Virus genome (UHGV): UHGV-1376088
Strand: one strand, 5' to 3'
Source: a virus
Length of the DNA stretch: 64,000 bases
The notes under the pieces are model-generated. The model had not been told where the DNA came from, did not search any database, and saw nothing but the letters and a program-made list of their open reading frames with translations. Both the position numbers and the translations under genes were made by a program. This document shows positions 1 through 64,000 of the stretch, in pieces. The number at the start of each line of letters is the position of its first letter. Positions within the stretch are counted from its first letter, which is position 1.

Positions 1-10846: not shown

Positions 10847-11122
10847 ATGAAATTAAAGGATATCAAAGTTGGTATGACTGTCGTTGACAAATATAGTAAT
10901 GAGTATATTGTCAAAGAAGTTGACAGAGACGATAGAATTATGCCGGTTATGTTGGAATGTGTAAAATTCGTGAAAAGTATTCCTATTCGAACGGTTGGTA
11001 ATGTAAATACTGGATGTAAAGGTGAAAGTTTTTACATATATAAATCCGGCAAAGTTGCTAGAAATGACGGTTACGATATTAAATGTATCACCGTGAAATC
11101 CCTTAAACTGAAAGGTAAATAA
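10847..11122 (+). CDS. small protein, member of 'MKLxDIKVG' paralog family
   Basis: MKLKDIKVGMTVVDKYSNEYIVKEV...CITVKSLKLKGK; paralogs at 58767 and 59042. Confidence 0.5.
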   Translation: MKLKDIKVGMTVVDKYSNEYIVKEVDRDDRIMPVMLECVKFVKSIPIRTVGNVNTGCKGESFYIYKSGKVARNDGYDIKCITVKSLKLKGK

Positions 11123-11123
11123 A

Positions 11124-11537
11124 ATGGAATTAAGTCGTAATAGCTTACTATATAAATTGATGTGCTTTTATTGCACCCCGGCAGGAGATATTTGTCGATT
11201 CACTCGGCAATTGATCCCTTTGCTTATTATGTTATTGGTTCTTTTATTGGGAACAGTAGGATTCGGCATTTCTCTTTATTTAGGACTGTATGATATACCT
11301 CTTGAAAAAATGCATGGAATTCGTTTCTTCTTTCCTTTCTTTTCAGCTATAAGTCTTTTCATCCTTGCTGTAGGTATTTCTACACTTGCCATAATGTTTA
11401 TTATAGACTGGGTATTTGAAAAATTAGATAAGAAAAAAGTTGAAAATCCTAAGCTATTTAAAGAAGTGGCAAAGCGCTTAAATCCTATTAAAGCAAAGGC
11501 TGAAAAGCTCTGCATTAAAATTACTTACAAAGATTAA
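11124..11537 (+). CDS. membrane protein
   Basis: Two hydrophobic helices; terminator hairpin downstream (11543-11568). Confidence 0.45.
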   Translation: MELSRNSLLYKLMCFYCTPAGDICRFTRQLIPLLIMLLVLLLGTVGFGISLYLGLYDIPLEKMHGIRFFFPFFSAISLFILAVGISTLAIMFIIDWVFEKLDKKKVENPKLFKEVAKRLNPIKAKAEKLCIKITYKD

Positions 11538-11542
11538 TCCAT

Positions 11543-11572
11543 GGACCGGCATAATTGTCGGTCCTTTTATGA
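11543..11572 (+). terminator. rho-independent terminator
   Basis: ggaccg-gcataattgt-cggtcc hairpin plus ttttat. Confidence 0.6.
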
Positions 11573-11584
11573 TAAGGAAGAAAT

Positions 11585-12046
11585 ATGAAAAAGAATATTT
11601 TTTGGATTGAAAAGACAACATTCCCAAAATGCAAAGAAGAAGTATTTTTCTCAAAAGGCCTAAATATTATAACCGGAGATAACAACTCTGGCATTTACTC
11701 CCATGCTTCTCACCTTTCGGCTTTAGACACCAATGATCATATTGATATTTGGAGAGATTCATTTGCACATAGTCTGCATCCGACTCAATTAAAAATGGAG
11801 GCGGGCTTTATAATAGAAAATGTGGCCAGAGGTTTGCAAGCAATCGTATTTACAGACTCTCTATTTATGATGAGAGAGCTGTATCTTCTGGCACATGGAA
11901 ATAATTTCCCAATAAGATATATTAACCTTTATTTTGATAAAAACGAATTAAAGGTTGAGCAGGCCGATTCTATTGATGAGATTAACCATCTGTCTCTTCT
12001 TGACGAGAATCTTGATCAATCTGAAAGATATCTAAGAATTCCATAA
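11585..12046 (+). CDS. hypothetical protein (tandem paralog A)
   Basis: Shares 'IVFTDSLF..ELxLLA....YxNLYF' and more with the next ORF; SD 'aaggaag'. Confidence 0.5.
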   Translation: MKKNIFWIEKTTFPKCKEEVFFSKGLNIITGDNNSGIYSHASHLSALDTNDHIDIWRDSFAHSLHPTQLKMEAGFIIENVARGLQAIVFTDSLFMMRELYLLAHGNNFPIRYINLYFDKNELKVEQADSIDEINHLSLLDENLDQSERYLRIP

Positions 12047-12073
12047 TAATATAGTCAAAAATTAGAGGTAAAT

Positions 12074-12574
12074 ATGAACTATCTTGACTGTGAATATGCC
12101 AATGTTGCTGATAATGGAACTGGTGAAATAAAATTTCCACGCGACGATAAATTCAGAAAGCTGTCTTCGGCTATCAATATAGTCACAAGTGATTATATGT
12201 ATGATCTGGATAATGTTGCCGACTATCTTAGAAGATTGGATGAATTTCATATCACATATATATGGACTGACTCTAAGAACAGAATGCATCCTACAAATCT
12301 AAAAGACGAAGCCGAGCGTATAATCGCATTCGCAGAAAAAGAGTATCAATGGATTGTTTTTACTGATTCATTATTCTTTGTTAAAGAGCTTAGATTACTG
12401 GCTAAACAGAAAAAATTGGATGTGAAGTATTTTAATCTCTATTTTGAAAATGATTCATTATCTATAGAAGAGTCCGATGATATGTATTCTTTGAGAAACT
12501 TTAGTTTACTAAATGAATCTATTTCTCAATTTCAAAGGGAAATTGATTTAGTTGGCCCGTCTTTTATTGAATAA
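12074..12574 (+). CDS. hypothetical protein (tandem paralog B)
   Basis: Clear similarity to 11585..12046 across ~90 aa; SD 'agagg'. Confidence 0.5.
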   Translation: MNYLDCEYANVADNGTGEIKFPRDDKFRKLSSAINIVTSDYMYDLDNVADYLRRLDEFHITYIWTDSKNRMHPTNLKDEAERIIAFAEKEYQWIVFTDSLFFVKELRLLAKQKKLDVKYFNLYFENDSLSIEESDDMYSLRNFSLLNESISQFQREIDLVGPSFIE

Positions 12575-12589
12575 TTTCAAGGATTAAAA

Positions 12590-12814
12590 ATGACTCCAGA
12601 CACAATTGTATTAATTGGCAAAATCATTGCCGGTCTTGTTGCCGGCTTCATATTTGGCGGATATAAAAATAATTTGTATAAGGCTACATTATATAGCGCT
12701 GCGGCCTTTGTAATAATTACAGTCCTCTCAATTGAACTTGCAGATAGGCAAACGAAATATATTGAAAGCCAACAAGAGCAGTGTGTTAAGGTCTTAGAAA
12801 AGGTTGCAAAATGA
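12590..12814 (+). CDS. small membrane protein
   Basis: Hydrophobic helices; ATGA overlap with the next gene. Confidence 0.4.
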   Translation: MTPDTIVLIGKIIAGLVAGFIFGGYKNNLYKATLYSAAAFVIITVLSIELADRQTKYIESQQEQCVKVLEKVAK

Positions 12815-13239
12815 ACGAAACACAAATACTTGAAAATATTGCAAAATATATTGATAGCAATCCGAAATCCGATTTAAAGGATAAAATTGATGAACTCTTT
12901 AAACTAAATAGATCCATCAGTTCTTCAGAGGCTATTGATATTATAAATAATATCAGGCAAACATTAGGATTGGTTTCTGTACCATTGCCGTTTAGCGTCC
13001 TTTATAAATCATTTACAGAAGACTTTAACAATGCAATAAAAATTAAAATTGCAGATGTTTTTATCAAGACTCCAATTCTTTACGAAATAAATTTAATTAG
13101 ATCTTTGAATGAAGTTCTTGATAAAATTGGCTTCGAAAAATACTATATTATCAAAAAGTTTTTAGGGTCACAAGGCTTTGAGCTTATTGACATAAAAGCT
13201 GTCATCAATAACGCCAATAATAAACTCAAAAGATCTTGA
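12811..13239 (+). CDS. hypothetical protein
   Basis: ORF coupled to neighbouring genes. Confidence 0.45.
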   Translation: MNETQILENIAKYIDSNPKSDLKDKIDELFKLNRSISSSEAIDIINNIRQTLGLVSVPLPFSVLYKSFTEDFNNAIKIKIADVFIKTPILYEINLIRSLNEVLDKIGFEKYYIIKKFLGSQGFELIDIKAVINNANNKLKRS

Positions 13240-13248
13240 GGTATAAAT

Positions 13249-14913
13249 ATGTATATAGTAACAACAGCATTGCCGTATGCAAATGGAGATATCCATTTAG
13301 GTCATATATTAGAGCATATTCAAGCCGATATTTATGTTAGAAGACTTCGTCAATCTTACAATGATGTATATTTTATAGGGGCAGATGACTCCCACGGTAC
13401 TGCTATTGTTTTAGCGGCCGAAAGGGAAGGTATATCCCCAGAAGAACTGATTGAACGTTCGAGAAAAAGACATCATGAAGATATAGCTGGATTCGGCGTA
13501 GAATATGACAATTATTATACTACTCACTCTAAAGAAAATTTTGAACTTGTTAAAAATGCGTATTCTGATCTTGTTTCAAAAGGCCTGATTCGCAGAAAAA
13601 CAATTCAACAATTGTATGATCCGGAAAAAGAAATGTTTCTTCCTGATCGTTTTGTAAAAGGCGAATGTCCTGAATGCCATGCTCAAGAACAATATGGTGA
13701 CAACTGTGACTCTTGCGGTGCCGTTTATGAAGCATATAATCTGATCAATCCGAAATCGACATTAACTGGCGCCACTCCCGTATTGAAAGAGACGGAGCAT
13801 TTGTTCTTGAAAACAAGAATGAAATATAAACTGCTAAGAGAATGGGCTAAGCCTGGCTTTGAAATAAGAATGAATAGAAGTGCCAAATCCAGAATCGAAA
13901 ACTGGATTGGAGAGAATGGTGAAAACCTAAAAGAATGGTGTATCTCTAGGGATGCCCCATACTTCGGATTTAAGATTCCAAATGAAGAAAACAAATATTT
14001 TTACGTTTGGATGGATGCTCCATTTGGTTACATCGCTTCTTACCAAAACTTCCGCAATGCCGAGTTAGAAAAAGGCAACTCTCACCACAAACATGAAAAG
14101 TGTGCAAATCTTGTCCACTTTGTAGGAAAAGATATTTTACGGTTTCATACCATATTTTGGCCAATTGTTTTAGATGCTACGAATTTGAATCTGCCTTATA
14201 AAATATTTAGCCATGGTTTTGTTACTGTAAATGGCGAAAAAATGTCCAAATCGAAAGGGACATTTATTACTGCTAGAAAATTTTTGGATTCAGGAATCGA
14301 TCCGGAGCTTTTACGTTATTACTTTGCATCTAAACTTGGAAATAACGAAAAAGATGTTAACTTCGATATCGAAGACTTTGTAAGAACCATTAATGATGAT
14401 TTGATAGGAAAGCTGATAAATATTCCATCTCGCTTGGGCGCTATAATTAATAAGGCTTATGGCGGAAGAATTATAAGACCAGCCTGTTATGAAAATGATG
14501 AAAATGGTTCATATGCAATGTCGTCTTTGTCCGTTATACCTTATTTGGAGATATCAATTAATGGCGGTGATTATGCTACCGCAATCTCCCATGCATTAAA
14601 TATTGCAGCTAGAATTAATAATAGGATAGAATCTCTAAAAATATGGGAAGCAATGGATAAAAATTGTGATGACTTTAGGAAGTCTACTCTTCATGAGCAC
14701 TGCTCTGAAATGCTGATTCTGATACTTTTTGTATTTCAAGCATTAAGTCCAATTATGCCAAAGCTTTACGACAAATTTTTGCAATTTATGAACATTCTGG
14801 ATCCAAAGCTTCCATATGATCAAATCTCCGAAGATGGACACTATATCAATGAATATGAGCATTTACATAAACGGCTTGTATTGTTGGAAGTAAAATCTAA
14901 ACTTCTGGATTAA
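13249..14913 (+). CDS. metG: methionyl-tRNA synthetase (class I aaRS)
   Basis: 'ALPYANGDIHLGH' HIGH motif; zinc knuckle 'CPECHAQEQYGDNCDSCGAVY' (compare E. coli MetRS CPKC...C..CG); 'KMSKSKGT' KMSKS motif; 554 aa. Confidence 0.85.
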   Translation: MYIVTTALPYANGDIHLGHILEHIQADIYVRRLRQSYNDVYFIGADDSHGTAIVLAAEREGISPEELIERSRKRHHEDIAGFGVEYDNYYTTHSKENFELVKNAYSDLVSKGLIRRKTIQQLYDPEKEMFLPDRFVKGECPECHAQEQYGDNCDSCGAVYEAYNLINPKSTLTGATPVLKETEHLFLKTRMKYKLLREWAKPGFEIRMNRSAKSRIENWIGENGENLKEWCISRDAPYFGFKIPNEENKYFYVWMDAPFGYIASYQNFRNAELEKGNSHHKHEKCANLVHFVGKDILRFHTIFWPIVLDATNLNLPYKIFSHGFVTVNGEKMSKSKGTFITARKFLDSGIDPELLRYYFASKLGNNEKDVNFDIEDFVRTINDDLIGKLINIPSRLGAIINKAYGGRIIRPACYENDENGSYAMSSLSVIPYLEISINGGDYATAISHALNIAARINNRIESLKIWEAMDKNCDDFRKSTLHEHCSEMLILILFVFQALSPIMPKLYDKFLQFMNILDPKLPYDQISEDGHYINEYEHLHKRLVLLEVKSKLLD

Positions 14914-14948
14914 TATGAAAATCAATTCAATTTAAAAGGAAAAGCAAG

Positions 14949-16217
14949 ATGGAAAATATTTATCAAGTGGCAAATGGTGTCGTTAAGTTCGACAAGGATA
15001 TTGACCCTAATCTTTACAAAAAGAATTTGCCTGCCGGCTTTTATACAACGGCCTCATCCAGAGAGAGTGTATTCTTGAAGCAAACCGAACCTTTGACAAT
15101 TCCATCTAAGGTTTATGGCGATTCGACTGATCGTATGAATCGAATTGTTAAGTCTTTTGAAGCTTCCAATAAGAATCTTGGCGTGCTGCTTTATGGTGAA
15201 TCCGGTTCCGGTAAATCTCTATTGGCTAAACAAGTTTGCATTAAACTTTCAGAAGAATATCCGATTATTATTGTGTTGCCAGAGCATATCGATATCATTG
15301 AAAAATTCATTGAAAATATTGATGACCGATGTGTATTTTTCATTGATGAATTTGAAAAGATGTTTGAAAAGCCATCATATCAAAGCGGACTGTTGAGCGT
15401 TATTGATGGAACAAGTTCTAAAAAGAATTTATTCTTGTTCACAGCTAATGAAAAAGGCATGATTAATAAGTTCTTCTTTAATCGCCCGGGACGTATTCGT
15501 TATGCTTACGAATATGATACCTTGCCGGATTCTGTTGTTTTAGAAGTTCTGGAAGATATTCTGGATAATAAAGGTAAGGTAAAAGAAATTGCATCTATTA
15601 TCTCCTATCTGAAGGAACCATCATTCGATGTTGTTTGCAGTATTGCGCAAGAAGCAAATTTATATCCAGATTTTACTATTCAGCAGTTGATGGATGGATA
15701 TAACTCAGAGATCTACTCTGAAAGCTTAATGCATTCCGACTGTACATTATTTATAAATGGGCAAGATTTTTATTCGGCATTCAAAGAATTGTTCTCAAAA
15801 TACGGTTTAAATCTTCAAGATTGCAATCCGTCCTATATTGCCAGTGAATCTGCAATTGAATTGAAAGAACAATCTTTAAATCCGTACGAGCCAAAAACAT
15901 CACTGAATGTAATAGACTATTCTATGCGGGCATTTTGTGATGGTGCCAAACGGAGTTACATTATATGTATATACCTCGATATTTCGAAAATGGAATTAGA
16001 GGTTAAGGATAGAACCTCTATTATTAGCAATGTTCGAATTTCTGAAGAGGAAATCGGTAGCACTGCAGAAATGATCCTGCACTTAATGCAAACTCTGAAT
16101 AAAGAGGTTCCGGATTCTGTAAAAGAAGAAGTGTATAATATTCTCAGTTCAAATGATGTGAAATTGGTAAGTAAGCCTGCACAAAAGCTGAAGATTAATA
16201 CATTTGGCCGTTTTTAG
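14949..16217 (+). CDS. AAA-family ATPase
   Basis: Walker A 'GESGSGKSLLAK', Walker B 'VFFIDEFE', sensor 'NRPGRIRY'. Confidence 0.6.
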   Translation: MENIYQVANGVVKFDKDIDPNLYKKNLPAGFYTTASSRESVFLKQTEPLTIPSKVYGDSTDRMNRIVKSFEASNKNLGVLLYGESGSGKSLLAKQVCIKLSEEYPIIIVLPEHIDIIEKFIENIDDRCVFFIDEFEKMFEKPSYQSGLLSVIDGTSSKKNLFLFTANEKGMINKFFFNRPGRIRYAYEYDTLPDSVVLEVLEDILDNKGKVKEIASIISYLKEPSFDVVCSIAQEANLYPDFTIQQLMDGYNSEIYSESLMHSDCTLFINGQDFYSAFKELFSKYGLNLQDCNPSYIASESAIELKEQSLNPYEPKTSLNVIDYSMRAFCDGAKRSYIICIYLDISKMELEVKDRTSIISNVRISEEEIGSTAEMILHLMQTLNKEVPDSVKEEVYNILSSNDVKLVSKPAQKLKINTFGRF

Positions 16218-16228
16218 TTGAAATAATG

Positions 16229-16258
16229 AGCCCCGGGTTTATATCTCGGGGCTTATAA
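16229..16258 (+). terminator. rho-independent terminator
   Basis: gccccgg-gtttatatct-cggggc hairpin plus ttataat. Confidence 0.55.
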
Positions 16259-16273
16259 TATTGGAGGTAAAAA

Positions 16274-16582
16274 GTGAAAACAAGTGCATCTGGCGATAAA
16301 GATATTTTTCTTCTGGTCTTTTTCGCAGGCATTCTCTCTGCCTTTTTGCTTATTTGGCTTATCTCTACTTTAGATTCAAATGAACGCAAAAAGGATGAAG
16401 CTACAACAAACCAAACTATTGAAATAACGCAGTTGACAGATAAAGTTCAAAGATTTTCTGTTAATGGCTATAATATTAAAACCACGACTGTGTGTTTTGA
16501 GGGCAATCAAATGCTATTCGTCTTTTATCGGGGCGAACCTCAAATTGTAAATCTGAATAAAAATTGTGGAGAAATAAAATGA
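16274..16582 (+). CDS. small membrane protein (GTG start)
   Basis: SD 'ggaggt' 7 nt before GTG; one transmembrane helix. Confidence 0.4.
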   Translation: MKTSASGDKDIFLLVFFAGILSAFLLIWLISTLDSNERKKDEATTNQTIEITQLTDKVQRFSVNGYNIKTTTVCFEGNQMLFVFYRGEPQIVNLNKNCGEIK

Positions 16583-16782
16583 CACGTGAAGAATTTGAAA
16601 AGAAAATTGACGAGCTTGCCAAAACTGAAGAGCATGGCGAGTTTGCAAAAACAACCGGTCAAATCTATGGCTTGCTTTGTGATTACGTTTTATCTACATT
16701 CGAGGATGTAGAAGAAGGTTGGGATAAGATTGTAGCCTCTATGGTTAAAAAAGACGATCAGGTTAAGAAGGAAGAATCATGA
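16579..16782 (+). CDS. small hypothetical protein
   Basis: ATG with SD 'ggag'; overlaps the upstream stop. Confidence 0.4.
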   Translation: MTREEFEKKIDELAKTEEHGEFAKTTGQIYGLLCDYVLSTFEDVEEGWDKIVASMVKKDDQVKKEES

Positions 16783-17009
16783 ATAACAATCAGGACACCA
16801 GCCTTTATTCTTATCAAATGCTACTCTTAGCGGTGGAAAAGGTAGCCGGACATAAAGCTTTAGAGGAAATTGTAGATGTTATAAGGAAATATGATTCTGT
16901 TTCTTATTTGCATTTCTTACAGTCTCAAACAAAGGCAAAGAACGAAACCAGGCTCCCATATTGGGAAGTTGTAAATAATAATGGTGTGTATAACTTAACC
17001 AAATTGTAA
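16779..17009 (+). CDS. small hypothetical protein
   Basis: ATGA-coupled ORF. Confidence 0.4.
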   Translation: MNNNQDTSLYSYQMLLLAVEKVAGHKALEEIVDVIRKYDSVSYLHFLQSQTKAKNETRLPYWEVVNNNGVYNLTKL

Positions 17010-17028
17010 GAAATAAAAGGAGTTCATT

Positions 17029-17487
17029 ATGACTAAGCCAATTTACGTTTATACCGATGGTGCATGTAGTGGTAATCCAGGCCCGGGCGGCTGGGGCGTA
17101 TTGATGCAATACGAAGGCAAAGAAAAAGAATTGTATGGTAGTGAGAAAAATACTACCAATAACAGAATGGAACTCATGGCCGCAATTCAGGGTTTAAATG
17201 CGATTAAACCTAAACAGTCTGGCCTATGGGATGTGGTTCTTTGCACTGATTCAAAATATGTCCGCAATGGTATTTGTGAATGGATTAGTCGATGGAAAGA
17301 AAACGGCTGGAAAACAAGTACAAACAAGCCGGTTAAGAATGCCGATTTATGGATGGAATTACATGAAGCTGTCAAAAAACATGATGTTCGTTTCATCTGG
17401 GTTCTTGGTCATAATGGACATATTGAAAATGAACGTGCAGACAGATTGGCCTGCCGCGGAAGAGATGAAGCAAAAGTCTCTGATTAA
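17029..17487 (+). CDS. rnhA: ribonuclease HI
   Basis: '[17 protein letters not shown]', 'RMELMAAI', 'TDSKYV', '[14 protein letters not shown]' are canonical RNase H1 motifs; SD 'aaaggag'. Confidence 0.85.
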
Positions 17488-17515
17488 TCAAACAATAAAA
17501 TGCAAAGGTTATAAA

Positions 17516-17704
17516 ATGGAACTAAAAGAAAATGGAGTTTACCGCCACTATAAAGGCGGAGAATACAAATTAATAACTATTGGTGAACTTGAACACGACT
17601 TATCTCAAGTCGTTGTCTATAAAAGCATCACTAATGATAGAGTTTTTGTAAGACCTTTAGAGGAATTTGAAGATAAATTCGAATTCCTATATATGGGAGG
17701 GTAG
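17516..17704 (+). CDS. DUF1653-like small protein
   Basis: 'YRHYKGGEYKLI...VVYKS...VFVRPLEEFEDKFEF' matches the DUF1653 pattern; SD 'aaagg'; 3' end overlaps the tRNA start. Confidence 0.4.
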   Translation: MELKENGVYRHYKGGEYKLITIGELEHDLSQVVVYKSITNDRVFVRPLEEFEDKFEFLYMGG

Positions 17705-17772
17705 CTCAGTGGTCCGAGAGCGGGCGACTCATAATCGCTTGGTCACGGGTTCGAATCCCGTCCTTCCCACCA
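17695..17772 (+). tRNA. tRNA-Met/Ile2 (anticodon CAU)
   Basis: Acceptor gggaggg/ccttccc; D-arm gctc-agtggtccga-gagc; anticodon loop cuCAUaa; T-loop ttcgaat; CCA encoded. Confidence 0.8.
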
Positions 17773-17791
17773 TCTATATCTAGGAAAGCAA

Positions 17792-17965
17792 ATGTTGAAC
17801 GATAGCGATTACATGGACAACAATGGCGGCTATTACGAACTTGTTTGCATTGCCAAAATGGAATCTGATTCATCTTTAATGGCAGTCTATATCAATAAGC
17901 AGACGTATGAATATTGCGTTTGCCCTGCTTCTGAATTTGAAGAGAAGTTTAAACCCGTCCCATGA
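17792..17965 (+). CDS. DUF1653-like small protein (paralog)
   Basis: 'GGYYELVCIAKMESDSSLMAVY...EFEEKFKP' resembles the 17516 ORF; SD 'aggaaa'; below the track size cut-off (57 aa). Confidence 0.35.
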   Translation: MLNDSDYMDNNGGYYELVCIAKMESDSSLMAVYINKQTYEYCVCPASEFEEKFKPVP

Positions 17966-18304
17966 AAATCTGGAAAATCAAAAAGATACAAATCAAAGAA
18001 ATCCTTGAAACAAAAGGATATTTCTTTTGTAATAAATATAAGCATTCACATGACAAAGCAAGAAGAATTATGCGCGAGCTGTGCAAAGAGGGTTTAGCAG
18101 AAAAGTGTGCTAGCCCTGCTGGACAAGTGGATGCTGTTTGTATTAGGGCCATAAAATGAGCACAACGACTATTTTACTACTTGTTCTTGCCAGTATCGTT
18201 GGCGGAATTATTATCGGGTTTATTGTTTTTGCTTTGTATTTTGCAAAAGGTTTCAAAATTAATTTCTAAACCTTATCTTAGAATTTTTGTCTAAAGGAAA
18301 CAAA

Positions 18305-19882
18305 ATGGCATCACCATTATTTAAAACTTCTCGTATCAATGTCTCTACGGGAGCATCTGTATCTGTACAGTCCAATAAGGTTAATACAACAAATGAATCC
18401 GGCGGCACTGCTTATGCTATGACACATCAGCATGCCCTTGCGCAATATGCTGTAACCGGTATGCTTGACGGCTATCTTCATGTTGATGGTCGAACTCAGC
18501 TGTCTCGTATTATTGAGCTGGCTGAAAAATGTAACAATAAGTATGTTGCGCAAGTTGCAATTTATGCCCACGAAAAAGGCTTCATGAAAGATACTTCTGC
18601 TTTGTTGCTGGGATATCTGATGAAAAAAGACCGCGATTTGTTTAACGCAATTTTTAAACGTATCATTACAAATGGCCGAATGTTAAGAACTTTCGTTCAA
18701 ATCATTCGTTCCGGTACTTTTGGCAATCGCAGTTTTGGTACAAATGCCAAACGCCAAATCCAAGATTGGCTAAATTCCGCAACAGACAAAACAATTATTA
18801 ATGCCTCCATTGGTAATGATCCGTCTCTGAAAGACATTATCAAAATGGTTCATCCAAAAGCACCAAATGAAAATCGTAACCAACTTTATCGTTGGGTTTG
18901 CGATATGGATTACCAGGAAGATAAACTTCCTGAACAGCTTCAACTGTATTTAAAATTGAAGCGTAATCCAGAAAAAGCAGAAGAACTGCCGGATTTGCCG
19001 TTCCAAATGTATACCTCTATGGGTTTAACAACAGAAGGTTGGAAACATATTGCTAATAATGCGACATGGAATCAGACCCGTATGAACTTGGCAACATTTG
19101 AGCGACATGGTGTATTTGGTGATAAAAGTTTTGCCGACAGAATTGCTGAGAAGCTTACATCTGAGCGTGATATCATTCGAAGTAAAGCTATGCCATTTGC
19201 CATTTTCTCTGCCTTTAAAAAGGCGGGCGATATTAGCTATAATATCCGCAAGGCTTTGAATAAAGCTGCAGAAATTTCTCTGCAAAATGTTCCGAAATTG
19301 GAAGGTAAAACAGTTGTTGCTGTTGACCGTTCTGGATCTATGTCCAGTCTGATTAATAGTCGCTCAACTGTTCGTGTAATGGATGTTGCAGCTGTTCTTG
19401 TTGCTGCTTTGAAAAACAAAAATCCAGATTTGGAAATTGTTTTATTCAATGACACAGCGTCCATTTATAAGCCAAAAGGCAAAACTCTTTTTGGTATCAG
19501 CGAAGAGCTTTCTCGTATGGCAAGCGGCGGAACAGATTGTGGTGCCGCAATGAAGTTTATCAAAAACCGGTACACAGATAAAGGCATGCCCGATAATATC
19601 ATCATGATTTCAGACAATGAATCATGGTTAGGTATGAGCAAGAATTTCTGGACATCCACAGGAACAGTTGAACAACTGAAATTAATTCGTCGTTCAAATC
19701 CTAATACCCGAATGATCAATATTGACGTAACTCCAGGTTCAAGTTCACAAACAGTTCCTGAAGAATACGTACTAAATATCGGCGGCTTTAATGACGCAGT
19801 ATTCCAAATCGCATCATTGTTCTTTAATTCTAAAGGCAATAAAGACTTTTGGATTTCTGAAATTAATAAAGTAGAAATTTAA
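18305..19882 (+). CDS. rsr: Ro60 ortholog (Rsr-like; TROVE domain + C-terminal vWA/MIDAS)
   Basis: ~525 aa; C-terminal vWA with MIDAS 'VVAVDRSGSMSS'; N-terminal helical TROVE-like region; SD 'aaggaa' before ATG (the track start 18287 is a TTG); followed by tRNA-like Y-RNA candidates. Confidence 0.65.
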   Translation: MASPLFKTSRINVSTGASVSVQSNKVNTTNESGGTAYAMTHQHALAQYAVTGMLDGYLHVDGRTQLSRIIELAEKCNNKYVAQVAIYAHEKGFMKDTSALLLGYLMKKDRDLFNAIFKRIITNGRMLRTFVQIIRSGTFGNRSFGTNAKRQIQDWLNSATDKTIINASIGNDPSLKDIIKMVHPKAPNENRNQLYRWVCDMDYQEDKLPEQLQLYLKLKRNPEKAEELPDLPFQMYTSMGLTTEGWKHIANNATWNQTRMNLATFERHGVFGDKSFADRIAEKLTSERDIIRSKAMPFAIFSAFKKAGDISYNIRKALNKAAEISLQNVPKLEGKTVVAVDRSGSMSSLINSRSTVRVMDVAAVLVAALKNKNPDLEIVLFNDTASIYKPKGKTLFGISEELSRMASGGTDCGAAMKFIKNRYTDKGMPDNIIMISDNESWLGMSKNFWTSTGTVEQLKLIRRSNPNTRMINIDVTPGSSSQTVPEEYVLNIGGFNDAVFQIASLFFNSKGNKDFWISEINKVEI

Positions 19883-19996
19883 TTTTAGATTTACAAAACA
19901 AAAATGTGTGGTTTAATCACTTCTACTGAGTAAGTAGAGTAATAGGTATCTCATTTCTTGTTTTCGGGGTACCTATTGCTATGTTTACTTTAGAGT

Positions 19997-20073
19997 CTAA
20001 GTGTAGCGCAGTCCGGTAGCGCATCTGCTTTGGGAGCAGAGGGTTGCAGGTTCGAATCCTGCCTCTTAGACCA
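19997..20073 (+). tRNA. tRNA-Pro (anticodon UGG)
   Basis: D-arm gcgc-agtccggta-gcgc; anticodon loop uuUGGga; T-loop ttcgaat; one U-U mismatch in the acceptor; CCA encoded. Confidence 0.7.
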
Positions 20074-20086
20074 CATTACAATTTTC

Positions 20087-20210
20087 GGGTGGTTAGTTTA
20101 ATGGGAAAACATTAAGTAATCTTTCTACTATTGTCTGAAAAGAATGCTTGAGAGATTTACATTTCACGGCTAATGAAAAGATACAGGTTCGAGTCCTGTA
20201 CCACCCTCCA
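20087..20210 (+). ncRNA. tRNA-like RNA (Y RNA / YrlA-like candidate) with ~47-nt insert in place of anticodon arm
   Basis: Perfect 7-bp acceptor gggtggt/accaccc; D-arm gttt-aatggga-aaac; canonical T-arm acagg-ttcgagt-cctgt; CCA; 124 nt total with no canonical anticodon stem-loop. Confidence 0.5.
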
Positions 20211-20215
20211 TATAT

Positions 20216-20357
20216 GGGCTGTTGGCGAAATTGGTAGACGCAAGGGTCATTTATAACCTATCAAACTTGTCCGATAGGAATGCCGATAGGTTTACATTTT
20301 TAAATTGAAAACTTAAGGACAACCCTCGATTTGCAGGTTCGACTCCTGCACAGCCCG
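20216..20357 (+). ncRNA. tRNA-like RNA (Y RNA / YrlA-like candidate) with ~65-nt insert in place of anticodon arm
   Basis: Perfect acceptor gggctgt/acagccc; class-II-type D-arm gcg-aaattggtaga-cgc; T-arm gcagg-ttcgact-cctgc; long-range helix agggt...accct enclosing ~72 nt with internal hairpins (cctatc/gatagg, ccgatagg repeated twice). Confidence 0.5.
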
Positions 20358-20367
20358 CCCTTTTAAT

Positions 20368-20619
20368 GCGAAGATAGTTTAATTGGTAAAACGCCACGCA
20401 AATCTTAGAATAATAACCATTATGTAGAGCCAAGTGGCTCGAAGAGCATACTCTATATTAAGATAGGGCTGGGTGCAATCCCGGGTATAGGCTAACGATC
20501 TATACTGAATGTAAATATTTTATGTCGAAAGACAGATAGCTCAATCCTTTAAGGAATGGTCTAAGATGGATAATTTCCGCGGTAAAGTGGTCATGCGGTG
20601 TCGATAGCTGCTCTTCGCT
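20368..20619 (+). ncRNA. tRNA-like element with ~175-nt insertion (intron-containing tRNA or large Y-like RNA)
   Basis: 5' gcgaaga-ta-gttt-aattggta-aaac D-arm and 3' ...gcggt-gtcgata-gctgc-tcttcgc acceptor pair 7/7 across 250 nt; the insert contains repeat A. Confidence 0.35.
20419..20516 (+). repeat. repeat element A (shared with 63372-63510)
   Basis: attatgtagRgccaagtggYtcgaagMgca ... ccgggtatagRYtaacgaYctatactgaaYRtaaa is shared between the two loci. Confidence 0.6.
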
Positions 20620-20655
20620 CCCTATTTAATTAACTGAATATCCAAAGGATTTAAG

Positions 20656-21183
20656 ATGCAGACGATTGCAATAAACCTAATAGGTGCACCCGGAACGGGC
20701 AAAAGCACAATAGCATCTGAGCTCTTTGCCAAGATGAAGTGGCTTGGATATGATGTTGAGTTGGTTTCCGAATACGCAAAAGAATTGGTTTGGGAACAAA
20801 GAAACGAAACTTTCAAGAATGAACTGTATCTATTTGCAAAACAGCATCATAGAATGTTTAGATTAAATGGTAAGGTGAAGTATATTATTACAGACCGCCC
20901 ATTAATTTTGTCTATTTTTTATAATCAAAAATATGGAAATGGCAGCAAAACATTCCGGCAGCTTGTATTGGAAGAAACAAATAAGTTTCAAAATATCAAT
21001 GTATTTCTGAATAGAACCAAACCATATGTTCAAAATGGCAGAAATCAAAGTGAAGAAGAATCCAATGAATTTGCAAAAGAAATATTCGAATCTCTTGAAA
21101 AATATTGCAATGGATATCTAATTCTAGACGCTGTTGAAAACCAGGCGTCTGAACATATATTGAATTTTGCAAAACAAGAATAA
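20656..21183 (+). CDS. P-loop NTPase/kinase-like protein
   Basis: Walker A 'GAPGTGKST' at the N-terminus, 'ITDRP' Walker-B-like; 175 aa; fold resembles small nucleoside/nucleotide kinases. Confidence 0.5.
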   Translation: MQTIAINLIGAPGTGKSTIASELFAKMKWLGYDVELVSEYAKELVWEQRNETFKNELYLFAKQHHRMFRLNGKVKYIITDRPLILSIFYNQKYGNGSKTFRQLVLEETNKFQNINVFLNRTKPYVQNGRNQSEEESNEFAKEIFESLEKYCNGYLILDAVENQASEHILNFAKQE

Positions 21184-21196
21184 GAATAGGTACAAC

Positions 21197-21397
21197 ATGA
21201 AAGAGTACACATTCTCATACAGGTTTGATAATAAAGCTTGGTCTTTCAGTATTTATGCAAACAGCGAAGAAGAAGCCAAGAGAAAGTTCTGGGCTTTAAA
21301 AGAAAATGGCAAATATTGCGGCGAGATTGTATGCAAAGTGAATGCTACAAAGCCGTACAGTTTTATTAAATCCATTTTGTCGAAGTTTAAGACATAA
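21197..21397 (+). CDS. small hypothetical protein
   Basis: ATG-initiated 66-aa ORF (the track start 21167 is a TTG). Confidence 0.35.
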   Translation: MKEYTFSYRFDNKAWSFSIYANSEEEAKRKFWALKENGKYCGEIVCKVNATKPYSFIKSILSKFKT

Positions 21398-21413
21398 GTT
21401 TAAGTTTAAATGC

Positions 21414-21506
21414 GCTCCCGTACCATAAAAGGATAATGGAACTGACTTCTAATCAGTAAGCCAAACGAAGGCGAGTATGCGGGTTCGAGTCCTGCCGGGA
21501 GTGCCA
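21414..21506 (+). tRNA. class-II-shaped tRNA with anticodon UCU (Arg codon AGA), long variable arm, G73
   Basis: Acceptor gctcccg/cgggagt; D ccat/atgg; anticodon stem actga/tcagt with loop cuUCUaa; 21-nt variable arm with gcc/ggc hairpin; T-loop ttcgagt; CCA encoded. Confidence 0.6.
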
Positions 21507-21612
21507 AAATGCCACAATCTATATATTATTATGGATTTCATTAAAAATAATGTTACTATTGATGAAGTAACTGGATGTTGGAATTGGAATAAATCTGTAA
21601 CAAGTGCAGGTT

Positions 21613-21870
21613 ATGGTCAATCTTAGCCCTACCGGGCATGCCAAATATAAAGGATTCAATATGGTATATTTAAATCTATTTGTGAAATATGTGAATCCAC
21701 GTGTTAGTGGAAGTACGGTTATTCAGGTCAAAGAAGACCATTTGAATTCTGAATTTGACTATATAGTTGAAGATGCTCTTTATGAAAAATTGAAAGAGTC
21801 TCTTCAAATGCCAGAAAGAGTTATAATTGAGAATATTGTAATTCTTGGGCGTTGTGAAAAAGACGATTAA
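21613..21870 (+). CDS. hypothetical protein
   Basis: ORF after the tRNA; weak RBS; start uncertain (ATG at 21613 or 21661). Confidence 0.3.
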   Translation: MVNLSPTGHAKYKGFNMVYLNLFVKYVNPRVSGSTVIQVKEDHLNSEFDYIVEDALYEKLKESLQMPERVIIENIVILGRCEKDD

Positions 21871-22075
21871 GACATAAACTGCCTGGCATGATGCAGTTTT
21901 AACTATCTAATCTGCCATTATTATTCTCAGTCTGGCATTCGCCAAAATGTTGCCGCATTTTGAGAATGATAAAATCATAGATGGTTATTTTCTGGTCCTA
22001 GCAGTCAATTTAGTTGACCCAGTACACTGTAAGCTGGAACTAAAGATAACGATTTAAACCCTGTTCTCCCTAAGC

Positions 22076-22146
22076 AATAATGTAGTTCAGTGGTAGAGCG
22101 TCTGCAATTTGGCAGAATGGCGGTGGTTCGATTCCACCCTTTATTG
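22076..22146 (+). tRNA. tRNA-like gene with non-canonical (6- or 8-nt) anticodon loop, identity undetermined (UUU/UUG region)
   Basis: Acceptor aataatg/ctttatt (6/7 pairs); D gttc-agtggta-gagc; stem tctgc/gcaga around 'aatttg'; T-arm ggtgg-ttcgatt-ccacc; one nt shorter than canonical; possible pseudogene or frameshift-type tRNA. Confidence 0.4.
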
Positions 22147-22631
22147 ACGAGAACAGGTACTCAATTTAATAATGAATCTTTATTCAGATTCATTTAGTCT
22201 GACAATGGTGTGATGAAATCTTAAGGGCTGTTCTTTGGATATTCTTAGTCTAATATTGAAATGTGCATTTCTTTATTGGGCTCTGTTTTATTTGAAGATA
22301 AAGCTTAAAAGGTTGCGATAGCAATAAAAACAATAAGGTGTTGCACAGCGCCTGTTTGGAGTATATTGTGAATGCTTGCACGTGTGCCGCGGAGGTACAA
22401 GGTTCCCGGAGTGGGATAAGTCAGACTAAATGTATTTGAAGCTAATTAAAGCTTAAAGATTTAAGCCCTGCTGATTTCTTATATAATATTGTTTATTATG
22501 ATTATTCTTATATTAGATAAATACTATTTTATCTTTTTCATTTTTCAGCAGGCATATTTAAGCCCTATTAGTTTATTCCGCAATATAGCTAAAATATTGT
22601 TCTAAAAATTAATAGGCAAAATAAAGATTAT

Positions 22632-22706
22632 AGCGAATTGGTGTAATTGGTAACACACAGGGCTCATAACCCTGAGTTATAGGTTCGAGTCCTATGTTCG
22701 CTTCCA
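22632..22706 (+). tRNA. tRNA-Met/Ile2 (anticodon CAU), second copy
   Basis: Acceptor agcgaat/gttcgct; D gtgt-aattggta-acac; anticodon stem caggg/ccctg with loop cuCAUaa; T-loop ttcgagt; CCA. Confidence 0.8.
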
Positions 22707-23491
22707 GATCCTTTCCTAGTGAGGATAACCACTGGTGACTTTTATGGATTTTGAACAGTGAAAATTCTTTGCCCCTTATGCAATAGTTAAGGCGTTTTCC
22801 GTGATGCGAGAAGTTCACGGCGCAATCCACAACGCGATAATCGTGGCGCTGCCCTTCGAAGCGATACGTTAGGGGTCTTCCTTTAGGCTTAATAAAAGGT
22901 AGTTTTTAGAGATTTATATTAAAAGCTCTATAGTTCTGTAGAATACAGAGCAATGGGTTCGTTGCCTGTTCCCATTGCTATGTGTTTTGACTTCCCGGCG
23001 GCCACTGGTTAATGGTCTGACTTAGATTGGTTCAAAGAAATCAATCCCCAAGGTGAGGGTATCGCACCTGTTGTAGGTTGTTCATAAAACCTTCGGTCTT
23101 TTGTGCTCTTTATTCCTTAATACAGGAGCATCGATTGGGTAATGAGACATAAGGTCCCAGTGGGTTTTAGCTTTTTTAACCACGCGAGTGATGTCGCAAA
23201 AGCAAAATGCATTTATGTATTGTTTACAGTATATAAAGTGATAGGTTTCTGCAGGACCTATTGCTGTATGTATTAATATCCCGCGAACCTTCGGTAAATG
23301 GTTCACCTTGCCAAAAGGAAAATTGGAAGTCTGGCATTGCTATGGAAGAATGCTGGTTCGTTGGTCCATCCTTAAAACCGATAAGCTTTTTGTGCATTTA
23401 CGGCTTTGACGATAAATGCCCCGAACTATTAATGTGAATGTATAGCCAGAGTGAATCCTTCTGGGGAGTGATGTCCGAAAAGGATTACAAT

Positions 23492-23578
23492 GCGAATGTG
23501 GCGAAATTTGGTATACGCGCTTGTCTTAGAAGCAGGTGTCCTAGTGGCGTGTGGGTTCGATCCCCTCCATTCGCACCA
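23492..23578 (+). tRNA. tRNA-Leu (anticodon UAG)
   Basis: Class II: D gcg-aaatttggtata-cgc; loop cuUAGaa; ~14-nt variable arm; T-loop ttcgatc; A73; CCA. Confidence 0.7.
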
Positions 23579-23584
23579 ATTCAT

Positions 23585-23660
23585 GCTGGAATAGCTCAAT
23601 TGGTAGAGCAACCATTTTGTAAGCGGTAGGTTGTTAGTTCGATTCTAATTTCCAGCACCA
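23585..23660 (+). tRNA. tRNA-Thr (anticodon UGU)
   Basis: Acceptor gctggaa/ttccagc; D gctc-aattggta-gagc; loop uuUGUaa; T-loop ttcgatt; CCA. Confidence 0.75.
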
Positions 23661-23663
23661 AAT

Positions 23664-23754
23664 GGAGGGACGGCAACGACGGTGGTGTTGCGGCAGACTG
23701 TAAATCTGTTCCGAAAGGTAAACATTGTAGGTTCGACTCCTATTCCCTCCACCA
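23664..23754 (+). tRNA. tRNA-Tyr (anticodon GUA)
   Basis: Acceptor ggaggga/tccctcc; loop cuGUAaa; long variable arm; T-loop ttcgact; CCA. Confidence 0.75.
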
Positions 23755-23758
23755 AATA

Positions 23759-23847
23759 CCGCGAGTGGCGTAACAAGGCAACCGCATCAGACTTAAAATC
23801 TGAGGATCGTAATGATCGTGTGGGTTCGACTCCCACCTCGCGGACCA
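23759..23847 (+). tRNA. tRNA-Leu (anticodon UAA)
   Basis: Acceptor ccgcgag/ctcgcgg; anticodon stem tcaga/tctga with loop cuUAAaa; variable arm hairpin; T-stem gtggg/cccac; A73; CCA. Confidence 0.75.
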
Positions 23848-23893
23848 ATACTGTATTGATAAATTCAATGCTATATAAAAATAGGTTTGATTT

Positions 23894-24217
23894 ATGAAAA
23901 CAGTTAAATTATCAGATTGCTCAAAGTTCCCCAAAGCTAAAGAAGATGGGGAACTTTTTGCCAGAACAAAACTTTTCCATGAGCTTTATAAAACCGAACA
24001 TACCTTAAGAATCGATTTTGATGGTACTTATGGAATTGCTCATTCGTTTTTAGAAGGACTCTTCGGTTTTCTTATTGATTCTGGATGTTTAACAATGAAA
24101 GAGATATTCAATAGGCTAACTATTAAAGCGGATGAATATCCCTATATAATTGAGGGAATATTCTGTATATTGGTGGAATACGATGAAAGAAACTTTGATA
24201 ATAGCCCCTGTAGTTGA
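23894..24217 (+). CDS. hypothetical protein
   Basis: 107-aa ORF immediately after the tRNA block. Confidence 0.4.
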   Translation: MKTVKLSDCSKFPKAKEDGELFARTKLFHELYKTEHTLRIDFDGTYGIAHSFLEGLFGFLIDSGCLTMKEIFNRLTIKADEYPYIIEGIFCILVEYDERNFDNSPCS

Positions 24218-24350
24218 AGTTAAAAAGATCCCTTCGTTTGCCGAGTTTATAGAAATGAGAACGCGGCAACTTCTAAGAGAATTAGACAAGCATTCAAAAA
24301 ATCTAGAAAAAGAGACTAATAAGCTTGTAGATATTATCTCTAATAGTTAA
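24183..24350 (+). CDS. small hypothetical protein
   Basis: ATG with 'ggtgg' RBS; overlaps the previous ORF's 3' end; speculative. Confidence 0.3.
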   Translation: MKETLIIAPVVEVKKIPSFAEFIEMRTRQLLRELDKHSKNLEKETNKLVDIISNS

Positions 24351-24377
24351 AATTTTAAAACAATAAAGTGTAGATGT

Positions 24378-24452
24378 TGGCATGTAGCTCAGCGGCAGAG
24401 CAGACGGCTGTTAACCGTCCGGTCGTAGGTTCGATCCCTACCGTGCCAGCCA
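24378..24452 (+). tRNA. tRNA-Asn (anticodon GUU)
   Basis: D gctc-agcggcag-agc; anticodon stem gacgg/ccgtc with loop cuGUUaa; T-loop ttcgatc; CCA. Confidence 0.75.
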
Positions 24453-24646
24453 AAAGATTATGGGCAGGTAGTTTAAGAGGAAAAAACCACGTGGGTGTAT
24501 ACCTTCGACGTTATTGGAATCGAGGCCAATTCTGTCCACTAATTTCCCATTTCCCATATATTTCAATCATCAATCCTTTCCACAGTACAGGGTTAAAATA
24601 TTTTGACTAATAGCGCCAACTAGCGGTCAAAGCTAATGGGAATTTC

Positions 24647-24733
24647 ACAACCATGACGGAATTGGTAGACGTATCGGTACTTAATGTGCCGAAGCCGGAG
24701 AGTGGCGTGCAGGTTCAAATCCTGCTGGTTGTG
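24647..24733 (+). tRNA. class-II tRNA, anticodon UAA (Leu-type) with U37 and G73
   Basis: Acceptor acaacca/tggttgt; D acg-gaattggtaga-cgt; anticodon stem cggta/tgccg with loop cuUAAug; 16-nt variable arm; T-loop ttcaaat; no CCA encoded. Confidence 0.6.
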
Positions 24734-24754
24734 ATACATAACAGAGGTGTAAAC

Positions 24755-24955
24755 ATGTCCAAGAAAAGATGTTTTGTTCTTTACGAACGAGAAGGCAAAA
24801 GAAATTCGGCCTTTATTGAAATTGATGATGTCTATATTACTGGTACTTTATTTAGATCTTTGAAATCTCATGTTTCTGATAAGATAGCTGACCTATATAC
24901 GGATAGGTATGGCTATGTATTAATTTTGGATTTCAAAGTTATTGCCTCTGTTTAG
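24755..24955 (+). CDS. small hypothetical protein
   Basis: ATG with SD 'agagg' just after the tRNA; the track ORF 24653 starts inside the tRNA. Confidence 0.4.
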   Translation: MSKKRCFVLYEREGKRNSAFIEIDDVYITGTLFRSLKSHVSDKIADLYTDRYGYVLILDFKVIASV

Positions 24956-24972
24956 TTTAAACGAATTTTAAT

Positions 24973-25046
24973 GCGGGCATGGTATAGAGGTTGTGCCTTA
25001 GCCTTCCAAGCTAATGAGAGGGATTCGAGTTCCCTTGCCCGCTCCA
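24973..25046 (+). tRNA. tRNA-Gly (anticodon UCC)
   Basis: Acceptor gcgggca/tgcccgc; anticodon stem ttagc/gctaa with loop cuUCCaa; T-arm aggga-ttcgagt-tccct; CCA. Confidence 0.75.
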
Positions 25047-25231
25047 ACAATTTAAGACAGGCGCTTGCAAGTTTGAGGGAAGTCATATTAGGCCCCGTGT
25101 CCATACAGCCTCCACGCACTCTGCCTGTCTAACCCTTATGTCCTGAATGCCTGCTACGACTACATCTGACTTTTTATCGGACATTAAGTGTCGAGCTATT
25201 TTTGTCAGGACTCTCTATAAAAGGTAACAGA

Positions 25232-25669
25232 ATGTCTGACTGGGAATATCAATCTTTTATTGCAGAAGACGATTTACTTCCTACCTTCTGTTATAGAATT
25301 AAGCATAGTGGTAATACTATTTCTATTCAATTTGGGCCTGTAAAACAATACAACGGTCTGCCGGTTTATTCTGTATGTCTATCAATTTATCGAAAACGTA
25401 AGCGTATTGATATTGATTTTAGCGCTCGATCTGTAACAGGAACTATTGGGACTACAGGATTACTGTTAGCAAAGCAAAGCTTCGACTTGTTTATCAAAGA
25501 ATTCTTTGATGAAGTGGATACGGATGGTGTTATCTTATCAGTACAAGGTGCTGATGTCAGACGATATAAAGTTTATAAGCGTACCCTTGAAAGAATGGGG
25601 TATACTGAAGGTAAGCTTTTGGGCTCTTTATGTATGAGTAAAGTTTACTATCGAGAAAGTCTTAAATGA
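25232..25669 (+). CDS. hypothetical protein
   Basis: ATG with SD 'aaaagg' (the track start 25202 is a TTG). Confidence 0.45.
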   Translation: MSDWEYQSFIAEDDLLPTFCYRIKHSGNTISIQFGPVKQYNGLPVYSVCLSIYRKRKRIDIDFSARSVTGTIGTTGLLLAKQSFDLFIKEFFDEVDTDGVILSVQGADVRRYKVYKRTLERMGYTEGKLLGSLCMSKVYYRESLK

Positions 25670-25689
25670 CTAAAATTTATATATTTTTC

Positions 25690-25780
25690 ACCACCTTAGC
25701 TTAATGGTAAAGCAGCGAGCTTATACCTCGTAACGACAGATAATCGGCTGATCTGGGTTCGAGTCCCGGAGGTGGTACCA
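25690..25780 (+). tRNA. class-II-shaped tRNA with anticodon UAU (Ile AUA), long variable arm
   Basis: Acceptor accacct/aggtggt; D gctt-aatggta-aagc; anticodon stem gcgag/ctcgt with loop cuUAUac; ~21-nt variable region; T-loop ttcgagt; A73; CCA. Confidence 0.55.
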
Positions 25781-25806
25781 TTAGAAAGTGTCGAGAGAGT
25801 TAAAAT

Positions 25807-25894
25807 GGAGAAGTGGCAGAGTGGACTATTGCACCTGACTTGAAATCAGCCGATCGGAAACGGTCCGTGGGTTCGAATCCCATCTTCTCCTCCA
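25807..25894 (+). tRNA. tRNA-Ser (anticodon UGA)
   Basis: Acceptor ggagaag/cttctcc; D gca/tgc; anticodon stem ctga/tcag with loop cuUGAaa; long variable arm; T-loop ttcgaat; U73; CCA. Confidence 0.65.
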
Positions 25895-26103
25895 ATTAGG
25901 TGGCTAGCATTAATTTATCTTTTAACATCTTATGATTGTTGAAGAAATAACACTTTATCGCACCTGCTAGCTGCCTATCCCCTATTGTAAGATTGCCTCA
26001 TAGAGTAGATTTTGTCTACACTATGGGGCTTTTGTTTTCGCTTTCTAAATAGAGCTGCGAACTATAGAACTTTAAATGGTTAATAAAATAAACGGAATAT
26101 TTA

Positions 26104-26328
26104 ATGAAAATTAAAATTTATGGCAAACCGTCTTGTCCTTATTGTGAAAAAGCCAAATCTTTAGCCTCCTCTTTTGGTGAATATGAATACGTTGATATTA
26201 TTGCTGAAGGTATTAATAAAGAGAAATTGTCAGAGATTTGTGGCAAAGAGGTAAATCGAGTGCCTCAAATTTTTGTAAATGATATCTTGGTTGGTGGCTA
26301 TACAGAGTTTGCAGCCAAATATCAATAA
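26104..26328 (+). CDS. grx: glutaredoxin
   Basis: 'KIKIYGKPSCPYCEKAK' CPYC active site; 74 aa. Confidence 0.8.
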   Translation: MKIKIYGKPSCPYCEKAKSLASSFGEYEYVDIIAEGINKEKLSEICGKEVNRVPQIFVNDILVGGYTEFAAKYQ

Positions 26329-26358
26329 ATCATATAGATTAATTACGGAGCATTTTAA

Positions 26359-26511
26359 ATGAGCAAGCCTTGGATTAAAGATTGGATTTTAAGTAAGCAA
26401 GCTAAAAATCTTGGCACAGTATATAATAAGCCTACAGAAAGTAGTAAACGAATTGCGGCGGCACGTATTAAGCGCAGCATTGAACTTAGATTCAAAGAGG
26501 AGGAAATCTAA
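26359..26511 (+). CDS. small hypothetical protein (50 aa)
   Basis: SD 'ggag'; stop overlaps the folA ATG (taATG). Confidence 0.35.
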   Translation: MSKPWIKDWILSKQAKNLGTVYNKPTESSKRIAAARIKRSIELRFKEEEI

Positions 26512-27020
26512 TGTTTGCAGGAATGCATCTAAATATGATTGTCGCAATTGACAAAAAGACCGGCGGTATTGGATACAAAGGTAAATTACCTTGGCGCTGT
26601 CCTGACGATATGAGATTCTTCAGAGAGATGACTCTCGATAATATTTGTTTTTGTGGTTATAAAACATATAGAGCCATGCCGCCTTTAAATAGAAGAACTG
26701 TTGTTCCGGTAAGTAGAGATGGTAGAGGAGTTTCTTTTACCATTGAAGATTTGGAATCTGATTTGGGATTTGCGAATGCATTTAATAATGGCAGATCAAT
26801 GGGCGAACTATTCCTTATTGGCGGCGCGGAACTCTATTTAAAATTCCTAAAAGATGGCAAAGTGGATACAATCTACTTGTCAGAAATAGAATTCAAAAAT
26901 AAAGAATATGAGTATGATACATATCTCAAATATCCTTTTGATGAATTCGAAAAAGAAGAAATTCGTTCTATTTCAACGGACGATTATGAACTGAAGATTT
27001 ACAAATTAACCCTTAAATAA
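26511..27020 (+). CDS. folA: dihydrofolate reductase
   Basis: 'MIVAIDKKTGGIGYKGKLPWRCPDDMRFFREMT' and 'LIGGAELYLKFL' are DHFR motifs; SD 'gaggagg'. Confidence 0.8.
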   Translation: MFAGMHLNMIVAIDKKTGGIGYKGKLPWRCPDDMRFFREMTLDNICFCGYKTYRAMPPLNRRTVVPVSRDGRGVSFTIEDLESDLGFANAFNNGRSMGELFLIGGAELYLKFLKDGKVDTIYLSEIEFKNKEYEYDTYLKYPFDEFEKEEIRSISTDDYELKIYKLTLK

Positions 27021-27030
27021 GGAGCCTGTT

Positions 27031-27639
27031 ATGTTGGCAAAACTTAAAGCTATTTTGATGTCATTTTTCCGCACTCAAACAAATGAAATGATCTTCAATG
27101 ATCCTGATCGTGCAAAAGAATATATCAACCAAAAGATTTCTGACGTAAGCAAAGCTATCAATCAGGCTTGTGTGAACCGGGCTTCTGTTCAGCAGTCTAT
27201 TGAAGACCTCGGAAAAGAAATCGAAAATGAAGAGCCGAAAATTCAAAAAGAAGAAGAAGCTCTTCGTTCCAAAGCTGCTTCAGGAGACTTGAATAAAGAT
27301 GCCGCTTATCGTGTCTTTATGCGGAAACAAATTCTTGAAGAAAAGAAAAACTTGCTTTCAACTTACGTTGAGCAAGAATTGGACTTCGAACGACTTTGTT
27401 TCGATCTGAATTTGCAACGTGAAAAATTGCAAATGAAGAAAGGTGAAGTTGCATTGAATGTCTCTTTGGGCAAAACCTTTACTGTTGATATCGAAGCTGA
27501 TGAATTCCTTCGTGAAATTAAAATCAATACAAAAGGTAAGGCTGAAGCGGCTAAAATTATTTCCGGCAACAAGTCTGGCATCTCCGATGCTAAATTCGAT
27601 GATTTCTTTAAATCATTGAGCCCAGAAAATAAAGAATAA
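27031..27639 (+). CDS. PspA/IM30-like coiled-coil protein
   Basis: ~200-aa all-alpha coiled coil with a PspA-like heptad pattern (EALRSKAASGDLNKDAAYRVFMRKQILEEK). Confidence 0.35.
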   Translation: MLAKLKAILMSFFRTQTNEMIFNDPDRAKEYINQKISDVSKAINQACVNRASVQQSIEDLGKEIENEEPKIQKEEEALRSKAASGDLNKDAAYRVFMRKQILEEKKNLLSTYVEQELDFERLCFDLNLQREKLQMKKGEVALNVSLGKTFTVDIEADEFLREIKINTKGKAEAAKIISGNKSGISDAKFDDFFKSLSPENKE

Positions 27640-27647
27640 CTGGTATA

Positions 27648-27678
27648 GGCCCTAGAGTTAATCTAGGGCTATTGTCTT
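27648..27678 (+). terminator. rho-independent terminator
   Basis: gccctag-agttaat-ctagggc hairpin plus U-rich tail. Confidence 0.55.
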
Positions 27679-27689
27679 ATGGAGTATAT

Positions 27690-27890
27690 ATGAACTTTAC
27701 TACATTTTATTATTTGGCAATTTTGATTGCTATTGCTGCTAAGTTGTTTGGATATCTGGCTGCTTCTTGGTTATGGATTATCGGGTTTGCCGTCCTGCCA
27801 TTTTTCGTTGGGCTATTCTTAGTCTTTGTTGGAATTATTATGGCTGCTGTTTTTAATGTGAATTTATCCAATAACCGTTATCGCAGATAA
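27690..27890 (+). CDS. small membrane protein
   Basis: ATG with 'ggag'; two TM helices. Confidence 0.4.
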   Translation: MNFTTFYYLAILIAIAAKLFGYLAASWLWIIGFAVLPFFVGLFLVFVGIIMAAVFNVNLSNNRYRR

Positions 27891-27906
27891 TAGCAAGGAG
27901 AGCGGC

Positions 27907-28563
27907 ATGACTACATTCTTTATATATGAATTTAATAATAAATTTGAAATGTATCAAATGGGTCTTTCTAAATGGATTGATATTGTGAAGACCTCAACTA
28001 AGTACAAGTTCGTTTATTTGCTAGGTGCCGCTCTTTTGTGTTTGGCTATCTTTGCGCCTTGTTATATAGATATTGTCCCGGAATACGTTAAAGGCATAAT
28101 TATACTTATTGAGCTTTTAGGTGCAATATTTGTTATTCCAACAATTTTGTCTGATGACAATATTATTGTGGATAATAGAGATTCAGAACCTCAAAGAATA
28201 ATAGAGTCTAAAACCCTTTATTTCTTAAAATATTGTGGACGTGTTACTGATGCTATGTCCTTGTTCGATATTTATTATGTTCAATGGGAAGATGGCGCCG
28301 GTATTATTATTGACACCAGCTATTATCTTATTAATGATTATAAGACCCTTAAGCCCATGAACATTGCCAAAGAGAAGAGAGATGTAACACTAGTCGTAAG
28401 CGGCAATAAAGTCAGAGAAGAATATCCATTTAATATTGTGAATTCAGAACGAATTGTAGAAATCGTAAACGACTTAGGCATCATAGATAAAATATTTGCA
28501 AGCTCTATAACAAAAGAAAAGATTGGTAGAAAATTACTTGAAAATATCATGAAGGGATATTGA
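27907..28563 (+). CDS. membrane protein
   Basis: SD 'aaggaga'; hydrophobic N-terminal helices. Confidence 0.45.
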   Translation: MTTFFIYEFNNKFEMYQMGLSKWIDIVKTSTKYKFVYLLGAALLCLAIFAPCYIDIVPEYVKGIIILIELLGAIFVIPTILSDDNIIVDNRDSEPQRIIESKTLYFLKYCGRVTDAMSLFDIYYVQWEDGAGIIIDTSYYLINDYKTLKPMNIAKEKRDVTLVVSGNKVREEYPFNIVNSERIVEIVNDLGIIDKIFASSITKEKIGRKLLENIMKGY

Positions 28564-28564
28564 T

Positions 28565-29464
28565 ATGGACTTTATGAAGCTGCATAAATATAATCCTAAG
28601 AAAGACTATTCGAGATGGTATTTACAGGAAAAAGTTGATGGAGTGTTCGCAGCCATTGATGTTAATACTGGTATTGCTTATAGTCGAACTGGCAAACCTT
28701 TATTTATTCCTGAGGGCACAACATTAAGGTGCACCATGGATTATATTCGTATGTATTACTCAGTAAACAAGCAGCCGGCGAATACTTTTATTATTGCTGA
28801 AATTTTTTCTTTTGGTTTAACACTTGAACAGATGTCAGGATTGTTAAATCCGAATCGCAAAGAACCATGGGATAAAACTATCCTGACAGATTGGTCCGTT
28901 TATGCACATGACTTTGTAACACTGGTTGATGGTGTTGATAATACACCTTATAGTGAACGCTACAACAAGATTATTCGTATGCCTCAGAATTGTGTGGACT
29001 TGCGCCGTGTGTATAACATTGTATTGGAAAATGCTAAAGAGGCAGCTGCTGCAAAAATCGAAGAAGAATTTAACGATCTTATGTTGTTAAATTGTGAAGG
29101 CATTGTACTTAAAGATCCAAATGGCATCTATCGTATGGGTAAACGCGTCAATACGCAGGTTAAACGTGTTCGTGAGCATCTTGAAGATGTAAGAATCGAA
29201 CAGGTTAAATACGGTACTGGTAAACGTAATGGACAAATAGGCTCAATGTACTGTAGGTCTATTGATAATCCTGAAATAGCTTTTTGGGCAGACTTCGGAT
29301 TAAATTGGGATGACGCCAAAAGAATCGAATTGACCTCTAAATTCGAATTAGACAATAAGTCTCTTATTGGTACAATATGGACGGTTAAGGGATTGCAACA
29401 AAGTAGCACTGGTAAATCTATACGTTTGCCAAAATTAATGTATATGCGATTTGACAAGGAGTAG
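28565..29464 (+). CDS. lig: ATP-dependent DNA ligase (short T7-like nucleotidyltransferase)
   Basis: Motif I 'QEKVDGVFAAI' (KxDG), motif IV 'EGIVLKDPNGIY', motif V 'RMGKRVNTQVKRV'. Confidence 0.65.
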   Translation: MDFMKLHKYNPKKDYSRWYLQEKVDGVFAAIDVNTGIAYSRTGKPLFIPEGTTLRCTMDYIRMYYSVNKQPANTFIIAEIFSFGLTLEQMSGLLNPNRKEPWDKTILTDWSVYAHDFVTLVDGVDNTPYSERYNKIIRMPQNCVDLRRVYNIVLENAKEAAAAKIEEEFNDLMLLNCEGIVLKDPNGIYRMGKRVNTQVKRVREHLEDVRIEQVKYGTGKRNGQIGSMYCRSIDNPEIAFWADFGLNWDDAKRIELTSKFELDNKSLIGTIWTVKGLQQSSTGKSIRLPKLMYMRFDKE

Positions 29465-29467
29465 ATT

Positions 29468-30088
29468 ATGGCGAATTTGTTTGTAGATGCTAGTGGTAAA
29501 AAGCCGAAGTGCTACTGGGAAGGTTATTCCTGTCCAAAAGGTAAATGGTACAGCATTAAAACCGGCCCTGAACCCTTTTTTATATTCTTATTATTGTTTA
29601 AGCTTATAATTGGACTTTTGATATGGGCGCTTTTAGACGTAAGCTTATATATAATTGGCACTATTGTAATTATTGGTATGGCTGTCTCTTGTTTTACGTA
29701 TCACCATAGGGAAAGTTATACAATTTTACAAAAGTCCAAAAGCCTTGATGATATCCTGATTGATGATTCTCCAATTTATATTACTGTTTCTAAGAGCCTA
29801 AGGGCTATTTGTTTTATTATACCAGAAAAGAAATATATGTTTTTCAGGACTATTGGATATGGCGATGACAGGATTAATGTCACCTCTTCTATGTGGTATG
29901 TATATAAAAATAAAGAACCATATGAGATCCGTAGTAGGTATTTTGAAGATCCTATTAAAGATCTAAAATCAAAATTGAACTATAATTGCAATTTGCATTC
30001 TGTTATTAATTTGAATAGTTCTCAATTAAGTAGAGATAAAGTTTTGAAATGTTTGCAAGATCTCTCTTTTTTTATTTTTAATAAATAG
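29468..30088 (+). CDS. membrane protein
   Basis: Two TM helices near the N-terminus. Confidence 0.4.
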   Translation: MANLFVDASGKKPKCYWEGYSCPKGKWYSIKTGPEPFFIFLLLFKLIIGLLIWALLDVSLYIIGTIVIIGMAVSCFTYHHRESYTILQKSKSLDDILIDDSPIYITVSKSLRAICFIIPEKKYMFFRTIGYGDDRINVTSSMWYVYKNKEPYEIRSRYFEDPIKDLKSKLNYNCNLHSVINLNSSQLSRDKVLKCLQDLSFFIFNK

Positions 30089-30096
30089 GAGCTAAT

Positions 30097-30687
30097 ATGG
30101 CTTATACTGACTTTTTCCATATTAAGAAAGATAAAGATGGTGTTGAGCTTCGTTTTCTTAAGACGTGTATAGATACCGTTGATTGCGTTATAAACAATAA
30201 AACTGCTTCAAGGGGCGATGAACCTGGTCACTATTATGATGATAGACATGATGAAGCTCCTACAATAGATAAGCATTTTAATATAGAGGATGGCGACGTT
30301 GTATATGTCTCTAAAGAGTATAGAAGAGATAAGTATCTGTCTGATCAAAAGCTGCTGGATAATGTATCGATCTTAATTATTATCGTTTATAAGCCTGGCA
30401 AAAGCGCGGAAGTGATTTACTCTTGCAACTATTCACATTCCTTTATATTTAAAAAGGTTGTGCCTGAAAAGTTTTGCCTTTATAAAAACAGAGAAATGAT
30501 TCCATTGGATGAGTCTATGTTTAAAGCCGATATTCCTCATATTGAAAATGCTAAACTGTATATGGACCTCTTGTATGGCCGTGTTTATAGTGAAGGAATT
30601 TCCAGATATATGTGTGAATCGGTTTTAGAAAGAGCTGAAAAAATATATGATAAGCTTTTTCTGGAAATAAACGATAGCTGCATTTAA
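30097..30687 (+). CDS. hypothetical protein
   Basis: SD 'aggag'. Confidence 0.45.
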   Translation: MAYTDFFHIKKDKDGVELRFLKTCIDTVDCVINNKTASRGDEPGHYYDDRHDEAPTIDKHFNIEDGDVVYVSKEYRRDKYLSDQKLLDNVSILIIIVYKPGKSAEVIYSCNYSHSFIFKKVVPEKFCLYKNREMIPLDESMFKADIPHIENAKLYMDLLYGRVYSEGISRYMCESVLERAEKIYDKLFLEINDSCI

Positions 30688-30715
30688 ATTGTTGTTATAA
30701 TAAAAAGGAAAAGGA

Positions 30716-30937
30716 ATGACTCCAACGATTGTACTCCTGCTCAGTATTCCGATCTTTATATTGGCCTGCTTTATTATCCGTGTCAAAGATATTGATTTGC
30801 CAGGCCATGATAGAATAGATAATCTTCTCATTTTAATATTCCTATATGGAGTGTGTTTGATTTGGCCAATAAGTCTACCAGTAGTTATTATTGGATTAGT
30901 TGGCTTAGTAATTACAGGGAAGCATAAAGATTTATGA
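30716..30937 (+). CDS. small membrane protein
   Basis: Two TM helices; SD 'aaggaaaagga'. Confidence 0.4.
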   Translation: MTPTIVLLLSIPIFILACFIIRVKDIDLPGHDRIDNLLILIFLYGVCLIWPISLPVVIIGLVGLVITGKHKDL

Positions 30938-31098
30938 ATATCTATCGCGTATTAGCATTTCTTGCATATATCCTTGGAATTGGTTTTACTGGAATCTGGG
31001 TATTTAATCATGCTCCATATCCATTTTTAGGGATTCTAATTGCATTTGCAATTCCTGTACTTGTCATTAAATTTATTAAGGATATACCCAATGATTAA
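30934..31098 (+). CDS. small membrane protein (54 aa)
   Basis: ATGA-coupled; hydrophobic; overlaps the next start. Confidence 0.3.
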   Translation: MNIYRVLAFLAYILGIGFTGIWVFNHAPYPFLGILIAFAIPVLVIKFIKDIPND

Positions 31099-31876
31099 AA
31101 AGCTTTTTATTGCATTGTTTGCTTTGGTATCAATCGCAGCATGCTCTCGAGTTGAACCAAATCAGGCAGGCGTCTTGATGGAAAATTATGGACGCAATGG
31201 TAAATCAGACTTCACCATTGTTAGTGGCGTAATTTGGACGATTGCTCCCGGCACTGAATTGTATCAAGTTCCATTGTGGGAACAGCGTGGCAAGTTTGAA
31301 GAGGCCGTAACGCTGAAGGCATCAGACAATACGGATTTTGCCGCGACTCCTGTGTATACTTTCCGTGTTATGAAAGACCGCGCAGTCGATGTTGTGTTTG
31401 ACAACAAACAGCTTGGCTATGGTTCTGAATTTATCCAGTCTTTACAGGACAATATTCTTGAGCCTAAAATCCTCGACCTCATGAAAGAGGAAAGCCGCAA
31501 ATATACGACTGAAGAGCTAATGGCAAAAGGCGGAAGCTTGGCATTTGAACAAAAGGTCCAAGATGTTGTTAAATCAGAATTCAAAAATCGTGGTTTAGAA
31601 TTAATGACTTTTAGTTCACAATTGACATTCTCTAAATCTGTCACTGGGCGTATTGATAAACGAAATGAAGTTAATCAAAATATCGCTGTAATTGATCAAC
31701 AGATTGAAGAGCAGAAGAAACGTTTGGAACTGGCACGTCTTGAAGCCGAAACTAATAAGCTGAAATCAGAAGGTATTACTGAGAAACTTCTGCAACAACA
31801 GTTTATTGAAAAATGGGATGGTAAAACGCCTTTATACGGCACAACACCTGTTACATTATTTAAACAAACAAATTGA
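31091..31876 (+). CDS. lipoprotein (possible SPFH/band-7-like)
   Basis: MIKKLFIALFALVSIAACS with lipobox IAAC; C-terminal coiled coil EEQKKRLELARLEAETNKLK; the track ORF starts upstream at a non-lipoprotein M. Confidence 0.5.
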   Translation: MIKKLFIALFALVSIAACSRVEPNQAGVLMENYGRNGKSDFTIVSGVIWTIAPGTELYQVPLWEQRGKFEEAVTLKASDNTDFAATPVYTFRVMKDRAVDVVFDNKQLGYGSEFIQSLQDNILEPKILDLMKEESRKYTTEELMAKGGSLAFEQKVQDVVKSEFKNRGLELMTFSSQLTFSKSVTGRIDKRNEVNQNIAVIDQQIEEQKKRLELARLEAETNKLKSEGITEKLLQQQFIEKWDGKTPLYGTTPVTLFKQTN

Positions 31877-31886
31877 TGATAATAAG

Positions 31887-31918
31887 ACCGTCACGTTATA
31901 TACGTGGCGGTTATTTTC
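31887..31918 (+). terminator. rho-independent terminator
   Basis: ccgtcacgt-tata-tacgtggcgg hairpin followed by ttattttctt. Confidence 0.5.
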
Positions 31919-31947
31919 TTATATAAATTAGAATATCGGAGACATGT

Positions 31948-32532
31948 ATGAAATATGAAATTCATATAACAGTAGACTTGCCGTCTAAAGAAAAAATTAA
32001 AGAATTTGAAGACAAATGCAAAGAGCTCTATTGTAAGCCTTTGGTAATAGAATTGCCAAATGGAAATCATACTGTACAACCAATGCTGTCAAAAGTAATA
32101 GATTTTGACCTTATGGAAGATATGAAAATTTATGTAAGAGGATTGAATAATGCATTGAAAGATTCTGGCTTTAAAGTGTCCAGAAGTAAAATTGAAATTC
32201 CATTATTTGAATTTAATGCCTTAAGAGAAGACTACCCTCTATTTGAACATAAATATTTTGAATATCATACCAAGGTTAGATTCAGTGATACCGATATCAA
32301 AGAGCTTGAGGATTACTGCAAGAGTAAGGATTCACATTTGTCTAGGAATTCTTTAAGAGGCGAAGAAAATGTTAGATTCGTAACAGTTAGAAGTTATTCT
32401 GATATTGATAATTTTCTTGGTAAGGTAGATTCTTTAATTAAGGATATGCCGGCTAAATTTAAAATTATTAAACATCAGTTTGAATGCTGCATCTTTGATA
32501 ATAATATAGACTTAGATAAAGGATGGATTTGA
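31948..32532 (+). CDS. hypothetical protein
   Basis: SD 'ggag'. Confidence 0.45.
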   Translation: MKYEIHITVDLPSKEKIKEFEDKCKELYCKPLVIELPNGNHTVQPMLSKVIDFDLMEDMKIYVRGLNNALKDSGFKVSRSKIEIPLFEFNALREDYPLFEHKYFEYHTKVRFSDTDIKELEDYCKSKDSHLSRNSLRGEENVRFVTVRSYSDIDNFLGKVDSLIKDMPAKFKIIKHQFECCIFDNNIDLDKGWI

Positions 32533-32533
32533 T

Positions 32534-32992
32534 ATGCCTAAGCTTACAATTACAGTTGGCGTCTCTGCTTCTGGTAAAACAACCTGGGTAAAAAGTTTAG
32601 ACGAAGTAGAATTTTTCAATACAGTAAATATCAATAAAGACGATATTAGGTTTAATATCATTAAGCCCGGCGCAAATTGGAAGACATATAATCCAAGGGG
32701 AAATGAAACGAAAGTTACCCAGCTCCAAGTTGCACTTGTAGAATCTGCTGTCTCATCTAGAGAAAATATTATTATTTCTGATACAAATCTTAATCCAAAA
32801 GTTCGTAGCTTCTGGAAAGATTTTGCCCGTAAGAATTACTATGACTTTGAAATCAAAGAGTTCTCAATCTCTTTAGAAGAGGCGATTAAAAGAGACGCAA
32901 ATAGAGAAAATAGCGTAGGCGAAGAAGCCATTAAGAAACAATATCAATTATGGCTCCATTATTTAGAAACCAAAGAATCTAAGGAAATGTGA
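32534..32992 (+). CDS. pnk: polynucleotide 5'-kinase (T4 Pnk kinase-domain homolog, no phosphatase domain)
   Basis: 'LTITVGVSASGKTTWV' ~ T4 Pnk 'LTIGCPGSGKSTWA'; 'INKDDIRF' ~ 'INRDDYR'; 'IISDTNLNPKVR' ~ 'IISDTNLNPERR'. Confidence 0.75.
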   Translation: MPKLTITVGVSASGKTTWVKSLDEVEFFNTVNINKDDIRFNIIKPGANWKTYNPRGNETKVTQLQVALVESAVSSRENIIISDTNLNPKVRSFWKDFARKNYYDFEIKEFSISLEEAIKRDANRENSVGEEAIKKQYQLWLHYLETKESKEM

Positions 32993-32993
32993 T

Positions 32994-34040
32994 ATGGGCG
33001 GAAACCTATTTAAAACAGAAAGAATGAGCAGACAGGAGCATCAAGAGGTCTGTTTATTTATTTCAGGAATTTTGAAAAATTTAAATTATGCATTTCCTGC
33101 ATCTTTCTTGGATAAAGAAGATTTTGGGGATGTAGATATTATTGTTAGCAGCACGGATGCTGCAAAATCTCTTTTCTATGAATCTGGATGTGTAACTAAA
33201 ATCGATGGAACTTCATTGCTTATTAATTGCAAAGGCAAGCCTGTCCAGGTTGACTTAATCGAAAGCTCCAATGTGCCATATTCAACTATGTACTATTCAT
33301 ACGGAATGTTTGGTGCAATGGTTGGAAAACTTTTTAAATCTCAGGGATTCAAGCTGAGAGAAGACGGCCTATGTTATATTTATAACGGCAATGAAGTACT
33401 TGTTACTTCTGATTGGCAGCGGATTCTTTATGTAATTGGAATTCATAAATCTCAATTTTCAAGAGAAGAAGAGGCATTTCGGGCCATTGTTAAGTCTTTG
33501 TTTTTTGCCAAAAGAATCTTTACTGATCTACCACAAAAGAAACTTGAAAAGGCAATGAAGCGCCCAATGTATTCTAGATTTCTTGAGTATATTAAAGACG
33601 CTCGTGATATTACTCCTACTACTGATATATTAAACCACTTTTATGCCGATAAAGATTTTATTCGCAGATTGCAATGTGAAGATATAACAGCTAAGGCTAA
33701 TTCTGCATTGAGCTCATTGATAAAGACACATTATCCTTATGAAGACTTTAAAGCAAGATGTCCAGATTTAACCCCAAGAGAAGTGGCTAGAGAGTACAAT
33801 CTTCTCAAAGGATATCTTCGCTCAACACTTATGTCTTATTTTAATGATAGAAGTTCACAAATTCAAAGACCATTAAGTGATAGTCGAGAGCTTGATATGC
33901 ATATTTTCTATTTTGGATATAAAGCTGACGGCGTTGATTTTAAATATTTACCACTTGATAATCTAATAAAATTTCAAGGCATTCAACAATGTCGAGTTTA
34001 CCAAGAGCGTTATATGAGCAACGAAGATAAGGATCAATAA
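32994..34040 (+). CDS. hypothetical protein (possible nucleotidyltransferase-fold)
   Basis: 'FGDVDIIV' is weakly Pol-beta-NTase-like; otherwise unknown. Confidence 0.4.
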   Translation: MGGNLFKTERMSRQEHQEVCLFISGILKNLNYAFPASFLDKEDFGDVDIIVSSTDAAKSLFYESGCVTKIDGTSLLINCKGKPVQVDLIESSNVPYSTMYYSYGMFGAMVGKLFKSQGFKLREDGLCYIYNGNEVLVTSDWQRILYVIGIHKSQFSREEEAFRAIVKSLFFAKRIFTDLPQKKLEKAMKRPMYSRFLEYIKDARDITPTTDILNHFYADKDFIRRLQCEDITAKANSALSSLIKTHYPYEDFKARCPDLTPREVAREYNLLKGYLRSTLMSYFNDRSSQIQRPLSDSRELDMHIFYFGYKADGVDFKYLPLDNLIKFQGIQQCRVYQERYMSNEDKDQ

Positions 34041-34041
34041 G

Positions 34042-34458
34042 ATGGCGAGACATAAACATGCAGATTTAATGAAGCAGTATGCTGAAGACGCTTCAAAACA
34101 TGAATTCCCATATATATTTTGGCAATGCAAGGTTATTGATAGATGGCATGATTTGACAAAGCATCCTGAATGGGATTACAACACAGAATACCGTCGTAAA
34201 CCATTGGAGCAAAACGAATTGATTAGTGTCAGTGTAAAATTTATGAAGCCATTGACTGCGTCTGATCTTGAATTTATGGATCCTGACACAACTGTTTATT
34301 ATACTGGCTTTGGCCCTCGTGGCCGTTTTTATGCTGATAGCATGAAAATAAAAGATGTTAGCGAAAAATCAACATTCGTATATCATGCGACAGAATGGAA
34401 TGCGATAGAACACATTAGGGCTTTAAATAAAGTTTATTTTGGAGAACAAAATGATTAG
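34042..34458 (+). CDS. hypothetical protein
   Basis: ORF. Confidence 0.4.
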   Translation: MARHKHADLMKQYAEDASKHEFPYIFWQCKVIDRWHDLTKHPEWDYNTEYRRKPLEQNELISVSVKFMKPLTASDLEFMDPDTTVYYTGFGPRGRFYADSMKIKDVSEKSTFVYHATEWNAIEHIRALNKVYFGEQND

Positions 34459-34747
34459 TGCAAAAGAAGCATACGATATATCCTCACCAAATTTGGACAA
34501 ATATAAAGCATTCATCGAAAAACGTATTCGTGAAGCTGCAAATGTTGGTAAATTGAAAGTTGAAATTCGTGAAGATCCATATAGTATGTGGTTGTATGAC
34601 GAACAAAAATTGCCTAAACGAGACATGGATGGATTCAGAGTTGTAAAAGAATTGCGAGAATTAGGTTATAAAGTAAGTCAATATTATAATAGTAGTTCGT
34701 ATTTTGTTGATGTAGCTTTGGTTATCAGTTGGGATAAGGACAGCTAA
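34451..34747 (+). CDS. hypothetical protein
   Basis: ATG with SD 'ggag' (the track start 34439 is a TTG). Confidence 0.4.
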   Translation: MISAKEAYDISSPNLDKYKAFIEKRIREAANVGKLKVEIREDPYSMWLYDEQKLPKRDMDGFRVVKELRELGYKVSQYYNSSSYFVDVALVISWDKDS

Positions 34748-35614
34748 ATGAAACAGTATTTAGAATTAGTTAATGATGTTCTTGAAAATGGGACACCTAA
34801 ACCAAATCGTACGGAAATCCCTACACCATACACTGTATTTGGACGTCAGATTCGATTTGATTTGTCTGAAGGCCTACCAGTATTAACAACTAAAAAGATG
34901 GCTATTAAAGCTTGTGTAGCCGAACTGCTATGGTTTATTGAAGGCGGCACAGATGAACGTAGGCTTGCTGAAATTCAATATGGTAAGGATCGGTCAAGAT
35001 TGAAAGATAAACGAACCATTTGGTCTGATAACTATGAAGCATGGAGAGGCAAAAAAGTTAGTGAAGTTGATTATGGTTATCTTGGTTGCATTTATGGTGC
35101 TCAATGGAGAGAATTTGAAATCTCAGATTGGGGCGAGATTGCCGAATTCGATCAGTTAAAATGGCTGATTAATGAATTAAAGATAAATCCAAATAGCCGG
35201 AAGATGATTATGCTTTCTTATAGTCCGGCGCAAATTGAAGACGCAGCACTGACAGCTTGTCATACACAAGTTCAATTCCAAGTACAAAATGGTAAATTGA
35301 ATTGTATGTGGACACAAGCAAGTGTTGATTTATTTCTCGGTTTACCATTTAACATTATGTCCTACGCGATTTTGACCCATATGCTTGCCAAAGAAGCCGG
35401 CTTGGAAGTTGGCGAGCTTATTGGTTCATTGGGTGATGTGCATATCTATGAGAATGCTGTTGACAATTTAAAAGAACAATTGTCGCGCGAACCATTGCCA
35501 TTACCCAAATTGTGGTTAAATCCTGAGAAAAATATTTTCTCTTACACTGTTGACGATGTGAAGCTAATTGACTATCAGAGTCATGATGCACTTAAAGCGA
35601 AGATGGCCGTTTGA
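34748..35614 (+). CDS. thyA: thymidylate synthase
   Basis: 'LLWFIEGGT', 'CIYGAQWR', 'PAQIED...LTACHTQVQFQV', 'FLGLPFNIMSYAILTHM' are canonical ThyA motifs. Confidence 0.9.
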   Translation: MKQYLELVNDVLENGTPKPNRTEIPTPYTVFGRQIRFDLSEGLPVLTTKKMAIKACVAELLWFIEGGTDERRLAEIQYGKDRSRLKDKRTIWSDNYEAWRGKKVSEVDYGYLGCIYGAQWREFEISDWGEIAEFDQLKWLINELKINPNSRKMIMLSYSPAQIEDAALTACHTQVQFQVQNGKLNCMWTQASVDLFLGLPFNIMSYAILTHMLAKEAGLEVGELIGSLGDVHIYENAVDNLKEQLSREPLPLPKLWLNPEKNIFSYTVDDVKLIDYQSHDALKAKMAV

Positions 35615-35615
35615 C

Positions 35616-35975
35616 ATGAACATAAGGGAATTCGCTAATTCTAATGGTCTTTCAACCAAAGATATATCTGACGGCTATCATACTTTTGGTGAGCTTTATG
35701 AGCATAGAAGAATATTGTTTTCAATTATATGTCATAACAATAGAGAATTGGCCTGGAAGTCATGGAAGCACAGTGATGGTACGATGTTTGACGATTCATT
35801 CATTGTTGGTATAGAAACGCCAGAAGGCCAATATACTTATCATTATAATTCAGAGTTTTGGAATGAGTTTGATGTAAAAGAACTTAAAAATGCTCCTGAA
35901 TATGATGGCCATAAGCCAAAGGACATTAAGAGATTATTGTCCCTACCTTCAATTTTAGAAAAGGAAAAGAAATGA
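35616..35975 (+). CDS. hypothetical protein
   Basis: ATG 1 nt after the thyA stop; the track's longer ORF starts inside thyA. Confidence 0.4.
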   Translation: MNIREFANSNGLSTKDISDGYHTFGELYEHRRILFSIICHNNRELAWKSWKHSDGTMFDDSFIVGIETPEGQYTYHYNSEFWNEFDVKELKNAPEYDGHKPKDIKRLLSLPSILEKEKK

Positions 35976-36121
35976 AAAGTTTGATTTCAAAGCGCAAGGA
36001 AAAACCGGTATCTGTTAAGGCTCTTTCTATTAAAACCCTTAAGGAAATGTTGCCGAATTTGGCTCCTAAATATCGTATTAAAGCCGAAAAAGAATTGCGT
36101 CTTCGTGGTGTTGAAATTTAA
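35972..36121 (+). CDS. small basic protein (49 aa)
   Basis: ATGA overlap; below the track cut-off. Confidence 0.3.
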   Translation: MKSLISKRKEKPVSVKALSIKTLKEMLPNLAPKYRIKAEKELRLRGVEI

Positions 36122-36170
36122 AACAATCTAAGTGTTGCTAATTGAGTTTAGCCATTTATATTGAAAAATA

Positions 36171-36205
36171 GCCGGCATATGTTTTCATATGTCGGTTCTC
36201 TTTTA
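36171..36205 (+). terminator. rho-independent terminator
   Basis: ccggcatatg-tttt-catatgtcgg hairpin followed by ttctcttttatt. Confidence 0.5.
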
Positions 36206-36239
36206 TTAAAATAAGAATAATAATAATAAGGACAAATTA

Positions 36240-37463
36240 ATGTCTTCTAAATACGATTTTGAGAAATTACTGACGGTTGCGACAACTGATGCGCAACGCG
36301 AAAAACTTGAAGCGATTATTGAAACTGGTAGCGTTCGTAAAGCTGCTAGAAAACTCGGTATTTCCACCGGCACAATTGGAAATGTATTAACCTTTTTGAG
36401 TGAGAGACTAGCAAATAGTGTCGCAGTTGAGCAAAGAATTCCTGAAGATACAACTGACACCTCTGCTGTTCTCACTCTTCCTGTATCCAATGCAGAATCA
36501 GGGATTGTAGAAGAGCCAGCTAAATTATCTGTTGGCGACAGTACTTCAACCCTGTATGACTCTAAAGGCAATATTAAATTGCAATGGGTGAAGAAAGACG
36601 GCAAGAATAATGCTATTGCTGAAACAATCTATCGGGCTATGGAATCCTTTAAGGATATCATTCAGCCTGCACCATTTAATATGGCGCCAAGAGGCATTAG
36701 TGGCGAGGGGTTATTGGCTCAATATACAATCACAGATTACCATTTGGGTATGTTTGCATCTAAAGATGAATCTGGTCAAGAGTGGTCTACTAAAATTGCA
36801 ACAGAAAAAATTTATCGTGTGATTGATTCTATGGTTGAAGCGACTCCTCATACTGAGCACGCGATTATTAATATTCTTGGCGATTTCCTTCATAGTGATT
36901 CACAGCTTGCTGTTACACCTGCTTCTCGACATATTCTTGATCAGGACTCCCGCTATTCTGATTTAATTTCTATTGCAGTTAGAATCATTGCTTACTTTGT
37001 TCAACGTGCTCGCACTAAAGCAACGAATGTAACCTTGCTGATTGCACAGGGCAACCATGACCCTATTGGCTCTTTATGGCTGCAAGAGCTGTTTTCATAT
37101 TATTTTGAAAACGATCAAAATATCGCCGTAATTAAAAGTTCTTATCCATTCTATGCAATTGAATTTGGCAAAACAATGCTTGCCTATCATCATGGTGATA
37201 AAGTTCAATTTGCTAAAATGGCTGGCGTTATTCCATCCCTATTCCCTGAAATTTGGGGACGTACAAAATTCCGTTATGCACATATGGGCGATAAACATCA
37301 TCGTCGTGTAGTTGAAAGCCTCGGCATTATTGTTGAACAACACCAAACCTTAATTCCAAATGACGCTTATAGTAGCTCTCACGGTTGGACATCAGAATCT
37401 GGTACTAATGTTATCATCTATTCTCGTGAAACCGGTGAATTAAGTAGAATGACTTTTAGATAA
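36240..37463 (+). CDS. HTH domain + calcineurin-like metallophosphoesterase
   Basis: N-terminal HTH 'SVRKAARKLGISTGTIGNVL'; phosphoesterase motifs 'ILGDFLHSD', 'AQGNHDP', 'YHHGDK'. Confidence 0.5.
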   Translation: MSSKYDFEKLLTVATTDAQREKLEAIIETGSVRKAARKLGISTGTIGNVLTFLSERLANSVAVEQRIPEDTTDTSAVLTLPVSNAESGIVEEPAKLSVGDSTSTLYDSKGNIKLQWVKKDGKNNAIAETIYRAMESFKDIIQPAPFNMAPRGISGEGLLAQYTITDYHLGMFASKDESGQEWSTKIATEKIYRVIDSMVEATPHTEHAIINILGDFLHSDSQLAVTPASRHILDQDSRYSDLISIAVRIIAYFVQRARTKATNVTLLIAQGNHDPIGSLWLQELFSYYFENDQNIAVIKSSYPFYAIEFGKTMLAYHHGDKVQFAKMAGVIPSLFPEIWGRTKFRYAHMGDKHHRRVVESLGIIVEQHQTLIPNDAYSSSHGWTSESGTNVIIYSRETGELSRMTFR

Positions 37464-37474
37464 GGCAGACAAAT

Positions 37475-37672
37475 ATGGACGTACTAACAACTCCTGAAGT
37501 CTATTGCTATGATGCCAAAGAAGTTCCACCTCCAAAAAACAAAGTGGTATGGGTTGTAAGTAAATTTGGAGTTGGCCGAAAAGACGTGTTCTGCGAAGGA
37601 TTTGATGTCGCCTGGTATCCGCTTCCAAAAGTTCCATTGAGTGCAAAAATGCGTGGACTCGAAATGAGATAA
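37475..37672 (+). CDS. small hypothetical protein
   Basis: SD 'aagg'. Confidence 0.35.
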   Translation: MDVLTTPEVYCYDAKEVPPPKNKVVWVVSKFGVGRKDVFCEGFDVAWYPLPKVPLSAKMRGLEMR

Positions 37673-37803
37673 TATGCAATTTTAATTGCAGGGCAAAATA
37701 ACAAAGATCTGCATCTTTTGTAGCATACCCATTTATGTTATCTTTGCCCATCTTTAATTTATCGCTTTAAAACAATATTAAACATTTAAAGGATTTGATA
37801 CTT

Positions 37804-38283
37804 ATGAAAAAAAGACCAAATATGTGGGTTAAAGCGAACATTTCCTCTGGAAATACCTCTTTTATAAATAAAGTCTCTTACGGAAATCCGGATCTATTTT
37901 TAAAAAAGATTTTGAAAATGAGATATGCAGACTTTAATTGGACAGATGGCGATCAACTTTTCCCGAATTGTATTAATGTAAGGAAGATAGGAAATTCATT
38001 TAGAATTTTATTGCCATATGATCTAAATGGAAACCTATTTGATGATTCCATCATTGAGTTGATAAAGCTGAGATTTGATACAATCGATTATTCTGAATTG
38101 ACTAGTAATGGAAAGTCAAGGGTCAAATTTCTGTTTTTCGTTATAAAGAGTCTGCACGATTTTTTAAAACAGGGCAAAATTGATGAAGCCTTTAATTTAT
38201 TCTCGATGATATTTGACAATTATGCGTATTGGCATAATATCGCGGAATCCGGCATGATTTCGTTAAATGAATATGGACAATAA
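37804..38283 (+). CDS. hypothetical protein
   Basis: ATG with SD 'aagga' (the track start is a TTG). Confidence 0.4.
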   Translation: MKKRPNMWVKANISSGNTSFINKVSYGNPDLFLKKILKMRYADFNWTDGDQLFPNCINVRKIGNSFRILLPYDLNGNLFDDSIIELIKLRFDTIDYSELTSNGKSRVKFLFFVIKSLHDFLKQGKIDEAFNLFSMIFDNYAYWHNIAESGMISLNEYGQ

Positions 38284-38288
38284 AAACA

Positions 38289-38717
38289 ATGAAGTTGTTA
38301 AATTTTAAAAGCAAAAATTCTTTGTTTACATTTATCTTTAAAGATCAAAGGGTCTTTAAAGTAGAGTCTCTTCTTTGGGACGATAGATTTAAGACGATTG
38401 AAGTCAATTCTTTCGGTGCGAATTTGAATATACCCGAAATGATAAAGCCTTCTATTCCTGTCATAATGAATTTAGTTGGTGTAAAAAATGGCCAGGAAAT
38501 TATTCTCCATTCTATTAGATGTGATATTTTATTGACGGAGAACTTCGAAGTTAATACCTATGGTCTTACTGTTGCTATAAACAATATGATGAATCTGGTT
38601 CAAAATGTCACCATGTATTCTTATATGTCAGGACGTAAGGTAAATGAAGATTCCTATTTTATAAAAATTGAATCTCCTGTTGATCTATCAAATTGGATTC
38701 AATACAGACTTCATTGA
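38289..38717 (+). CDS. hypothetical protein
   Basis: ORF. Confidence 0.4.
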   Translation: MKLLNFKSKNSLFTFIFKDQRVFKVESLLWDDRFKTIEVNSFGANLNIPEMIKPSIPVIMNLVGVKNGQEIILHSIRCDILLTENFEVNTYGLTVAINNMMNLVQNVTMYSYMSGRKVNEDSYFIKIESPVDLSNWIQYRLH

Positions 38718-38728
38718 AAGTAAGTAAT

Positions 38729-38986
38729 ATGAGTTACATTATTATTTTCGCAGCCATTGCCTTTATTCTTTATAAGACATATCAAATGGCTCTTCTTCAT
38801 GACGCCAAATTTGCCGTCGTTGATGAAGCTAAGGTGAGAAACATGATTGCCGATTTGCGATCTAGCATGGGCAGTGAAGATTTTGAAAACAAAACAAAAG
38901 TGTTTTTAAATGAACTGGAAGCTTCGATGCTCACTCACGAAGAGAGTGTGAAGCTAATAGTGAGAAAGAGAAGTAGTTCTCTTTAA
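38729..38986 (+). CDS. small membrane protein
   Basis: N-terminal TM helix 'YIIIFAAIAFILY'; ATG start (the track start is a TTG). Confidence 0.35.
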   Translation: MSYIIIFAAIAFILYKTYQMALLHDAKFAVVDEAKVRNMIADLRSSMGSEDFENKTKVFLNELEASMLTHEESVKLIVRKRSSSL

Positions 38987-39184
38987 AATTTCATCCGGAT
39001 GGCTAGGGAGCAAACTAAAGTAATCGCTTTAGAGGCTCTGTGTGTCTGGGTGACGTTAGAACCAAGGTTCTTGTATATCATGTGGGGCCCTTCCCCAGTA
39101 ACGGTGTCTAGAATTCAACATCTAGTTATAGATAGACTTCGCTATAGACAACCGGCCTTCATCGGCAAATCTCCGAGGCTTTAA

Positions 39185-39511
39185 ATGGAAATTTACGATT
39201 ATAACTTTGAACTCTTTTTTAATAAGAGTCACAATATATATCTAGAATATGGATATATAAAACGTTGCTCTGAGTTTATTTTATCTGAACTTGGTATGCA
39301 ATGTGTAGGATATTCTGATTATGTTTTTGGTAACAGAACTATGTCTACAGGGGTTTTCTTGTTAAGCACAAGTCATTGGGCTTGGCATACATTCCCTGAA
39401 CACAAGAAGGTGTCCATATCTTTTAGCACATGTAAAGAAGAATTGGAAATTAAAGAATTTGGAAAACTTTTAAAAAAGGCGTTCGATTGTTCTTTCGTAG
39501 TATTTAAATAA
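39185..39511 (+). CDS. hypothetical protein
   Basis: ORF. Confidence 0.4.
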   Translation: MEIYDYNFELFFNKSHNIYLEYGYIKRCSEFILSELGMQCVGYSDYVFGNRTMSTGVFLLSTSHWAWHTFPEHKKVSISFSTCKEELEIKEFGKLLKKAFDCSFVVFK

Positions 39512-39548
39512 TGCCTTGTTTCGATAACTATAATAATAAAAGAAACAT

Positions 39549-40106
39549 ATGAAAAAACAAATTACACCCAAAAGAAAATCAGTATTAATTGTATCAATGC
39601 TAAATGATCAGACAACAAATCCTTCTGGTCCTAAAGCAATTCCAAATGCTAATAAAAGTTTGGAAAAGTTACAAACAGCCTTTGCTTCAGGAAATATTAA
39701 ACATGATGCCGTGATTGCAGTAGACTATTCTGGCAGTAAGAATAGCAAATGGAGCAGCGGTAAATTGATTCCGAATAGCAAAGTGATTAAAGTAGAACTT
39801 CAATCTGACAATTGGTTTGGGAAAGAAAACCTTATGCACATTCCCGAGTCAACTGGTGAAGATACTACTGTTCAATACTTTGATAATATTGATTTTCTAT
39901 TGCCGACACATGAATATGATTTAACCTTTGCTGGCATCGATTTCTTTGGAACAATGAGTGCTTCAATGAAAGAGTTGGCTAGTCGTGGTTATCGAATTCG
40001 CTATTATTCTGATTGCTCTCATTTTTATGGACGCAATCGTAAAGAAGAATTGGCTGAACTTGGAATCTATCGTCACTTCACCTCTTTTAAAAAGGAAAGT
40101 AAATAA
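39549..40106 (+). CDS. hypothetical protein
   Basis: ORF. Confidence 0.45.
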   Translation: MKKQITPKRKSVLIVSMLNDQTTNPSGPKAIPNANKSLEKLQTAFASGNIKHDAVIAVDYSGSKNSKWSSGKLIPNSKVIKVELQSDNWFGKENLMHIPESTGEDTTVQYFDNIDFLLPTHEYDLTFAGIDFFGTMSASMKELASRGYRIRYYSDCSHFYGRNRKEELAELGIYRHFTSFKKESK

Positions 40107-40513
40107 TGGATATTCAAGTTACACTATGGGAAAATTCTTCTAATGGTTCTACATTAGCTCGTGGTTTTGTTAAAATTGGCGGATTCGTTCAGATTAATAT
40201 TTCTATTTATTCTGGTCGAAATGGTCCATTTATTGCTTTCCCATCTTATAAAAAACAGGATGGAACATGGCAAGAAACTGCAGGTCCTGTAAGCAAAGAG
40301 TCCCGTGAAGCTATTACAGCGGCGGTATTGAATGCATACAATAAAGGTTCTGCGCCTGCTGGAGGAAACGGATATAACGTAGTTGAACCTCCACGTACAC
40401 AGTACCAAGGACAAGCAGCAGCCAGAAGCAATTATGACCCGAATGTAGGTAATGGTAACGGACAGCAACAAGCCAATCCGGATCATGCACCTATTGGCGG
40501 AATTCCTTTTTAA
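40106..40513 (+). CDS. hypothetical protein (Gly/Asn/Gln-rich C-terminus)
   Basis: SD 'aaaggaaag'; low-complexity tail. Confidence 0.45.
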   Translation: MDIQVTLWENSSNGSTLARGFVKIGGFVQINISIYSGRNGPFIAFPSYKKQDGTWQETAGPVSKESREAITAAVLNAYNKGSAPAGGNGYNVVEPPRTQYQGQAAARSNYDPNVGNGNGQQQANPDHAPIGGIPF

Positions 40514-40521
40514 GGTAAACT

Positions 40522-40995
40522 ATGTCTAATTATAATGTAGCAGAACAACCCTTGGAGTATGCAATTTATAAATCCAAGGCAGCGCTTCGTATGCGCTTAG
40601 TTAACCCTCGTATTAATAATTCTTCCGGAAGAGATATTCTGAATAAAGGTTTTGTTTATTTAGAAATTGCCCCTATAAAAGAAGGTTCTGGAAATCAAAA
40701 ACAATACGAATGGGAAAATAAAAAAATCGGCGTAAAACTTGGGATGCCTGATTTGTCTCAGATTGTTTATTCCATGAAACGCGGACAAGAGGCCGAAATG
40801 TTTCACGAATTTGATGGTTCAACCAAAGTTATTAAATTAACTCGAACCACCGAAGGTAAGTCTCCTTATTTTATTTCGGTAACTCAAAACAATGGCGGTG
40901 TGAAATCCCAATATTCAATTCCTATCAGCGGACAAGAAGCTGAAGTGATTTTGAATTTGGTATCTTATGCTATTCCTAAAACCCTCAATTGGTAA
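40522..40995 (+). CDS. hypothetical protein
   Basis: SD 'aaggt'. Confidence 0.45.
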   Translation: MSNYNVAEQPLEYAIYKSKAALRMRLVNPRINNSSGRDILNKGFVYLEIAPIKEGSGNQKQYEWENKKIGVKLGMPDLSQIVYSMKRGQEAEMFHEFDGSTKVIKLTRTTEGKSPYFISVTQNNGGVKSQYSIPISGQEAEVILNLVSYAIPKTLNW

Positions 40996-41001
40996 AATAT
41001 T

Positions 41002-41379
41002 ATGGCTCAAATCCAAATCGTAATTGCAGGCGAATCGACTACTGCCGAACAAATTGCTCAAGCTCTGTCTTCAGCATTTAGCACAGGTCTGGTTATTCCG
41101 AATGCTGCACAATCCGGTCCTCTGAGTGTGGATCAACTAACCCAAGCACTGGAACAAGATTCAAAAGAATTTGACGCAGAAGAAACTTTGCGTTATATCA
41201 CCGGTGACACAGAAATGCACCCTGATGATGTTTCTGCTTTTGTATCAGGCGTTGATAATCGCCTGGTTTTCGAATCGTTGGAAAAATTTAAAGTGTATGC
41301 CTCTACCAACCTGGTTAGTGGCGACAGTCTTATCATTTCCGATGTTAGTGGCCAAGTTGTAGCAACTTATCGTCGCTAA
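41002..41379 (+). CDS. hypothetical acidic protein
   Basis: ORF. Confidence 0.4.
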   Translation: MAQIQIVIAGESTTAEQIAQALSSAFSTGLVIPNAAQSGPLSVDQLTQALEQDSKEFDAEETLRYITGDTEMHPDDVSAFVSGVDNRLVFESLEKFKVYASTNLVSGDSLIISDVSGQVVATYRR

Positions 41380-41412
41380 AATTTTTAAACCTTATTACAG
41401 AAAGAAAAAACT

Positions 41413-41607
41413 ATGTCTCAAATTCGTGGCTATATTTACAACGGCGAAACCAAAACTCTGCCAAATGGCGGCACTACTACCGTTGAAAACATGTTGACTG
41501 CTTTGAAAACCAAATTTGTTGCCCTGCGCACCGACGGCTCATTCGACCATGTCGTAAACAGCGATGGCTATCTGGTTATCACAAACCGCACCGGCTCTAA
41601 AGCCTAA
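41413..41607 (+). CDS. small hypothetical protein
   Basis: ORF. Confidence 0.4.
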   Translation: MSQIRGYIYNGETKTLPNGGTTTVENMLTALKTKFVALRTDGSFDHVVNSDGYLVITNRTGSKA

Positions 41608-41772
41608 GTAAGGTTTAAATTACAATTTGCTCTTATTGAACGCTTGATTGCGTAATATGGGTCAGTGGGGCCCAAATGATTATAGGACTCCGTATTTTGC
41701 ATTTATATGCAGCGGGGTCCATTTTTCTTTTTTGCCTTGATTGGCTGTTATATTTTTGTTGGAGAGATATAT

Positions 41773-42108
41773 ATGTCTTATGTTGATGACGAGTTTTTAG
41801 CTATTCTTGGCAATGTGGAAAATACAGCAAAAGAAGCTAAAGACGAAATAGAAGCTGCTGGCGAAATGGGCGAAGATATTATTTTGAACCTTCAAAATAT
41901 CTTTGAACAAGGTGAAGATGTAGGCGTAGATGCCGAAGATTTAAAAATTATTATGGAAGCTCGTTCTACTGTCCATATTAAGCCAGAAATTATTGAACGT
42001 ATTCTCAGAAATTTTAAACCCGAGTTTTGGACTAGATCTTCTGTAACTATTGATGTTGCTATGGAAGCCATTAAAAACTCTCAAAATATCCTGGACGATT
42101 ATTATTAA
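41773..42108 (+). CDS. hypothetical acidic protein
   Basis: ATG with SD 'ggagag'; the track's longer ORF starts in an intergenic GC-rich hairpin region. Confidence 0.4.
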   Translation: MSYVDDEFLAILGNVENTAKEAKDEIEAAGEMGEDIILNLQNIFEQGEDVGVDAEDLKIIMEARSTVHIKPEIIERILRNFKPEFWTRSSVTIDVAMEAIKNSQNILDDYY

Positions 42109-42123
42109 ATCGAAGGGATAAAT

Positions 42124-42702
42124 ATGATAATTGCTAACCAGGGCCAGGCTGTTATGAGAATCCTTTTTGCAAAGCTTGCAAATGAATTGGGTTTAAAATA
42201 CAAAATTCCAAAAAAGATTAAGCCTAGAAATTTTGATGTATTTTTTAAGAATCTGCGATTTAAGACTATAAATATTGGTCGTGATCCTTCAGGTAGATAT
42301 TTTGTAGAAATAGATACCATGATTGATTTTAGAAAAACGGTTAGAGAGATTATTGATGATTATGGTTCTAGCCTATCGCTTTTATCATATGATTGCAGTC
42401 TTATTCATGTCGCCGACAGGGGTCATTTTGTAGAAATATCTTTACCGAATAGGAATGCTGTTTTGTCTATATATGACCGAGATGTAAATCAACTTGGGCA
42501 ATTCAATAGAAGCTCTTATAATAGGGAAGATGGCGAGTATGGGATAAAAGGAATATTTAGCGAAAATGGTTCCTTATATATTCGCAAGTCTTTAATTGAT
42601 GATATATACATATATTGTCGTTCCGCTGACTGTGTGCGGAGAGATCTTCTTGTTCTTCTTGATGGCAAAACTTTTGAATATATAGCAAGAAGAGGGCATT
42701 GA
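42124..42702 (+). CDS. hypothetical protein
   Basis: SD 'aaggga'. Confidence 0.45.
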   Translation: MIIANQGQAVMRILFAKLANELGLKYKIPKKIKPRNFDVFFKNLRFKTINIGRDPSGRYFVEIDTMIDFRKTVREIIDDYGSSLSLLSYDCSLIHVADRGHFVEISLPNRNAVLSIYDRDVNQLGQFNRSSYNREDGEYGIKGIFSENGSLYIRKSLIDDIYIYCRSADCVRRDLLVLLDGKTFEYIARRGH

Positions 42703-42765
42703 TATTAATAAATATATCCTAATGATATTGAAATTAATATTTATTAAATATAAATGGAGTTTTAA

Positions 42766-43275
42766 ATGGATAGAAATAAAATATATCAGAGGATTATGTT
42801 ATTAAAATTAATCGAAGGTTCTGGACTTAATACTCCATATGAGATGGACCTCGATCTAGTTGGCAATGCCTTTCTGGGCAAAGAGTATAAAATTTTCTCA
42901 GATGATATAGATAATCTTGGAAGAGTTGTTATTGTGGGTACAATGAATCTTACCCCAACAGTGATACCTAAATCATTCAGTTCAAGATTAAGAACATTCC
43001 TTTTCTTTTTCAGGAAAGAAAACGAATTGCATCTTGTGAGTATAAAAACGAGATACATAAATGCTATTACTTATAATTTTATGAAAGATATCGGCGCTAA
43101 AAAGATATACTATACGACTGACGAAAGCGAAACAAGATTGGTGTCTAGCGACTTTAATGGTATAGAAAAGATCTATTATCATCCAGTATCATCTATTCAT
43201 AGAAGCGGCATTTCATATAAAAATGTTATGGATGATTTTAGCCTAAGGTGCTCCAGTTTGATAAATTTCTTATAA
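42766..43275 (+). CDS. hypothetical protein
   Basis: SD 'ggag'. Confidence 0.45.
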   Translation: MDRNKIYQRIMLLKLIEGSGLNTPYEMDLDLVGNAFLGKEYKIFSDDIDNLGRVVIVGTMNLTPTVIPKSFSSRLRTFLFFFRKENELHLVSIKTRYINAITYNFMKDIGAKKIYYTTDESETRLVSSDFNGIEKIYYHPVSSIHRSGISYKNVMDDFSLRCSSLINFL

Positions 43276-43285
43276 GGTGTCTTAT

Positions 43286-43918
43286 ATGGATCTTATTAAT
43301 TTGAATAAGCCCTTAAATAAATTGATCATATCTAAGATTTTATTAGATGGAAACTATAAGGCGGATATTTATAAATTTAAGGAAATCATACCATATATTT
43401 ATGCCATTCGTACTAACAATAGAGGGCAAATTTTTCTTGAATTCGTAACAGAAGTCGACATGGGATTTGATGTAATGGCTCGAGACACTGGAAGGGCATT
43501 TATTAGTCGTTCCGTCTGGAATCTTTTATGTTATGGTGATTTAGGAAATTTTATAAATTTATCGTGTGAACTGTATAATGAAAATCAAAGATATCTTAGC
43601 TATCTTATGAGCCATCTGCCCAATCATTACAATGATATAATAGAGGTTCAATACCGAGAAGGGCAAAAATATTTTATTTATTACTTAGTTGAATTTATAG
43701 CCGGCTCGAAAGAAAATCTATATTCAAAAATTCATAATATAAGCTCCAATAAGATGGAAGCTTTTCGAACTATGCAAGGTGAAGTATTTAATTCCCTTAC
43801 ATACAATATGAAGCGTAATGAAAAATACGATATGAAAATTTCAGGCAAGAGCTCGTATATAAGTCATATGGATGAATACACATTTTTCGAATTTTATGAT
43901 AGATATCGAAACATTTAA
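43286..43918 (+). CDS. hypothetical protein
   Basis: ATG with SD 'aaggtg'. Confidence 0.45.
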   Translation: MDLINLNKPLNKLIISKILLDGNYKADIYKFKEIIPYIYAIRTNNRGQIFLEFVTEVDMGFDVMARDTGRAFISRSVWNLLCYGDLGNFINLSCELYNENQRYLSYLMSHLPNHYNDIIEVQYREGQKYFIYYLVEFIAGSKENLYSKIHNISSNKMEAFRTMQGEVFNSLTYNMKRNEKYDMKISGKSSYISHMDEYTFFEFYDRYRNI

Positions 43919-43929
43919 AGGAAGTAAAT

Positions 43930-44649
43930 ATGCAAGGCAAAATTAATATTGAAGTTTTGAGTCAAGACAAAGCTATTATCCATGTTCAGGATCTGCAAGG
44001 TAAATGCACATCTAAAATGGTTACAACAAAAGCTGCCGCTGCGGCTCTGGCTGGCCCTAATGGTGAAGCTAAAGATTCTGGATTGATCCCCCAAAACATT
44101 TTAAGAATTTGGGAGAATTCACAATACAAGGGCTATTTGATTTATCAGCCGTCTAGAATGTTTGGCATTAAATATGAAGGAAGGTCATTGCGCCAAGTCA
44201 AACTTCCTGGAATTGTTATGAAAGCAGTTGTGAATTCAAGAGGGCAATTTATCGGCGATAGAAGCTCTATCTTTATTTGTAATGGCGATGAAATCAAACC
44301 CGATACAAAACTTTGGCATTTACGAATGAACAATTATAGCTCCGGTTATGGTATTTGCTGGGGCGATAATAAGAATATTGCAAATTCGATTCTAGCTAGT
44401 GGAAACCTATTTGATATTGAGCAGCTCCCGCAATTATTCTTTGGATCAACATTTAACTCGGATTTGGATAATACATATATCTTTGACAATTCCATGTTAA
44501 GAAGAATTAATGAAAATCCTTCAATTCCTAATCATAGAAATTTAACAGTTCAATTTTTTACATTGAAAGGGTTAGAGAATGAAGATTATAATCTGGAATC
44601 CGAATTAATGACCGAATATGATGCGGTTCTTAGCGGCATTATGATGTAA
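43930..44649 (+). CDS. hypothetical protein
   Basis: SD 'aaaggaag'. Confidence 0.45.
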   Translation: MQGKINIEVLSQDKAIIHVQDLQGKCTSKMVTTKAAAAALAGPNGEAKDSGLIPQNILRIWENSQYKGYLIYQPSRMFGIKYEGRSLRQVKLPGIVMKAVVNSRGQFIGDRSSIFICNGDEIKPDTKLWHLRMNNYSSGYGICWGDNKNIANSILASGNLFDIEQLPQLFFGSTFNSDLDNTYIFDNSMLRRINENPSIPNHRNLTVQFFTLKGLENEDYNLESELMTEYDAVLSGIMM

Positions 44650-44677
44650 ATTTGCGAAATAATTAAAGGAAAATATT

Positions 44678-46054
44678 ATGAGTTTGAGCGTTGCTGATCT
44701 GATGGGCGAAATGGATTTTCGTTTGCCGAAGGTTGTACAAAGCAAAGAAGAAGCAGAAGATGGCGATTCTATTGTAGCTGAAGACGGTATCTATAAATTG
44801 GTCCGCGCCATTATTGGTGACTTCTGGATTAAGGCAGAAAGCTTTAAGACTAAGATGGTTGGAATGCCGCAGCTGTCAGAAAGCTTTACACAGTCATCTG
44901 AAATTCCTAAAATCCCAGGTGAATTGTTTTACGGTATTATCAGATTCTACCGTAAAATTTACGAAACAAATAAAAATGAAGTGATGGCCCAGATTTGGTG
45001 GGATAAAGAAGAGCGCAAATTCCTGGTTGAAGTTCCAGAACAAGAAGTTGCAGGTGCTTCTATTACTTATCAAAGAACCGGCGGATGGTATGATGATCCT
45101 AATAAGGTCCTTGTATTGACATCTCACTCACATCATACAATGGGTGCATTCTATTCATCCGTAGACAATTCAGATGAAAAAGGCAAACATGGAATTTACT
45201 CATTTGTATTTGGCAATTTAGTAAATAAGCCTGACGGAACATTTACATATAAAACCGTTCAGCGCGTATGCTGTGCAGACGCATTAATTCCATTACAGCT
45301 GGAAGATATTTTTGATTTTACCGAAGGTTGCGAATTTCTTTTCGAAATCCCAGAAGAGGATTACGCAAAAGTTAAAGCTAAAGTTTATAACTATGGAGCT
45401 TATGCTAATTATGGCAAATCTAAATCAAAGGGGTTTCCTTACACGGGCGGCCAATCAACTCCCGCAAACGTCTCAAAAATCGAAGACAACTATGAATTTT
45501 ACTCAGGATATCTGGGTTATTCTTACGGGAGTTATGACAGCGCTTGGGATTCTGTGGATTATCCTAACAATGCTTCAACTGTAGGATCAAGCGCTATAGA
45601 AAAACGATGGCAAACTGGTGCTGAAGCCACGGTTGACAGAGTTAAATATGGATATATTTCCTCTATACTGAGAGGAATGTCCAAGCCTGGCGATGAGCTC
45701 CTGTATAACTATTTTGAATTCAAAGAAATTGAATCTATTGTTTCTGATTTTGTAAATGCTGTAAGCCTGCCGGAAACACATCCGTATTATATGTTCGCAG
45801 AGCTTCTGAACTCATTTATGTCTAATCTTTTGGAAGGTCTTTCAGATGTACAATATGGTGATCGTGAAGGGCTTAGCAAAATTGAAGATCCATCAAAAGC
45901 ATTTGCCGTTGTGATTGCATCTGCTATTAGTGGTGTGGAGGATTCTTTTAATAGTATGGCTTCTCCTAATAGCGCTGTTGACCTTATGAAAGACCATAAT
46001 TTGAGCTTTTTGTATCTACCAGAACGAATTGCCGCTTATTTAAAAGATTTTTAA
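44678..46054 (+). CDS. JAB/MPN (JAMM) metalloprotease-domain protein
   Basis: 'SHSHHTMGAFYSSVD' = JAMM motif HxHx7Sx2D; 458 aa with an uncharacterised C-terminal half. Confidence 0.6.
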   Translation: MSLSVADLMGEMDFRLPKVVQSKEEAEDGDSIVAEDGIYKLVRAIIGDFWIKAESFKTKMVGMPQLSESFTQSSEIPKIPGELFYGIIRFYRKIYETNKNEVMAQIWWDKEERKFLVEVPEQEVAGASITYQRTGGWYDDPNKVLVLTSHSHHTMGAFYSSVDNSDEKGKHGIYSFVFGNLVNKPDGTFTYKTVQRVCCADALIPLQLEDIFDFTEGCEFLFEIPEEDYAKVKAKVYNYGAYANYGKSKSKGFPYTGGQSTPANVSKIEDNYEFYSGYLGYSYGSYDSAWDSVDYPNNASTVGSSAIEKRWQTGAEATVDRVKYGYISSILRGMSKPGDELLYNYFEFKEIESIVSDFVNAVSLPETHPYYMFAELLNSFMSNLLEGLSDVQYGDREGLSKIEDPSKAFAVVIASAISGVEDSFNSMASPNSAVDLMKDHNLSFLYLPERIAAYLKDF

Positions 46055-46066
46055 AGGAAATACCTT

Positions 46067-46969
46067 ATGCAAAATGCTGTACTTGGCAGAAAGAAAATTG
46101 AATTTATTTCAACTCAAGATGAAATCAATAAGCATCAGAAAGAAGTTGAAGATTACGAAATGACAAAATTAATGCAACGTCTTTCGTCCGCCGAAACTAA
46201 TGCTCCTAAAAAGCCGCTTGACCGCATTGTTGTTGTTGGTTGTGGCGGAACTGGCTCTTGGTTAATTCCAAAACTTGCAAAAACCATCAATGATATGAAG
46301 CGCAAGAAATTACTTGCTAATCATTTTTCTTTGATTCTTGTTGATGGCGACCAAATTGAACCTAAAAATTTGATTCGGCAGAACTTTGTTGAATCAGATA
46401 TTGGTAAAAATAAAGCGGAAATCATGGCTCTTCGATATGGGGCAACGCTTAAAGATATTAATGTCCAATATATCGACAAGTATTTGACCGATAAGTCAAG
46501 TTTTGACACTAATCACTTTTCCCATATCAATGTTTTGCAGAATATGATTTACGATGACAATTATTGTGTCATATTCAATCTTGTTGATAACCAAAATGCA
46601 AGACGCGCGGTTCACTCATTACAGTTCTGCGGCTGGATTGTTGATATTGGTAATGAACTGGCACATGGCCAATTGTTTGCAACTCCATATGGTTTGACTA
46701 GTGGCTTTATTGGATCATTAAGCTTCTTCACTATGTCTCCGGAAACGTTGACGGCAGATGAAGAAGTGAAAATTTATTCTTGCGCCGAAGCCGATGCGGA
46801 TACAGAGCTGGAAGAACAGTTCTTGGTTGCCAACGATACAGCTGCTTTGGTTGGACATAACTGGCTATGCTCTTTAATGAGCGGTCCAGATGTAGTTCCT
46901 GCAAGAATTAATTTTACATGCTTGCCAATTCCGACCGTAGAAACAGTGTTGAAAACAATCCGGTTTTAA
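46067..46969 (+). CDS. E1-like (ThiF/MoeB family) adenylyltransferase
   Basis: Rossmann 'RIVVVGCGGTGSWLI'; 'LILVDGDQIEPKNLIRQ' matches the E1 DxD...NLxRQ motif. Confidence 0.6.
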   Translation: MQNAVLGRKKIEFISTQDEINKHQKEVEDYEMTKLMQRLSSAETNAPKKPLDRIVVVGCGGTGSWLIPKLAKTINDMKRKKLLANHFSLILVDGDQIEPKNLIRQNFVESDIGKNKAEIMALRYGATLKDINVQYIDKYLTDKSSFDTNHFSHINVLQNMIYDDNYCVIFNLVDNQNARRAVHSLQFCGWIVDIGNELAHGQLFATPYGLTSGFIGSLSFFTMSPETLTADEEVKIYSCAEADADTELEEQFLVANDTAALVGHNWLCSLMSGPDVVPARINFTCLPIPTVETVLKTIRF

Positions 46970-46977
46970 TGTATATG

Positions 46978-47010
46978 GTCGACATTAAATATGTCGACCG
47001 TTCTTTACTT
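46978..47010 (+). terminator. rho-independent terminator
   Basis: ggtcgacat-taaat-atgtcgacc hairpin followed by gttctttactttc. Confidence 0.5.
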
Positions 47011-47024
47011 TCAAGGAAGTTAAA

Positions 47025-48566
47025 ATGGAAGATAAAAATTTGTGTTTGAGCTTTTTAGCGCCTATGATGAATTTGTCTCAAACATTTTTAAATATTATCG
47101 AAAAAATTGAAAACGAAGAATGCTCTATTGACTCTTCGTTTCCTGAAAAGTTATTCAATAAGACGCCAAAAGAAGATGTTTTAAACGCGATTGAAACTCT
47201 CATTGATTATAATAATTTATTTTTGATTGACTTTGATGAGTATTCGAAAAAAGTAAAAACCTTATCAGATTTCGTTGGTAATTGTAACAACACAATTCTT
47301 TTCAGAAACTTTAGAACTGATAAGGGTCGTGAAGTTTGCTATATCAATAAGCAGATCCCAGACATTTATTCAGATAGGATTAAAGAGATCCATTCTAATA
47401 TTAGACCCTTAATAGGCCGCCTAACTCCTAGACTGAATTTAATTAAAAATCAGAATTCTACAGATTCATATGTAGACATTAATTACGATCAGATGGCCAT
47501 CAAATCAGATATTTCTTCGTTCTTTCGCTCTGTAAGATTTGAAAATGTTATTAAATACCTCTCTAAGACTTTCCTTGTTAAAAATATACTTATGTATAGC
47601 AAAAGTCAAACTGAAAACAAAGAGCTTAGAGTATTTGAGCGAATTGAAATTGCTTTATGGGGATTTATTAGTTGTCTATTCCATAATGGTATTATCCCTA
47701 CTGGAGCTAGATATGCAAATGATTTAGCCGCCTGCTATTTGAATAATCTTGTTTTTAATACCTTTAGAAAGGACATGCTATATTCGAATCGTGCAAGAAT
47801 CTATGTATATGTAGATGACCTGCTCTTTCTCGGAGAGGAAGGCAATGTTAAAGAATTTTATGCGGAATTCGAAAAGGCTATCAATAAAGGCGGACTATAT
47901 CTGAATTATAAGAAGACTCAATATTTTTATCCTAAAAATGGAATTCTTGAGTATTCTTCTTTGGGCAGAACTAGAAAATTTGACTTCACAACTGGTTTTG
48001 TTTCTAAAGTTGATTCGAAAGCCCGCAAAAAATGTTTGGATATTATTAAAGAGCGCCGCGAATACGATGCCTCTGAGAAGGGTATCATTAATTATGCATT
48101 ATATATGAGGCATGGAGCCAATAAGATTGTCAATCCAGATATATTAATGCATTCTTATTTTAATGATAAATCCGAACTGTGGGATAAACTTATAGCAGGT
48201 GAATTGAATCTGAAATTGAATAAGAGTATTTTTGATCCCACTAATCTGAAATATAAGGATATATGTATAATGTCAAAAGATATTGATGTCGGTTTTCTTT
48301 CCGCTCATCAATTCCTTGACATTACAGATGCGATAGCAGAATTTGTAAAACTGTTTATCCTCGACAATCCTTTTGGTCTTAACCTATATGGAATTAATCT
48401 AACAGAATCCAATGAGGGTAATTATAATTTAATTCTGAATTTGGTAAGACAACGATCCAGAGGCACTGCGAATATAATCCCATGTCCTTTAATTTTCAGA
48501 AAAGATTTCCTAAACGGACTTTATGTAGAAGGCAAAGATGAAAGCGCTTTAAATGGATGGATATAA
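47025..48566 (+). CDS. reverse transcriptase (standalone, unclassified)
   Basis: Motif A 'IKSDISSFFRSV', motif B' 'GIIPTGARYANDLAACYLNNL', motif C 'YVYVDDLLFLG', motif D 'LYLNYKKTQY'; extra N- and C-terminal regions; SD 'aaggaag'. Confidence 0.7.
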   Translation: MEDKNLCLSFLAPMMNLSQTFLNIIEKIENEECSIDSSFPEKLFNKTPKEDVLNAIETLIDYNNLFLIDFDEYSKKVKTLSDFVGNCNNTILFRNFRTDKGREVCYINKQIPDIYSDRIKEIHSNIRPLIGRLTPRLNLIKNQNSTDSYVDINYDQMAIKSDISSFFRSVRFENVIKYLSKTFLVKNILMYSKSQTENKELRVFERIEIALWGFISCLFHNGIIPTGARYANDLAACYLNNLVFNTFRKDMLYSNRARIYVYVDDLLFLGEEGNVKEFYAEFEKAINKGGLYLNYKKTQYFYPKNGILEYSSLGRTRKFDFTTGFVSKVDSKARKKCLDIIKERREYDASEKGIINYALYMRHGANKIVNPDILMHSYFNDKSELWDKLIAGELNLKLNKSIFDPTNLKYKDICIMSKDIDVGFLSAHQFLDITDAIAEFVKLFILDNPFGLNLYGINLTESNEGNYNLILNLVRQRSRGTANIIPCPLIFRKDFLNGLYVEGKDESALNGWI

Positions 48567-48615
48567 TCTATTGAATTGCAGCTTTCAATTAAATTATTAA
48601 AATAAGGATAATAAT

Positions 48616-49476
48616 ATGCATAATATGATTTATGTAGTGAGTAGACGTGTAACTTCTCAAGAGTCTGAAGCAATTAAACGTATTTTTTCTTTAGCCCATA
48701 TTAGCCCAGAGTTTGTACGAATTATTGATATCGATTCTGAAGATCTGAATGTTTCTGGTAAATCTATTTTCCTATGCTTCAATGAGACGTCCGGGAAAGT
48801 AACTATGCCGCTGTCTAAAGAACGAGGATATCCGGGATATGCATTTCTTAAAGACTTTACTGATGATGTACAAAAGGTTGCGGTTTGTATCTTATCAGAA
48901 TCTATTTCCCATTATGCATTGCCACATTGCTTGGTATCTGATAAGGCTATGCTCTGGAATTGCGTCCAAAAGATTGCAGCTAAATTCTCCGAATGGTATC
49001 CGAGTTTAGTTCAACATAGTCAGCCTCAGCCTCAAGTCCAAGAGACTAAGCAAGTAGAGACCAAGCAGGAACCTGTTGATAATGTTACCCATAAGGCGCC
49101 TGAGAATGTACAGGAACTCCCTAAAGAGGCTGAACCTGAGCAACCCTATGTCCGACCTGATAATGCTCCTACAGCATTCTCTGTAGTCCAGGAAACGGCA
49201 GATGGAACCGAAGTCTCATTTCAGGTTGACGAAATGATTGACCGTATGATTGACTCGATGAAGCTGAGCGACCCTGGATTAGGTAAATCTTTAAAACTTA
49301 TGGAATCTGTTGTGTTGGAATCCAACAGTGGTCAGCGGATTACAGTGTATCCTGGAAATATCGTTAAAGACCCAAGCGAAGGTGTACATATATCCTTTAA
49401 GGATGTTTGCTCATTAGTTAAGCTTGCATTAATTTCAGAGTCAGATAGAATTCGTTTTATTTTGAGAAGAGAGTAA
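48616..49476 (+). CDS. hypothetical protein with acidic/Gln-Pro-rich linker
   Basis: ORF with 'QPQPQVQETKQVETKQEP' low-complexity segment. Confidence 0.45.
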   Translation: MHNMIYVVSRRVTSQESEAIKRIFSLAHISPEFVRIIDIDSEDLNVSGKSIFLCFNETSGKVTMPLSKERGYPGYAFLKDFTDDVQKVAVCILSESISHYALPHCLVSDKAMLWNCVQKIAAKFSEWYPSLVQHSQPQPQVQETKQVETKQEPVDNVTHKAPENVQELPKEAEPEQPYVRPDNAPTAFSVVQETADGTEVSFQVDEMIDRMIDSMKLSDPGLGKSLKLMESVVLESNSGQRITVYPGNIVKDPSEGVHISFKDVCSLVKLALISESDRIRFILRRE

Positions 49477-49477
49477 T

Positions 49478-49795
49478 ATGAAATACAAGAATCTAGAAGA
49501 AACAACAGAAAGCGAAGTTATGACCACTAGCGGGCCAGTCTTCAAAGAAAGATCAGATCCAGATAAGTTTAATGCTCCTATTTCTGAAGAAAGAGAAGAT
49601 CCTGAACGGTCGGATGAAAAAATGATCGTAATTAAAGAAAAAGATGGTTCGATCTCTTTCTCTATTGACGATAATTGGGCCGCATATGAAGTTATTGGCG
49701 CATTGGAAATGGTCAAGAGCACTGTTTTAAACAGAGTTAATCCACAGGCTCCAAGCATTATGGACAGAATCTTGATGAAATCTGGAATCAAATAA
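49478..49795 (+). CDS. hypothetical acidic protein
   Basis: ORF. Confidence 0.4.
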   Translation: MKYKNLEETTESEVMTTSGPVFKERSDPDKFNAPISEEREDPERSDEKMIVIKEKDGSISFSIDDNWAAYEVIGALEMVKSTVLNRVNPQAPSIMDRILMKSGIK

Positions 49796-49835
49796 ATCTC
49801 ATTTTTTATAATGAGCCATGTAAAGGATATTAAAT

Positions 49836-50384
49836 ATGGGACCCTATTTACTAAGACGCCTAATTTTATGTCTAATATCTCAAATGTCAGGAAAAGATTT
49901 TACATTTGATGAGGATAATTTTAGCTGGCGAATTAAAAATGAAATAGGGTCTTTCCTTGGCATGAACGAAATGGACGTAGTGGTAGATAGAATAACATAC
50001 GATTCTAGAAACATGAATATAGGTTTAAAGATTCCTGACTTCAAAATCTATAGGCATTCAAATGTTCCATCTAATATTATGAAAAGCTATTATTTTCTAT
50101 ATTTATGGTTAAAAGAGAATAATATGAACTTTGCTGAATGGAACAAATTAAATTTCAAAAATTTGGAAATGGTAAACTATATTCATGTTGATAAAAGCAT
50201 GAAACATGATAGGGTTCATCCTGGTGAGTTTTTCTTACTTACGATGCCTTCTAGTCGTTTATACTTTCCTATTTATTTATTCTTTAATAAAGACTTTTTG
50301 GAAATACTTCGTATATTGTACATCGATATTCATAACCAATGCGTTAGCGATTGTGACGATTTAGATTCATATCGATTAAATTAA
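49836..50384 (+). CDS. hypothetical protein
   Basis: SD 'aaagga'. Confidence 0.45.
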   Translation: MGPYLLRRLILCLISQMSGKDFTFDEDNFSWRIKNEIGSFLGMNEMDVVVDRITYDSRNMNIGLKIPDFKIYRHSNVPSNIMKSYYFLYLWLKENNMNFAEWNKLNFKNLEMVNYIHVDKSMKHDRVHPGEFFLLTMPSSRLYFPIYLFFNKDFLEILRILYIDIHNQCVSDCDDLDSYRLN

Positions 50385-50401
50385 AACAGAAAGATATTAA
50401 C

Positions 50402-51163
50402 ATGTCCCCTTTGGAAAATGAAATTTTTTTGCGTGCAGCTGTTTCAAATGTTGCAGAATTGCGTAACACAAAAGTAAAATTTAAGGATTTTACTATTGAT
50501 AGTTATCGCAGATCTTTAAATACCCATCTCAGAAAACTCTTGCCAGGCACTACCGTAACATTTAATAATAATAGAATGAGAGTTGTTATTCCTAATTTGA
50601 GGCTTTTCGATAAAGAGTATATGAATGAGGCTACAAATAGGGTTTCAGAAATTATCCGTGCTCCTTATTTAACCGGAGAAATAGATGTAAGATTTCATGC
50701 ATTTTTTGCATATAATGCAAGCGAAATCATTTCGAAACTATTTAAGCTTCGTAATTATATGATTTCTAACAGCTATCTAGCTGACTCCGTAGATGGTATT
50801 GATGATTATGTTTTCGGTTCGTATTTGACCAATATAAGATATGAATTTGAAGAGGATGAAATCAAACCGCTAATGTCTACTGACAGAGAAGAGTATCATA
50901 AGTTTGTTAGATCTCTGGCATTTGAACATCCTGCAGGTCAACATATCAGTAATAACTATACCCCGATACTAACCAATCATAATACATATATTTATCATCA
51001 TAGTGAAAATATGTTTTTGGTTAACTTGGCAACTACTGTGTTTGATCCTAATAGAAGATCTGGAAGATTCGTACTTTCAATTCCAATTCAAGGGGTCCTT
51101 GATAAAAACTTTTTGACACTCCTTGCGGGTGTATTTGAAAGTTTAAATAATGATAACGGTTAA
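50402..51163 (+). CDS. hypothetical protein
   Basis: ORF. Confidence 0.45.
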   Translation: MSPLENEIFLRAAVSNVAELRNTKVKFKDFTIDSYRRSLNTHLRKLLPGTTVTFNNNRMRVVIPNLRLFDKEYMNEATNRVSEIIRAPYLTGEIDVRFHAFFAYNASEIISKLFKLRNYMISNSYLADSVDGIDDYVFGSYLTNIRYEFEEDEIKPLMSTDREEYHKFVRSLAFEHPAGQHISNNYTPILTNHNTYIYHHSENMFLVNLATTVFDPNRRSGRFVLSIPIQGVLDKNFLTLLAGVFESLNNDNG

Positions 51164-51165
51164 TT

Positions 51166-51741
51166 ATGAGCGTTTATTTTTGTGGTATTGACTTATCTGT
51201 TACCAATACTGGATTAGCAGTTGTTGAGTACCTGGGTGATAGTAAATTTAATCTAATTGATATTAAGTCTATTACGCCCAATCCGAGGACAAAAGGTTTT
51301 AATAAGAAATTAGAATCTTTAGAATGTTTTATTTTTGCGACAGAGTCCTTTAGTTCAATTAAGGACTCTAAATTTTTTGTATTAGAAAACTATAGCTTTG
51401 GTTCACCAGGACGATTAACTGATCTTGCAGAATTGGCGGGATTGTATAAGGGACATATTATACGTGGACTTGGTAAAAGCTATGATGTAATTGCACCGCA
51501 AACAGTTAAAAAAATAATTACAGGCTCTGGAAGAGCCGATAAAAATGAGGTTCAAGAATCATTAAAAAATTTTGTTGTAAATATTGAGAATTTCACATTC
51601 AACAATTACGATGAATCTGATGCTGTTGCGGTTGCCGTGTCATACGGCTTGCAAATGGAAGAAATACAAAATGGAAATAAAGAAAATAAAAAAGATATTA
51701 GCGAAGTTAAACAAAGTAATAGAAGAAGAAAGTCCAACTAA
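51166..51741 (+). CDS. RuvC-like Holliday-junction resolvase (RNase H-fold)
   Basis: 'VYFCGIDLSVTNTGLAVV' matches the RuvC/YqgF N-terminal catalytic motif; acidic residues downstream; Lys-rich tail. Confidence 0.55.
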   Translation: MSVYFCGIDLSVTNTGLAVVEYLGDSKFNLIDIKSITPNPRTKGFNKKLESLECFIFATESFSSIKDSKFFVLENYSFGSPGRLTDLAELAGLYKGHIIRGLGKSYDVIAPQTVKKIITGSGRADKNEVQESLKNFVVNIENFTFNNYDESDAVAVAVSYGLQMEEIQNGNKENKKDISEVKQSNRRRKSN

Positions 51742-51964
51742 TGCCGAGTTTATTTTATCTGTTGCTAATTTGCTGCGAGTCTTTTCGCTTGCGCATATAG
51801 TATTAGATGCCAATATTCCTAAATTTAATTATAACGATAGCTTTGAAGTTGAAAAAATGTGTTTAACCTATCCGGATAATTTTGGATTGCAACTTATGCT
51901 TCAGGTTCATGTTCTAATTAAAATGTCTGAACGTTTTTCCGATTCACCCGAAATAGAGAAATAA
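51671..51964 (+). CDS. hypothetical protein
   Basis: ATG with 'ggaag' RBS; overlaps the resolvase 3' end in another frame (the track start 51584 is a TTG). Confidence 0.35.
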   Translation: MEIKKIKKILAKLNKVIEEESPTNAEFILSVANLLRVFSLAHIVLDANIPKFNYNDSFEVEKMCLTYPDNFGLQLMLQVHVLIKMSERFSDSPEIEK

Positions 51965-51965
51965 T

Positions 51966-52484
51966 ATGTCTGAAACTATTGAAACGTCCATGATTGGGTA
52001 TCGCAATTATGATGAGTATGTTTCTTCTTTTATGGAAAATGTTCCATTTAGAGGAAAGTCTTTGACCGAATGGGAAAGGGAAGTTCAACTTCCGATTGTT
52101 AATGAACATTCGGACACTGCTGATTTACGGGCTGCAAATGCAAGGTTTATAGAAATTCTTCGCATTGTTAACTCTAATTATGCTTATGCAAAAGCGGCAT
52201 ACAAAACCTGTGAAGTTCATTATCAAGCTGCAATGCTGGCATCTAAAAAAGAAATTATGGAGCGTTTCGAAGCTCAAGAAGTTAAGCGCAGACCCAGCAT
52301 TGAGGCATTGAACTCTATGGCTATGGAAGAATGCAAGACAAAATATATTGCAATGAATATAGCAGAATCATTTTTAGATTATTGGCATATTCAAAATGAA
52401 AAAATTAAAATTTTCGATTCAAGACTTGGTGGTCTTGGATACTTGGTATCTCTAGAGGAGAGATACTCTACTAGAGGTCAATAA
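51966..52484 (+). CDS. hypothetical protein
   Basis: ORF. Confidence 0.45.
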   Translation: MSETIETSMIGYRNYDEYVSSFMENVPFRGKSLTEWEREVQLPIVNEHSDTADLRAANARFIEILRIVNSNYAYAKAAYKTCEVHYQAAMLASKKEIMERFEAQEVKRRPSIEALNSMAMEECKTKYIAMNIAESFLDYWHIQNEKIKIFDSRLGGLGYLVSLEERYSTRGQ

Positions 52485-52513
52485 TAACTCTAATTTAAAA
52501 GGACAACGCAGAA

Positions 52514-53176
52514 GTGTCTAAAATAGAAATGAACGTTTCGCCCGACGTCAAAAGGGCAATGACTAACTTTAAGACTGCAATGAATAAGAAGTATGGAGAA
52601 GGTAGTGATATTTTTGCCAACGGGCAGTATCAGAATTTTGAGTCTATCTCTTCTGGTTCTGCCATTCTTGATGGTCTTCTTGGTAATGGAGGATGGGTCA
52701 GGGGCCGTGTTCACGAAATCTTTGGCGCGTCCGGTTCTGGCAAATCCACTATTGTATCTTTGACTTGTGCAAATGCACGTCGACAATATCCGGATAAATA
52801 CATTTTATATGTGGACGCCGAACAAGCGCAAAACCATGCCTATATGAAAAAATTGGGGCTTGATTGCGAGAACGATGAAGGTGTCGTATTCCTCCAGATG
52901 CAGGAAGCTGAGAATGTCTTTGAAGTTATTGACGGTGCGGTTGCTACCGGCGCCTTTAGTTTGGTTGTCGTTGATAGTGTTCCAGCGTTAATGACTAAAC
53001 GCGAATTGAATGGCGATTACGACAAAGAAACGATGGCCGAGAAAGCTCGCTTCCTGTCTAAAGCTTTGCCCAAGCTTTTGGAATCTTTGAAGAAAGCTAA
53101 TACCACTATGATTTTTGTGAATCAGGTAAGGGACAAGATGGATATGTGGGGCGGAGTTACTACCCCTGGTAATAGT
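52514..53176 (+). CDS. recA: RecA/UvsX-family recombinase, exon 1 (N-terminal core up to the loop-2 region)
   Basis: 'ISSGSAILDGLLGNGGWVRGRVHEIFGASGSGKSTI' (Walker A), 'LVVVDSVPAL', 'IFVNQVRDKM...TTPGNS'; GTG start with SD 'aaagga'; homology stops at ...TTPGNS, then 14 junk codons to a stop. Confidence 0.75.
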
Positions 53177-53470
53177 ATCTATGGTTACTATTTAGTAACT
53201 GTAGATTTCTGCCGTTCATAGTGGAAACATTATGAATCATGATAGCGGAATTAAGCGAGAAAATCCTCCCTCTTAGATAGGACAACTCGAACCGAAGGCT
53301 GGCCCTAACGGCCCAGTCAGGGGCAACGCATAGAAGCTGAAACTAATAATAGAATATAATGCTTCCACGAGGCCGCTACACCTAAGTCCTTTGGATATGG
53401 TGAAAAAGTATGCTGAACTGCATTGTAATGATGCAGAGGCAGAGATAAAAAGCTCTGCGATAACAAAATG
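53177..53470 (+). other. intervening sequence in recA (candidate self-splicing intron, ~294 nt, no ORF)
   Basis: RecA homology resumes in the same frame at 53471; exon 1 ends in U and the intervening sequence ends in G; the segment is locally GC-richer (ggctggccctaacggcccagtcaggggcaacgc) than flanking DNA. Confidence 0.5.
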
Positions 53471-53905
53471 GGAAAAGCCATTCCGTTTTATTGCTCAAGT
53501 CGTGTTAAAGTAAATTCGACCCCGTCAATGCGAATTAAAAATTCAGCCGGCGATGGATTCATTGGTCAAACCGTGGACTTTACTATAATTAAGAATAAAG
53601 TCGGTAGTCCTTTTGGTGTTGGTGAATCTAATCTTTATTTTGGTGTTGGTTTTAATAAAGTTGAAGAACTTATTGAAGCTGCTATTGCCAAAGATGTTTT
53701 TGAAAAGGGCGGAGCCTGGTACACATTACCTTATTGTACTGAAGATGGCGAAGTTTTAAAATTTCAAGGTAAAACTGGCCTTAAATCATATTATGAAGCC
53801 AATCCTTCCGAATTAGATAAACTTCAAGAACTTGTTAACAATGCGGGACGTGATGATGAAATTCAAGTAGTTGGGGCGCCCGGTACAGTTGAGGATGGAT
53901 ATTAA
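53471..53905 (+). CDS. recA: RecA/UvsX-family recombinase, exon 2 (C-terminal part)
   Basis: 'KAIPFYCSSRVKV...IIKNKVGSPFGVGESNLYFGVGFNK...GGAWYTL' aligns to RecA '...KFYASVRLDIRR...[24 protein letters not shown]...AGAWYSY'. Confidence 0.7.
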   Translation, partial: GKAIPFYCSSRVKVNSTPSMRIKNSAGDGFIGQTVDFTIIKNKVGSPFGVGESNLYFGVGFNKVEELIEAAIAKDVFEKGGAWYTLPYCTEDGEVLKFQGKTGLKSYYEANPSELDKLQELVNNAGRDDEIQVVGAPGTVEDGY

Positions 53906-54450
53906 TGTTTTTCTATCAAGTATGGATGATTGGTAATCTTATGATGTGTAAATTTGCAAAACTGTTTGGCATTAAAAGTCATACAGAAAAAGTTAAACAG
54001 TTTATGACTATTGCAGGCCAGACTGTAAACGAGAAGGCGACTATTCCGTCTTCTGCTGATTCTCTTCTTCGTGTCCAATTGACTCTCGAAGAAACAATTG
54101 AAATGGCCGAAGCTATCTTATCCGATGAGGCTAAGAATAATAATAATGCCAAAGAGGTTCTTGATACTCTAAATCTCGGATTGAAAAAGCTTAAAGATCT
54201 TTCTTTTGAATTGAAAGACAAGGATCTTAATGTTGATCTGGTTGGCGTCTATGATGCCATTGTTGATATCGACTACGTAAATACCGGCGCTGCTATTACA
54301 TTTGGCCTGGACCTTGAATCTGGATTCAATGAGGTTCATGCCTCTAATATGTCTAAATTTGTTGATGGCAAAGCCGTCAAAAATGAATTAGGTAAAGTCA
54401 TTAAGGGTCCTAATTATTGGAAACCTGATTTGACCCAATATATTAAATAA
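53905..54450 (+). CDS. MazG-like all-alpha NTP pyrophosphohydrolase (N-terminal extension uncertain)
   Basis: 'LEETIEMAEAI', 'EVLDTLNLGL', 'EVHASNMSKF' resemble the MazG/HisE EExxE...D motifs; an alternative start ATG lies at 54004. Confidence 0.45.
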   Translation: MFFYQVWMIGNLMMCKFAKLFGIKSHTEKVKQFMTIAGQTVNEKATIPSSADSLLRVQLTLEETIEMAEAILSDEAKNNNNAKEVLDTLNLGLKKLKDLSFELKDKDLNVDLVGVYDAIVDIDYVNTGAAITFGLDLESGFNEVHASNMSKFVDGKAVKNELGKVIKGPNYWKPDLTQYIK

Positions 54451-54475
54451 CTGCTTAAGTAAGAAAGGACTATTA

Positions 54476-56233
54476 ATGGACTTTGTATCCACTCCTGAAA
54501 ATCCAAATGGTGATATTAAACCCGAAGATATCGGGAAGTATACGAATTTACATGCTCATAGCATTTATAGTCCTTTAGATGGCTTCGGTAAGCTTGAAGA
54601 ATATTGCGAACGGGTAAAAGCTCTAGGGATGAAAGGCTTATGCCTTTCTGAACATGGCAATATGATTGGTCATCATGAACAGGCTAAGATTTGTGCTAAG
54701 CATGGCATTAAGCCTATTTTTGCTAATGAAGGGTATATGACTCTTCATGCCGGATCTATTAAAGAAAAGATAGAGGGTTATAAGGCGAACTATCATATTT
54801 TGCTTATTGCTATTAATGAGCAGGGTTATAGAAACCTTATGAAAGCTACATCTATTGCTTGGACACGTTATAAATATTATAAGCCACGCTTTGATTTAGC
54901 ACTTCTTGAAGAATGCAACGAGGGCCTGATTTGTACATCTGCTTGTCTTGGCGGACCAATTAATCAGTTATATTTAGATGGCCGACCTGAAGAGGCTGAA
55001 CAGGTTGCGCTAAAGCTGAAAGAGATTTTCGGCGATAGATTTTATTTGGAAAAAACTTATACCGGCTTAGAAGAGCAAGATATTGCTAATAAGAATTTGG
55101 TTGAGATTTCTAAAAAGCATAATATACCTATGATTATTACTTGTGATAGTCATTATGTTTATCCTTGGCAATCTGATAGTCATGCAAAATTGGTTATGGT
55201 TAATACTGGCGGTCAAATCAATAAAGCGATTAAGGCTGCCGGCTTAACTGACTCTAGCAAAGAAGATGCTGACGTAGATAGCAACTCTATGTTCTATCAG
55301 CCTAGTCAGTATTATGTTAAACCACATCATGTATTGGTTGAAGAATATTATTCTAATCCTGAAGATGAAGAAGCCTTTGCCAATACTAATAAAATTGCAG
55401 ATATGTGCAATGTGGTTTTACCTAAAAATGAAGACATCATTTTTCCTTCACCATATTCTGATCCCGATTCTGTTTTAAGAGGACGGGCAATGCAATGGTA
55501 TTCGGAATACTCTAAAAAACTTTCTGATGAACAAAAAGCATTGTATTTAGATAGGCTGGAAGAAGAGCTGGATATGTATTCTAAAATGGGCTTTAGTTCT
55601 TATCCTTTGGTGCTGCAAGAGATTCTTGATGAAGCCAAAGCGAAAGGCATTATGATTGGCCCTGGCCGAGGATGCCTATTTGAGGGAACTAAAGTTCTAA
55701 TTAATAGATCCGGATCCATATATTATTGTCCGATTGAATTTGTCAAAGTCGGCGATATGGTATGGACACATAATAGCAGATGGAAGTCTGTATATCATAC
55801 CACTAAATATGTTGTAGACTATAGAGATATGGTTACTCTCGAGACAGAATATGGTATGATGCACCTCACAGAAGACCATAAAGTAAAAACAAAAAACCAT
55901 GGATTTATCCCTGCTATTGAATTAGACGGACAAATACACACACTGGATAGAGGAACTTTATCCGATGAAATTCTGTCTAAAGTTGAAGATTATAAAACCG
56001 ATTCAATCGAAAATTTTGAACTTTCTAGCTTCTATAATGAGGATGAACCTGTAAGGGTTTATGATCTTATGGTTGATGAAGATTGTTCTTTTAGAACTAA
56101 TATCTGTATGGTGCACAATAGTGCCGCGGGGTCTTTACTCTCTTATGCATTAGGTATTACTGCTATTGACCCTATACCATATGGACTAATGTTCAGTCGT
56201 TATCTTAACGCCGGACGCGCAAAACTACCGGTT
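54476..56233 (+). CDS. dnaE: DNA polymerase III alpha (DnaE) exon 1: PHP domain through the GPGRG...SAAGS...LNAGRAKLPV region, containing a mini-intein
   Basis: PHP 'NLHAHSIYSPLDGFG...CLSEHGNMIGH'; 'GIMIGPGRG[intein]SAAGSLLSYALGITAIDPIPYGLMFSRYLN'; homology to E. coli '...ERVSMPDFDVDFC' ends at ...KLPV; the ORF then reads 18 non-homologous codons to a stop at 56287. Confidence 0.8.
55673..56119 (+). other. mini-intein (Hint domain, 149 aa, no homing endonuclease) in DnaE
   Basis: Inserted between GPGRG and SAAGS; begins 'CLFEG' (Cys1) and ends 'VHN' followed by Ser+1; length consistent with a mini-intein. Confidence 0.7.
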
Positions 56234-56290
56234 ATTGAAATTAAAGGCTACCCATTAAAAGAGTGGCTAACAACAGAAAGAAAATAAAAA

Positions 56291-56776
56291 ATGTCTTTAC
56301 AATACCTTCAAAATGAATTGCTACCAAAATTAAATACTTCAACATTTGCATGCTATTCTGCTTATACCAACTTGTCGGTAAAAGAAAAGTATGAATTCAT
56401 TAAAGAAGTAGTTAAATCCGGCTTTGATCATAATTGGATGTCCTTTATGGACACGTTAAATATTTCCTGTGATGAAGACGATTTGCTATTAAGCTGTTTG
56501 CCAGAAGTAGTTAATCCGAGTGTTTATTTTACAGCTCGTAAAAATGGTAACATGAATTTAAATGAAATTACCAATATTTATGGACTAACAGCCAGAATCC
56601 TTGAAATGGAAGACGGCGAAAAACGTTTAGATTCTCTTATTCTTAATGATAGGTTAAATGCAGGAATAGTGTGGCATGTACATCAACCGGATTCCTTATT
56701 GGAATTAGCTGCGGTTTTATATTTTATGCTAGTGTCTAATGCTGCATATATACGAATTGAAGGTAGTAAAGGATAA
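56291..56776 (+). CDS. hypothetical protein
   Basis: First ORF inside the dnaE-interrupting block. Confidence 0.45.
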   Translation: MSLQYLQNELLPKLNTSTFACYSAYTNLSVKEKYEFIKEVVKSGFDHNWMSFMDTLNISCDEDDLLLSCLPEVVNPSVYFTARKNGNMNLNEITNIYGLTARILEMEDGEKRLDSLILNDRLNAGIVWHVHQPDSLLELAAVLYFMLVSNAAYIRIEGSKG

Positions 56777-56802
56777 AATCTTATTGTAAAATATACTATA
56801 CC

Positions 56803-56835
56803 TATAATGATATAGGTTGTTTTTTACAAGAAAGG
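56803..56835 (+). terminator. rho-independent terminator
   Basis: cctata-atga-tatagg hairpin followed by ttgtttttta. Confidence 0.5.
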
Positions 56836-56841
56836 ATTTCT

Positions 56842-57054
56842 ATGCCAGAAACTAGTTCTCCTACAGGCTTTTCAGTTCCTCAATGGACTAATGGCTCAGG
56901 ACAGGAAGCTTTACCGTTTGGGAATGGTGTTTCTAGACGGGTAACTACAGATGATGATATCAGTGTACGTGACATTAACGACATTCGTCGTGTCATTGAA
57001 GCACTGATGATTCATACACATTCGCATCAAGACGTAGTTGGAGGTGGTTGCTAA
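56842..57054 (+). CDS. small peptide (70 aa), candidate RiPP precursor
   Basis: SD 'agaaagga'; ends 'HTHSHQDVVGGGC'; first gene of a tight operon with a radical-SAM/SPASM enzyme. Confidence 0.45.
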   Translation: MPETSSPTGFSVPQWTNGSGQEALPFGNGVSRRVTTDDDISVRDINDIRRVIEALMIHTHSHQDVVGGGC

Positions 57055-57653
57055 TGGCGATCAGCTTTTTTGAACTCAATAACACGATGACGGTCGCCGA
57101 AGGCAATTATGATAAAGCGCTTGAAGTTCTAGAGGTTTCCGAAGTTGGATCCTTAGAAAGAGCAGAAAAGATTTTTTATTTTGCCTCCAACATTGAAGAT
57201 GATGAATATTCTCTTTATGCTTATAATGCTCTTAAAGAGGTTATCGATAAAGAGCTTGAATTTATTGATGTTGAGTCTGAACAATATCCGCTTCTGAGAT
57301 TCTCTCAATTTTATTGTGAGAAATATGCATTGCCAAGAAATGATAAAGATTTGGCTGCGCTTGACCTTAGAGGTTTGCGAGAGTTTGTAGATCATTTGTA
57401 TAAATGTTACGTTGCACTTGACGGAATTCAAGAGTCTGATTTTAAATATCTTAAATACCAATTCGCATTCGATTATGAGACAGATTGGTTATGGGCGTAT
57501 ATAAAAGATATTTACGAAAAGATTAAATCGTATAAAACCCGATTTGGTTATAATGATTATATTATGGGATTCTTTGATGTGGATGATTCTGCTCGTAAAG
57601 CAATTCCATCTCAGATTCAAGCTTATTTTAGAGACAATCCGGTGAAAGATTAA
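57054..57653 (+). CDS. hypothetical protein (operon partner; possible peptide chaperone)
   Basis: taATG coupling to the peptide gene; ATGA coupling to the rSAM gene (the track start 57048 is a TTG). Confidence 0.45.
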   Translation: MAISFFELNNTMTVAEGNYDKALEVLEVSEVGSLERAEKIFYFASNIEDDEYSLYAYNALKEVIDKELEFIDVESEQYPLLRFSQFYCEKYALPRNDKDLAALDLRGLREFVDHLYKCYVALDGIQESDFKYLKYQFAFDYETDWLWAYIKDIYEKIKSYKTRFGYNDYIMGFFDVDDSARKAIPSQIQAYFRDNPVKD

Positions 57654-57654
57654 A

Positions 57655-58770
57655 ATGTATATTCTTAGTATTGTATTCAGTAATCATTGTGATTTGGATT
57701 GTTCTTATTGCTGCATACAGTCTAAGAATATGTCTCCTGTATTGGCGAATTTAGAACAGATTAAAGATTTCATTAGAAAATATGCAAAGACAGGATCCAT
57801 TGTTGAATTTTATGGAGGTGAACCTACCCTTCATAAAAAAGAGCTATTTGATATCATCAATTTCTGTAGCTCTCTTGATATGGACATTGGCACTAGGCTA
57901 TATACTAATGGATTATTTGCTAACTGGACAGAGGAAGAGATTCTTTCTCTGTCTTACATTTTAGATGAAGTTCTCATTTCTCTTGATGGATCTACATTTG
58001 AAGAGAATAAACAGCGCTTTGAAAATCAGGCCCAGTTTGATGCTGTCCTGAATAATATTAAAACAATGCGAAAATCTGAGGATTTGAACATTACTTTAAG
58101 TTCTGTTTTATATGGTCGATCCAAATTTGAGAATATGTTCTCTAATTACAAATTCTTTTCGGCGCTTGGTGTTGATACCTTTAGCTATGAGCCGGTCACT
58201 ATATATAGGACAGACAAAGCTGTTATTATCCCTAGGGATTTCTTTGGTGCTTTATTTAAGGGCATTATGGAAATTTCTAGGGACATTTTTATTTCCGGAA
58301 AAGAGCGATCTTTGTTTGTAGCAAAAGAACTGTTAGCTGCTTCTTGGTATCATCAGGGAGACAAGGATTTATGTTCTAAGAACGTAAGAGCCATTTCTCC
58401 GCGCGGCAATATTTATATGTGTCGTGATCATGCAGCTAATGAAGAAGAGATGTTTTATTCTCCTAAAGTTATTCAGTTCTTTAATAAGAATAACCTGAAG
58501 TCAGATAATGAATCATTCCCACTAGTGGAAGAAAACGAAAAAGACTTAACGCATTGTCCTGTTAAAAATATACAATACAGACAAGCTGGTGTTGAAAAGG
58601 ATCTATACTGGTTATCTGATTCGTGGCAAGATTTTGTAGTAAAACCTATGTATTCTACGATTCTTGCTGTAAACTCTCAGGCCGATAATCTGTCTGAAAT
58701 AATTGATTATTTTTATCCTAAAGTTGATGAGTTATTAAAAATAGCTATTAGTCAGGAAGGAATTAAATGA
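57655..58770 (+). CDS. radical SAM / SPASM-domain enzyme (anSME/PqqE-like peptide-modifying maturase family)
   Basis: 'SNHCDLDCSYCC' = CX3CX2C; 'VEFYGGEPTLH' SAM-binding GGE motif; additional C-terminal Cys cluster (CSKN...CRDH...HCPV); 371 aa. Confidence 0.7.
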   Translation: MYILSIVFSNHCDLDCSYCCIQSKNMSPVLANLEQIKDFIRKYAKTGSIVEFYGGEPTLHKKELFDIINFCSSLDMDIGTRLYTNGLFANWTEEEILSLSYILDEVLISLDGSTFEENKQRFENQAQFDAVLNNIKTMRKSEDLNITLSSVLYGRSKFENMFSNYKFFSALGVDTFSYEPVTIYRTDKAVIIPRDFFGALFKGIMEISRDIFISGKERSLFVAKELLAASWYHQGDKDLCSKNVRAISPRGNIYMCRDHAANEEEMFYSPKVIQFFNKNNLKSDNESFPLVEENEKDLTHCPVKNIQYRQAGVEKDLYWLSDSWQDFVVKPMYSTILAVNSQADNLSEIIDYFYPKVDELLKIAISQEGIK

Positions 58771-59045
58771 AGTTGGAAGATATTAAAGTCGGCCAAATTG
58801 TTAAAGATAAGTTTGACAATGAATATATTGTCAAGGAAATTATTGAAGATGACTCAATGCCGGTTAAATTGAAATGTACTAAATTTTTGAAACCAATTAA
58901 TGTTCAAAAAATTGGTGACATATATTTTAAGGAGGCTGGCATAAGTTTTTGGATTTATAAATCTGGAAAAGATGCACGAGTATGCGGCTGTGATGTTGAT
59001 TGTATTACCGTTGAATCTCTCAAACTGAAAGGTGAATCAAAATGA
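58767..59045 (+). CDS. small protein, 'MKLxDIKVG' paralog family
   Basis: MKLEDIKVGQIVKDKFDNEYIVKEI...CITVESLKLKGESK; paralog of 10847..11122. Confidence 0.5.
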   Translation: MKLEDIKVGQIVKDKFDNEYIVKEIIEDDSMPVKLKCTKFLKPINVQKIGDIYFKEAGISFWIYKSGKDARVCGCDVDCITVESLKLKGESK

Positions 59046-59683
59046 AACTTGAAAATGTCAAAGTCGGTATGCTTCTTAAGGACAAATTCGGCAACGAATA
59101 TGAAGTTATTGAAATTAATAGAAATGACGACTTTCAACCTGTTCGAGTAAAATGTGTTAAATTTGTAAAAAGAGTTTGCTTCAAAACTGAACGCGATGTC
59201 ATTTATCGCGCCGGGTCTATGGCATGGCTATTAAAAGACCATTCACATGTATTGTCCATTGATGATGACTATGGAAGATTTATAAAGGAAACCTTTTATC
59301 CAGATCTTTCTGATGCAATGTTTAATGAAGCGGTATCTGTCAAATTAAGTATTTCTAATTACAATTATCGCAATTTTGTGCTCGGAACTCAGGAAGCAAT
59401 CAGCAGAATTGAAATCACACTAAGAGATTTGAGTCTTGCTGAAAACTTTTTGCATAGAGGTAATGTCAGCCTATATGATACTGTGTTTGATCAGGCTTAT
59501 ACTCCATATGAGGTATTGGCATTTACGGACGACAAAGTTTGCTTAAGGGTTAAGACGAGATTCCGTAACACTGACAATAAGACTAAATACATGGAGTCTA
59601 TGGCATGGATACCATTTTATGATGGTAAAAGTCCAGACAGTGATGATGTTACCACAAAAGATTTCATGATTATGAAAGGTTAA
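59042..59683 (+). CDS. 'MKLxDIKVG' family protein with C-terminal extension
   Basis: MKLENVKVGMLLKDKFGNEYEVIEI... N-terminal 90 aa paralogous to 58767 and 10847. Confidence 0.5.
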   Translation: MKLENVKVGMLLKDKFGNEYEVIEINRNDDFQPVRVKCVKFVKRVCFKTERDVIYRAGSMAWLLKDHSHVLSIDDDYGRFIKETFYPDLSDAMFNEAVSVKLSISNYNYRNFVLGTQEAISRIEITLRDLSLAENFLHRGNVSLYDTVFDQAYTPYEVLAFTDDKVCLRVKTRFRNTDNKTKYMESMAWIPFYDGKSPDSDDVTTKDFMIMKG

Positions 59684-59687
59684 TTGA

Positions 59688-60281
59688 ATGGTTTTAGTGC
59701 GAAAAGCAACAGAGGCAGACTTTGAATGGCTCGTAGAGTGCTCAAATAAAGATTGGGTTATTAACGATTACAGCGGAACCTTTAGGGACTGGCTAAAAAG
59801 CTTTGGTGTTGCAGACGAAGAATTGGATAAATGTTATAACTTTGATTGGTTTAAAAAATACATTTATCCAAAAGCTCCTCAGGATTTATATATAGTAAAT
59901 AACGGACAAAAGGACGTTGGATTTTTCTGTCAAGATTTGGATCAAACAAATTCAATTATTGGCGGAACCGTATTCTTACATCCTCGTTCATGTAAAATGT
60001 CTATCCTTAAAGCTATTAAGGCTATCTGTATTCGGGCTTGTTTAATCCAAGATGAATTCGATGCGTGTGAGGTAAATACATGGACTCCACTTATCGTTTC
60101 TACTGCCCAATCCGTTGTTCCTTGCTTAAAAGAGAGCATGATCGCTGAAGAGTACCGAATTCTTTACGGTGAAACAAGAAACTTCCCAACAAAGGAAGAT
60201 ATTATTAAAAAATATAACGTTACAGATATCGATAAGGATAACTGTTTTGTTTTTGATGAGGTAAGAAGACATGGAGCTTGA
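59688..60281 (+). CDS. hypothetical protein (possible GNAT-like)
   Basis: ORF overlapping the next gene by 11 nt; weak acetyltransferase-like features only. Confidence 0.4.
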   Translation: MVLVRKATEADFEWLVECSNKDWVINDYSGTFRDWLKSFGVADEELDKCYNFDWFKKYIYPKAPQDLYIVNNGQKDVGFFCQDLDQTNSIIGGTVFLHPRSCKMSILKAIKAICIRACLIQDEFDACEVNTWTPLIVSTAQSVVPCLKESMIAEEYRILYGETRNFPTKEDIIKKYNVTDIDKDNCFVFDEVRRHGA

Positions 60282-60945
60282 ATTTAAAAAGGGTCCGGGC
60301 GGATCTTTCGGTTACTATATTGACGGTATGATCCAATGGGCTACTGGTCGCGATTATTTTAAATATCCACGAATGTTCCATAAGGTCTATCAAAGAATGT
60401 TCCCTGACAATAAGGCGCCAGAAGAATGGAACAATATCCTTGTTATTGGCGGCGGCGATTTTCAATTAATCAGTGAATGCACATTCCTGTCATATGATAA
60501 CCGTATAACAATCGTAGATCCTAGTATCACAGAATACTTTACCAAGTTTAAACCTCATCACACTGCCGCCAATGGCCAATTTAAAAAGCAATATGCCGCT
60601 ATGACTGGTAAAGCATTCCTAAATATTGTAGAAAAAGATATCCAAACCTTTTTGTCAGAACATAATGAACAATCTGAAACTTATGATTTGATTGTCTGTG
60701 ATTTGACAGACGAACTTGCTTTTGATCCTACGAATATTTATTCGACTCAAGTTTATGATAAACTTCTTCGTCCTGGCGGCATTATGATTGGATACGGCGG
60801 ACTTTCTACTAAAAGCTTCTTTGAAGAATTTCCACTATTGGCTATGGATATCACTGAGCTCCATGTTATTGCAGAAAAATTCCAAAGCTGGAATGGCGAC
60901 ACTGGAGTATTTTATGGTTTAGCAAAAGCTGGCCTGTACGAATGA
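60271..60945 (+). CDS. spermidine-synthase-like aminopropyltransferase (SpeE family)
   Basis: 'NILVIGGGDFQL' ~ SpeE 'VLIIGGGDGGVLRE'; 'DLIVCDLTDELAFDPTNIYSTQVYDKLLRPGGIM' ~ SpeE 'YDVIIVDSSDPIGPAETLF...FY..L...LKPGG'. Confidence 0.5.
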   Translation: MELEFKKGPGGSFGYYIDGMIQWATGRDYFKYPRMFHKVYQRMFPDNKAPEEWNNILVIGGGDFQLISECTFLSYDNRITIVDPSITEYFTKFKPHHTAANGQFKKQYAAMTGKAFLNIVEKDIQTFLSEHNEQSETYDLIVCDLTDELAFDPTNIYSTQVYDKLLRPGGIMIGYGGLSTKSFFEEFPLLAMDITELHVIAEKFQSWNGDTGVFYGLAKAGLYE

Positions 60946-61469
60946 TTATAACCGAACTGGTCTCCTCTTCTAGAAATAGACTATGGAGGAGATTTAATGA
61001 ACGCTTTTTATACTCTGCGAAATTCGAAGATTTCATTGGCATAAAATGTAAACCAATTGCAGATATTATTTTTCAAGAATATGAAAAGCCTTATTTAGAT
61101 CCTTCTTTATTTATATCTTTTGTTGTTCTTGGTGAAAATTTTTTAGATCATAATTTTGATTTTGTAGTCCGTTCTACTTGTATTCCTCCTGAGTATTTTT
61201 ACATCGTTCCAGTTATAGATTCTAAATTATTTATAAACGATAAATACATAGAATTAAAGGAGGGTGAACTTATTCGGATAAAAAGAGGCTCAAAAATTCA
61301 GTCTGCGAATTGTATTAATATAGTCTCAATCATAGAGGCTGTGCCTGGAATCTCAAAATTATCTAGGATTCACGAAGTAAAAAATAAAGAAGAAGAGGTC
61401 GTATATATAACATACGATGAAATGATAAAGGAATTAGAAAATGAAAGACTCACCAATATACATGCTTAG
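60942..61469 (+). CDS. hypothetical protein
   Basis: ATGA-coupled ORF. Confidence 0.4.
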   Translation: MIITELVSSSRNRLWRRFNERFLYSAKFEDFIGIKCKPIADIIFQEYEKPYLDPSLFISFVVLGENFLDHNFDFVVRSTCIPPEYFYIVPVIDSKLFINDKYIELKEGELIRIKRGSKIQSANCINIVSIIEAVPGISKLSRIHEVKNKEEEVVYITYDEMIKELENERLTNIHA

Positions 61470-62508
61470 AAGTGTGTATGCAGATATTAAATATTCTGAT
61501 CTCGGTAAATATGGGTACTTTGGAAATGTAAATGAGAAGCCTGGGGATTTTGGAATGAAGATCGCCCAAGAGCTTGCTGAAGGCTATGAAGTCTGCGAAG
61601 AGGGTCTGAATGCCCTATGTGGAATTTGGATTCCTGGAAAATCCGGAGAACTCAAAGGTCATCCTTATGGTTATGAACCTCCAGGCACTGTAAGTTTTCT
61701 GATTCCTTTATTTCAATCTTCTTTAAAATACAACGGCAAGCATTACGAATCAAAAGCTACTGAGCTTTGTTTTGAAATTAATCGTAATACCGATTTTGAA
61801 CATATCGGCGGCGCTGGTATTTATGCTTTTATTGTCGCTTGTCCTCCTGATAGAAGCTATAACTCAGGTTTCTTTAAACCAAATATGAGCTATACAGAAG
61901 TTATTGAAGGTAGCTTTATTTATACTGATAGTTGTGACTCTGGTCATGTTCGTGTTCCTGATTTTAAACTGTTCAAAAATCCAGGACTTCTAGATTCTAT
62001 TGTTGAGTCCATTGGTATGTATCCTAACAGTATGGATAAACTCTCCGGAGTTTGGAATACAAACTTCCTATATGCAGCAGGATTAGTTAATCCTAAAACA
62101 CATAGAACGCCACTTTCTCATCTGACCATGGTCGGATTCGAAATGCAAATTGAACAATACAATGCGTCAAACGATTATATTGTTGCCGGTGTTGAGGTTG
62201 AAGAATTTGAAGATTGTGTGGTTTCTGAGCATACAGATACTATAAACTTTGACACTAGACGCATTCGTTTATTTGTTCCAGTTGGTGAAGTTCAAGATGG
62301 AAGCTACGTTAAGTTTGGCGAAAAGATAATACCTCTCGTATCGGCCGAGCCAATTGCTTTTGATTGCACCAAGCCCCATTCTGCTGAAATTAAAGGAAAG
62401 ATGAAAGCTTTAATTGTAGATTTATTGCCAAAAGAATCGAATATTGAAGACAGAGTCGCTTATATTGTTCAGCCATTGATGTATTATATGAGCAAAGAAA
62501 ATGGATAA
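61441..62508 (+). CDS. hypothetical protein
   Basis: ORF. Confidence 0.45.
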   Translation: MKDSPIYMLRSVYADIKYSDLGKYGYFGNVNEKPGDFGMKIAQELAEGYEVCEEGLNALCGIWIPGKSGELKGHPYGYEPPGTVSFLIPLFQSSLKYNGKHYESKATELCFEINRNTDFEHIGGAGIYAFIVACPPDRSYNSGFFKPNMSYTEVIEGSFIYTDSCDSGHVRVPDFKLFKNPGLLDSIVESIGMYPNSMDKLSGVWNTNFLYAAGLVNPKTHRTPLSHLTMVGFEMQIEQYNASNDYIVAGVEVEEFEDCVVSEHTDTINFDTRRIRLFVPVGEVQDGSYVKFGEKIIPLVSAEPIAFDCTKPHSAEIKGKMKALIVDLLPKESNIEDRVAYIVQPLMYYMSKENG

Positions 62509-63001
62509 ATATGTCATAGACTGTTCTAGTCCTAGGCGAAAAACGCGAAATAGAATTAGAAGGTTTGAAAAATCTATTCTTATGCTGGAAGGATTGAGGT
62601 ATTTTGCATTTCCTAAAGATTTGGCCAATATAGAAAAAAGAATTCAACAATATAAAGATAAGATCCGAGAAAAGGAACTTAGATATGGCGATTTTTTACA
62701 CCTTTGCGGCATTAAAAAAGATATTAGCGAAACCCAAAGGAAGATACACTTTAATAAAATCCAATTTAGAGAGCTTAATGAAAAAATTAACTCTATAAAC
62801 AGCTATATCGAAAGTGCTATAAATCCCTTTGATTTTGATTATATCGAATTGAGAATTATCAAATCGAAAAAGGAAATGCAACGCCTTAAGGATTTGCGAA
62901 TTGCTCTTGGAAAAGAACAATATGGTCTAAAGAAAAGGCTCAAAGAGGGTTATCGTTCTTTAGCAAATCTCCATAATGATACAGGTAAAGAAAATGGCTG
63001 A
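62501..63001 (+). CDS. hypothetical basic coiled-coil protein
   Basis: ORF overlapping the upstream stop. Confidence 0.4.
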   Translation: MDKYVIDCSSPRRKTRNRIRRFEKSILMLEGLRYFAFPKDLANIEKRIQQYKDKIREKELRYGDFLHLCGIKKDISETQRKIHFNKIQFRELNEKINSINSYIESAINPFDFDYIELRIIKSKKEMQRLKDLRIALGKEQYGLKKRLKEGYRSLANLHNDTGKENG

Positions 63002-63257
63002 ATATAAAACATTAAGAGAATTAGTTTTATCCTTTTCTGACACCGATTGGTTTAAAGAACATAGAGCAAATATTATGTTTGAATTAAACCATTGTGAACT
63101 TCATCATATTGATTCCTATTATTTGAATTTATACAATGCAGGCGTTAAAGGTATAGAGGAAAATGAAGCTAATTCTTCTATTGCATATTTACTCGGAATT
63201 GTAACAACCCCGCCAAATGGTAAAGTTCATACTGTTGGCGGAGGTTTCCCGGATTAA
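62994..63257 (+). CDS. hypothetical protein
   Basis: ATG with 'aggtaaag' RBS (the track start 62976 is an upstream ATG). Confidence 0.4.
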   Translation: MAEYKTLRELVLSFSDTDWFKEHRANIMFELNHCELHHIDSYYLNLYNAGVKGIEENEANSSIAYLLGIVTTPPNGKVHTVGGGFPD

Positions 63258-63371
63258 AGAAATAGTCCCTTTGTTAAGAAATTGACAACAGAAAACTCTG
63301 TGAAAACGGTGGAACTCTCTAGAAGACAATGCCGTGCGAAAGTTTGCGAAAGCGAAAGACGTGTAACGACT

Positions 63372-63510
63372 ATTATGTAGGGCCAAGTGGTTCGAAGCGC
63401 AGAGCACCTAAATCCTTATGGACATGGTGATGAGATAGTCTGGTCTCTATGGCGACATAGAGCTGGTTTTGTACCGGGTATAGATTAACGACCTATACTG
63501 AACATAAACG
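63372..63510 (+). repeat. repeat element B (shares termini with 20419-20516); candidate intron 3' core abutting dnaE exon 2
   Basis: attatgtagggccaagtggttcgaagcgca ... ccgggtatagattaacgacctatactgaacataaacg; contains 'gagatagtc' resembling a group I P7/S-element; ends in G immediately before the exon. Confidence 0.5.
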
Positions 63511-64000
63511 ATTGATTCCGATGTAGAAAAAGAAAGACGCGCTGAAGTATTTGAAATGCTTAAAGATAAGTATGGAGAAGGATTTGCGCATCTTGGTACA
63601 CTAACCTATACTGGCGGCAAAAAGGCATTTAAAGATGCTGCACGTATTCATGGTATGGGTTTTGATAAAGCAAATAAGATATCGTCCATGATGCCTGAAA
63701 TTGGATGTCCTCCACTTGACGTATTACTCAAAGAAGACGATGAAATCAAGGCATTGTATGACTCAGACCCCGAAGTAAAAGAGGTCTGGGACGATGCAAT
63801 TAAGCTCAGTGACTGTTTATCCAGTCAAGGGGTTCATGCATGTGGAGTTGCATTGTCTGATCGTCCACTATGGGAAGATGTTCCACTTTGGGATAGCAAA
63901 GGCGTTCCTGTTATTCAGTGGGAAGGTAATAAAATTGAAGAAACGTCAAATGTTGTAAAATTAGATGTGCTTGGGTTAAAAACGCTTACAGTTCTTAACT
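63511..64000 (+). CDS. dnaE: DnaE exon 2 (partial; continues beyond the window)
   Basis: 'IDSDVEKERRAEVFEMLKDKYGEGFAHLGTLTYTGGKKAFKDAARIHGMGF...GVHACGVALSD...VKLDVLGLKTLTVL' aligns with E. coli DnaE '...[21 protein letters not shown]...AGKHAGGVVIAP...VKFDFLGLRTLTII'; no start codon; in-frame stop 6 nt upstream. Confidence 0.75.
   Translation, partial: MDSDVEKERRAEVFEMLKDKYGEGFAHLGTLTYTGGKKAFKDAARIHGMGFDKANKISSMMPEIGCPPLDVLLKEDDEIKALYDSDPEVKEVWDDAIKLSDCLSSQGVHACGVALSDRPLWEDVPLWDSKGVPVIQWEGNKIEETSNVVKLDVLGLKTLTVLN

Follow-up and report, generated by a model that had tools for sequence, protein, structure and literature searches.

Gene content of the locus

The source phage is uncultured, a large phage of the lytic type with a genome of approximately 180 kb. 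We analysed a stretch of 64,000 nucleotides (64 kb) of this genome, referred to here as the window, which contains 14 tRNAs. The initial annotation described three consecutive genes in a phage replication module. The three open reading frames are present as described, all on the + strand (44678-46054, 46067-46969 and 47025-48566), and the replication setting is borne out by profile matches to SpoVG and Whirly genes 5' of the cluster and to RuvC, RecA and DnaE 3' of it. The motifs attributed to the three products also stand, but the extent of the cluster had been drawn too small, as an E2-like gene and, likely, a gene for a ubiquitin-like tag belong to it too.

The JAB/JAMM metallopeptidase (44678-46054, + strand, 458 aa) carries the JAMM motif H150-S-H152-x7-S160-x2-D163, confirmed by regular expression, and an upstream glutamate (E101) that is conserved in the phage homologues. 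It scores just under the cut-off of Pfam Prok-JAB (E=8.6e-5; 22.8 versus 25 bits) and matches NCBIfam PRTRC_A over residues 32-205 (E=9.6e-13; 48 bits, equivalog cut-off 102). The PRTRC_A-like N-terminal part (approximately residues 30-205) is followed by a linker of low complexity and then by a C-terminal region that is helical. Homologues were found in nine phage records by tblastn.

In the E1-like adenylating enzyme (46067-46969, + strand, 300 aa), the adenylation motifs G58-C-G-G-T-G63 and D93-x-D95...N101-L-x-R104-Q105 were confirmed, and Cys239 lies within a conserved S-C239-A-E (S-C-A-[ED] across homologues). The protein matches Pfam ThiF above cut-off (E=2.5e-15), and its best NCBIfam match is PRTRC_ThiF (E=7.9e-18; 65 bits, equivalog cut-off 145); the ThiF and MoeB equivalogs reach 14-37 bits against cut-offs of 150-300. 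The PADLOC E1-E2 (Cap2) models match the E1 part only, at up to 2e-10.

The adjacent gene at 43930-44649 (+ strand) encodes an E2-like protein of the Prok-E2_D family, as had been guessed. The product itself falls just under the Pfam cut-off (E=5.2e-5; 23.5 versus 25 bits), while six of seven homologues in other phages match the family, that of Bacillus phage Edson exceeding the cut-off with 40.1 bits. The candidate catalytic Cys143 (within ICWG) and the motif F175-N-x-D-L are invariant across the alignment, and both the cysteine and FN-x-DL are also seen in phages Arash, D69, ME3 and KLEB27-3.

Further upstream, p64 (41413-41607, + strand, 64 aa) is likely the ubiquitin-like tag of the cassette, judging from a structure model with a beta-grasp fold and from its C-terminal tail; none of the Pfam Ubl families matched it. 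The protein ends in N-R-T-G-S-K-A, and N-x-T-G-S-K-A remains unchanged where identity drops to 40%, as well as in the sister clade. A TG[ST]K[AG] tail is also encoded upstream of the E2-JAB-E1 trio in Salmonella phage Arash (an unannotated 66-aa ORF) and in Vibrio phage D69, where the tag is present as three tandem repeats; a looser version precedes the trio in Acinetobacter phage ME3. Together, the adjacent Prok-E2_D E2, the E1 cysteine and a candidate beta-grasp tag upstream sustain the earlier proposal that E1 and JAB are part of a ubiquitin-like conjugation system.

The distance from p64 to the E2 gene is 2.3 kb, with four unrelated ORFs intervening, and this counts against the cassette reading, as do the Pfam scores of E2 and JAB, which stay slightly short of the cut-offs. 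These four ORFs (41707-43918, + strand; 133, 192, 169 and 213 aa) evolve fast, with 21-72% identity or undetectable similarity among clade members, compared to 49-78% for the trio. Searches of Pfam, PHROG, PADLOC and NCBIfam returned nothing for them, and they showed no similarity to the genes at the equivalent position in other phages.

JAB and E1 occur together in seven cultured phages (180-235 kb) plus one faecal contig, E2-like genes are located directly upstream of JAB-E1 in other phages, and this type of cassette is also present on large Firmicute plasmids.

The reverse transcriptase and the downstream block

The reverse transcriptase (RT; 47025-48566, + strand) is a free-standing protein of 513 aa. 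The previously described motifs A (D162-ISSFF), B (P225-TGARYAN), C (Y262-VDD) and D (LYLNYKKT) were confirmed, motif E reads SSLG, and all catalytic motifs are invariant across 15 homologues; the active site is YVDD here and YLDD in the sister clade. The match to Pfam RVT_1 is above cut-off (E=5.4e-9), and the AlphaFold model (pLDDT 86) resembles solved prokaryotic RTs. Foldseek searches with this model return retron, G2L4 (in sixth place), DRT9, group II and DRT2 enzymes with no clear nearest group, and E values of 4e-6 to 4e-4 against retron Eco8, Ec86, DRT9, DRT2 and Abi-P2. The sole match in a PDB profile search is G2L4, at a non-significant E=0.48; the alignment with G2L4 is without large gaps, and the spacing of motifs A and B fits a group II-like insertion. 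Both ends of the protein are novel, with a helical N-terminal region of approximately 100 aa and an alpha/beta C-terminal region of approximately 140 aa. The PADLOC models for CRISPR-associated RT (3.7e-11), retron type VI, UG17 and UG36 give weak, partial matches, none extending past the catalytic core, and NCBIfam group_II_RT_mat matches weakly (E=7e-6, 25 bits). In the homologue alignment the C-termini are variable, without a conserved terminal Gly or Ala, which makes the RT unlike a CD-NTase-style E1 substrate of CBASS.

The RT ORF interrupts no gene, and its non-coding flanks are short, with 55 nt on the 5' side and 49 nt on the 3' side. No RNA family matched in an Rfam scan of the region from 40 to 60 kb, and no group II intron RNA domains were found at gathering or at E<=1 thresholds; a nearby gap of 224 nt (51742-51965), which separates the ORFs for RuvC and p172, evolves in a coding-like manner. 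Within the window, no pair of template and variable repeats was found. DGR RTs have a motif B ending in SQ, and retron RTs carry NAxxH and VTG; motif B of the present RT is PTGARYAN, and VTG is absent. Classification of the enzyme with the RTs of group II introns, DGRs or retrons was rejected on the basis of these motifs and of the failure to find intron RNA, ncRNA or, within the window, repeats, and the RNA partners that the initial annotation had envisaged for the first two were not identified. The best reading is that the RT would represent a new, unclassified, free-standing lineage with intact catalytic motifs.

A terminator-like hairpin (46975-47011, + strand), found in a consensus scan, separates the E1 stop codon from the RT start codon. 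It has an 11-bp stem, a 5-nt loop and a T-rich tail, folds with z=-3.5 and has equivalents in all relatives; in the alignment, compensatory double changes affect four of the 11 pairs, and the sister clade has a hairpin of unrelated sequence at the same place. There are just seven + strand hairpins of this kind in the 64 kb, all between ORFs and five of them right after a stop codon, with no further one from the RT to position 64000. The distance from the T-tract to the RT start codon is merely 14-24 nt, leaving no space for a sigma-70-type promoter, so that RT expression must depend either on read-through or on a promoter located within E1. Instead of terminating fully, the hairpin may thus attenuate transcription or stabilise RNA.

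The conserved neighbour 3' of the RT encodes p286 (48616-49476, + strand, 286 aa), a two-domain protein whose conservation (62-88% identity across the clade) exceeds that of the RT. In relatives L003 and L005 the p286 start precedes the RT stop, with an overlap of 8 nt, and the sister clade (L021) likewise has p286 adjoining the RT. In a library of 1.8 billion proteins p286 is found in 44 representative clusters, and it has no Pfam, PHROG or PDB match; the idea that this product might have a Ubl or E2 fold was unsupported by our searches.

The RT gave zero matches in a tblastn search of 50,697 phage records, and the family is, as far as found, confined to the present phage clade and one sister clade. 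There is no RT beside the trio in the seven cultured large phages or on the large plasmids. In every RT-bearing genome (about 20 loci examined, sister clade included) the RT adjoins E1. However, these genomes share synteny over about 12 kb, and as the whole region is retained the adjacency of E1 and RT is not independent evidence of a link. The RT is kept beside p286, upstream of RecA and DnaE, down to 31% identity (sister clade), and such retention of position across deep divergence is the behaviour of a core rather than an accessory gene.

Relation to known systems

Whereas the E1-JAB pair had been likened to Bil and Cap2-Cap3 systems, PRTRC-type cassettes are closer by sequence. We take the PRTRC system to be the ParB-related, ThiF-related cassette covered by NCBIfam TIGR03735-03741. 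The top models for the phage JAB (PRTRC_A, an N-terminal extension plus JAB domain) and E1 (PRTRC_ThiF) are of this type, and the phage E2 is of family Prok-E2_D. The tag is small, with a single domain, and is encoded, like E2, JAB and E1, by a gene of its own on a mobile replicon. PRTRC corresponds to class 6d of Iyer, Burroughs and Aravind 2006, which combines a Ubl, a JAB with JAB-N, an E1, an E2 and a helical protein and is located on ICEs and plasmids (PMC1779556). In contrast, the phage proteins score far under the equivalog cut-offs (48 versus 102 and 65 versus 145 bits), and PRTRC_B, C, D and E, as well as the ParB-like F protein, have no match in the phage. Its tag has an invariant tail of its own, TG[ST]K[AG], and no Pfam Ubl match, its JAB has a 250-aa C-terminal extension, and the replicon is a lytic-type large phage.

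With Bil (BilABCD) and type II CBASS Cap2/Cap3, the phage cassette would share adenylation by E1, thioester transfer by E2 and reversal by JAB, and the PADLOC Cap2 models match its E1 domain. It differs from these systems in that E1 and E2 are unfused, a CD-NTase is absent, and the phage E2, JAB and tag have no PADLOC match. As it is phage-encoded, rather than part of a host defence island, its biological direction may be opposite to that of Bil and CBASS. Phage-encoded pairs of a Ubl and a JAB peptidase are also known from lambda/T1 tail assembly (the TAPI and TAPK proteins; PMC1779556), but these lack E1/E2 and lie in tail-gene clusters, whereas the present phage has a full E1/E2 set among early and replication genes.

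Like G2L4 and other domesticated group II-like RTs, the present RT is free-standing, without intron RNA. G2L4 RT has been reported to function in DNA repair (bioRxiv 10.1101/2022.03.14.484287), and the recombination and repair gene setting of the phage RT fits such a role. Nevertheless, there is no significant sequence kinship, the N- and C-terminal regions are novel, the active site is YVDD and not YIDD, and the enzyme is encoded by a phage. The RTs of defence systems (retrons, DRT2, DRT9, UG and Abi) resemble it in the fold of the core, with the weak partial PADLOC matches, but the present RT has no adjacent ncRNA and behaves as a core gene, not as island cargo. The kind of tagging kit is known, and its phage form is a variant on which little has been written; the RT lineage appears to be new.

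Organization and possible roles of the two gene groups

Our data are best explained by two adjacent, separable modules, an arrangement that we consider probable. A PRTRC-like tagging cassette (module A) would consist of p64, the Prok-E2_D E2, the JAMM/JAB peptidase and the ThiF-type E1. Gene content, motifs and folds, distribution, synteny and the hairpin are direct observations, whereas we infer the chemistry and its targets, as well as the template and role of the RT. In this scheme E1 would adenylate the p64 C-terminus, after which p64 would be held as a thioester on E1 Cys239, handed to E2 Cys143 and then placed onto lysines of a phage or host protein. JAB might trim tag precursors, for which the triple-repeat tag of D69 is an example, and/or strip conjugates. 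In module B, the RT and p286 would head the next gene block, RT-p286-...-RuvC-RecA-MazG-like-DnaE, after the hairpin. The RT most likely takes part in DNA metabolism of the phage itself, where it would act as an accessory polymerase for repair or replication; the case for repair relies on the context and the E=0.48 match to G2L4.

The initial annotation had joined the RT and the tagging system in one unit. It is quite unlikely that the RT is an integral part or a client of E1/E2/JAB, with the RT itself tagged or activated, or its product or partner modified. There is a precedent in type II CBASS, where the polymerase-fold CD-NTase is the E1 substrate (via Cap2/Cap3); E1 and RT are strict neighbours in about 20 loci, including a sister clade with 31% RT identity, and the lack of independent promoter space after the hairpin makes some co-transcription likely. 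However, the 12-kb synteny deprives this adjacency of independence, seven cultured phages and several plasmids carry the trio but no RT beside it, a dedicated tag candidate (p64) is available, the RT C-termini vary, and a conserved hairpin intervenes, leaving a functional RT-Ubl link unsupported, though conceivable. An unlikely reading is that the RT, with p286 acting as effector or partner, gives the phage a means of defence or exclusion akin to DRT, Abi or retron systems; it would copy an unrecognised RNA into cDNA, directed at competing phages or host immunity. The tight coupling of the RT to the conserved p286, the PADLOC matches and the retron Eco8/Ec86, DRT9, DRT2 and Abi-P2 structures in the Foldseek top list point this way. 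On the other hand, the short flanks, the Rfam result and the coding-like 224-nt gap provide no ncRNA partner, the PADLOC matches are limited to the catalytic core, and the fixed site in a replication/recombination block, with deep retention, is unlike that of accessory defence cargo.

We regard it as very improbable that E1 and JAB are MoeB/ThiF-like sulfur-carrier or cofactor enzymes and p64 a ThiS/MoaD-like carrier: one member of the trio has an E2 fold and a conserved Cys, E1 and JAB score best against PRTRC models, with the ThiF/MoeB equivalogs far below their cut-offs, and the tag ends in G-S-K-A, as opposed to G-G in sulfur carriers. Moreover, there is no rhodanese domain, and no ThiS, ThiG, ThiH, MoaE or sulfur-metabolism genes are present as partners nearby. 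There is equally little likelihood that the RT is part of a mobile retroelement or diversity generator (group II intron, retron or DGR). The weak group_II_RT_mat match and the group II-like A-B spacing would agree with this, as would the abundance of group I introns in these phages; the absence of group II RNA domains, of an interrupted gene, of a repeat pair in the window and of VTG, the short flanks and the motif B sequence argue against it. The introns in neighbouring genes of relatives are themselves group I: one lies exactly inside the JAMM motif of the JAB gene and another inside the NL-x-RQ motif of the E1 gene, positions typical of expressed, conserved phage genes, which supports the cassette.

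Components of the predicted conjugation cassette

The open reading frames for a JAB protease, an E1-like enzyme and a reverse transcriptase (RT) were recovered as the initial annotation had given them, on the + strand at 44678-46054 (458 aa), 46067-46969 (300 aa) and 47025-48566 (513 aa), and the motifs it had reported in these proteins could be confirmed. In JAB, the JAMM motif H150-S-H-x7-S160-x2-D163 and E101 together form the complete metal-binding motif of the JAMM/JAB metallopeptidases (E...HxHx7Sx2D), which is kept in homologues from five other phages, and the protein matches the Pfam family Prok-JAB (E=8.6e-5). The E1 protein matches Pfam ThiF (E=2.5e-15) and carries GCGGTG at residues 58-63, D93-x-D95...N101-L-x-R-Q105 and S-C239-A-E, the last of which is kept as S-C-A-[ED] in all phage homologues. 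The combination of G-x-G-G-x-G, D-x-D...NL-x-RQ and Cys239 with an adjoining E2 and JAB points to an E1-like adenylating enzyme that would act on a protein C-terminus, as opposed to a MoeB/ThiF cofactor enzyme. Its scores against the NCBIfam equivalog models for ThiF and MoeB are far below the cut-offs and, as a point of annotation, it is not a thiamine enzyme.

The gene directly 5' of JAB (43930-44649), whose product had been singled out for a search for E2 folds, encodes, as judged from its sequence, a predicted E2 of the family Prok-E2_D (PF14460). The protein scores 23.5 bits against a Pfam gathering cut-off of 25 bits, six of its seven homologues from other phages match the family (that of Bacillus phage Edson with 40.1 bits), and both Cys143 (ICWG) and FN-x-DL are invariant.

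A candidate tag, p64 (64 aa, 41413-41607), lies 2.3 kb 5' of E2. This protein has no Pfam match. Its predicted structure shows a beta-grasp fold and an exposed, conserved C-terminal tail whose last residue is small, consistent with a ubiquitin-like (Ubl) modifier. The C-terminus, N-x-T-G-S-K-A, does not vary among clade members, nor does it in an outlier with 40% identity or in the sister clade. In Vibrio phage D69 (L008 3262-4053), a 263-aa protein 5' of the trio of E2, JAB and E1 contains three tandem repeats of ~65-85 aa, each ending in [KR]TGTKG, and looks like a poly-tag precursor, analogous to polyubiquitin. Acinetobacter phage ME3 has a 63-aa ORF ending in ...DGNKAA, and Salmonella phage Arash an unannotated 66-aa ORF (L007 107-307) ending in ...FSRRTGTKG that is likely its tag. 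The Arash ORF overlaps the annotated gp251c in another frame; gp251c looks spurious, with the tag gene annotated in the wrong frame. An hhalign comparison of the p64 profile with the D69 and ME3 proteins was not significant. By our estimate, which is not a computed statistic, chance is very unlikely to explain why independent lineages have the six-residue C-terminal motif at one and the same place with respect to the trio. Because of this recurrence we read the cassette as tag, E2, JAB and E1, and an all-against-all BLASTP revealed no extra conserved component between tag and E2 that is common to the phage lineages. The proposal that E1 and JAB belong to a Ubl conjugation system stands, extended with an E2 and a tag.

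In several relatives of the window phage the JAB and E1 genes carry insertions. That in JAB breaks the JAMM motif itself, after residue 156, in four of them (L012, L013, L014 and, at 5780-6028, L016); that in E1 falls within NL-x-RQ, after ~residue 100, in six (L003, L004, L005, L011, L012 and L014). JAB and E1 of the window are uninterrupted. Rfam identifies the JAB insertion of L016 as a group I intron (74.9 bits); the E1 insertions (~220 nt to 1.2 kb) matched no Rfam family. Intron sites within catalytic motifs are as expected for conserved, expressed genes and, as the introns are of group I, they do not explain the RT. The JAB gene of ME3 also seems to be split, at the first His of HxH, into pieces at 6968-7402 and 9428-10078 (L006). 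The N-terminal piece, annotated as 'PRTRC system protein A', ends in ...MDIH and the second resembles the C-terminal part; the ~2 kb between them hold a tRNA-Met and three small ORFs, and the target site is the same as that of the window-clade introns.

Distribution and kinship with known systems

Searches by tblastn with JAB and with E1 converged on one small group of records: Acinetobacter phage ME3, Salmonella phage Arash, Vibrio phages D69, D181 and D148, Bacillus phages Edson, WH1 and KLEB27-3, and one faecal contig. The cultured phages in this set all have genomes of 180-235 kb. The order E2-like protein, JAB, E1 is found in each trio genome inspected, and none of the inspected cultured phage genomes has an RT beside the trio; a 512-aa protein 5' of E2 in Edson, considered as a possible RT homologue, shows no similarity to it. 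In ME3 and KLEB27-3 the only labels given to trio genes are "PRTRC system protein A" and "ThiF". The "structural protein" labels of the Arash E2 and E1 are unreliable and were rejected as evidence for a place in the virion, as the source proteome of 116 proteins includes ribonucleotide reductases and is non-specific. Plasmids carry relatives of E1 as well (197 records, for the most part large non-mobilizable replicons of Bacillus and Clostridium), and in C. difficile pHSJD-312 a ThiF and a protein annotated as E2-D are arranged in the same way.

Among NCBIfam models, the nearest kin of JAB and E1 are proteins of the PRTRC cassette (TIGR03735-TIGR03741), with the ThiF and MoeB models scoring much lower. 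PRTRC_A matches residues 32-205 of JAB with 48.1 bits (E=9.6e-13) against an equivalog cut-off of 101.8 bits, so that JAB is related but not an equivalog, and PRTRC_ThiF, the best of 15 E1-type models, matches E1 with 64.7 bits (E=7.9e-18) against a cut-off of 144.75 bits. For PRTRC B, C, D, E and the ParB-like F, no NCBIfam match at E<=0.1 was found among E2, p286 (the 286-aa protein 3' of RT) and p213, p169 and p192, three fast-evolving ORFs between p64 and E2; nor was a ParB found among the ORFs scanned. We regard the cassette as PRTRC-like, carried by phages and distinguished by a new tag family. In the classification of Iyer et al. (2006; PMC1779556) the PRTRC-like set falls into class 6d, which comprises a Ubl, a JAB with an N-terminal extension, an E1 and an E2.

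Bacterial ubiquitin-like systems, namely CBASS Cap2/Cap3 and Bil, act as weapons against phages, as recent work has shown. Assignment to type II CBASS or Bil failed here: PADLOC matches are confined to the E1 domain and no CD-NTase was found, E2, JAB and the neighbouring proteins scanned have no PADLOC match, and the 6A-MBL cap2_3 model of NCBIfam reaches 33.7 bits, with a cut-off of 320. We know of no function for PRTRC-type cassettes of mobile elements since their description in 2006, and our literature search returned no paper that gives phage-borne PRTRC or Prok-E2_D cassettes a function. Large virulent-type phages from several bacterial phyla encode Ubl machinery of the same kind with its own tag. 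This opens the possibility of phages tagging proteins of host or virus, be it for offence or for counter-defence. Since Arash, ME3 and the Bacillus phages are cultured, they offer a tractable way to ask what the cassette does.

The reverse transcriptase and its relation to the cassette

The RT motifs A (D162), B (PTGARYAN), C (Y262-VDD), D and E are present as reported, and the catalytic motifs are all invariant in 15 homologues. The protein matches Pfam RVT_1 (E=5.4e-9), and its AlphaFold model (pLDDT 86) matches solved prokaryotic RTs: in Foldseek the RTs of retron Eco8, Ec86, G2L4, DRT9, group II and DRT2 are found at similar, modest scores, as are viral RTs. PADLOC gives weak matches to CRISPR-associated RT, retron VI, UG17 and UG36, all restricted to the catalytic core. 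The sole PDB sequence match in a profile search is G2L4 (E=0.48). This is not a significant sequence relationship, and the active site is YVDD or YLDD, not the YIDD of G2L4-type enzymes; a parallel between YVDD and YIDD was dropped, as the sister-clade RT has YLDD. A functional analogy with G2L4 is possible.

Two RNA-linked origins that would have accounted for the RT found no support. As for a group II intron, Rfam gave no group II match at gathering scores on the 64 kb or at E<=1 on 40-60 kb, both scans finding only tRNAs; RT is flanked by just 55 and 49 nt, and group_II_RT_mat scores 25 bits against 300. As for a diversity-generating retroelement (DGR), no template/variable repeat pair is present within the 64-kb window. 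The only long repeat, of 104 nt (11026-11129 and 58943-59046, 73% identical), was rejected as such a pair since its alignment suggests two paralogous small coding regions of ~90 aa (MKLKDIKVG...) rather than RNA elements; both stretches lie outside the listed ORFs. A retron is equally unsupported, with no non-coding space beside RT, no Rfam match, and PADLOC retron models that match the catalytic core only. The 224-nt gap between RuvC and p172, the ORF 3' of it (51742-51965), was discarded as a template RNA for RT on account of third-codon-position variation and of a TAA that immediately precedes the next ATG; these coding features make a small unlisted protein gene, part of an ORF at 51584-51964, the most likely reading. 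As neither an RNA family, DGR repeats, a full-length model nor a significant PDB match was found, RT is an unclassified free-standing RT with novel N- and C-terminal regions, and a new lineage of a known enzyme class. The family is narrow, comprising 15 clusters among 5.8 billion proteins and 8 loci in IMG/VR, all on 120-188-kb contigs. The sister-clade RT has 627 aa and is 31% identical, and tblastn against cultured phages gave no match.

The 3' neighbour of RT, p286 (48616-49476), shows 62-88% identity within the clade. In two sublineages its start overlaps the RT stop by 8 nt, and in the sister clade the two genes are still adjacent. No function could be assigned to it from Pfam, PHROGs, PADLOC, NCBIfam or PDB, distant homologues included. 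For relatives beyond the clade and their genomic context, the alignment proved too divergent, single-protein scans were empty and a degenerate DNA pattern recovered the same clade only. RT heads the block RT-p286-...-RuvC-RecA-MazG-like-DnaE, in a fixed position that is kept across deep divergence. Because of this place at the head of the RuvC-RecA-DnaE block and its retention, we consider it most likely that RT would serve to replicate or repair the phage DNA, by analogy with G2L4 (10.1101/2022.03.14.484287). The main alternative is that RT and p286 would form a DRT-like or Abi-like exclusion system.

The initial annotation had also suggested that RT might be joined to the Ubl system, and this part of its reading found no support. 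The adjacency of E1 and RT carries no independent weight, since the whole stretch from Whirly through the gene after RuvC is syntenic in all RT-bearing genomes. Separateness is argued for by the occurrence of the trio without RT in every other lineage, by a hairpin between the E1 stop and the RT start, and by the tighter coupling of RT to its downstream gene, p286. The hairpin (46975-47001, + strand; 11-bp stem and T-rich tail) is kept in all relatives, with compensatory double changes in 4 of 11 pairs, and the sister clade has an equivalent hairpin of unrelated sequence. A further possibility, that RT is a substrate of E1 in the manner of CBASS, was set aside, as the unconserved RT C-termini argue against it. 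All in all, we regard a Ubl system that contains the RT as improbable.

Seven + strand hairpins of this kind, each between ORFs, are found in the 64 kb, and none from RT to position 64000. With their T-tracts they lie at 511-536, 4197-4223, 11543-11564, 27648-27670, 31886-31912, 36170-36197 and 46975-47001; five directly follow a stop codon, and the next start is usually 20-45 nt away. They look like phage transcription punctuation, which would place the Ubl cassette in a unit of ~36.2-47.0 kb. The one between E1 and RT is to be read as punctuation and no proof of independence. Only ~14-24 nt separate its tail from the RT start, and RT must therefore rely on read-through or on a promoter within E1.

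As a joint proposition, which we advance tentatively, a clade of 140-190-kb phages and unrelated large Salmonella, Vibrio, Acinetobacter and Bacillus phages would encode a complete Ubl conjugation pathway, with a previously unrecognised tag family whose tail TG(S/T)K(A/G) is invariant, and use it while infecting to modify proteins of the host or the phage, for instance as a counter to Bil- or CBASS-type ubiquitin-like immunity of the host; the RT of the window clade would be a core replication/repair enzyme of a new lineage, possibly coupled to the pathway. An intact RT as a core gene heading a RuvC-RecA-DnaE block is unusual in a double-stranded DNA phage, and would add another domesticated RT to those that take part in DNA metabolism.

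Genomic surroundings

The window is part of an uncultured phage of ~182 kb, an RT 99% identical to that of the window (P0001) being found on a contig of 182,328 bp. The large ORFs are all on one strand, the GC content is ~36%, and no nucleotide-level relatives of the window were found among 50,697 phage records. Besides RuvC, SpoVG, Whirly proteins and a DnaE-type polymerase, the window encodes a full-length methionyl-tRNA synthetase (MetRS, 13249-14913), a cluster of 14 tRNAs (17695-25894), one of which (22075-22148) has an odd two-base anticodon call, and a Ro60-like vWA protein (18287-19882), for which no Y-RNA was matched by Rfam at gathering score. A 597-aa protein (7083-8876), which combines head, stalk and membrane-anchor domains of YadA with internal 54-nt repeats, appears to be a phage-encoded trimeric-autotransporter-like adhesin, which hints at a Gram-negative host.

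The recA gene of the window is split by an insertion of ~250 nt (52514-53221 and 53468-53905, gap 53222-53467), whereas that of the relative L002 is intact (363 aa). The insert gives a weak full-length match to an Rfam group I intron model (12.4 bits, E=1.1) and is probably a small, divergent group I intron. The DnaE-type polymerase seems to be fragmented as well (54476-59683), with a PHP/Pol III alpha piece of 603 aa, then two ORFs (161 and 201 aa) and after these a 371-aa radical SAM protein (57655-58770). In the sister clade (L021), an 825-aa DnaE piece carries an intein and a LAGLIDADG domain.

Follow-up and report, generated by a model that had tools for sequence, protein, structure and literature searches.

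This locus raises a simple question: why should a RecA with continuous homology be encoded by two separate open reading frames? In the window, i.e. the whole stretch of 64,000 nucleotides analysed here from the virus genome UHGV-1376088, the two pieces lie on the same strand and in the same frame.

52514..53221, + strand: recA ORF 1, 235 aa
53468..53905, + strand: recA ORF 2, 145 aa, strand and frame as ORF 1

The Pfam RecA profile matches the first ORF over its positions 8-214 (148 bits) and the second one over positions 205-261 (24.5 bits), and the joined product gives one continuous match over positions 8-261 at 185 bits. An earlier note, made from the letters of this DNA, had stated that recA is interrupted inside its ATPase core and had proposed a group I intron. 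The profile matches bear out the first statement, and every in-silico test that was run favours the second, except the Rfam score. The insert, located at 53171..53470, is very probably a group I intron that lacks an ORF and would be spliced out of the recA transcript.

The limits of the insert could be set exactly by comparison with uninterrupted relatives. When the joined product was searched against 5.8 billion proteins, five uninterrupted close homologues were retrieved (P0001-P0005, 78-99% identity in this protein search). P0001, at 93% identity, comes from a cluster of 165 member sequences; P0002 is 91% identical, and P0005 reaches 99% identity over 63% of the query, its source contig being short and of low coverage. 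All five read WGG(V/I/E/Q)TTPGGKA(I/V)PFY, which corresponds to the joined exons TTPG|GKAIPFY. None of them has the two residues 'NS' that follow TTPG in ORF 1, and these residues are therefore intron-encoded, which gives an insert of 300 nt and the following gene structure.

52514..53170, + strand: recA exon 1, GTG start, 219 codons, ending ACC CCT GGT (T P G)
53171..53470, + strand: predicted ORF-less group I intron, 300 nt
53471..53905, + strand: recA exon 2, beginning GGA AAA GCC (G K A I P F Y), stop codon at 53903-53905, Pfam RecA and RecA_C

The end of exon 1 is set by these homologues together with an intron-less allele, on contig L008, which matches the junction spliced in silico with no gap and 194 identities out of 200 (100 nt on each side). 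The last base of exon 1 is an A in this intron-less allele (GGA) and a U in the intron-bearing one (GGU). In-silico ligation of the exons yields ACTACCCCTGGT|GGAAAAGCCATT as the predicted spliced junction, and the counterpart of the insertion point in bacterial RecA is the GG within its conserved sequence TTTGGNALKFY.

Two other boundaries were considered and rejected. The 5' boundary 53176|53177 adds the 'NS' that is absent from every uninterrupted homologue. A shift by -1 would still encode PGGK, but the exon would then end in G and the intron in U; since this breaks the group I U...G rule, the boundary 53170|53471 was kept. The homology had previously been taken to stop after TTPGNS, with an insert of 294 nt (53177..53470). 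Its real end is TTPG, and the former 5' boundary was thus 6 nt off. The statement that the reading frame is the same across the insert stands, as it is preserved by 294 and 300 nt alike, and the U|...G boundaries reported at that time are correct once moved to the revised site (U53170 and G53470).

Synonymous codon differences dominate in both exons when they are compared with those of relatives, with for example 59 synonymous versus 6 non-synonymous differences in exon 1 of L017, and 55 versus 8 in exon 2 of L009. Purifying selection acts on both exons, and the synonymous excess in exon 2 indicates that it is still translated in the recA frame. recA should be annotated as a single gene, join(52514..53170,53471..53905), encoding a 363-aa RecA, and not as two fragments or a pseudogene. 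The best cultured phage found by tblastn with RecA has at most 42% identity, and megablast of the window region 45000-64000 gave no match among GenBank phages, which means that no close cultured relative is available there.

The insert itself is closed in all three frames. In the recA frame there are 10 stop codons, among which TAG, TGA and TAA all occur; stops also close the two remaining frames, and no homing-endonuclease ORF was found within the 300 nt. The description of the spacer as having no ORF holds for any meaningful ORF, although mechanical ORFs of 31-54 aa are present. Likewise, 'GC-richer' is right when the insert (41.3%) is set against the whole window (36.0% on average), but recA exon 1, at 44.0%, has the higher value.

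Folding of the spacer for P1-P9, which had been put forward as a check, reveals a complete group I architecture backed by covariation. The helices were assigned by hand from the GenBank phage matches described below and from five recA relatives (L009, L010, L011, L014 and L017). A covariance model, R1, was based on nine members with P7 excluded. An alignment of 93 distinct sequences, A5, was fitted to R1, and the A5 percentages of paired cells given in the following list are inflated by this fit for every helix but P7.

53167..53171, + strand: P1 5' strand, exon UGGU plus intron A1, with the predicted 5' splice site after U53170
53179..53204, + strand: P1 extension hairpin, CUAUGGUUAC / GUAACUGUAG, 10 bp, recovered by the MFE fold
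53206..53214, + strand: internal guide, read directly from the sequence
53217..53234, + strand: P2 hairpin with a GAAA loop, compensatory changes in 7/7 pairs
53243..53248, + strand: P3 5' strand, pairing with 53373..53378 (A5: 98.2% of cells paired, 6/6 pairs compensatory)
53256-59 / 53286-89, + strand: P4, which encloses P5 (element 53256..53289)
53264-67 / 53279-82, + strand: P5, with an A-rich J4/5 between P4 and P5
53292-93 / 53320-21, + strand: P6 (element 53292..53321)
53299-304 / 53310-316, + strand: P6a, the entire stem being replaced in L011 with compensatory changes
53328..53332, + strand: P7 5' strand GCAUA, pairing with UAUGC 53409..53413 and forming a pseudoknot with P3
53333-37 / 53361-65, + strand: P7.1 (element 53333..53365; 99.8% of cells paired, 4/5 pairs compensatory)
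53343-45 / 53350-52, + strand: P7.1a, inside P7.1
53373..53378, + strand: P3 3' strand
53379-82 / 53399-402 (outer) and 53386-89 / 53393-96 (inner), + strand: P8 (element 53379..53402)
53409..53413, + strand: P7 3' strand UAUGC
53418..53436, + strand: P9 hairpin
53439..53458, + strand: P9.1 hairpin, with a near-invariant loop GAUAAAAAGC (99.6% of cells paired)
53470, + strand: terminal G (omega-G), followed by the predicted 3' splice site; G ends all family members checked

The core order P3-P4-P5-P6-P7-P3'-P8-P7'-P9, with its P3/P7 pseudoknot, is present and supported by covariation. P7 is presumably the guanosine-binding helix, and in the members from Staphylococcus phages an A-U pair of this helix is exchanged for U-A. 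P7.1 is a peripheral element typical of subgroup IA, and its position between P7 and P3' suggests that this intron is of the phage IA type, be it IA1, IA2 or IA3. For P7.2, only a 2-bp candidate was seen (CC ACGA GG).

P1 is formed by the pairing of UGCCG (53210-53214) with the exon UGGU plus A1. It includes the wobble U53170·G53211, the flanking pairs being G-C, G-C, U·G and A-U, and is short, with 5 bp of which two are wobble pairs. The overlapping segment UUUCU (53206-53210) pairs with GGAAA of the 3' exon (53471-75) over 5 bp to form P10, which is weaker in L009 and L011. The stretch 'CUGCCGUU' is invariant in all five aligned ORF-less recA copies (window, L017, L009, L011 and L010), G3 and C4 do not vary among 12 family members, and GGU is the end of the exon in all family members checked. 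The arms of the P1 extension differ in L009, L011 and L010 yet still pair, and the intron side of P1 covaries (AAA/UUU in PMBT8 versus UUU/AAA in L014). On the exon side of P1 the pairing of GGU with GCC is the same throughout the family, which puts this part beyond a test by covariation. Two early candidates for P1, namely G14-A17 of the intron and the 3' arm of the L009 hairpin, were dropped. The UGCCG guide was preferred because it is invariant, lies beside P2, and also explains P10 as well as the family-wide GGU rule.

The fold was evaluated with a structure-blind MAFFT alignment of 12 members, in which 86.7% of the cells pair, against 31-40% in a slid control where the partners are moved by 1-3 columns. 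Double changes are observed in 42/62 pairs, and none of 500 shuffles reaches the observed values. Over the 93 distinct sequences of A5, 94.5% of the cells pair (a value subject to the inflation mentioned above) versus 34-45% when slid, with compensatory changes in 57/62 pairs. P7 is absent from R1, yet it is 98.8% paired across these sequences; being outside the model, it constitutes the independent part of this test. For the window intron by itself, the helices present in the MFE fold (z = -4.75) are the P1 extension, P2, P4, P5, P6a, P7.1, P8, P9 and P9.1.

A search with the Rfam group I model had been suggested too, and its result is weak: RF00028 gives 12.4 bits (E=2.1) over 53193..53436, under its gathering score of 50. 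The corresponding alignment spans the whole model (1-253) and is collinear with the hand-derived helices. A whole-window Rfam scan at the gathering threshold returned tRNAs only, and four GenBank loci with homologous introns gave no Rfam match at E<=1. On the five R1-family members tested, the Rfam group I model is far under threshold or silent. A second group I intron of the window (63255..63510) scores 67.2 bits with RF00028 under laxer filters, and the default speed filters account for its absence from the gathering-threshold scan. According to a survey of phage introns published in 2025, phage variants may escape recognition by the Rfam and GISSD models (PMC11878797). R1 matches are full-length in all GenBank loci, and R1 also matches 80/80 of the IMG/VR loci searched, which had been retrieved beforehand by a 20-nt family signature. 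This signature occurs in at least 119 IMG/VR stretches and 93 stretches of bacterial species genomes. The present case is a concrete Rfam group I blind spot: standard RNA annotation misses the window intron, which is an ordinary kind of phage mobile element, and a family-specific model recovered about a hundred copies.

When the whole recA was compared by blastn with GenBank phages, the insert alone was matched. Each match is an unannotated gap between the two halves of an essential gene in an unrelated phage. These homologues show 70-80% identity over the core in blastn, and R1 aligns with them over its full length at 103-189 bits.

SpP and PMBT8 (Staphylococcus phages): terminase large subunit (TerL)
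bajarodcaudo virus 1: capsid
Aeromonas phage AhC3_1: RNA polymerase, site DFDG|D
Bacillus phage KLEB27-3: helicase
Bacillus phage BpSp: gyrA
Listeria phage LIS04: homologous intron

The records annotate none of them as an intron. GGU precedes every one that was checked, as it does the window intron; they differ from the latter by their host genes and host phyla, and some have endonuclease ORFs or extra hairpins. In several GenBank phages, the gene models of the split genes for terminase, RNA polymerase, helicase, gyrase and capsid need the same correction, and the recA relatives of the window also need a joined-gene annotation.

Bacillaceae recA is also interrupted by a member of this family, which R1 matches, in Pseudalkalibacillus decolorationis, Bacillus timonensis and Evansella vedderi. 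The site is GTTATGTTCGGT|...G|AACCCAGAA, i.e. TTCGGT|AACCCA (VMFG|NPE), L222 and L227 included. The window site TTPG|GK lies 7 codons downstream and is thus a different insertion site. Three recA GGU sites are found within about 25 nt (MFG|NPE, WGGSV|TPGG and TTPG|GK), and these three as well as all other sites checked (TerL, RNA polymerase, gyrA) end in GGU and face the guide GCC. It is tempting, if rather unlikely, to view the R1 family as a distinct and very widespread phage IA lineage. With its near-fixed guide GCC it appears to be retargeted to GGU triplets inside catalytic motifs of essential genes, and it might spread by RNA-guided site-hopping (reverse splicing) and not only by endonuclease homing.

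Closer to the window, an ORF-less insert is found at the same recA codon in L009, L010, L011, L017 and L082. Its presence is polymorphic, with intron-less alleles being common (P0001), as in L008. This occurrence at the same codon in relatives, together with the intron-less L008, indicates that the insert is not a chance feature. The same ribozyme is present at the same site in L012 and L013, where a 360-aa endonuclease ORF fills the P1 loop. In L014-L016, a related ribozyme lies 10 nt upstream (WGGSV|TPGG), with a homologous ORF of 324 aa. This 324-aa ORF (L014) combines HTH repeats with a C-terminal DUF559/Vsr-like domain. No sequence match to it was found among PDB chains, so that its membership of the EDxHD group is argued solely from the Pfam DUF559/Vsr assignment and the domain architecture.

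The intron core is 95-100% identical among relatives (100% between the window and L017, 95-98% for L009 and L010), and their exons are 71-89% identical. Relative to L017, the surrounding 7 kb are mostly 96-100% identical, decreasing to about 91-93% at the far upstream end, and a patch of ~600 nt in exon 1, which adjoins the intron, shows 79-93% identity. By analogy with Bacillus introns (PMC2504315), this patch looks like a one-sided co-conversion tract. Since it has no endonuclease gene, the window copy would not home on its own. Most likely it is an endonuclease-loss derivative, or it was spread by recombination or by an endonuclease acting in trans.

Other elements were observed in these genomes. 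The recA of L011 contains an intein (Pfam Intein_splicing), and the window holds two introns and a probable intein. The replication/recombination module is crowded with selfish elements, to which the relatives add an intein and endonuclease-bearing introns. Such crowding is expected for large phages and opens no new question.

As judged from its sequence, the window intron is predicted to be catalytic, and splicing would proceed as follows. recA would be transcribed as one pre-mRNA, in which the intron would adopt the P1-P10 fold. P7 would bind an exogenous guanosine, which would attack the bond after U53170; the guide UGCCG (53210-53214) would keep this residue in P1 by means of the U53170·G53211 wobble. 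The freed 3'-OH of U53170 would then attack after G53470, with P10 aligning the downstream exon. The expected ligation product is CCUGGU-GGAAAAGCC, which would restore the codons P218-G219|G220-K221 of the 363-aa RecA.

Could the insert be instead a dead intron remnant, which no longer splices and leaves recA as a pseudogene or with the truncated 235-aa product only? Loss of the endonuclease gene is the usual first step of decay (PMC2504315), and the window copy has none. All its core helices are however intact, and its core is 95-100% identical to those of L017, L009 and L010 despite exons at 71-89%. The low Rfam score of 12.4 bits goes in the direction of decay; the synonymous excess in both exons would not last, however, were exon 2 untranslated. 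A dead remnant looks very improbable on balance.

Less probable still is a fractured gene, whose two pieces would be translated separately and assemble, the spacer RNA being incidental or regulatory. Exon 2 would start at the in-frame ATG 53468-53470, which directly precedes it. However, no Shine-Dalgarno-like purine run is seen before this ATG (GCGATAACAAAATG), whereas the recA start and the next gene have one, and the ATG is missing in L011 (ACATTTTTG|GGT). Gene callers do give two CDSs in the relatives, but the gene is broken within TTPGG, a conserved stretch, the joined exons are colinear with intron-less alleles, and the conserved ribozyme fold of the spacer recurs in many unrelated genes.

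Other ways of removing or skipping the insert (an intein, translational bypassing, a group II intron) could be evoked because the insert length is a multiple of three and an intein is present in recA of the relative L011, but they are effectively refuted by the in-frame stops, which exclude both an intein and read-through by stop-codon recoding, and by the covarying group I fold. The features of an intein (an in-frame ORF, Hint-domain blocks, a C/S start and an HN end) are not seen in the insert, with its 10 in-frame stops of three kinds. A group II intron fits poorly with 300 nt and a P3/P7 pseudoknot core. Known translational bypassing (T4 gene 60) concerns tens of nucleotides, and the 300-nt insert is far longer than such stretches.

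Group I splicing of recA thus being the preferred reading, how does this intron compare with known systems? The occurrence of recA introns in Bacillus anthracis and phages, mentioned in the earlier note, agrees with the literature (PMC2504315, PMC3239194). The B. anthracis recA group I intron is credited to Ko et al. 2002, as cited in PMC3984707. In the B. cereus group, the recA introns are ORF-less in 20/21 intron-bearing strains, the endonuclease gene having been lost; they splice both in vivo and in vitro and are reported to resemble phage introns (PMC2504315). The recA introns of B. anthracis and the B. cereus group share with the window intron the same host gene and the same element class. 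In contrast, the B. cereus group recA intron resides in a bacterial chromosome and IA1/IA3 features have been described for it.

The Bacillus thuringiensis phage 0305phi8-36 also has a group I intron in its recA. It encodes I-Bth0305I, an EDxHD/Vsr-like endonuclease with N-terminal HTH repeats and a C-terminal DUF559/Vsr-like nuclease (PMC3239194). The endonucleases of the window relatives L012 (same site) and L014 (10 nt upstream) have the architecture published for I-Bth0305I, whereas the window copy has no endonuclease gene. The insertion site differs as well: the 0305phi8-36 intron lies near FG|DP, and the published target of I-Bth0305I is TTCGGTGATCCAAA (F G D P) (PMC3239194), whereas the window intron is inserted at CCTGGT|GGAAAA (TTPG|GK). 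The Bacillaceae VMFG|NPE site, for its part, matches the published target TTCGGT-GATCC. Blastn with the window intron gave no match to phage 0305phi8-36.

The self-splicing phage introns of type IA2, such as those of Twort orf142 and T4 td, have the same overall fold as the window intron, a P7.1-type element being inserted between P7 and P3'. Like the window intron, they are short, interrupt essential phage genes, follow a U and end with a G. In Staphylococcus phage Twort, R1 matches 16990-17233 (43 bits) and 17269-17542 (34 bits), within an unannotated gap after ORF106, downstream of the tail-sheath-sized ORF011. The self-splicing introns of Twort orf142 (tail tube) are expected in the gap after ORF011 (PMC11878797), and from their position alone the R1 matches would be these orf142 introns. 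Twort is distant from the window family, with R1 scores of 34-43 bits versus 100-290 bits within the family, and the host genes differ. The useful by-products of this analysis are a corrected recA gene model, the Rfam blind spot documented above and a family-specific model with which many unannotated introns of phages come to light. Group I introns in recA were already known, and the window intron adds to them a new recA insertion site, TTPG|GK.

The recA gene does not hold the only group I intron of this genome, since a second one lies in a gene for a DnaE-like protein (DNA polymerase III alpha subunit):

63255..63510, + strand, group I intron of 256 nt, splitting the DnaE-like (Pol III alpha) gene

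This intron was not recovered by the default Rfam gathering scan of the whole window. With laxer filters it scores 67.2 bits with Rfam Intron_gpI, above the gathering score of 50. Its score with R1, the covariance model specific to the ribozyme family of the recA intron, is 37.7 bits. Its insertion site (...TTC CCG GAT|...G|ATT GAT TCC GAT, or FPD|IDSDV) looks, from the encoded residues, like the catalytic PDxD motif. That motif is carried by the second of two Pol III alpha ORFs, at 62976..64000. The first, at 54476..56287, ends in ...NAGRAKLP, immediately ahead of the expected PDxD position, and an '...AYxLGI...' segment is present in both, with about 6.7 kb between them. The two ORFs may correspond to a split or rearranged dnaE, or to two paralogues. 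The first is itself probably interrupted, and the genes between them include two that are listed here with the insert:

55673..56119, + strand, probable mini-intein of 149 aa, within ORF 54476..56287 (PHP/Pol III alpha N-terminal)
57655..58770, radical SAM protein gene
60271..60945, spermidine-synthase-like protein gene

The probable mini-intein breaks the Pfam DNA_pol3_alpha match, is flanked as GPGRG|C...VHN|SAAGS and contains a TxxH-like block. Its own Pfam matches are weak (Intein_splicing, E=0.031; Hint_2, E=0.13).

Comparison of recA loci in related genomes revealed several variants of the intron in that gene. In L011 (3001..4835; logan SRR18147840_379), the group I intron again interrupts recA at TTPG|G, and the gene additionally contains an intein after DAEQA, identified through Pfam Intein_splicing. 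Two distant relatives carry endonuclease-containing introns:

L012, 3664..4963, recA intron at the site used in the window, its P1 loop containing a 360-aa ORF
L014, 3649..4892, recA intron 10 nt upstream of that site, with a 324-aa DUF559/Vsr-like ORF

The two ORFs are homologous (30% identity, E=2e-27), and the L014 one extends into P3 and J3/4 of its intron. The closest IMG/VR relative, L082 (IMGVR_UViG_3300045988_164140, locus 11985..13952), also carries the recA intron. At 8-10 kb downstream it has three more R1 matches, which score 150, 43 and 38 bits, where the window has only one. Over 7 kb, the window and another recA relative, L017, are mostly 96-100% identical, but identity falls to 79-93% at 52500..53100, within recA exon 1 only, and this divergence stops near the intron. 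A co-conversion or recombination tract is a possible explanation.

Directly upstream of the RuvC-recA module lies a three-ORF stretch (44678..48566, + strand):

44678..46054, + strand, JAB-domain ORF
46067..46969, + strand, ThiF/E1-like ORF
47025..48566, + strand, reverse-transcriptase ORF (RVT_1, E=5e-9)

The reverse transcriptase is kept in L012 and L014. Farther upstream, a cluster of 14-15 tRNA genes (17695..25891, + strand) includes a match to the tRNA model at 20087..20207 that is unusually long at 121 nt and scores 46.8 bits. A tRNA-Sec-like match at 23664..23750 is weak, its 35.8 bits falling below gathering.

Homologous introns are also present, without annotation, in published GenBank phage genomes, the host genes being deposited as at least two separate CDSs:

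L001, OM634661
L002, PP468606 (two R1 matches in the terminase gene)
L003, PQ006092 (four R1 matches in the capsid gene)
L004, PV158447
L005, MK893987
L007, KT895374

R1-family matches extend to bacterial recA, in the Bacillaceae Pseudalkalibacillus decolorationis, Bacillus timonensis and Evansella vedderi, with two at each locus:

L222, 5359..7555
L227, 6607..7824
L225, 1327..1943

One match of the pair is located at VMFG|NPE. The presence of two matches per recA suggests that two introns lie within or adjoining a single bacterial recA gene.

Follow-up and report, generated by a model that had tools for sequence, protein, structure and literature searches.

The alpha subunit of DNA polymerase III (Pol III alpha) is counted among the most intein-rich bacterial proteins by Novikova et al. 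(2016, PMC4760082), where its insertion sites, designated a to g, comprise a cluster in the finger domain (a-d and g) and further sites in the PHP domain, site a being split. The split inteins of cyanobacterial DnaE (Ssp and Npu) belong to class 1 and lie in the Pol III catalytic subunit, as does the element described here. Inteins in Pol III alpha of actinobacteriophages were recently reported (bioRxiv 10.1101/2025.01.02.630785), self-splicing elements have been noted in the polymerase gene of phage G (PMC7824862), and in jumbo phages separate, distant genes encode the two parts of a split Pol III alpha, of which the N-terminal one binds NTP and the C-terminal one binds Mg2+ and DNA (Iyer et al., 2021, PMC7824862). 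Solved structures of class-1 mini-inteins include those of Spl DnaX (7cfv), Ssp and Npu DnaB (1mi8 and 4o1r), Mtu RecA delta-mini (2in0), and gp41-1 (6qaz).

We analyzed a stretch of 64,000 nt from the virus genome UHGV-1376088, a gut phage, referred to below as the window. Its ORF 54476..56287 (plus strand, 603 aa) contains a PHP domain (Pfam, E=4.7e-41), matches the NCBIfam models of DnaE at ~1e-90, and aligns with the Pfam family DNA_pol3_alpha (the beginning of the NTPase domain of Pol III alpha) in two stretches with an insert between them. Comparative sequence analysis and structure modelling make it very probable that this insert represents a canonical class-1 mini-intein, hosted by the N-terminal subunit of a two-piece phage DnaE. 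The corresponding features of the window are as follows.

54476..55672, plus strand: N-extein of the DnaE N-terminal subunit, comprising PHP and the first half of the NTPase/palm domain of Pol III alpha, last residues GPGRG (Pfam, NCBIfam)
55673..56119, plus strand: predicted class-1 mini-intein of 149 aa, CLFEGTKVLI ... ICMVHN (homologues, profile, AF2/Foldseek, pN/pS)
55673..55675, plus strand: Cys1 codon TGC, the predicted block A nucleophile (C1 column invariant in alignment A1, see below)
55868..55879, plus strand: block B, T66-E-D-H69 of the TxxH type (T66 and H69 invariant in A1)
56051..56095, plus strand: block F, VRVYDLMVDEDCSFR, with Asp131 at 56063-56065 and Cys138 replacing the usual His (aligned with the relatives and the Spl DnaX mini-intein)
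56114..56119, plus strand: block G, His148-Asn149 (CAC AAT), with the predicted cyclising terminal Asn (N149 invariant in A1; TIGR01443)
56120..56122, plus strand: Ser+1 (AGT), the predicted C-extein nucleophile and, at the same time, the Ser residue within the GS motif of the polymerase (phmmer alignments)
56120..56287, plus strand: C-extein, reading SAAGSLLSYALGIT...RAKLP and continuing into a conserved tail, VIEIKGYPLKEWLTTERK, up to the stop codon (conservation in orthologues)

The predicted intein shares with the solved mini-inteins the Hint fold, a length of ~130-160 aa, Cys1, TxxH, the block F Asp, the terminal His-Asn, a +1 nucleophile, and the lack of an endonuclease; however, it is only 15-26% identical to them, resides in another host protein and at another site, and has a Cys in block F where they mostly have His. 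Engineered deletion of the endonuclease gave rise to several of the solved mini-inteins, whereas the one in the window is natural. Its location in the GS motif of the palm differs from the finger- and PHP-domain sites given in the accessible text of PMC4760082. The intein of Bacillus phage G gp329 (JN638751) shares with it the GPGRG/SAAGS site (here and below, the slash marks the insertion point), Cys1, and the terminal His-Asn followed by Ser. This phage G intein is 245 aa long with a central insert and scores 43.7 bits with the Pfam family Intein_splicing, but its similarity to the window intein is confined to short stretches at the ends (29 aa and 21 aa, each at 52% identity). It has been present in GenBank since 2011 without being annotated, gp329 being described as 'DNA polymerase III; DnaE-like' only. 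The division of DnaE in the window is the same as that of the jumbo-phage Pol III alpha; however, the jumbo-phage version is minimal and devoid of other Pol III domains, whereas in the window the N-subunit includes PHP and the C-subunit includes the finger and HhH domains, and an N-subunit intein is not described for the jumbo-phage split protein (PMC7824862).

The insert occupies positions 55673-56119, that is 447 nt or 149 codons, in frame with the surrounding ORF. Its first codon, TGC (Cys), at 55673 is preceded by GGC CCT GGC CGA GGA (GPGRG), and its last codons, CAC AAT (His-Asn), at 56114-56119 are followed by AGT (Ser) at 56120-56122 and GCC GCG GGG TCT (AAGS), the host motif being split as GPGRG/SAAGS. 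The first-pass annotation of this DNA had described a 149-aa insertion with Cys first, His-Asn last, and Ser next, which is confirmed codon by codon; it had also assigned the insertion site to DnaE, in agreement with the matches to DnaE models and with orthologues that are contiguous at this point. A search with the conceptually spliced extein (454 aa) retrieved relatives from a clade of ~170-190 kb phage contigs. Twelve orthologues of 425-465 aa with 42-81% identity (P0056, P0058, P0059, P0062-65, P0067, P0068, P0070, P0073, and P0082) contain an uninterrupted GPGRGSAAGS, and the empty site is visible at the DNA level in one of the related contigs, L005. Therefore, the insert is genuine and its borders are defined with single-residue precision. 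The host motif is contiguous in solved DnaE structures as well as in the intein-less homologues, and ungapped phmmer alignments to 2hnh/2hqa and 2hpi place the junction at G363/S364 of the E. coli enzyme and at G425/S426 of the Taq enzyme, respectively. We take this junction to be the Pol-beta-like GS motif of family C polymerases, which contacts the triphosphate of the incoming nucleotide (Lamers 2006; Bailey 2006). The residue at position -1 of the intein is Gly399, and the predicted tryptic peptide across the ligated junction is GSAAGSLLSYALGITAIDPIPYGLMFSR.

The insert is linked to inteins of solved structure through a profile and a structure model, for both of which its relatives were used. 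On the 149 aa alone, the Pfam family Intein_splicing scores 14.6 bits against a gathering score of 35.8 and covers the C-terminal part only, while TIGR01443 (intein_Cterm), with Ser+1 included, just exceeds its cut-off of 15.6 bits at 17.5 bits. A phmmer search of the PDB with the intein alone gave no direct match, and a word-indexed protein search returned one fragment only (P0001). Exhaustive phmmer/HMMER comparison with 1.84 billion proteins yielded 40 matches at E<=1e-3 (best non-self match, 5.6e-11), and each of the 40 is an intein whose host is a phage protein resembling a terminase, a portal protein, DnaE, a methyltransferase, or a helicase, which speaks against a chance pattern. The borders of these inteins in the domain table coincide with those of the query, Cys1 corresponding to residue 1 and the Asn of the terminal His-Asn, followed by Ser, Cys, or Thr, to residue 149. 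From these matches we hand-selected 16 mini-inteins and aligned them with the query (alignment A1, 17 sequences), in which the columns of C1, T66, H69, and N149 are invariant. The A1 profile matched 54 solved intein/Hint chains in the PDB, with the Spl DnaX mini-intein at the top (3.5e-15) and with a BIL domain, Mtu RecA, Npu DnaB, and gp41-1 among the others. The AlphaFold model of the intein from its single sequence was uninformative (pLDDT 35), while the AF2 model with the A1 alignment reached a pLDDT of 93 and a pTM of 0.87, and the top 50 Foldseek matches of this model in the PDB are all inteins, BIL domains, or Hedgehog Hint domains (probability 1.00, TM 0.6-0.72), which assigns it to the Hint fold.

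The residues characteristic of class-1 inteins, namely Cys1, TxxH, Asp131 in block F, His148, Asn149, and Ser+1, are all present in the insert. Blocks F and G read VYD131L...C138SF...VH148N149, and comparison of the query block F (VYDLMVDEDCSF) with the consensus of its relatives in A1 (VYDLxVEEDHSF) shows that the usual His is replaced by Cys138. A Cys in place of the block F His is tolerated by many inteins. Class 3 inteins are distinguished by the WCT triplet (block B Trp, F:4 Cys, and G:5 Thr) and do not require a Cys1 nucleophile (PMC5222942); here, F:4 is Asp131, G:5 is Val147, the WCT triplet is absent, and Cys1 is present. Thus, all the Hint blocks (A, B, F, and G) for which the first-pass annotation had suggested an alignment check are found, and its mini-intein reading is upheld by homologues that are all inteins, the Hint fold, profile membership, and the empty site in orthologues. 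Neither of the two outcomes that it had named as refuting, a lack of Hint blocks or a lineage-specific DnaE loop, is borne out.

We infer that the intein splices by the standard class-1 pathway, which predicts the following order of steps. An N-S acyl shift at the Gly399-Cys1 bond, aided by T66 and H69 of block B, would be followed by transesterification onto the hydroxyl of Ser+1 to give a branched intermediate; Asn149, with help from His148 and Asp131, would then cyclise and release the intein, and an O-N shift would create a Gly-Ser peptide bond and restore GPGRGSAAGS. The nucleotide-binding site would exist only in the spliced 454-aa product, the unspliced precursor being presumably inactive, which would make splicing obligatory for replication of the phage.

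The same junction is occupied by other inteins in several relatives, including P0057 (206 aa), P0060/61 (159 aa), P0066 (193 aa), and P0113 (394 aa), as well as by the intein of phage G. The intein of P0113 contains a LAGLIDADG_3 domain above the Pfam cut-off, and the extein hosting the P0057 intein is nearly identical to the empty-site protein P0056. The inteins sharing this site have diverged widely from that of the window. The closest same-site relative (P0039, 39% identity over 85 aa) is the N-half of a naturally split intein. This split intein, at GPGRG/S, is encoded at positions 1-1051 of L009, a Logan contig (SRR22308577), where a 91-aa IntN ending at a stop codon is followed by a 69-aa ORF and then by the IntC half starting MKLKNKKIVHYKGEVIDLCVENSHTYNVEG. 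Another protein, P0023, may be a second split-intein case. Since different inteins are found at the same junction, the GS junction of phage Pol III alpha has been recurrently invaded and, as judged from these sequences, is a recurrent intein site with at least six divergent inteins.

In phage DnaE, this site is a hot spot of inteins, and it may be an uncatalogued one: the accessible literature text on Pol III alpha inteins gave no description of a GS-motif site, and a literature search on GPGRGS found no paper. The split inteins there, such as that of L009, could become protein-engineering tools. It is unlikely, in our estimation, that the intein is more than a stranded selfish element and has been kept as a conditional switch. 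If the intein were a switch, splicing in the sole NTP-binding motif would gate the assembly of an active replicase from the two polymerase subunits, with redox state (via Cys1, Cys138, and Cys145) or the presence of the C-subunit as possible cues.

To assess selection on the intein, we compared the window with L001, an 83%-identical relative that has the same intein, stop codon, and downstream genes. The ratio of proportions pN/pS is 0.064 for the intein (148 codons) and 0.053 for the N-extein, with a pS of 0.69, i.e., with synonymous sites near saturation; proportions were used, and dS is saturated for the C-terminal half of the intein. Nucleotide identity between the two genomes is 82.9% in the intein and 84.5% in the extein. 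Moreover, 14 near-identical entries contain the same intein with an intact ORF and a few substitutions, none of which affects a catalytic position; the substitutions cluster in residues 86-114, where full-length inteins have their endonuclease. The low pN/pS is a signature of purifying selection on the intein, and its similar identity to the extein indicates that it co-diverged with the host gene and is not a recent arrival, as expected for an endonuclease-less intein kept by the need to splice.

These data bear directly on the proposal that the insert is a splicing-dead or decaying intein, or a permanent insertion derived from a Hint domain, with the N-subunit ORF being either a relic or an enzyme that works with a retained loop. 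The lack of an endonuclease domain, which puts the intein past its mobile phase, the Pfam score below the threshold, and the Cys in place of the block F His are compatible with decay. However, the residues for all four steps are intact, a pN/pS of 0.064 has been maintained over 148 codons while synonymous divergence came close to saturation, and at least 14 variants retain the ORF intact, their substitutions sparing the catalytic positions. In addition, a 149-aa domain retained between the Gly and Ser of the NTP-binding motif is expected to abolish activity, and this motif is the only copy in the enzyme, as the C-subunit corresponds to Pfam profile positions 96-260 only. We thus regard the decay scenario as improbable and the mini-intein as almost certainly functional, to the extent that its conserved sequence can tell.

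No homing-endonuclease domain is present between blocks B and F, which are only ~40 aa apart, and no endonuclease family of Pfam matches the 149-aa insert. The largest ORF inside the intein in an alternative frame measures 67 aa and matches no Pfam family, and searches of the neighbouring ORFs against Pfam and PHROGs revealed no endonuclease family. The earlier statement that the insertion contains no endonuclease domain is thus substantiated for its own frame and for the other frames. With no homing endonuclease, the intein would no longer be self-mobile and would be inherited vertically within the phage lineage, as a remnant of an invasion at a repeatedly invaded site. Alternatively, a hidden homing endonuclease of a non-canonical type, read from another frame or the antisense strand or provided in trans by a neighbouring gene, could keep the intein mobile and make the mini-intein label wrong. 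Architectures of that kind have been reported for actinobacteriophage inteins (bioRxiv 10.1101/2025.01.02.630785), and ORFs flanking the intein gene have no assigned function; however, the small size of the alternative-frame ORF, the lack of endonuclease families among the neighbours, and the equal divergence of intein and extein between the window and L001, which fits vertical descent rather than recent homing, render this option very improbable. BIL domains typically belong to variable regions of non-conserved proteins, are not associated with a conserved host motif plus a +1 nucleophile, and usually have no junctions competent for splicing. Hence, although BIL and Hedgehog Hint structures (2lwy, 6y75, and 1at0) are among the Foldseek and profile matches, there is hardly any chance that the insert is a BIL or Hedgehog-type autoprocessing domain that would cleave the N-subunit into two fragments instead of splicing it, given that it interrupts an invariant motif contiguous in orthologues, has canonical junctions ending in His-Asn before Ser, lacks that typical BIL setting, and has as its closest sequence homologues inteins with His-Asn followed by Ser, Cys, or Thr.

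The host of the mini-intein is one of two DnaE cistrons located ~6.7 kb apart in the window, the second of which starts at 62976; about ten unrelated ORFs, including one for a radical SAM protein, lie between them. The N-subunit comprises PHP and the NTP-binding half of the enzyme, and the C-subunit comprises the catalytic half with the DxD motif, the fingers, and HhH. Accordingly, the spliced N-subunit covers positions 8-106 of the Pfam DNA_pol3_alpha profile, while the C-subunit covers positions 96-260 plus the finger domain. The genes for the two subunits are ~8 kb apart in the intein-less relative L005. The tail of the N-subunit (...RAKLPVIEIKGYPLKEW) is conserved as protein in ~30 orthologues of 425-465 aa, and therefore it is a genuine subunit end and not an intron read-through. 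Both the DnaE split and the tail P[LV]IE[FI]xGYP are kept across the clade down to 42% identity. The segment PVIEIK of the tail aligns with the catalytic PDIDID, D401 being replaced by V and D403 by E, and thus represents a degenerate PDIDID motif. Two other ideas about the subunits were considered and dropped. An intron right after ...RAKLP in the intein ORF, as in phage G, has no Rfam match, and the tail in question is conserved protein in orthologues. The first ~90 aa of the C-subunit (...NSSIAYLLGIV...) could have been a degenerate duplicate of the GS segment, but gave no BLASTP alignment with it, and the Pfam matches of the two subunits run end-to-end with ~10 positions overlapping.

The C-subunit gene is interrupted by a group I intron, and its features in the window are the following.

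62976..63254, plus strand: exon 1 of the DnaE C-terminal subunit, ending ...GGGFPD (the intron-less gene of L005 reads GGGFPDIDSD)
63255..63510, plus strand: group I intron of 256 nt within the catalytic motif PD/ID(S)D (RF00028; borders from L005)
63511..64000, plus strand: exon 2 of the C-subunit (IDSDVEKERR...), running past the window end (Pfam DNA_pol3_alpha and finger domain on the spliced product)

The Rfam model RF00028 matches positions 63245-63462 with 67.2 bits (gathering score 50, E=1.6e-15). At the junction GGGFPD/IDSD, the final base of the 5' exon is U and the final base of the intron is G. The intron has no ORF and is absent from the orthologous gene of L005. The first-pass annotation had placed a protein-level and an RNA-level interruption in the same gene: the RNA-level element is real, as the RF00028 match shows, but the two elements share an enzyme and not a gene, because the intein ORF stops at 56287 and the intron belongs to the second cistron, with its start at 62976. 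An intron next to the intein-bearing ORF was not detected by Rfam. In phage G, as in the window, the N-terminal gene breaks off right after ...R(G/A)KLP, before the catalytic DxD motif; however, this break leads to a homing-endonuclease gene in phage G and coincides with a conserved subunit boundary in the window. In the phage G genome (L002, 2917-6889), the homing-endonuclease gene gp330 follows ...RGKLP of gp329, and DnaE resumes in gp331; the gp330 break is probably an intron at the point where DnaE is split in the window.

Megablast of 10 kb against the INPHARED phages gave no match. The protein with the mini-intein, DAD57436.1, bears the NCBI name 'MAG TPA: hypothetical protein [Bacteriophage sp.]' and the JGI name 'DNA polymerase III alpha subunit', and the intein is unannotated in both. 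Its recognition implies that the mature product has 454 aa and not 603. An unannotated natural 149-aa class-1 mini-intein with Ser+1 is a well-known kind of selfish element and will not surprise a specialist: replication proteins are favoured by inteins at their active-site motifs, and self-splicing elements build up in large phage genomes (PMC4760082, PMC7824862). Some modest extra interest comes from the two-subunit polymerase context and from the split-intein relative, small natural mini-inteins and split inteins being raw material for protein engineering.

Further interruptions were observed in the window and in its relatives. The RecA-like gene of the window is interrupted at ~53174-53473, between the ORFs 52514..53221 and 53468..53905, at the point between ...TTPG and (G/K)AIPFY..., as judged against the intact 367-aa orthologue of L005. 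This intervening sequence of ~300 nt has a weak match to RF00028 (12.4 bits, E=1.1) and is probably a divergent self-splicing intron. In contig L007, at 19877-21812 (equivalent to ~64350-66290 of the window, past its end), another interruption of the DnaE C-subunit gene, after ...NELIFQE, consists of a free-standing 265-aa LAGLIDADG-like ORF and non-coding sequence, and a further one seems to follow ...YAFN; no intron was found by Rfam at these C-subunit interruptions. In L005, a large intein at 19395-21362 occupies another site of the C-subunit (GVHA/CGVAISD), one that is lacking from the window. The distribution of self-splicing elements among these phages is mosaic.

Several other genes of the window are also of note. 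A reverse-transcriptase gene (Pfam RVT_1) at ~47025-48566 (2550-4091 in L007) adjoins a ThiF-family gene and is located upstream of the RuvC/RecA/DnaE module; L005 has such a gene too. Downstream of the intein gene, at 58767-59683, adjacent ORFs of 92 and 213 aa have similar N-termini (MKLE[DN][IV]KVG..[VL]KDKF[DG]NEY.V.EI); the pair is absent from the related L001 and reflects either a local duplication or an indel. Finally, 12 tRNA genes (Rfam RF00005) are clustered on the plus strand of the window at 17695-25891.
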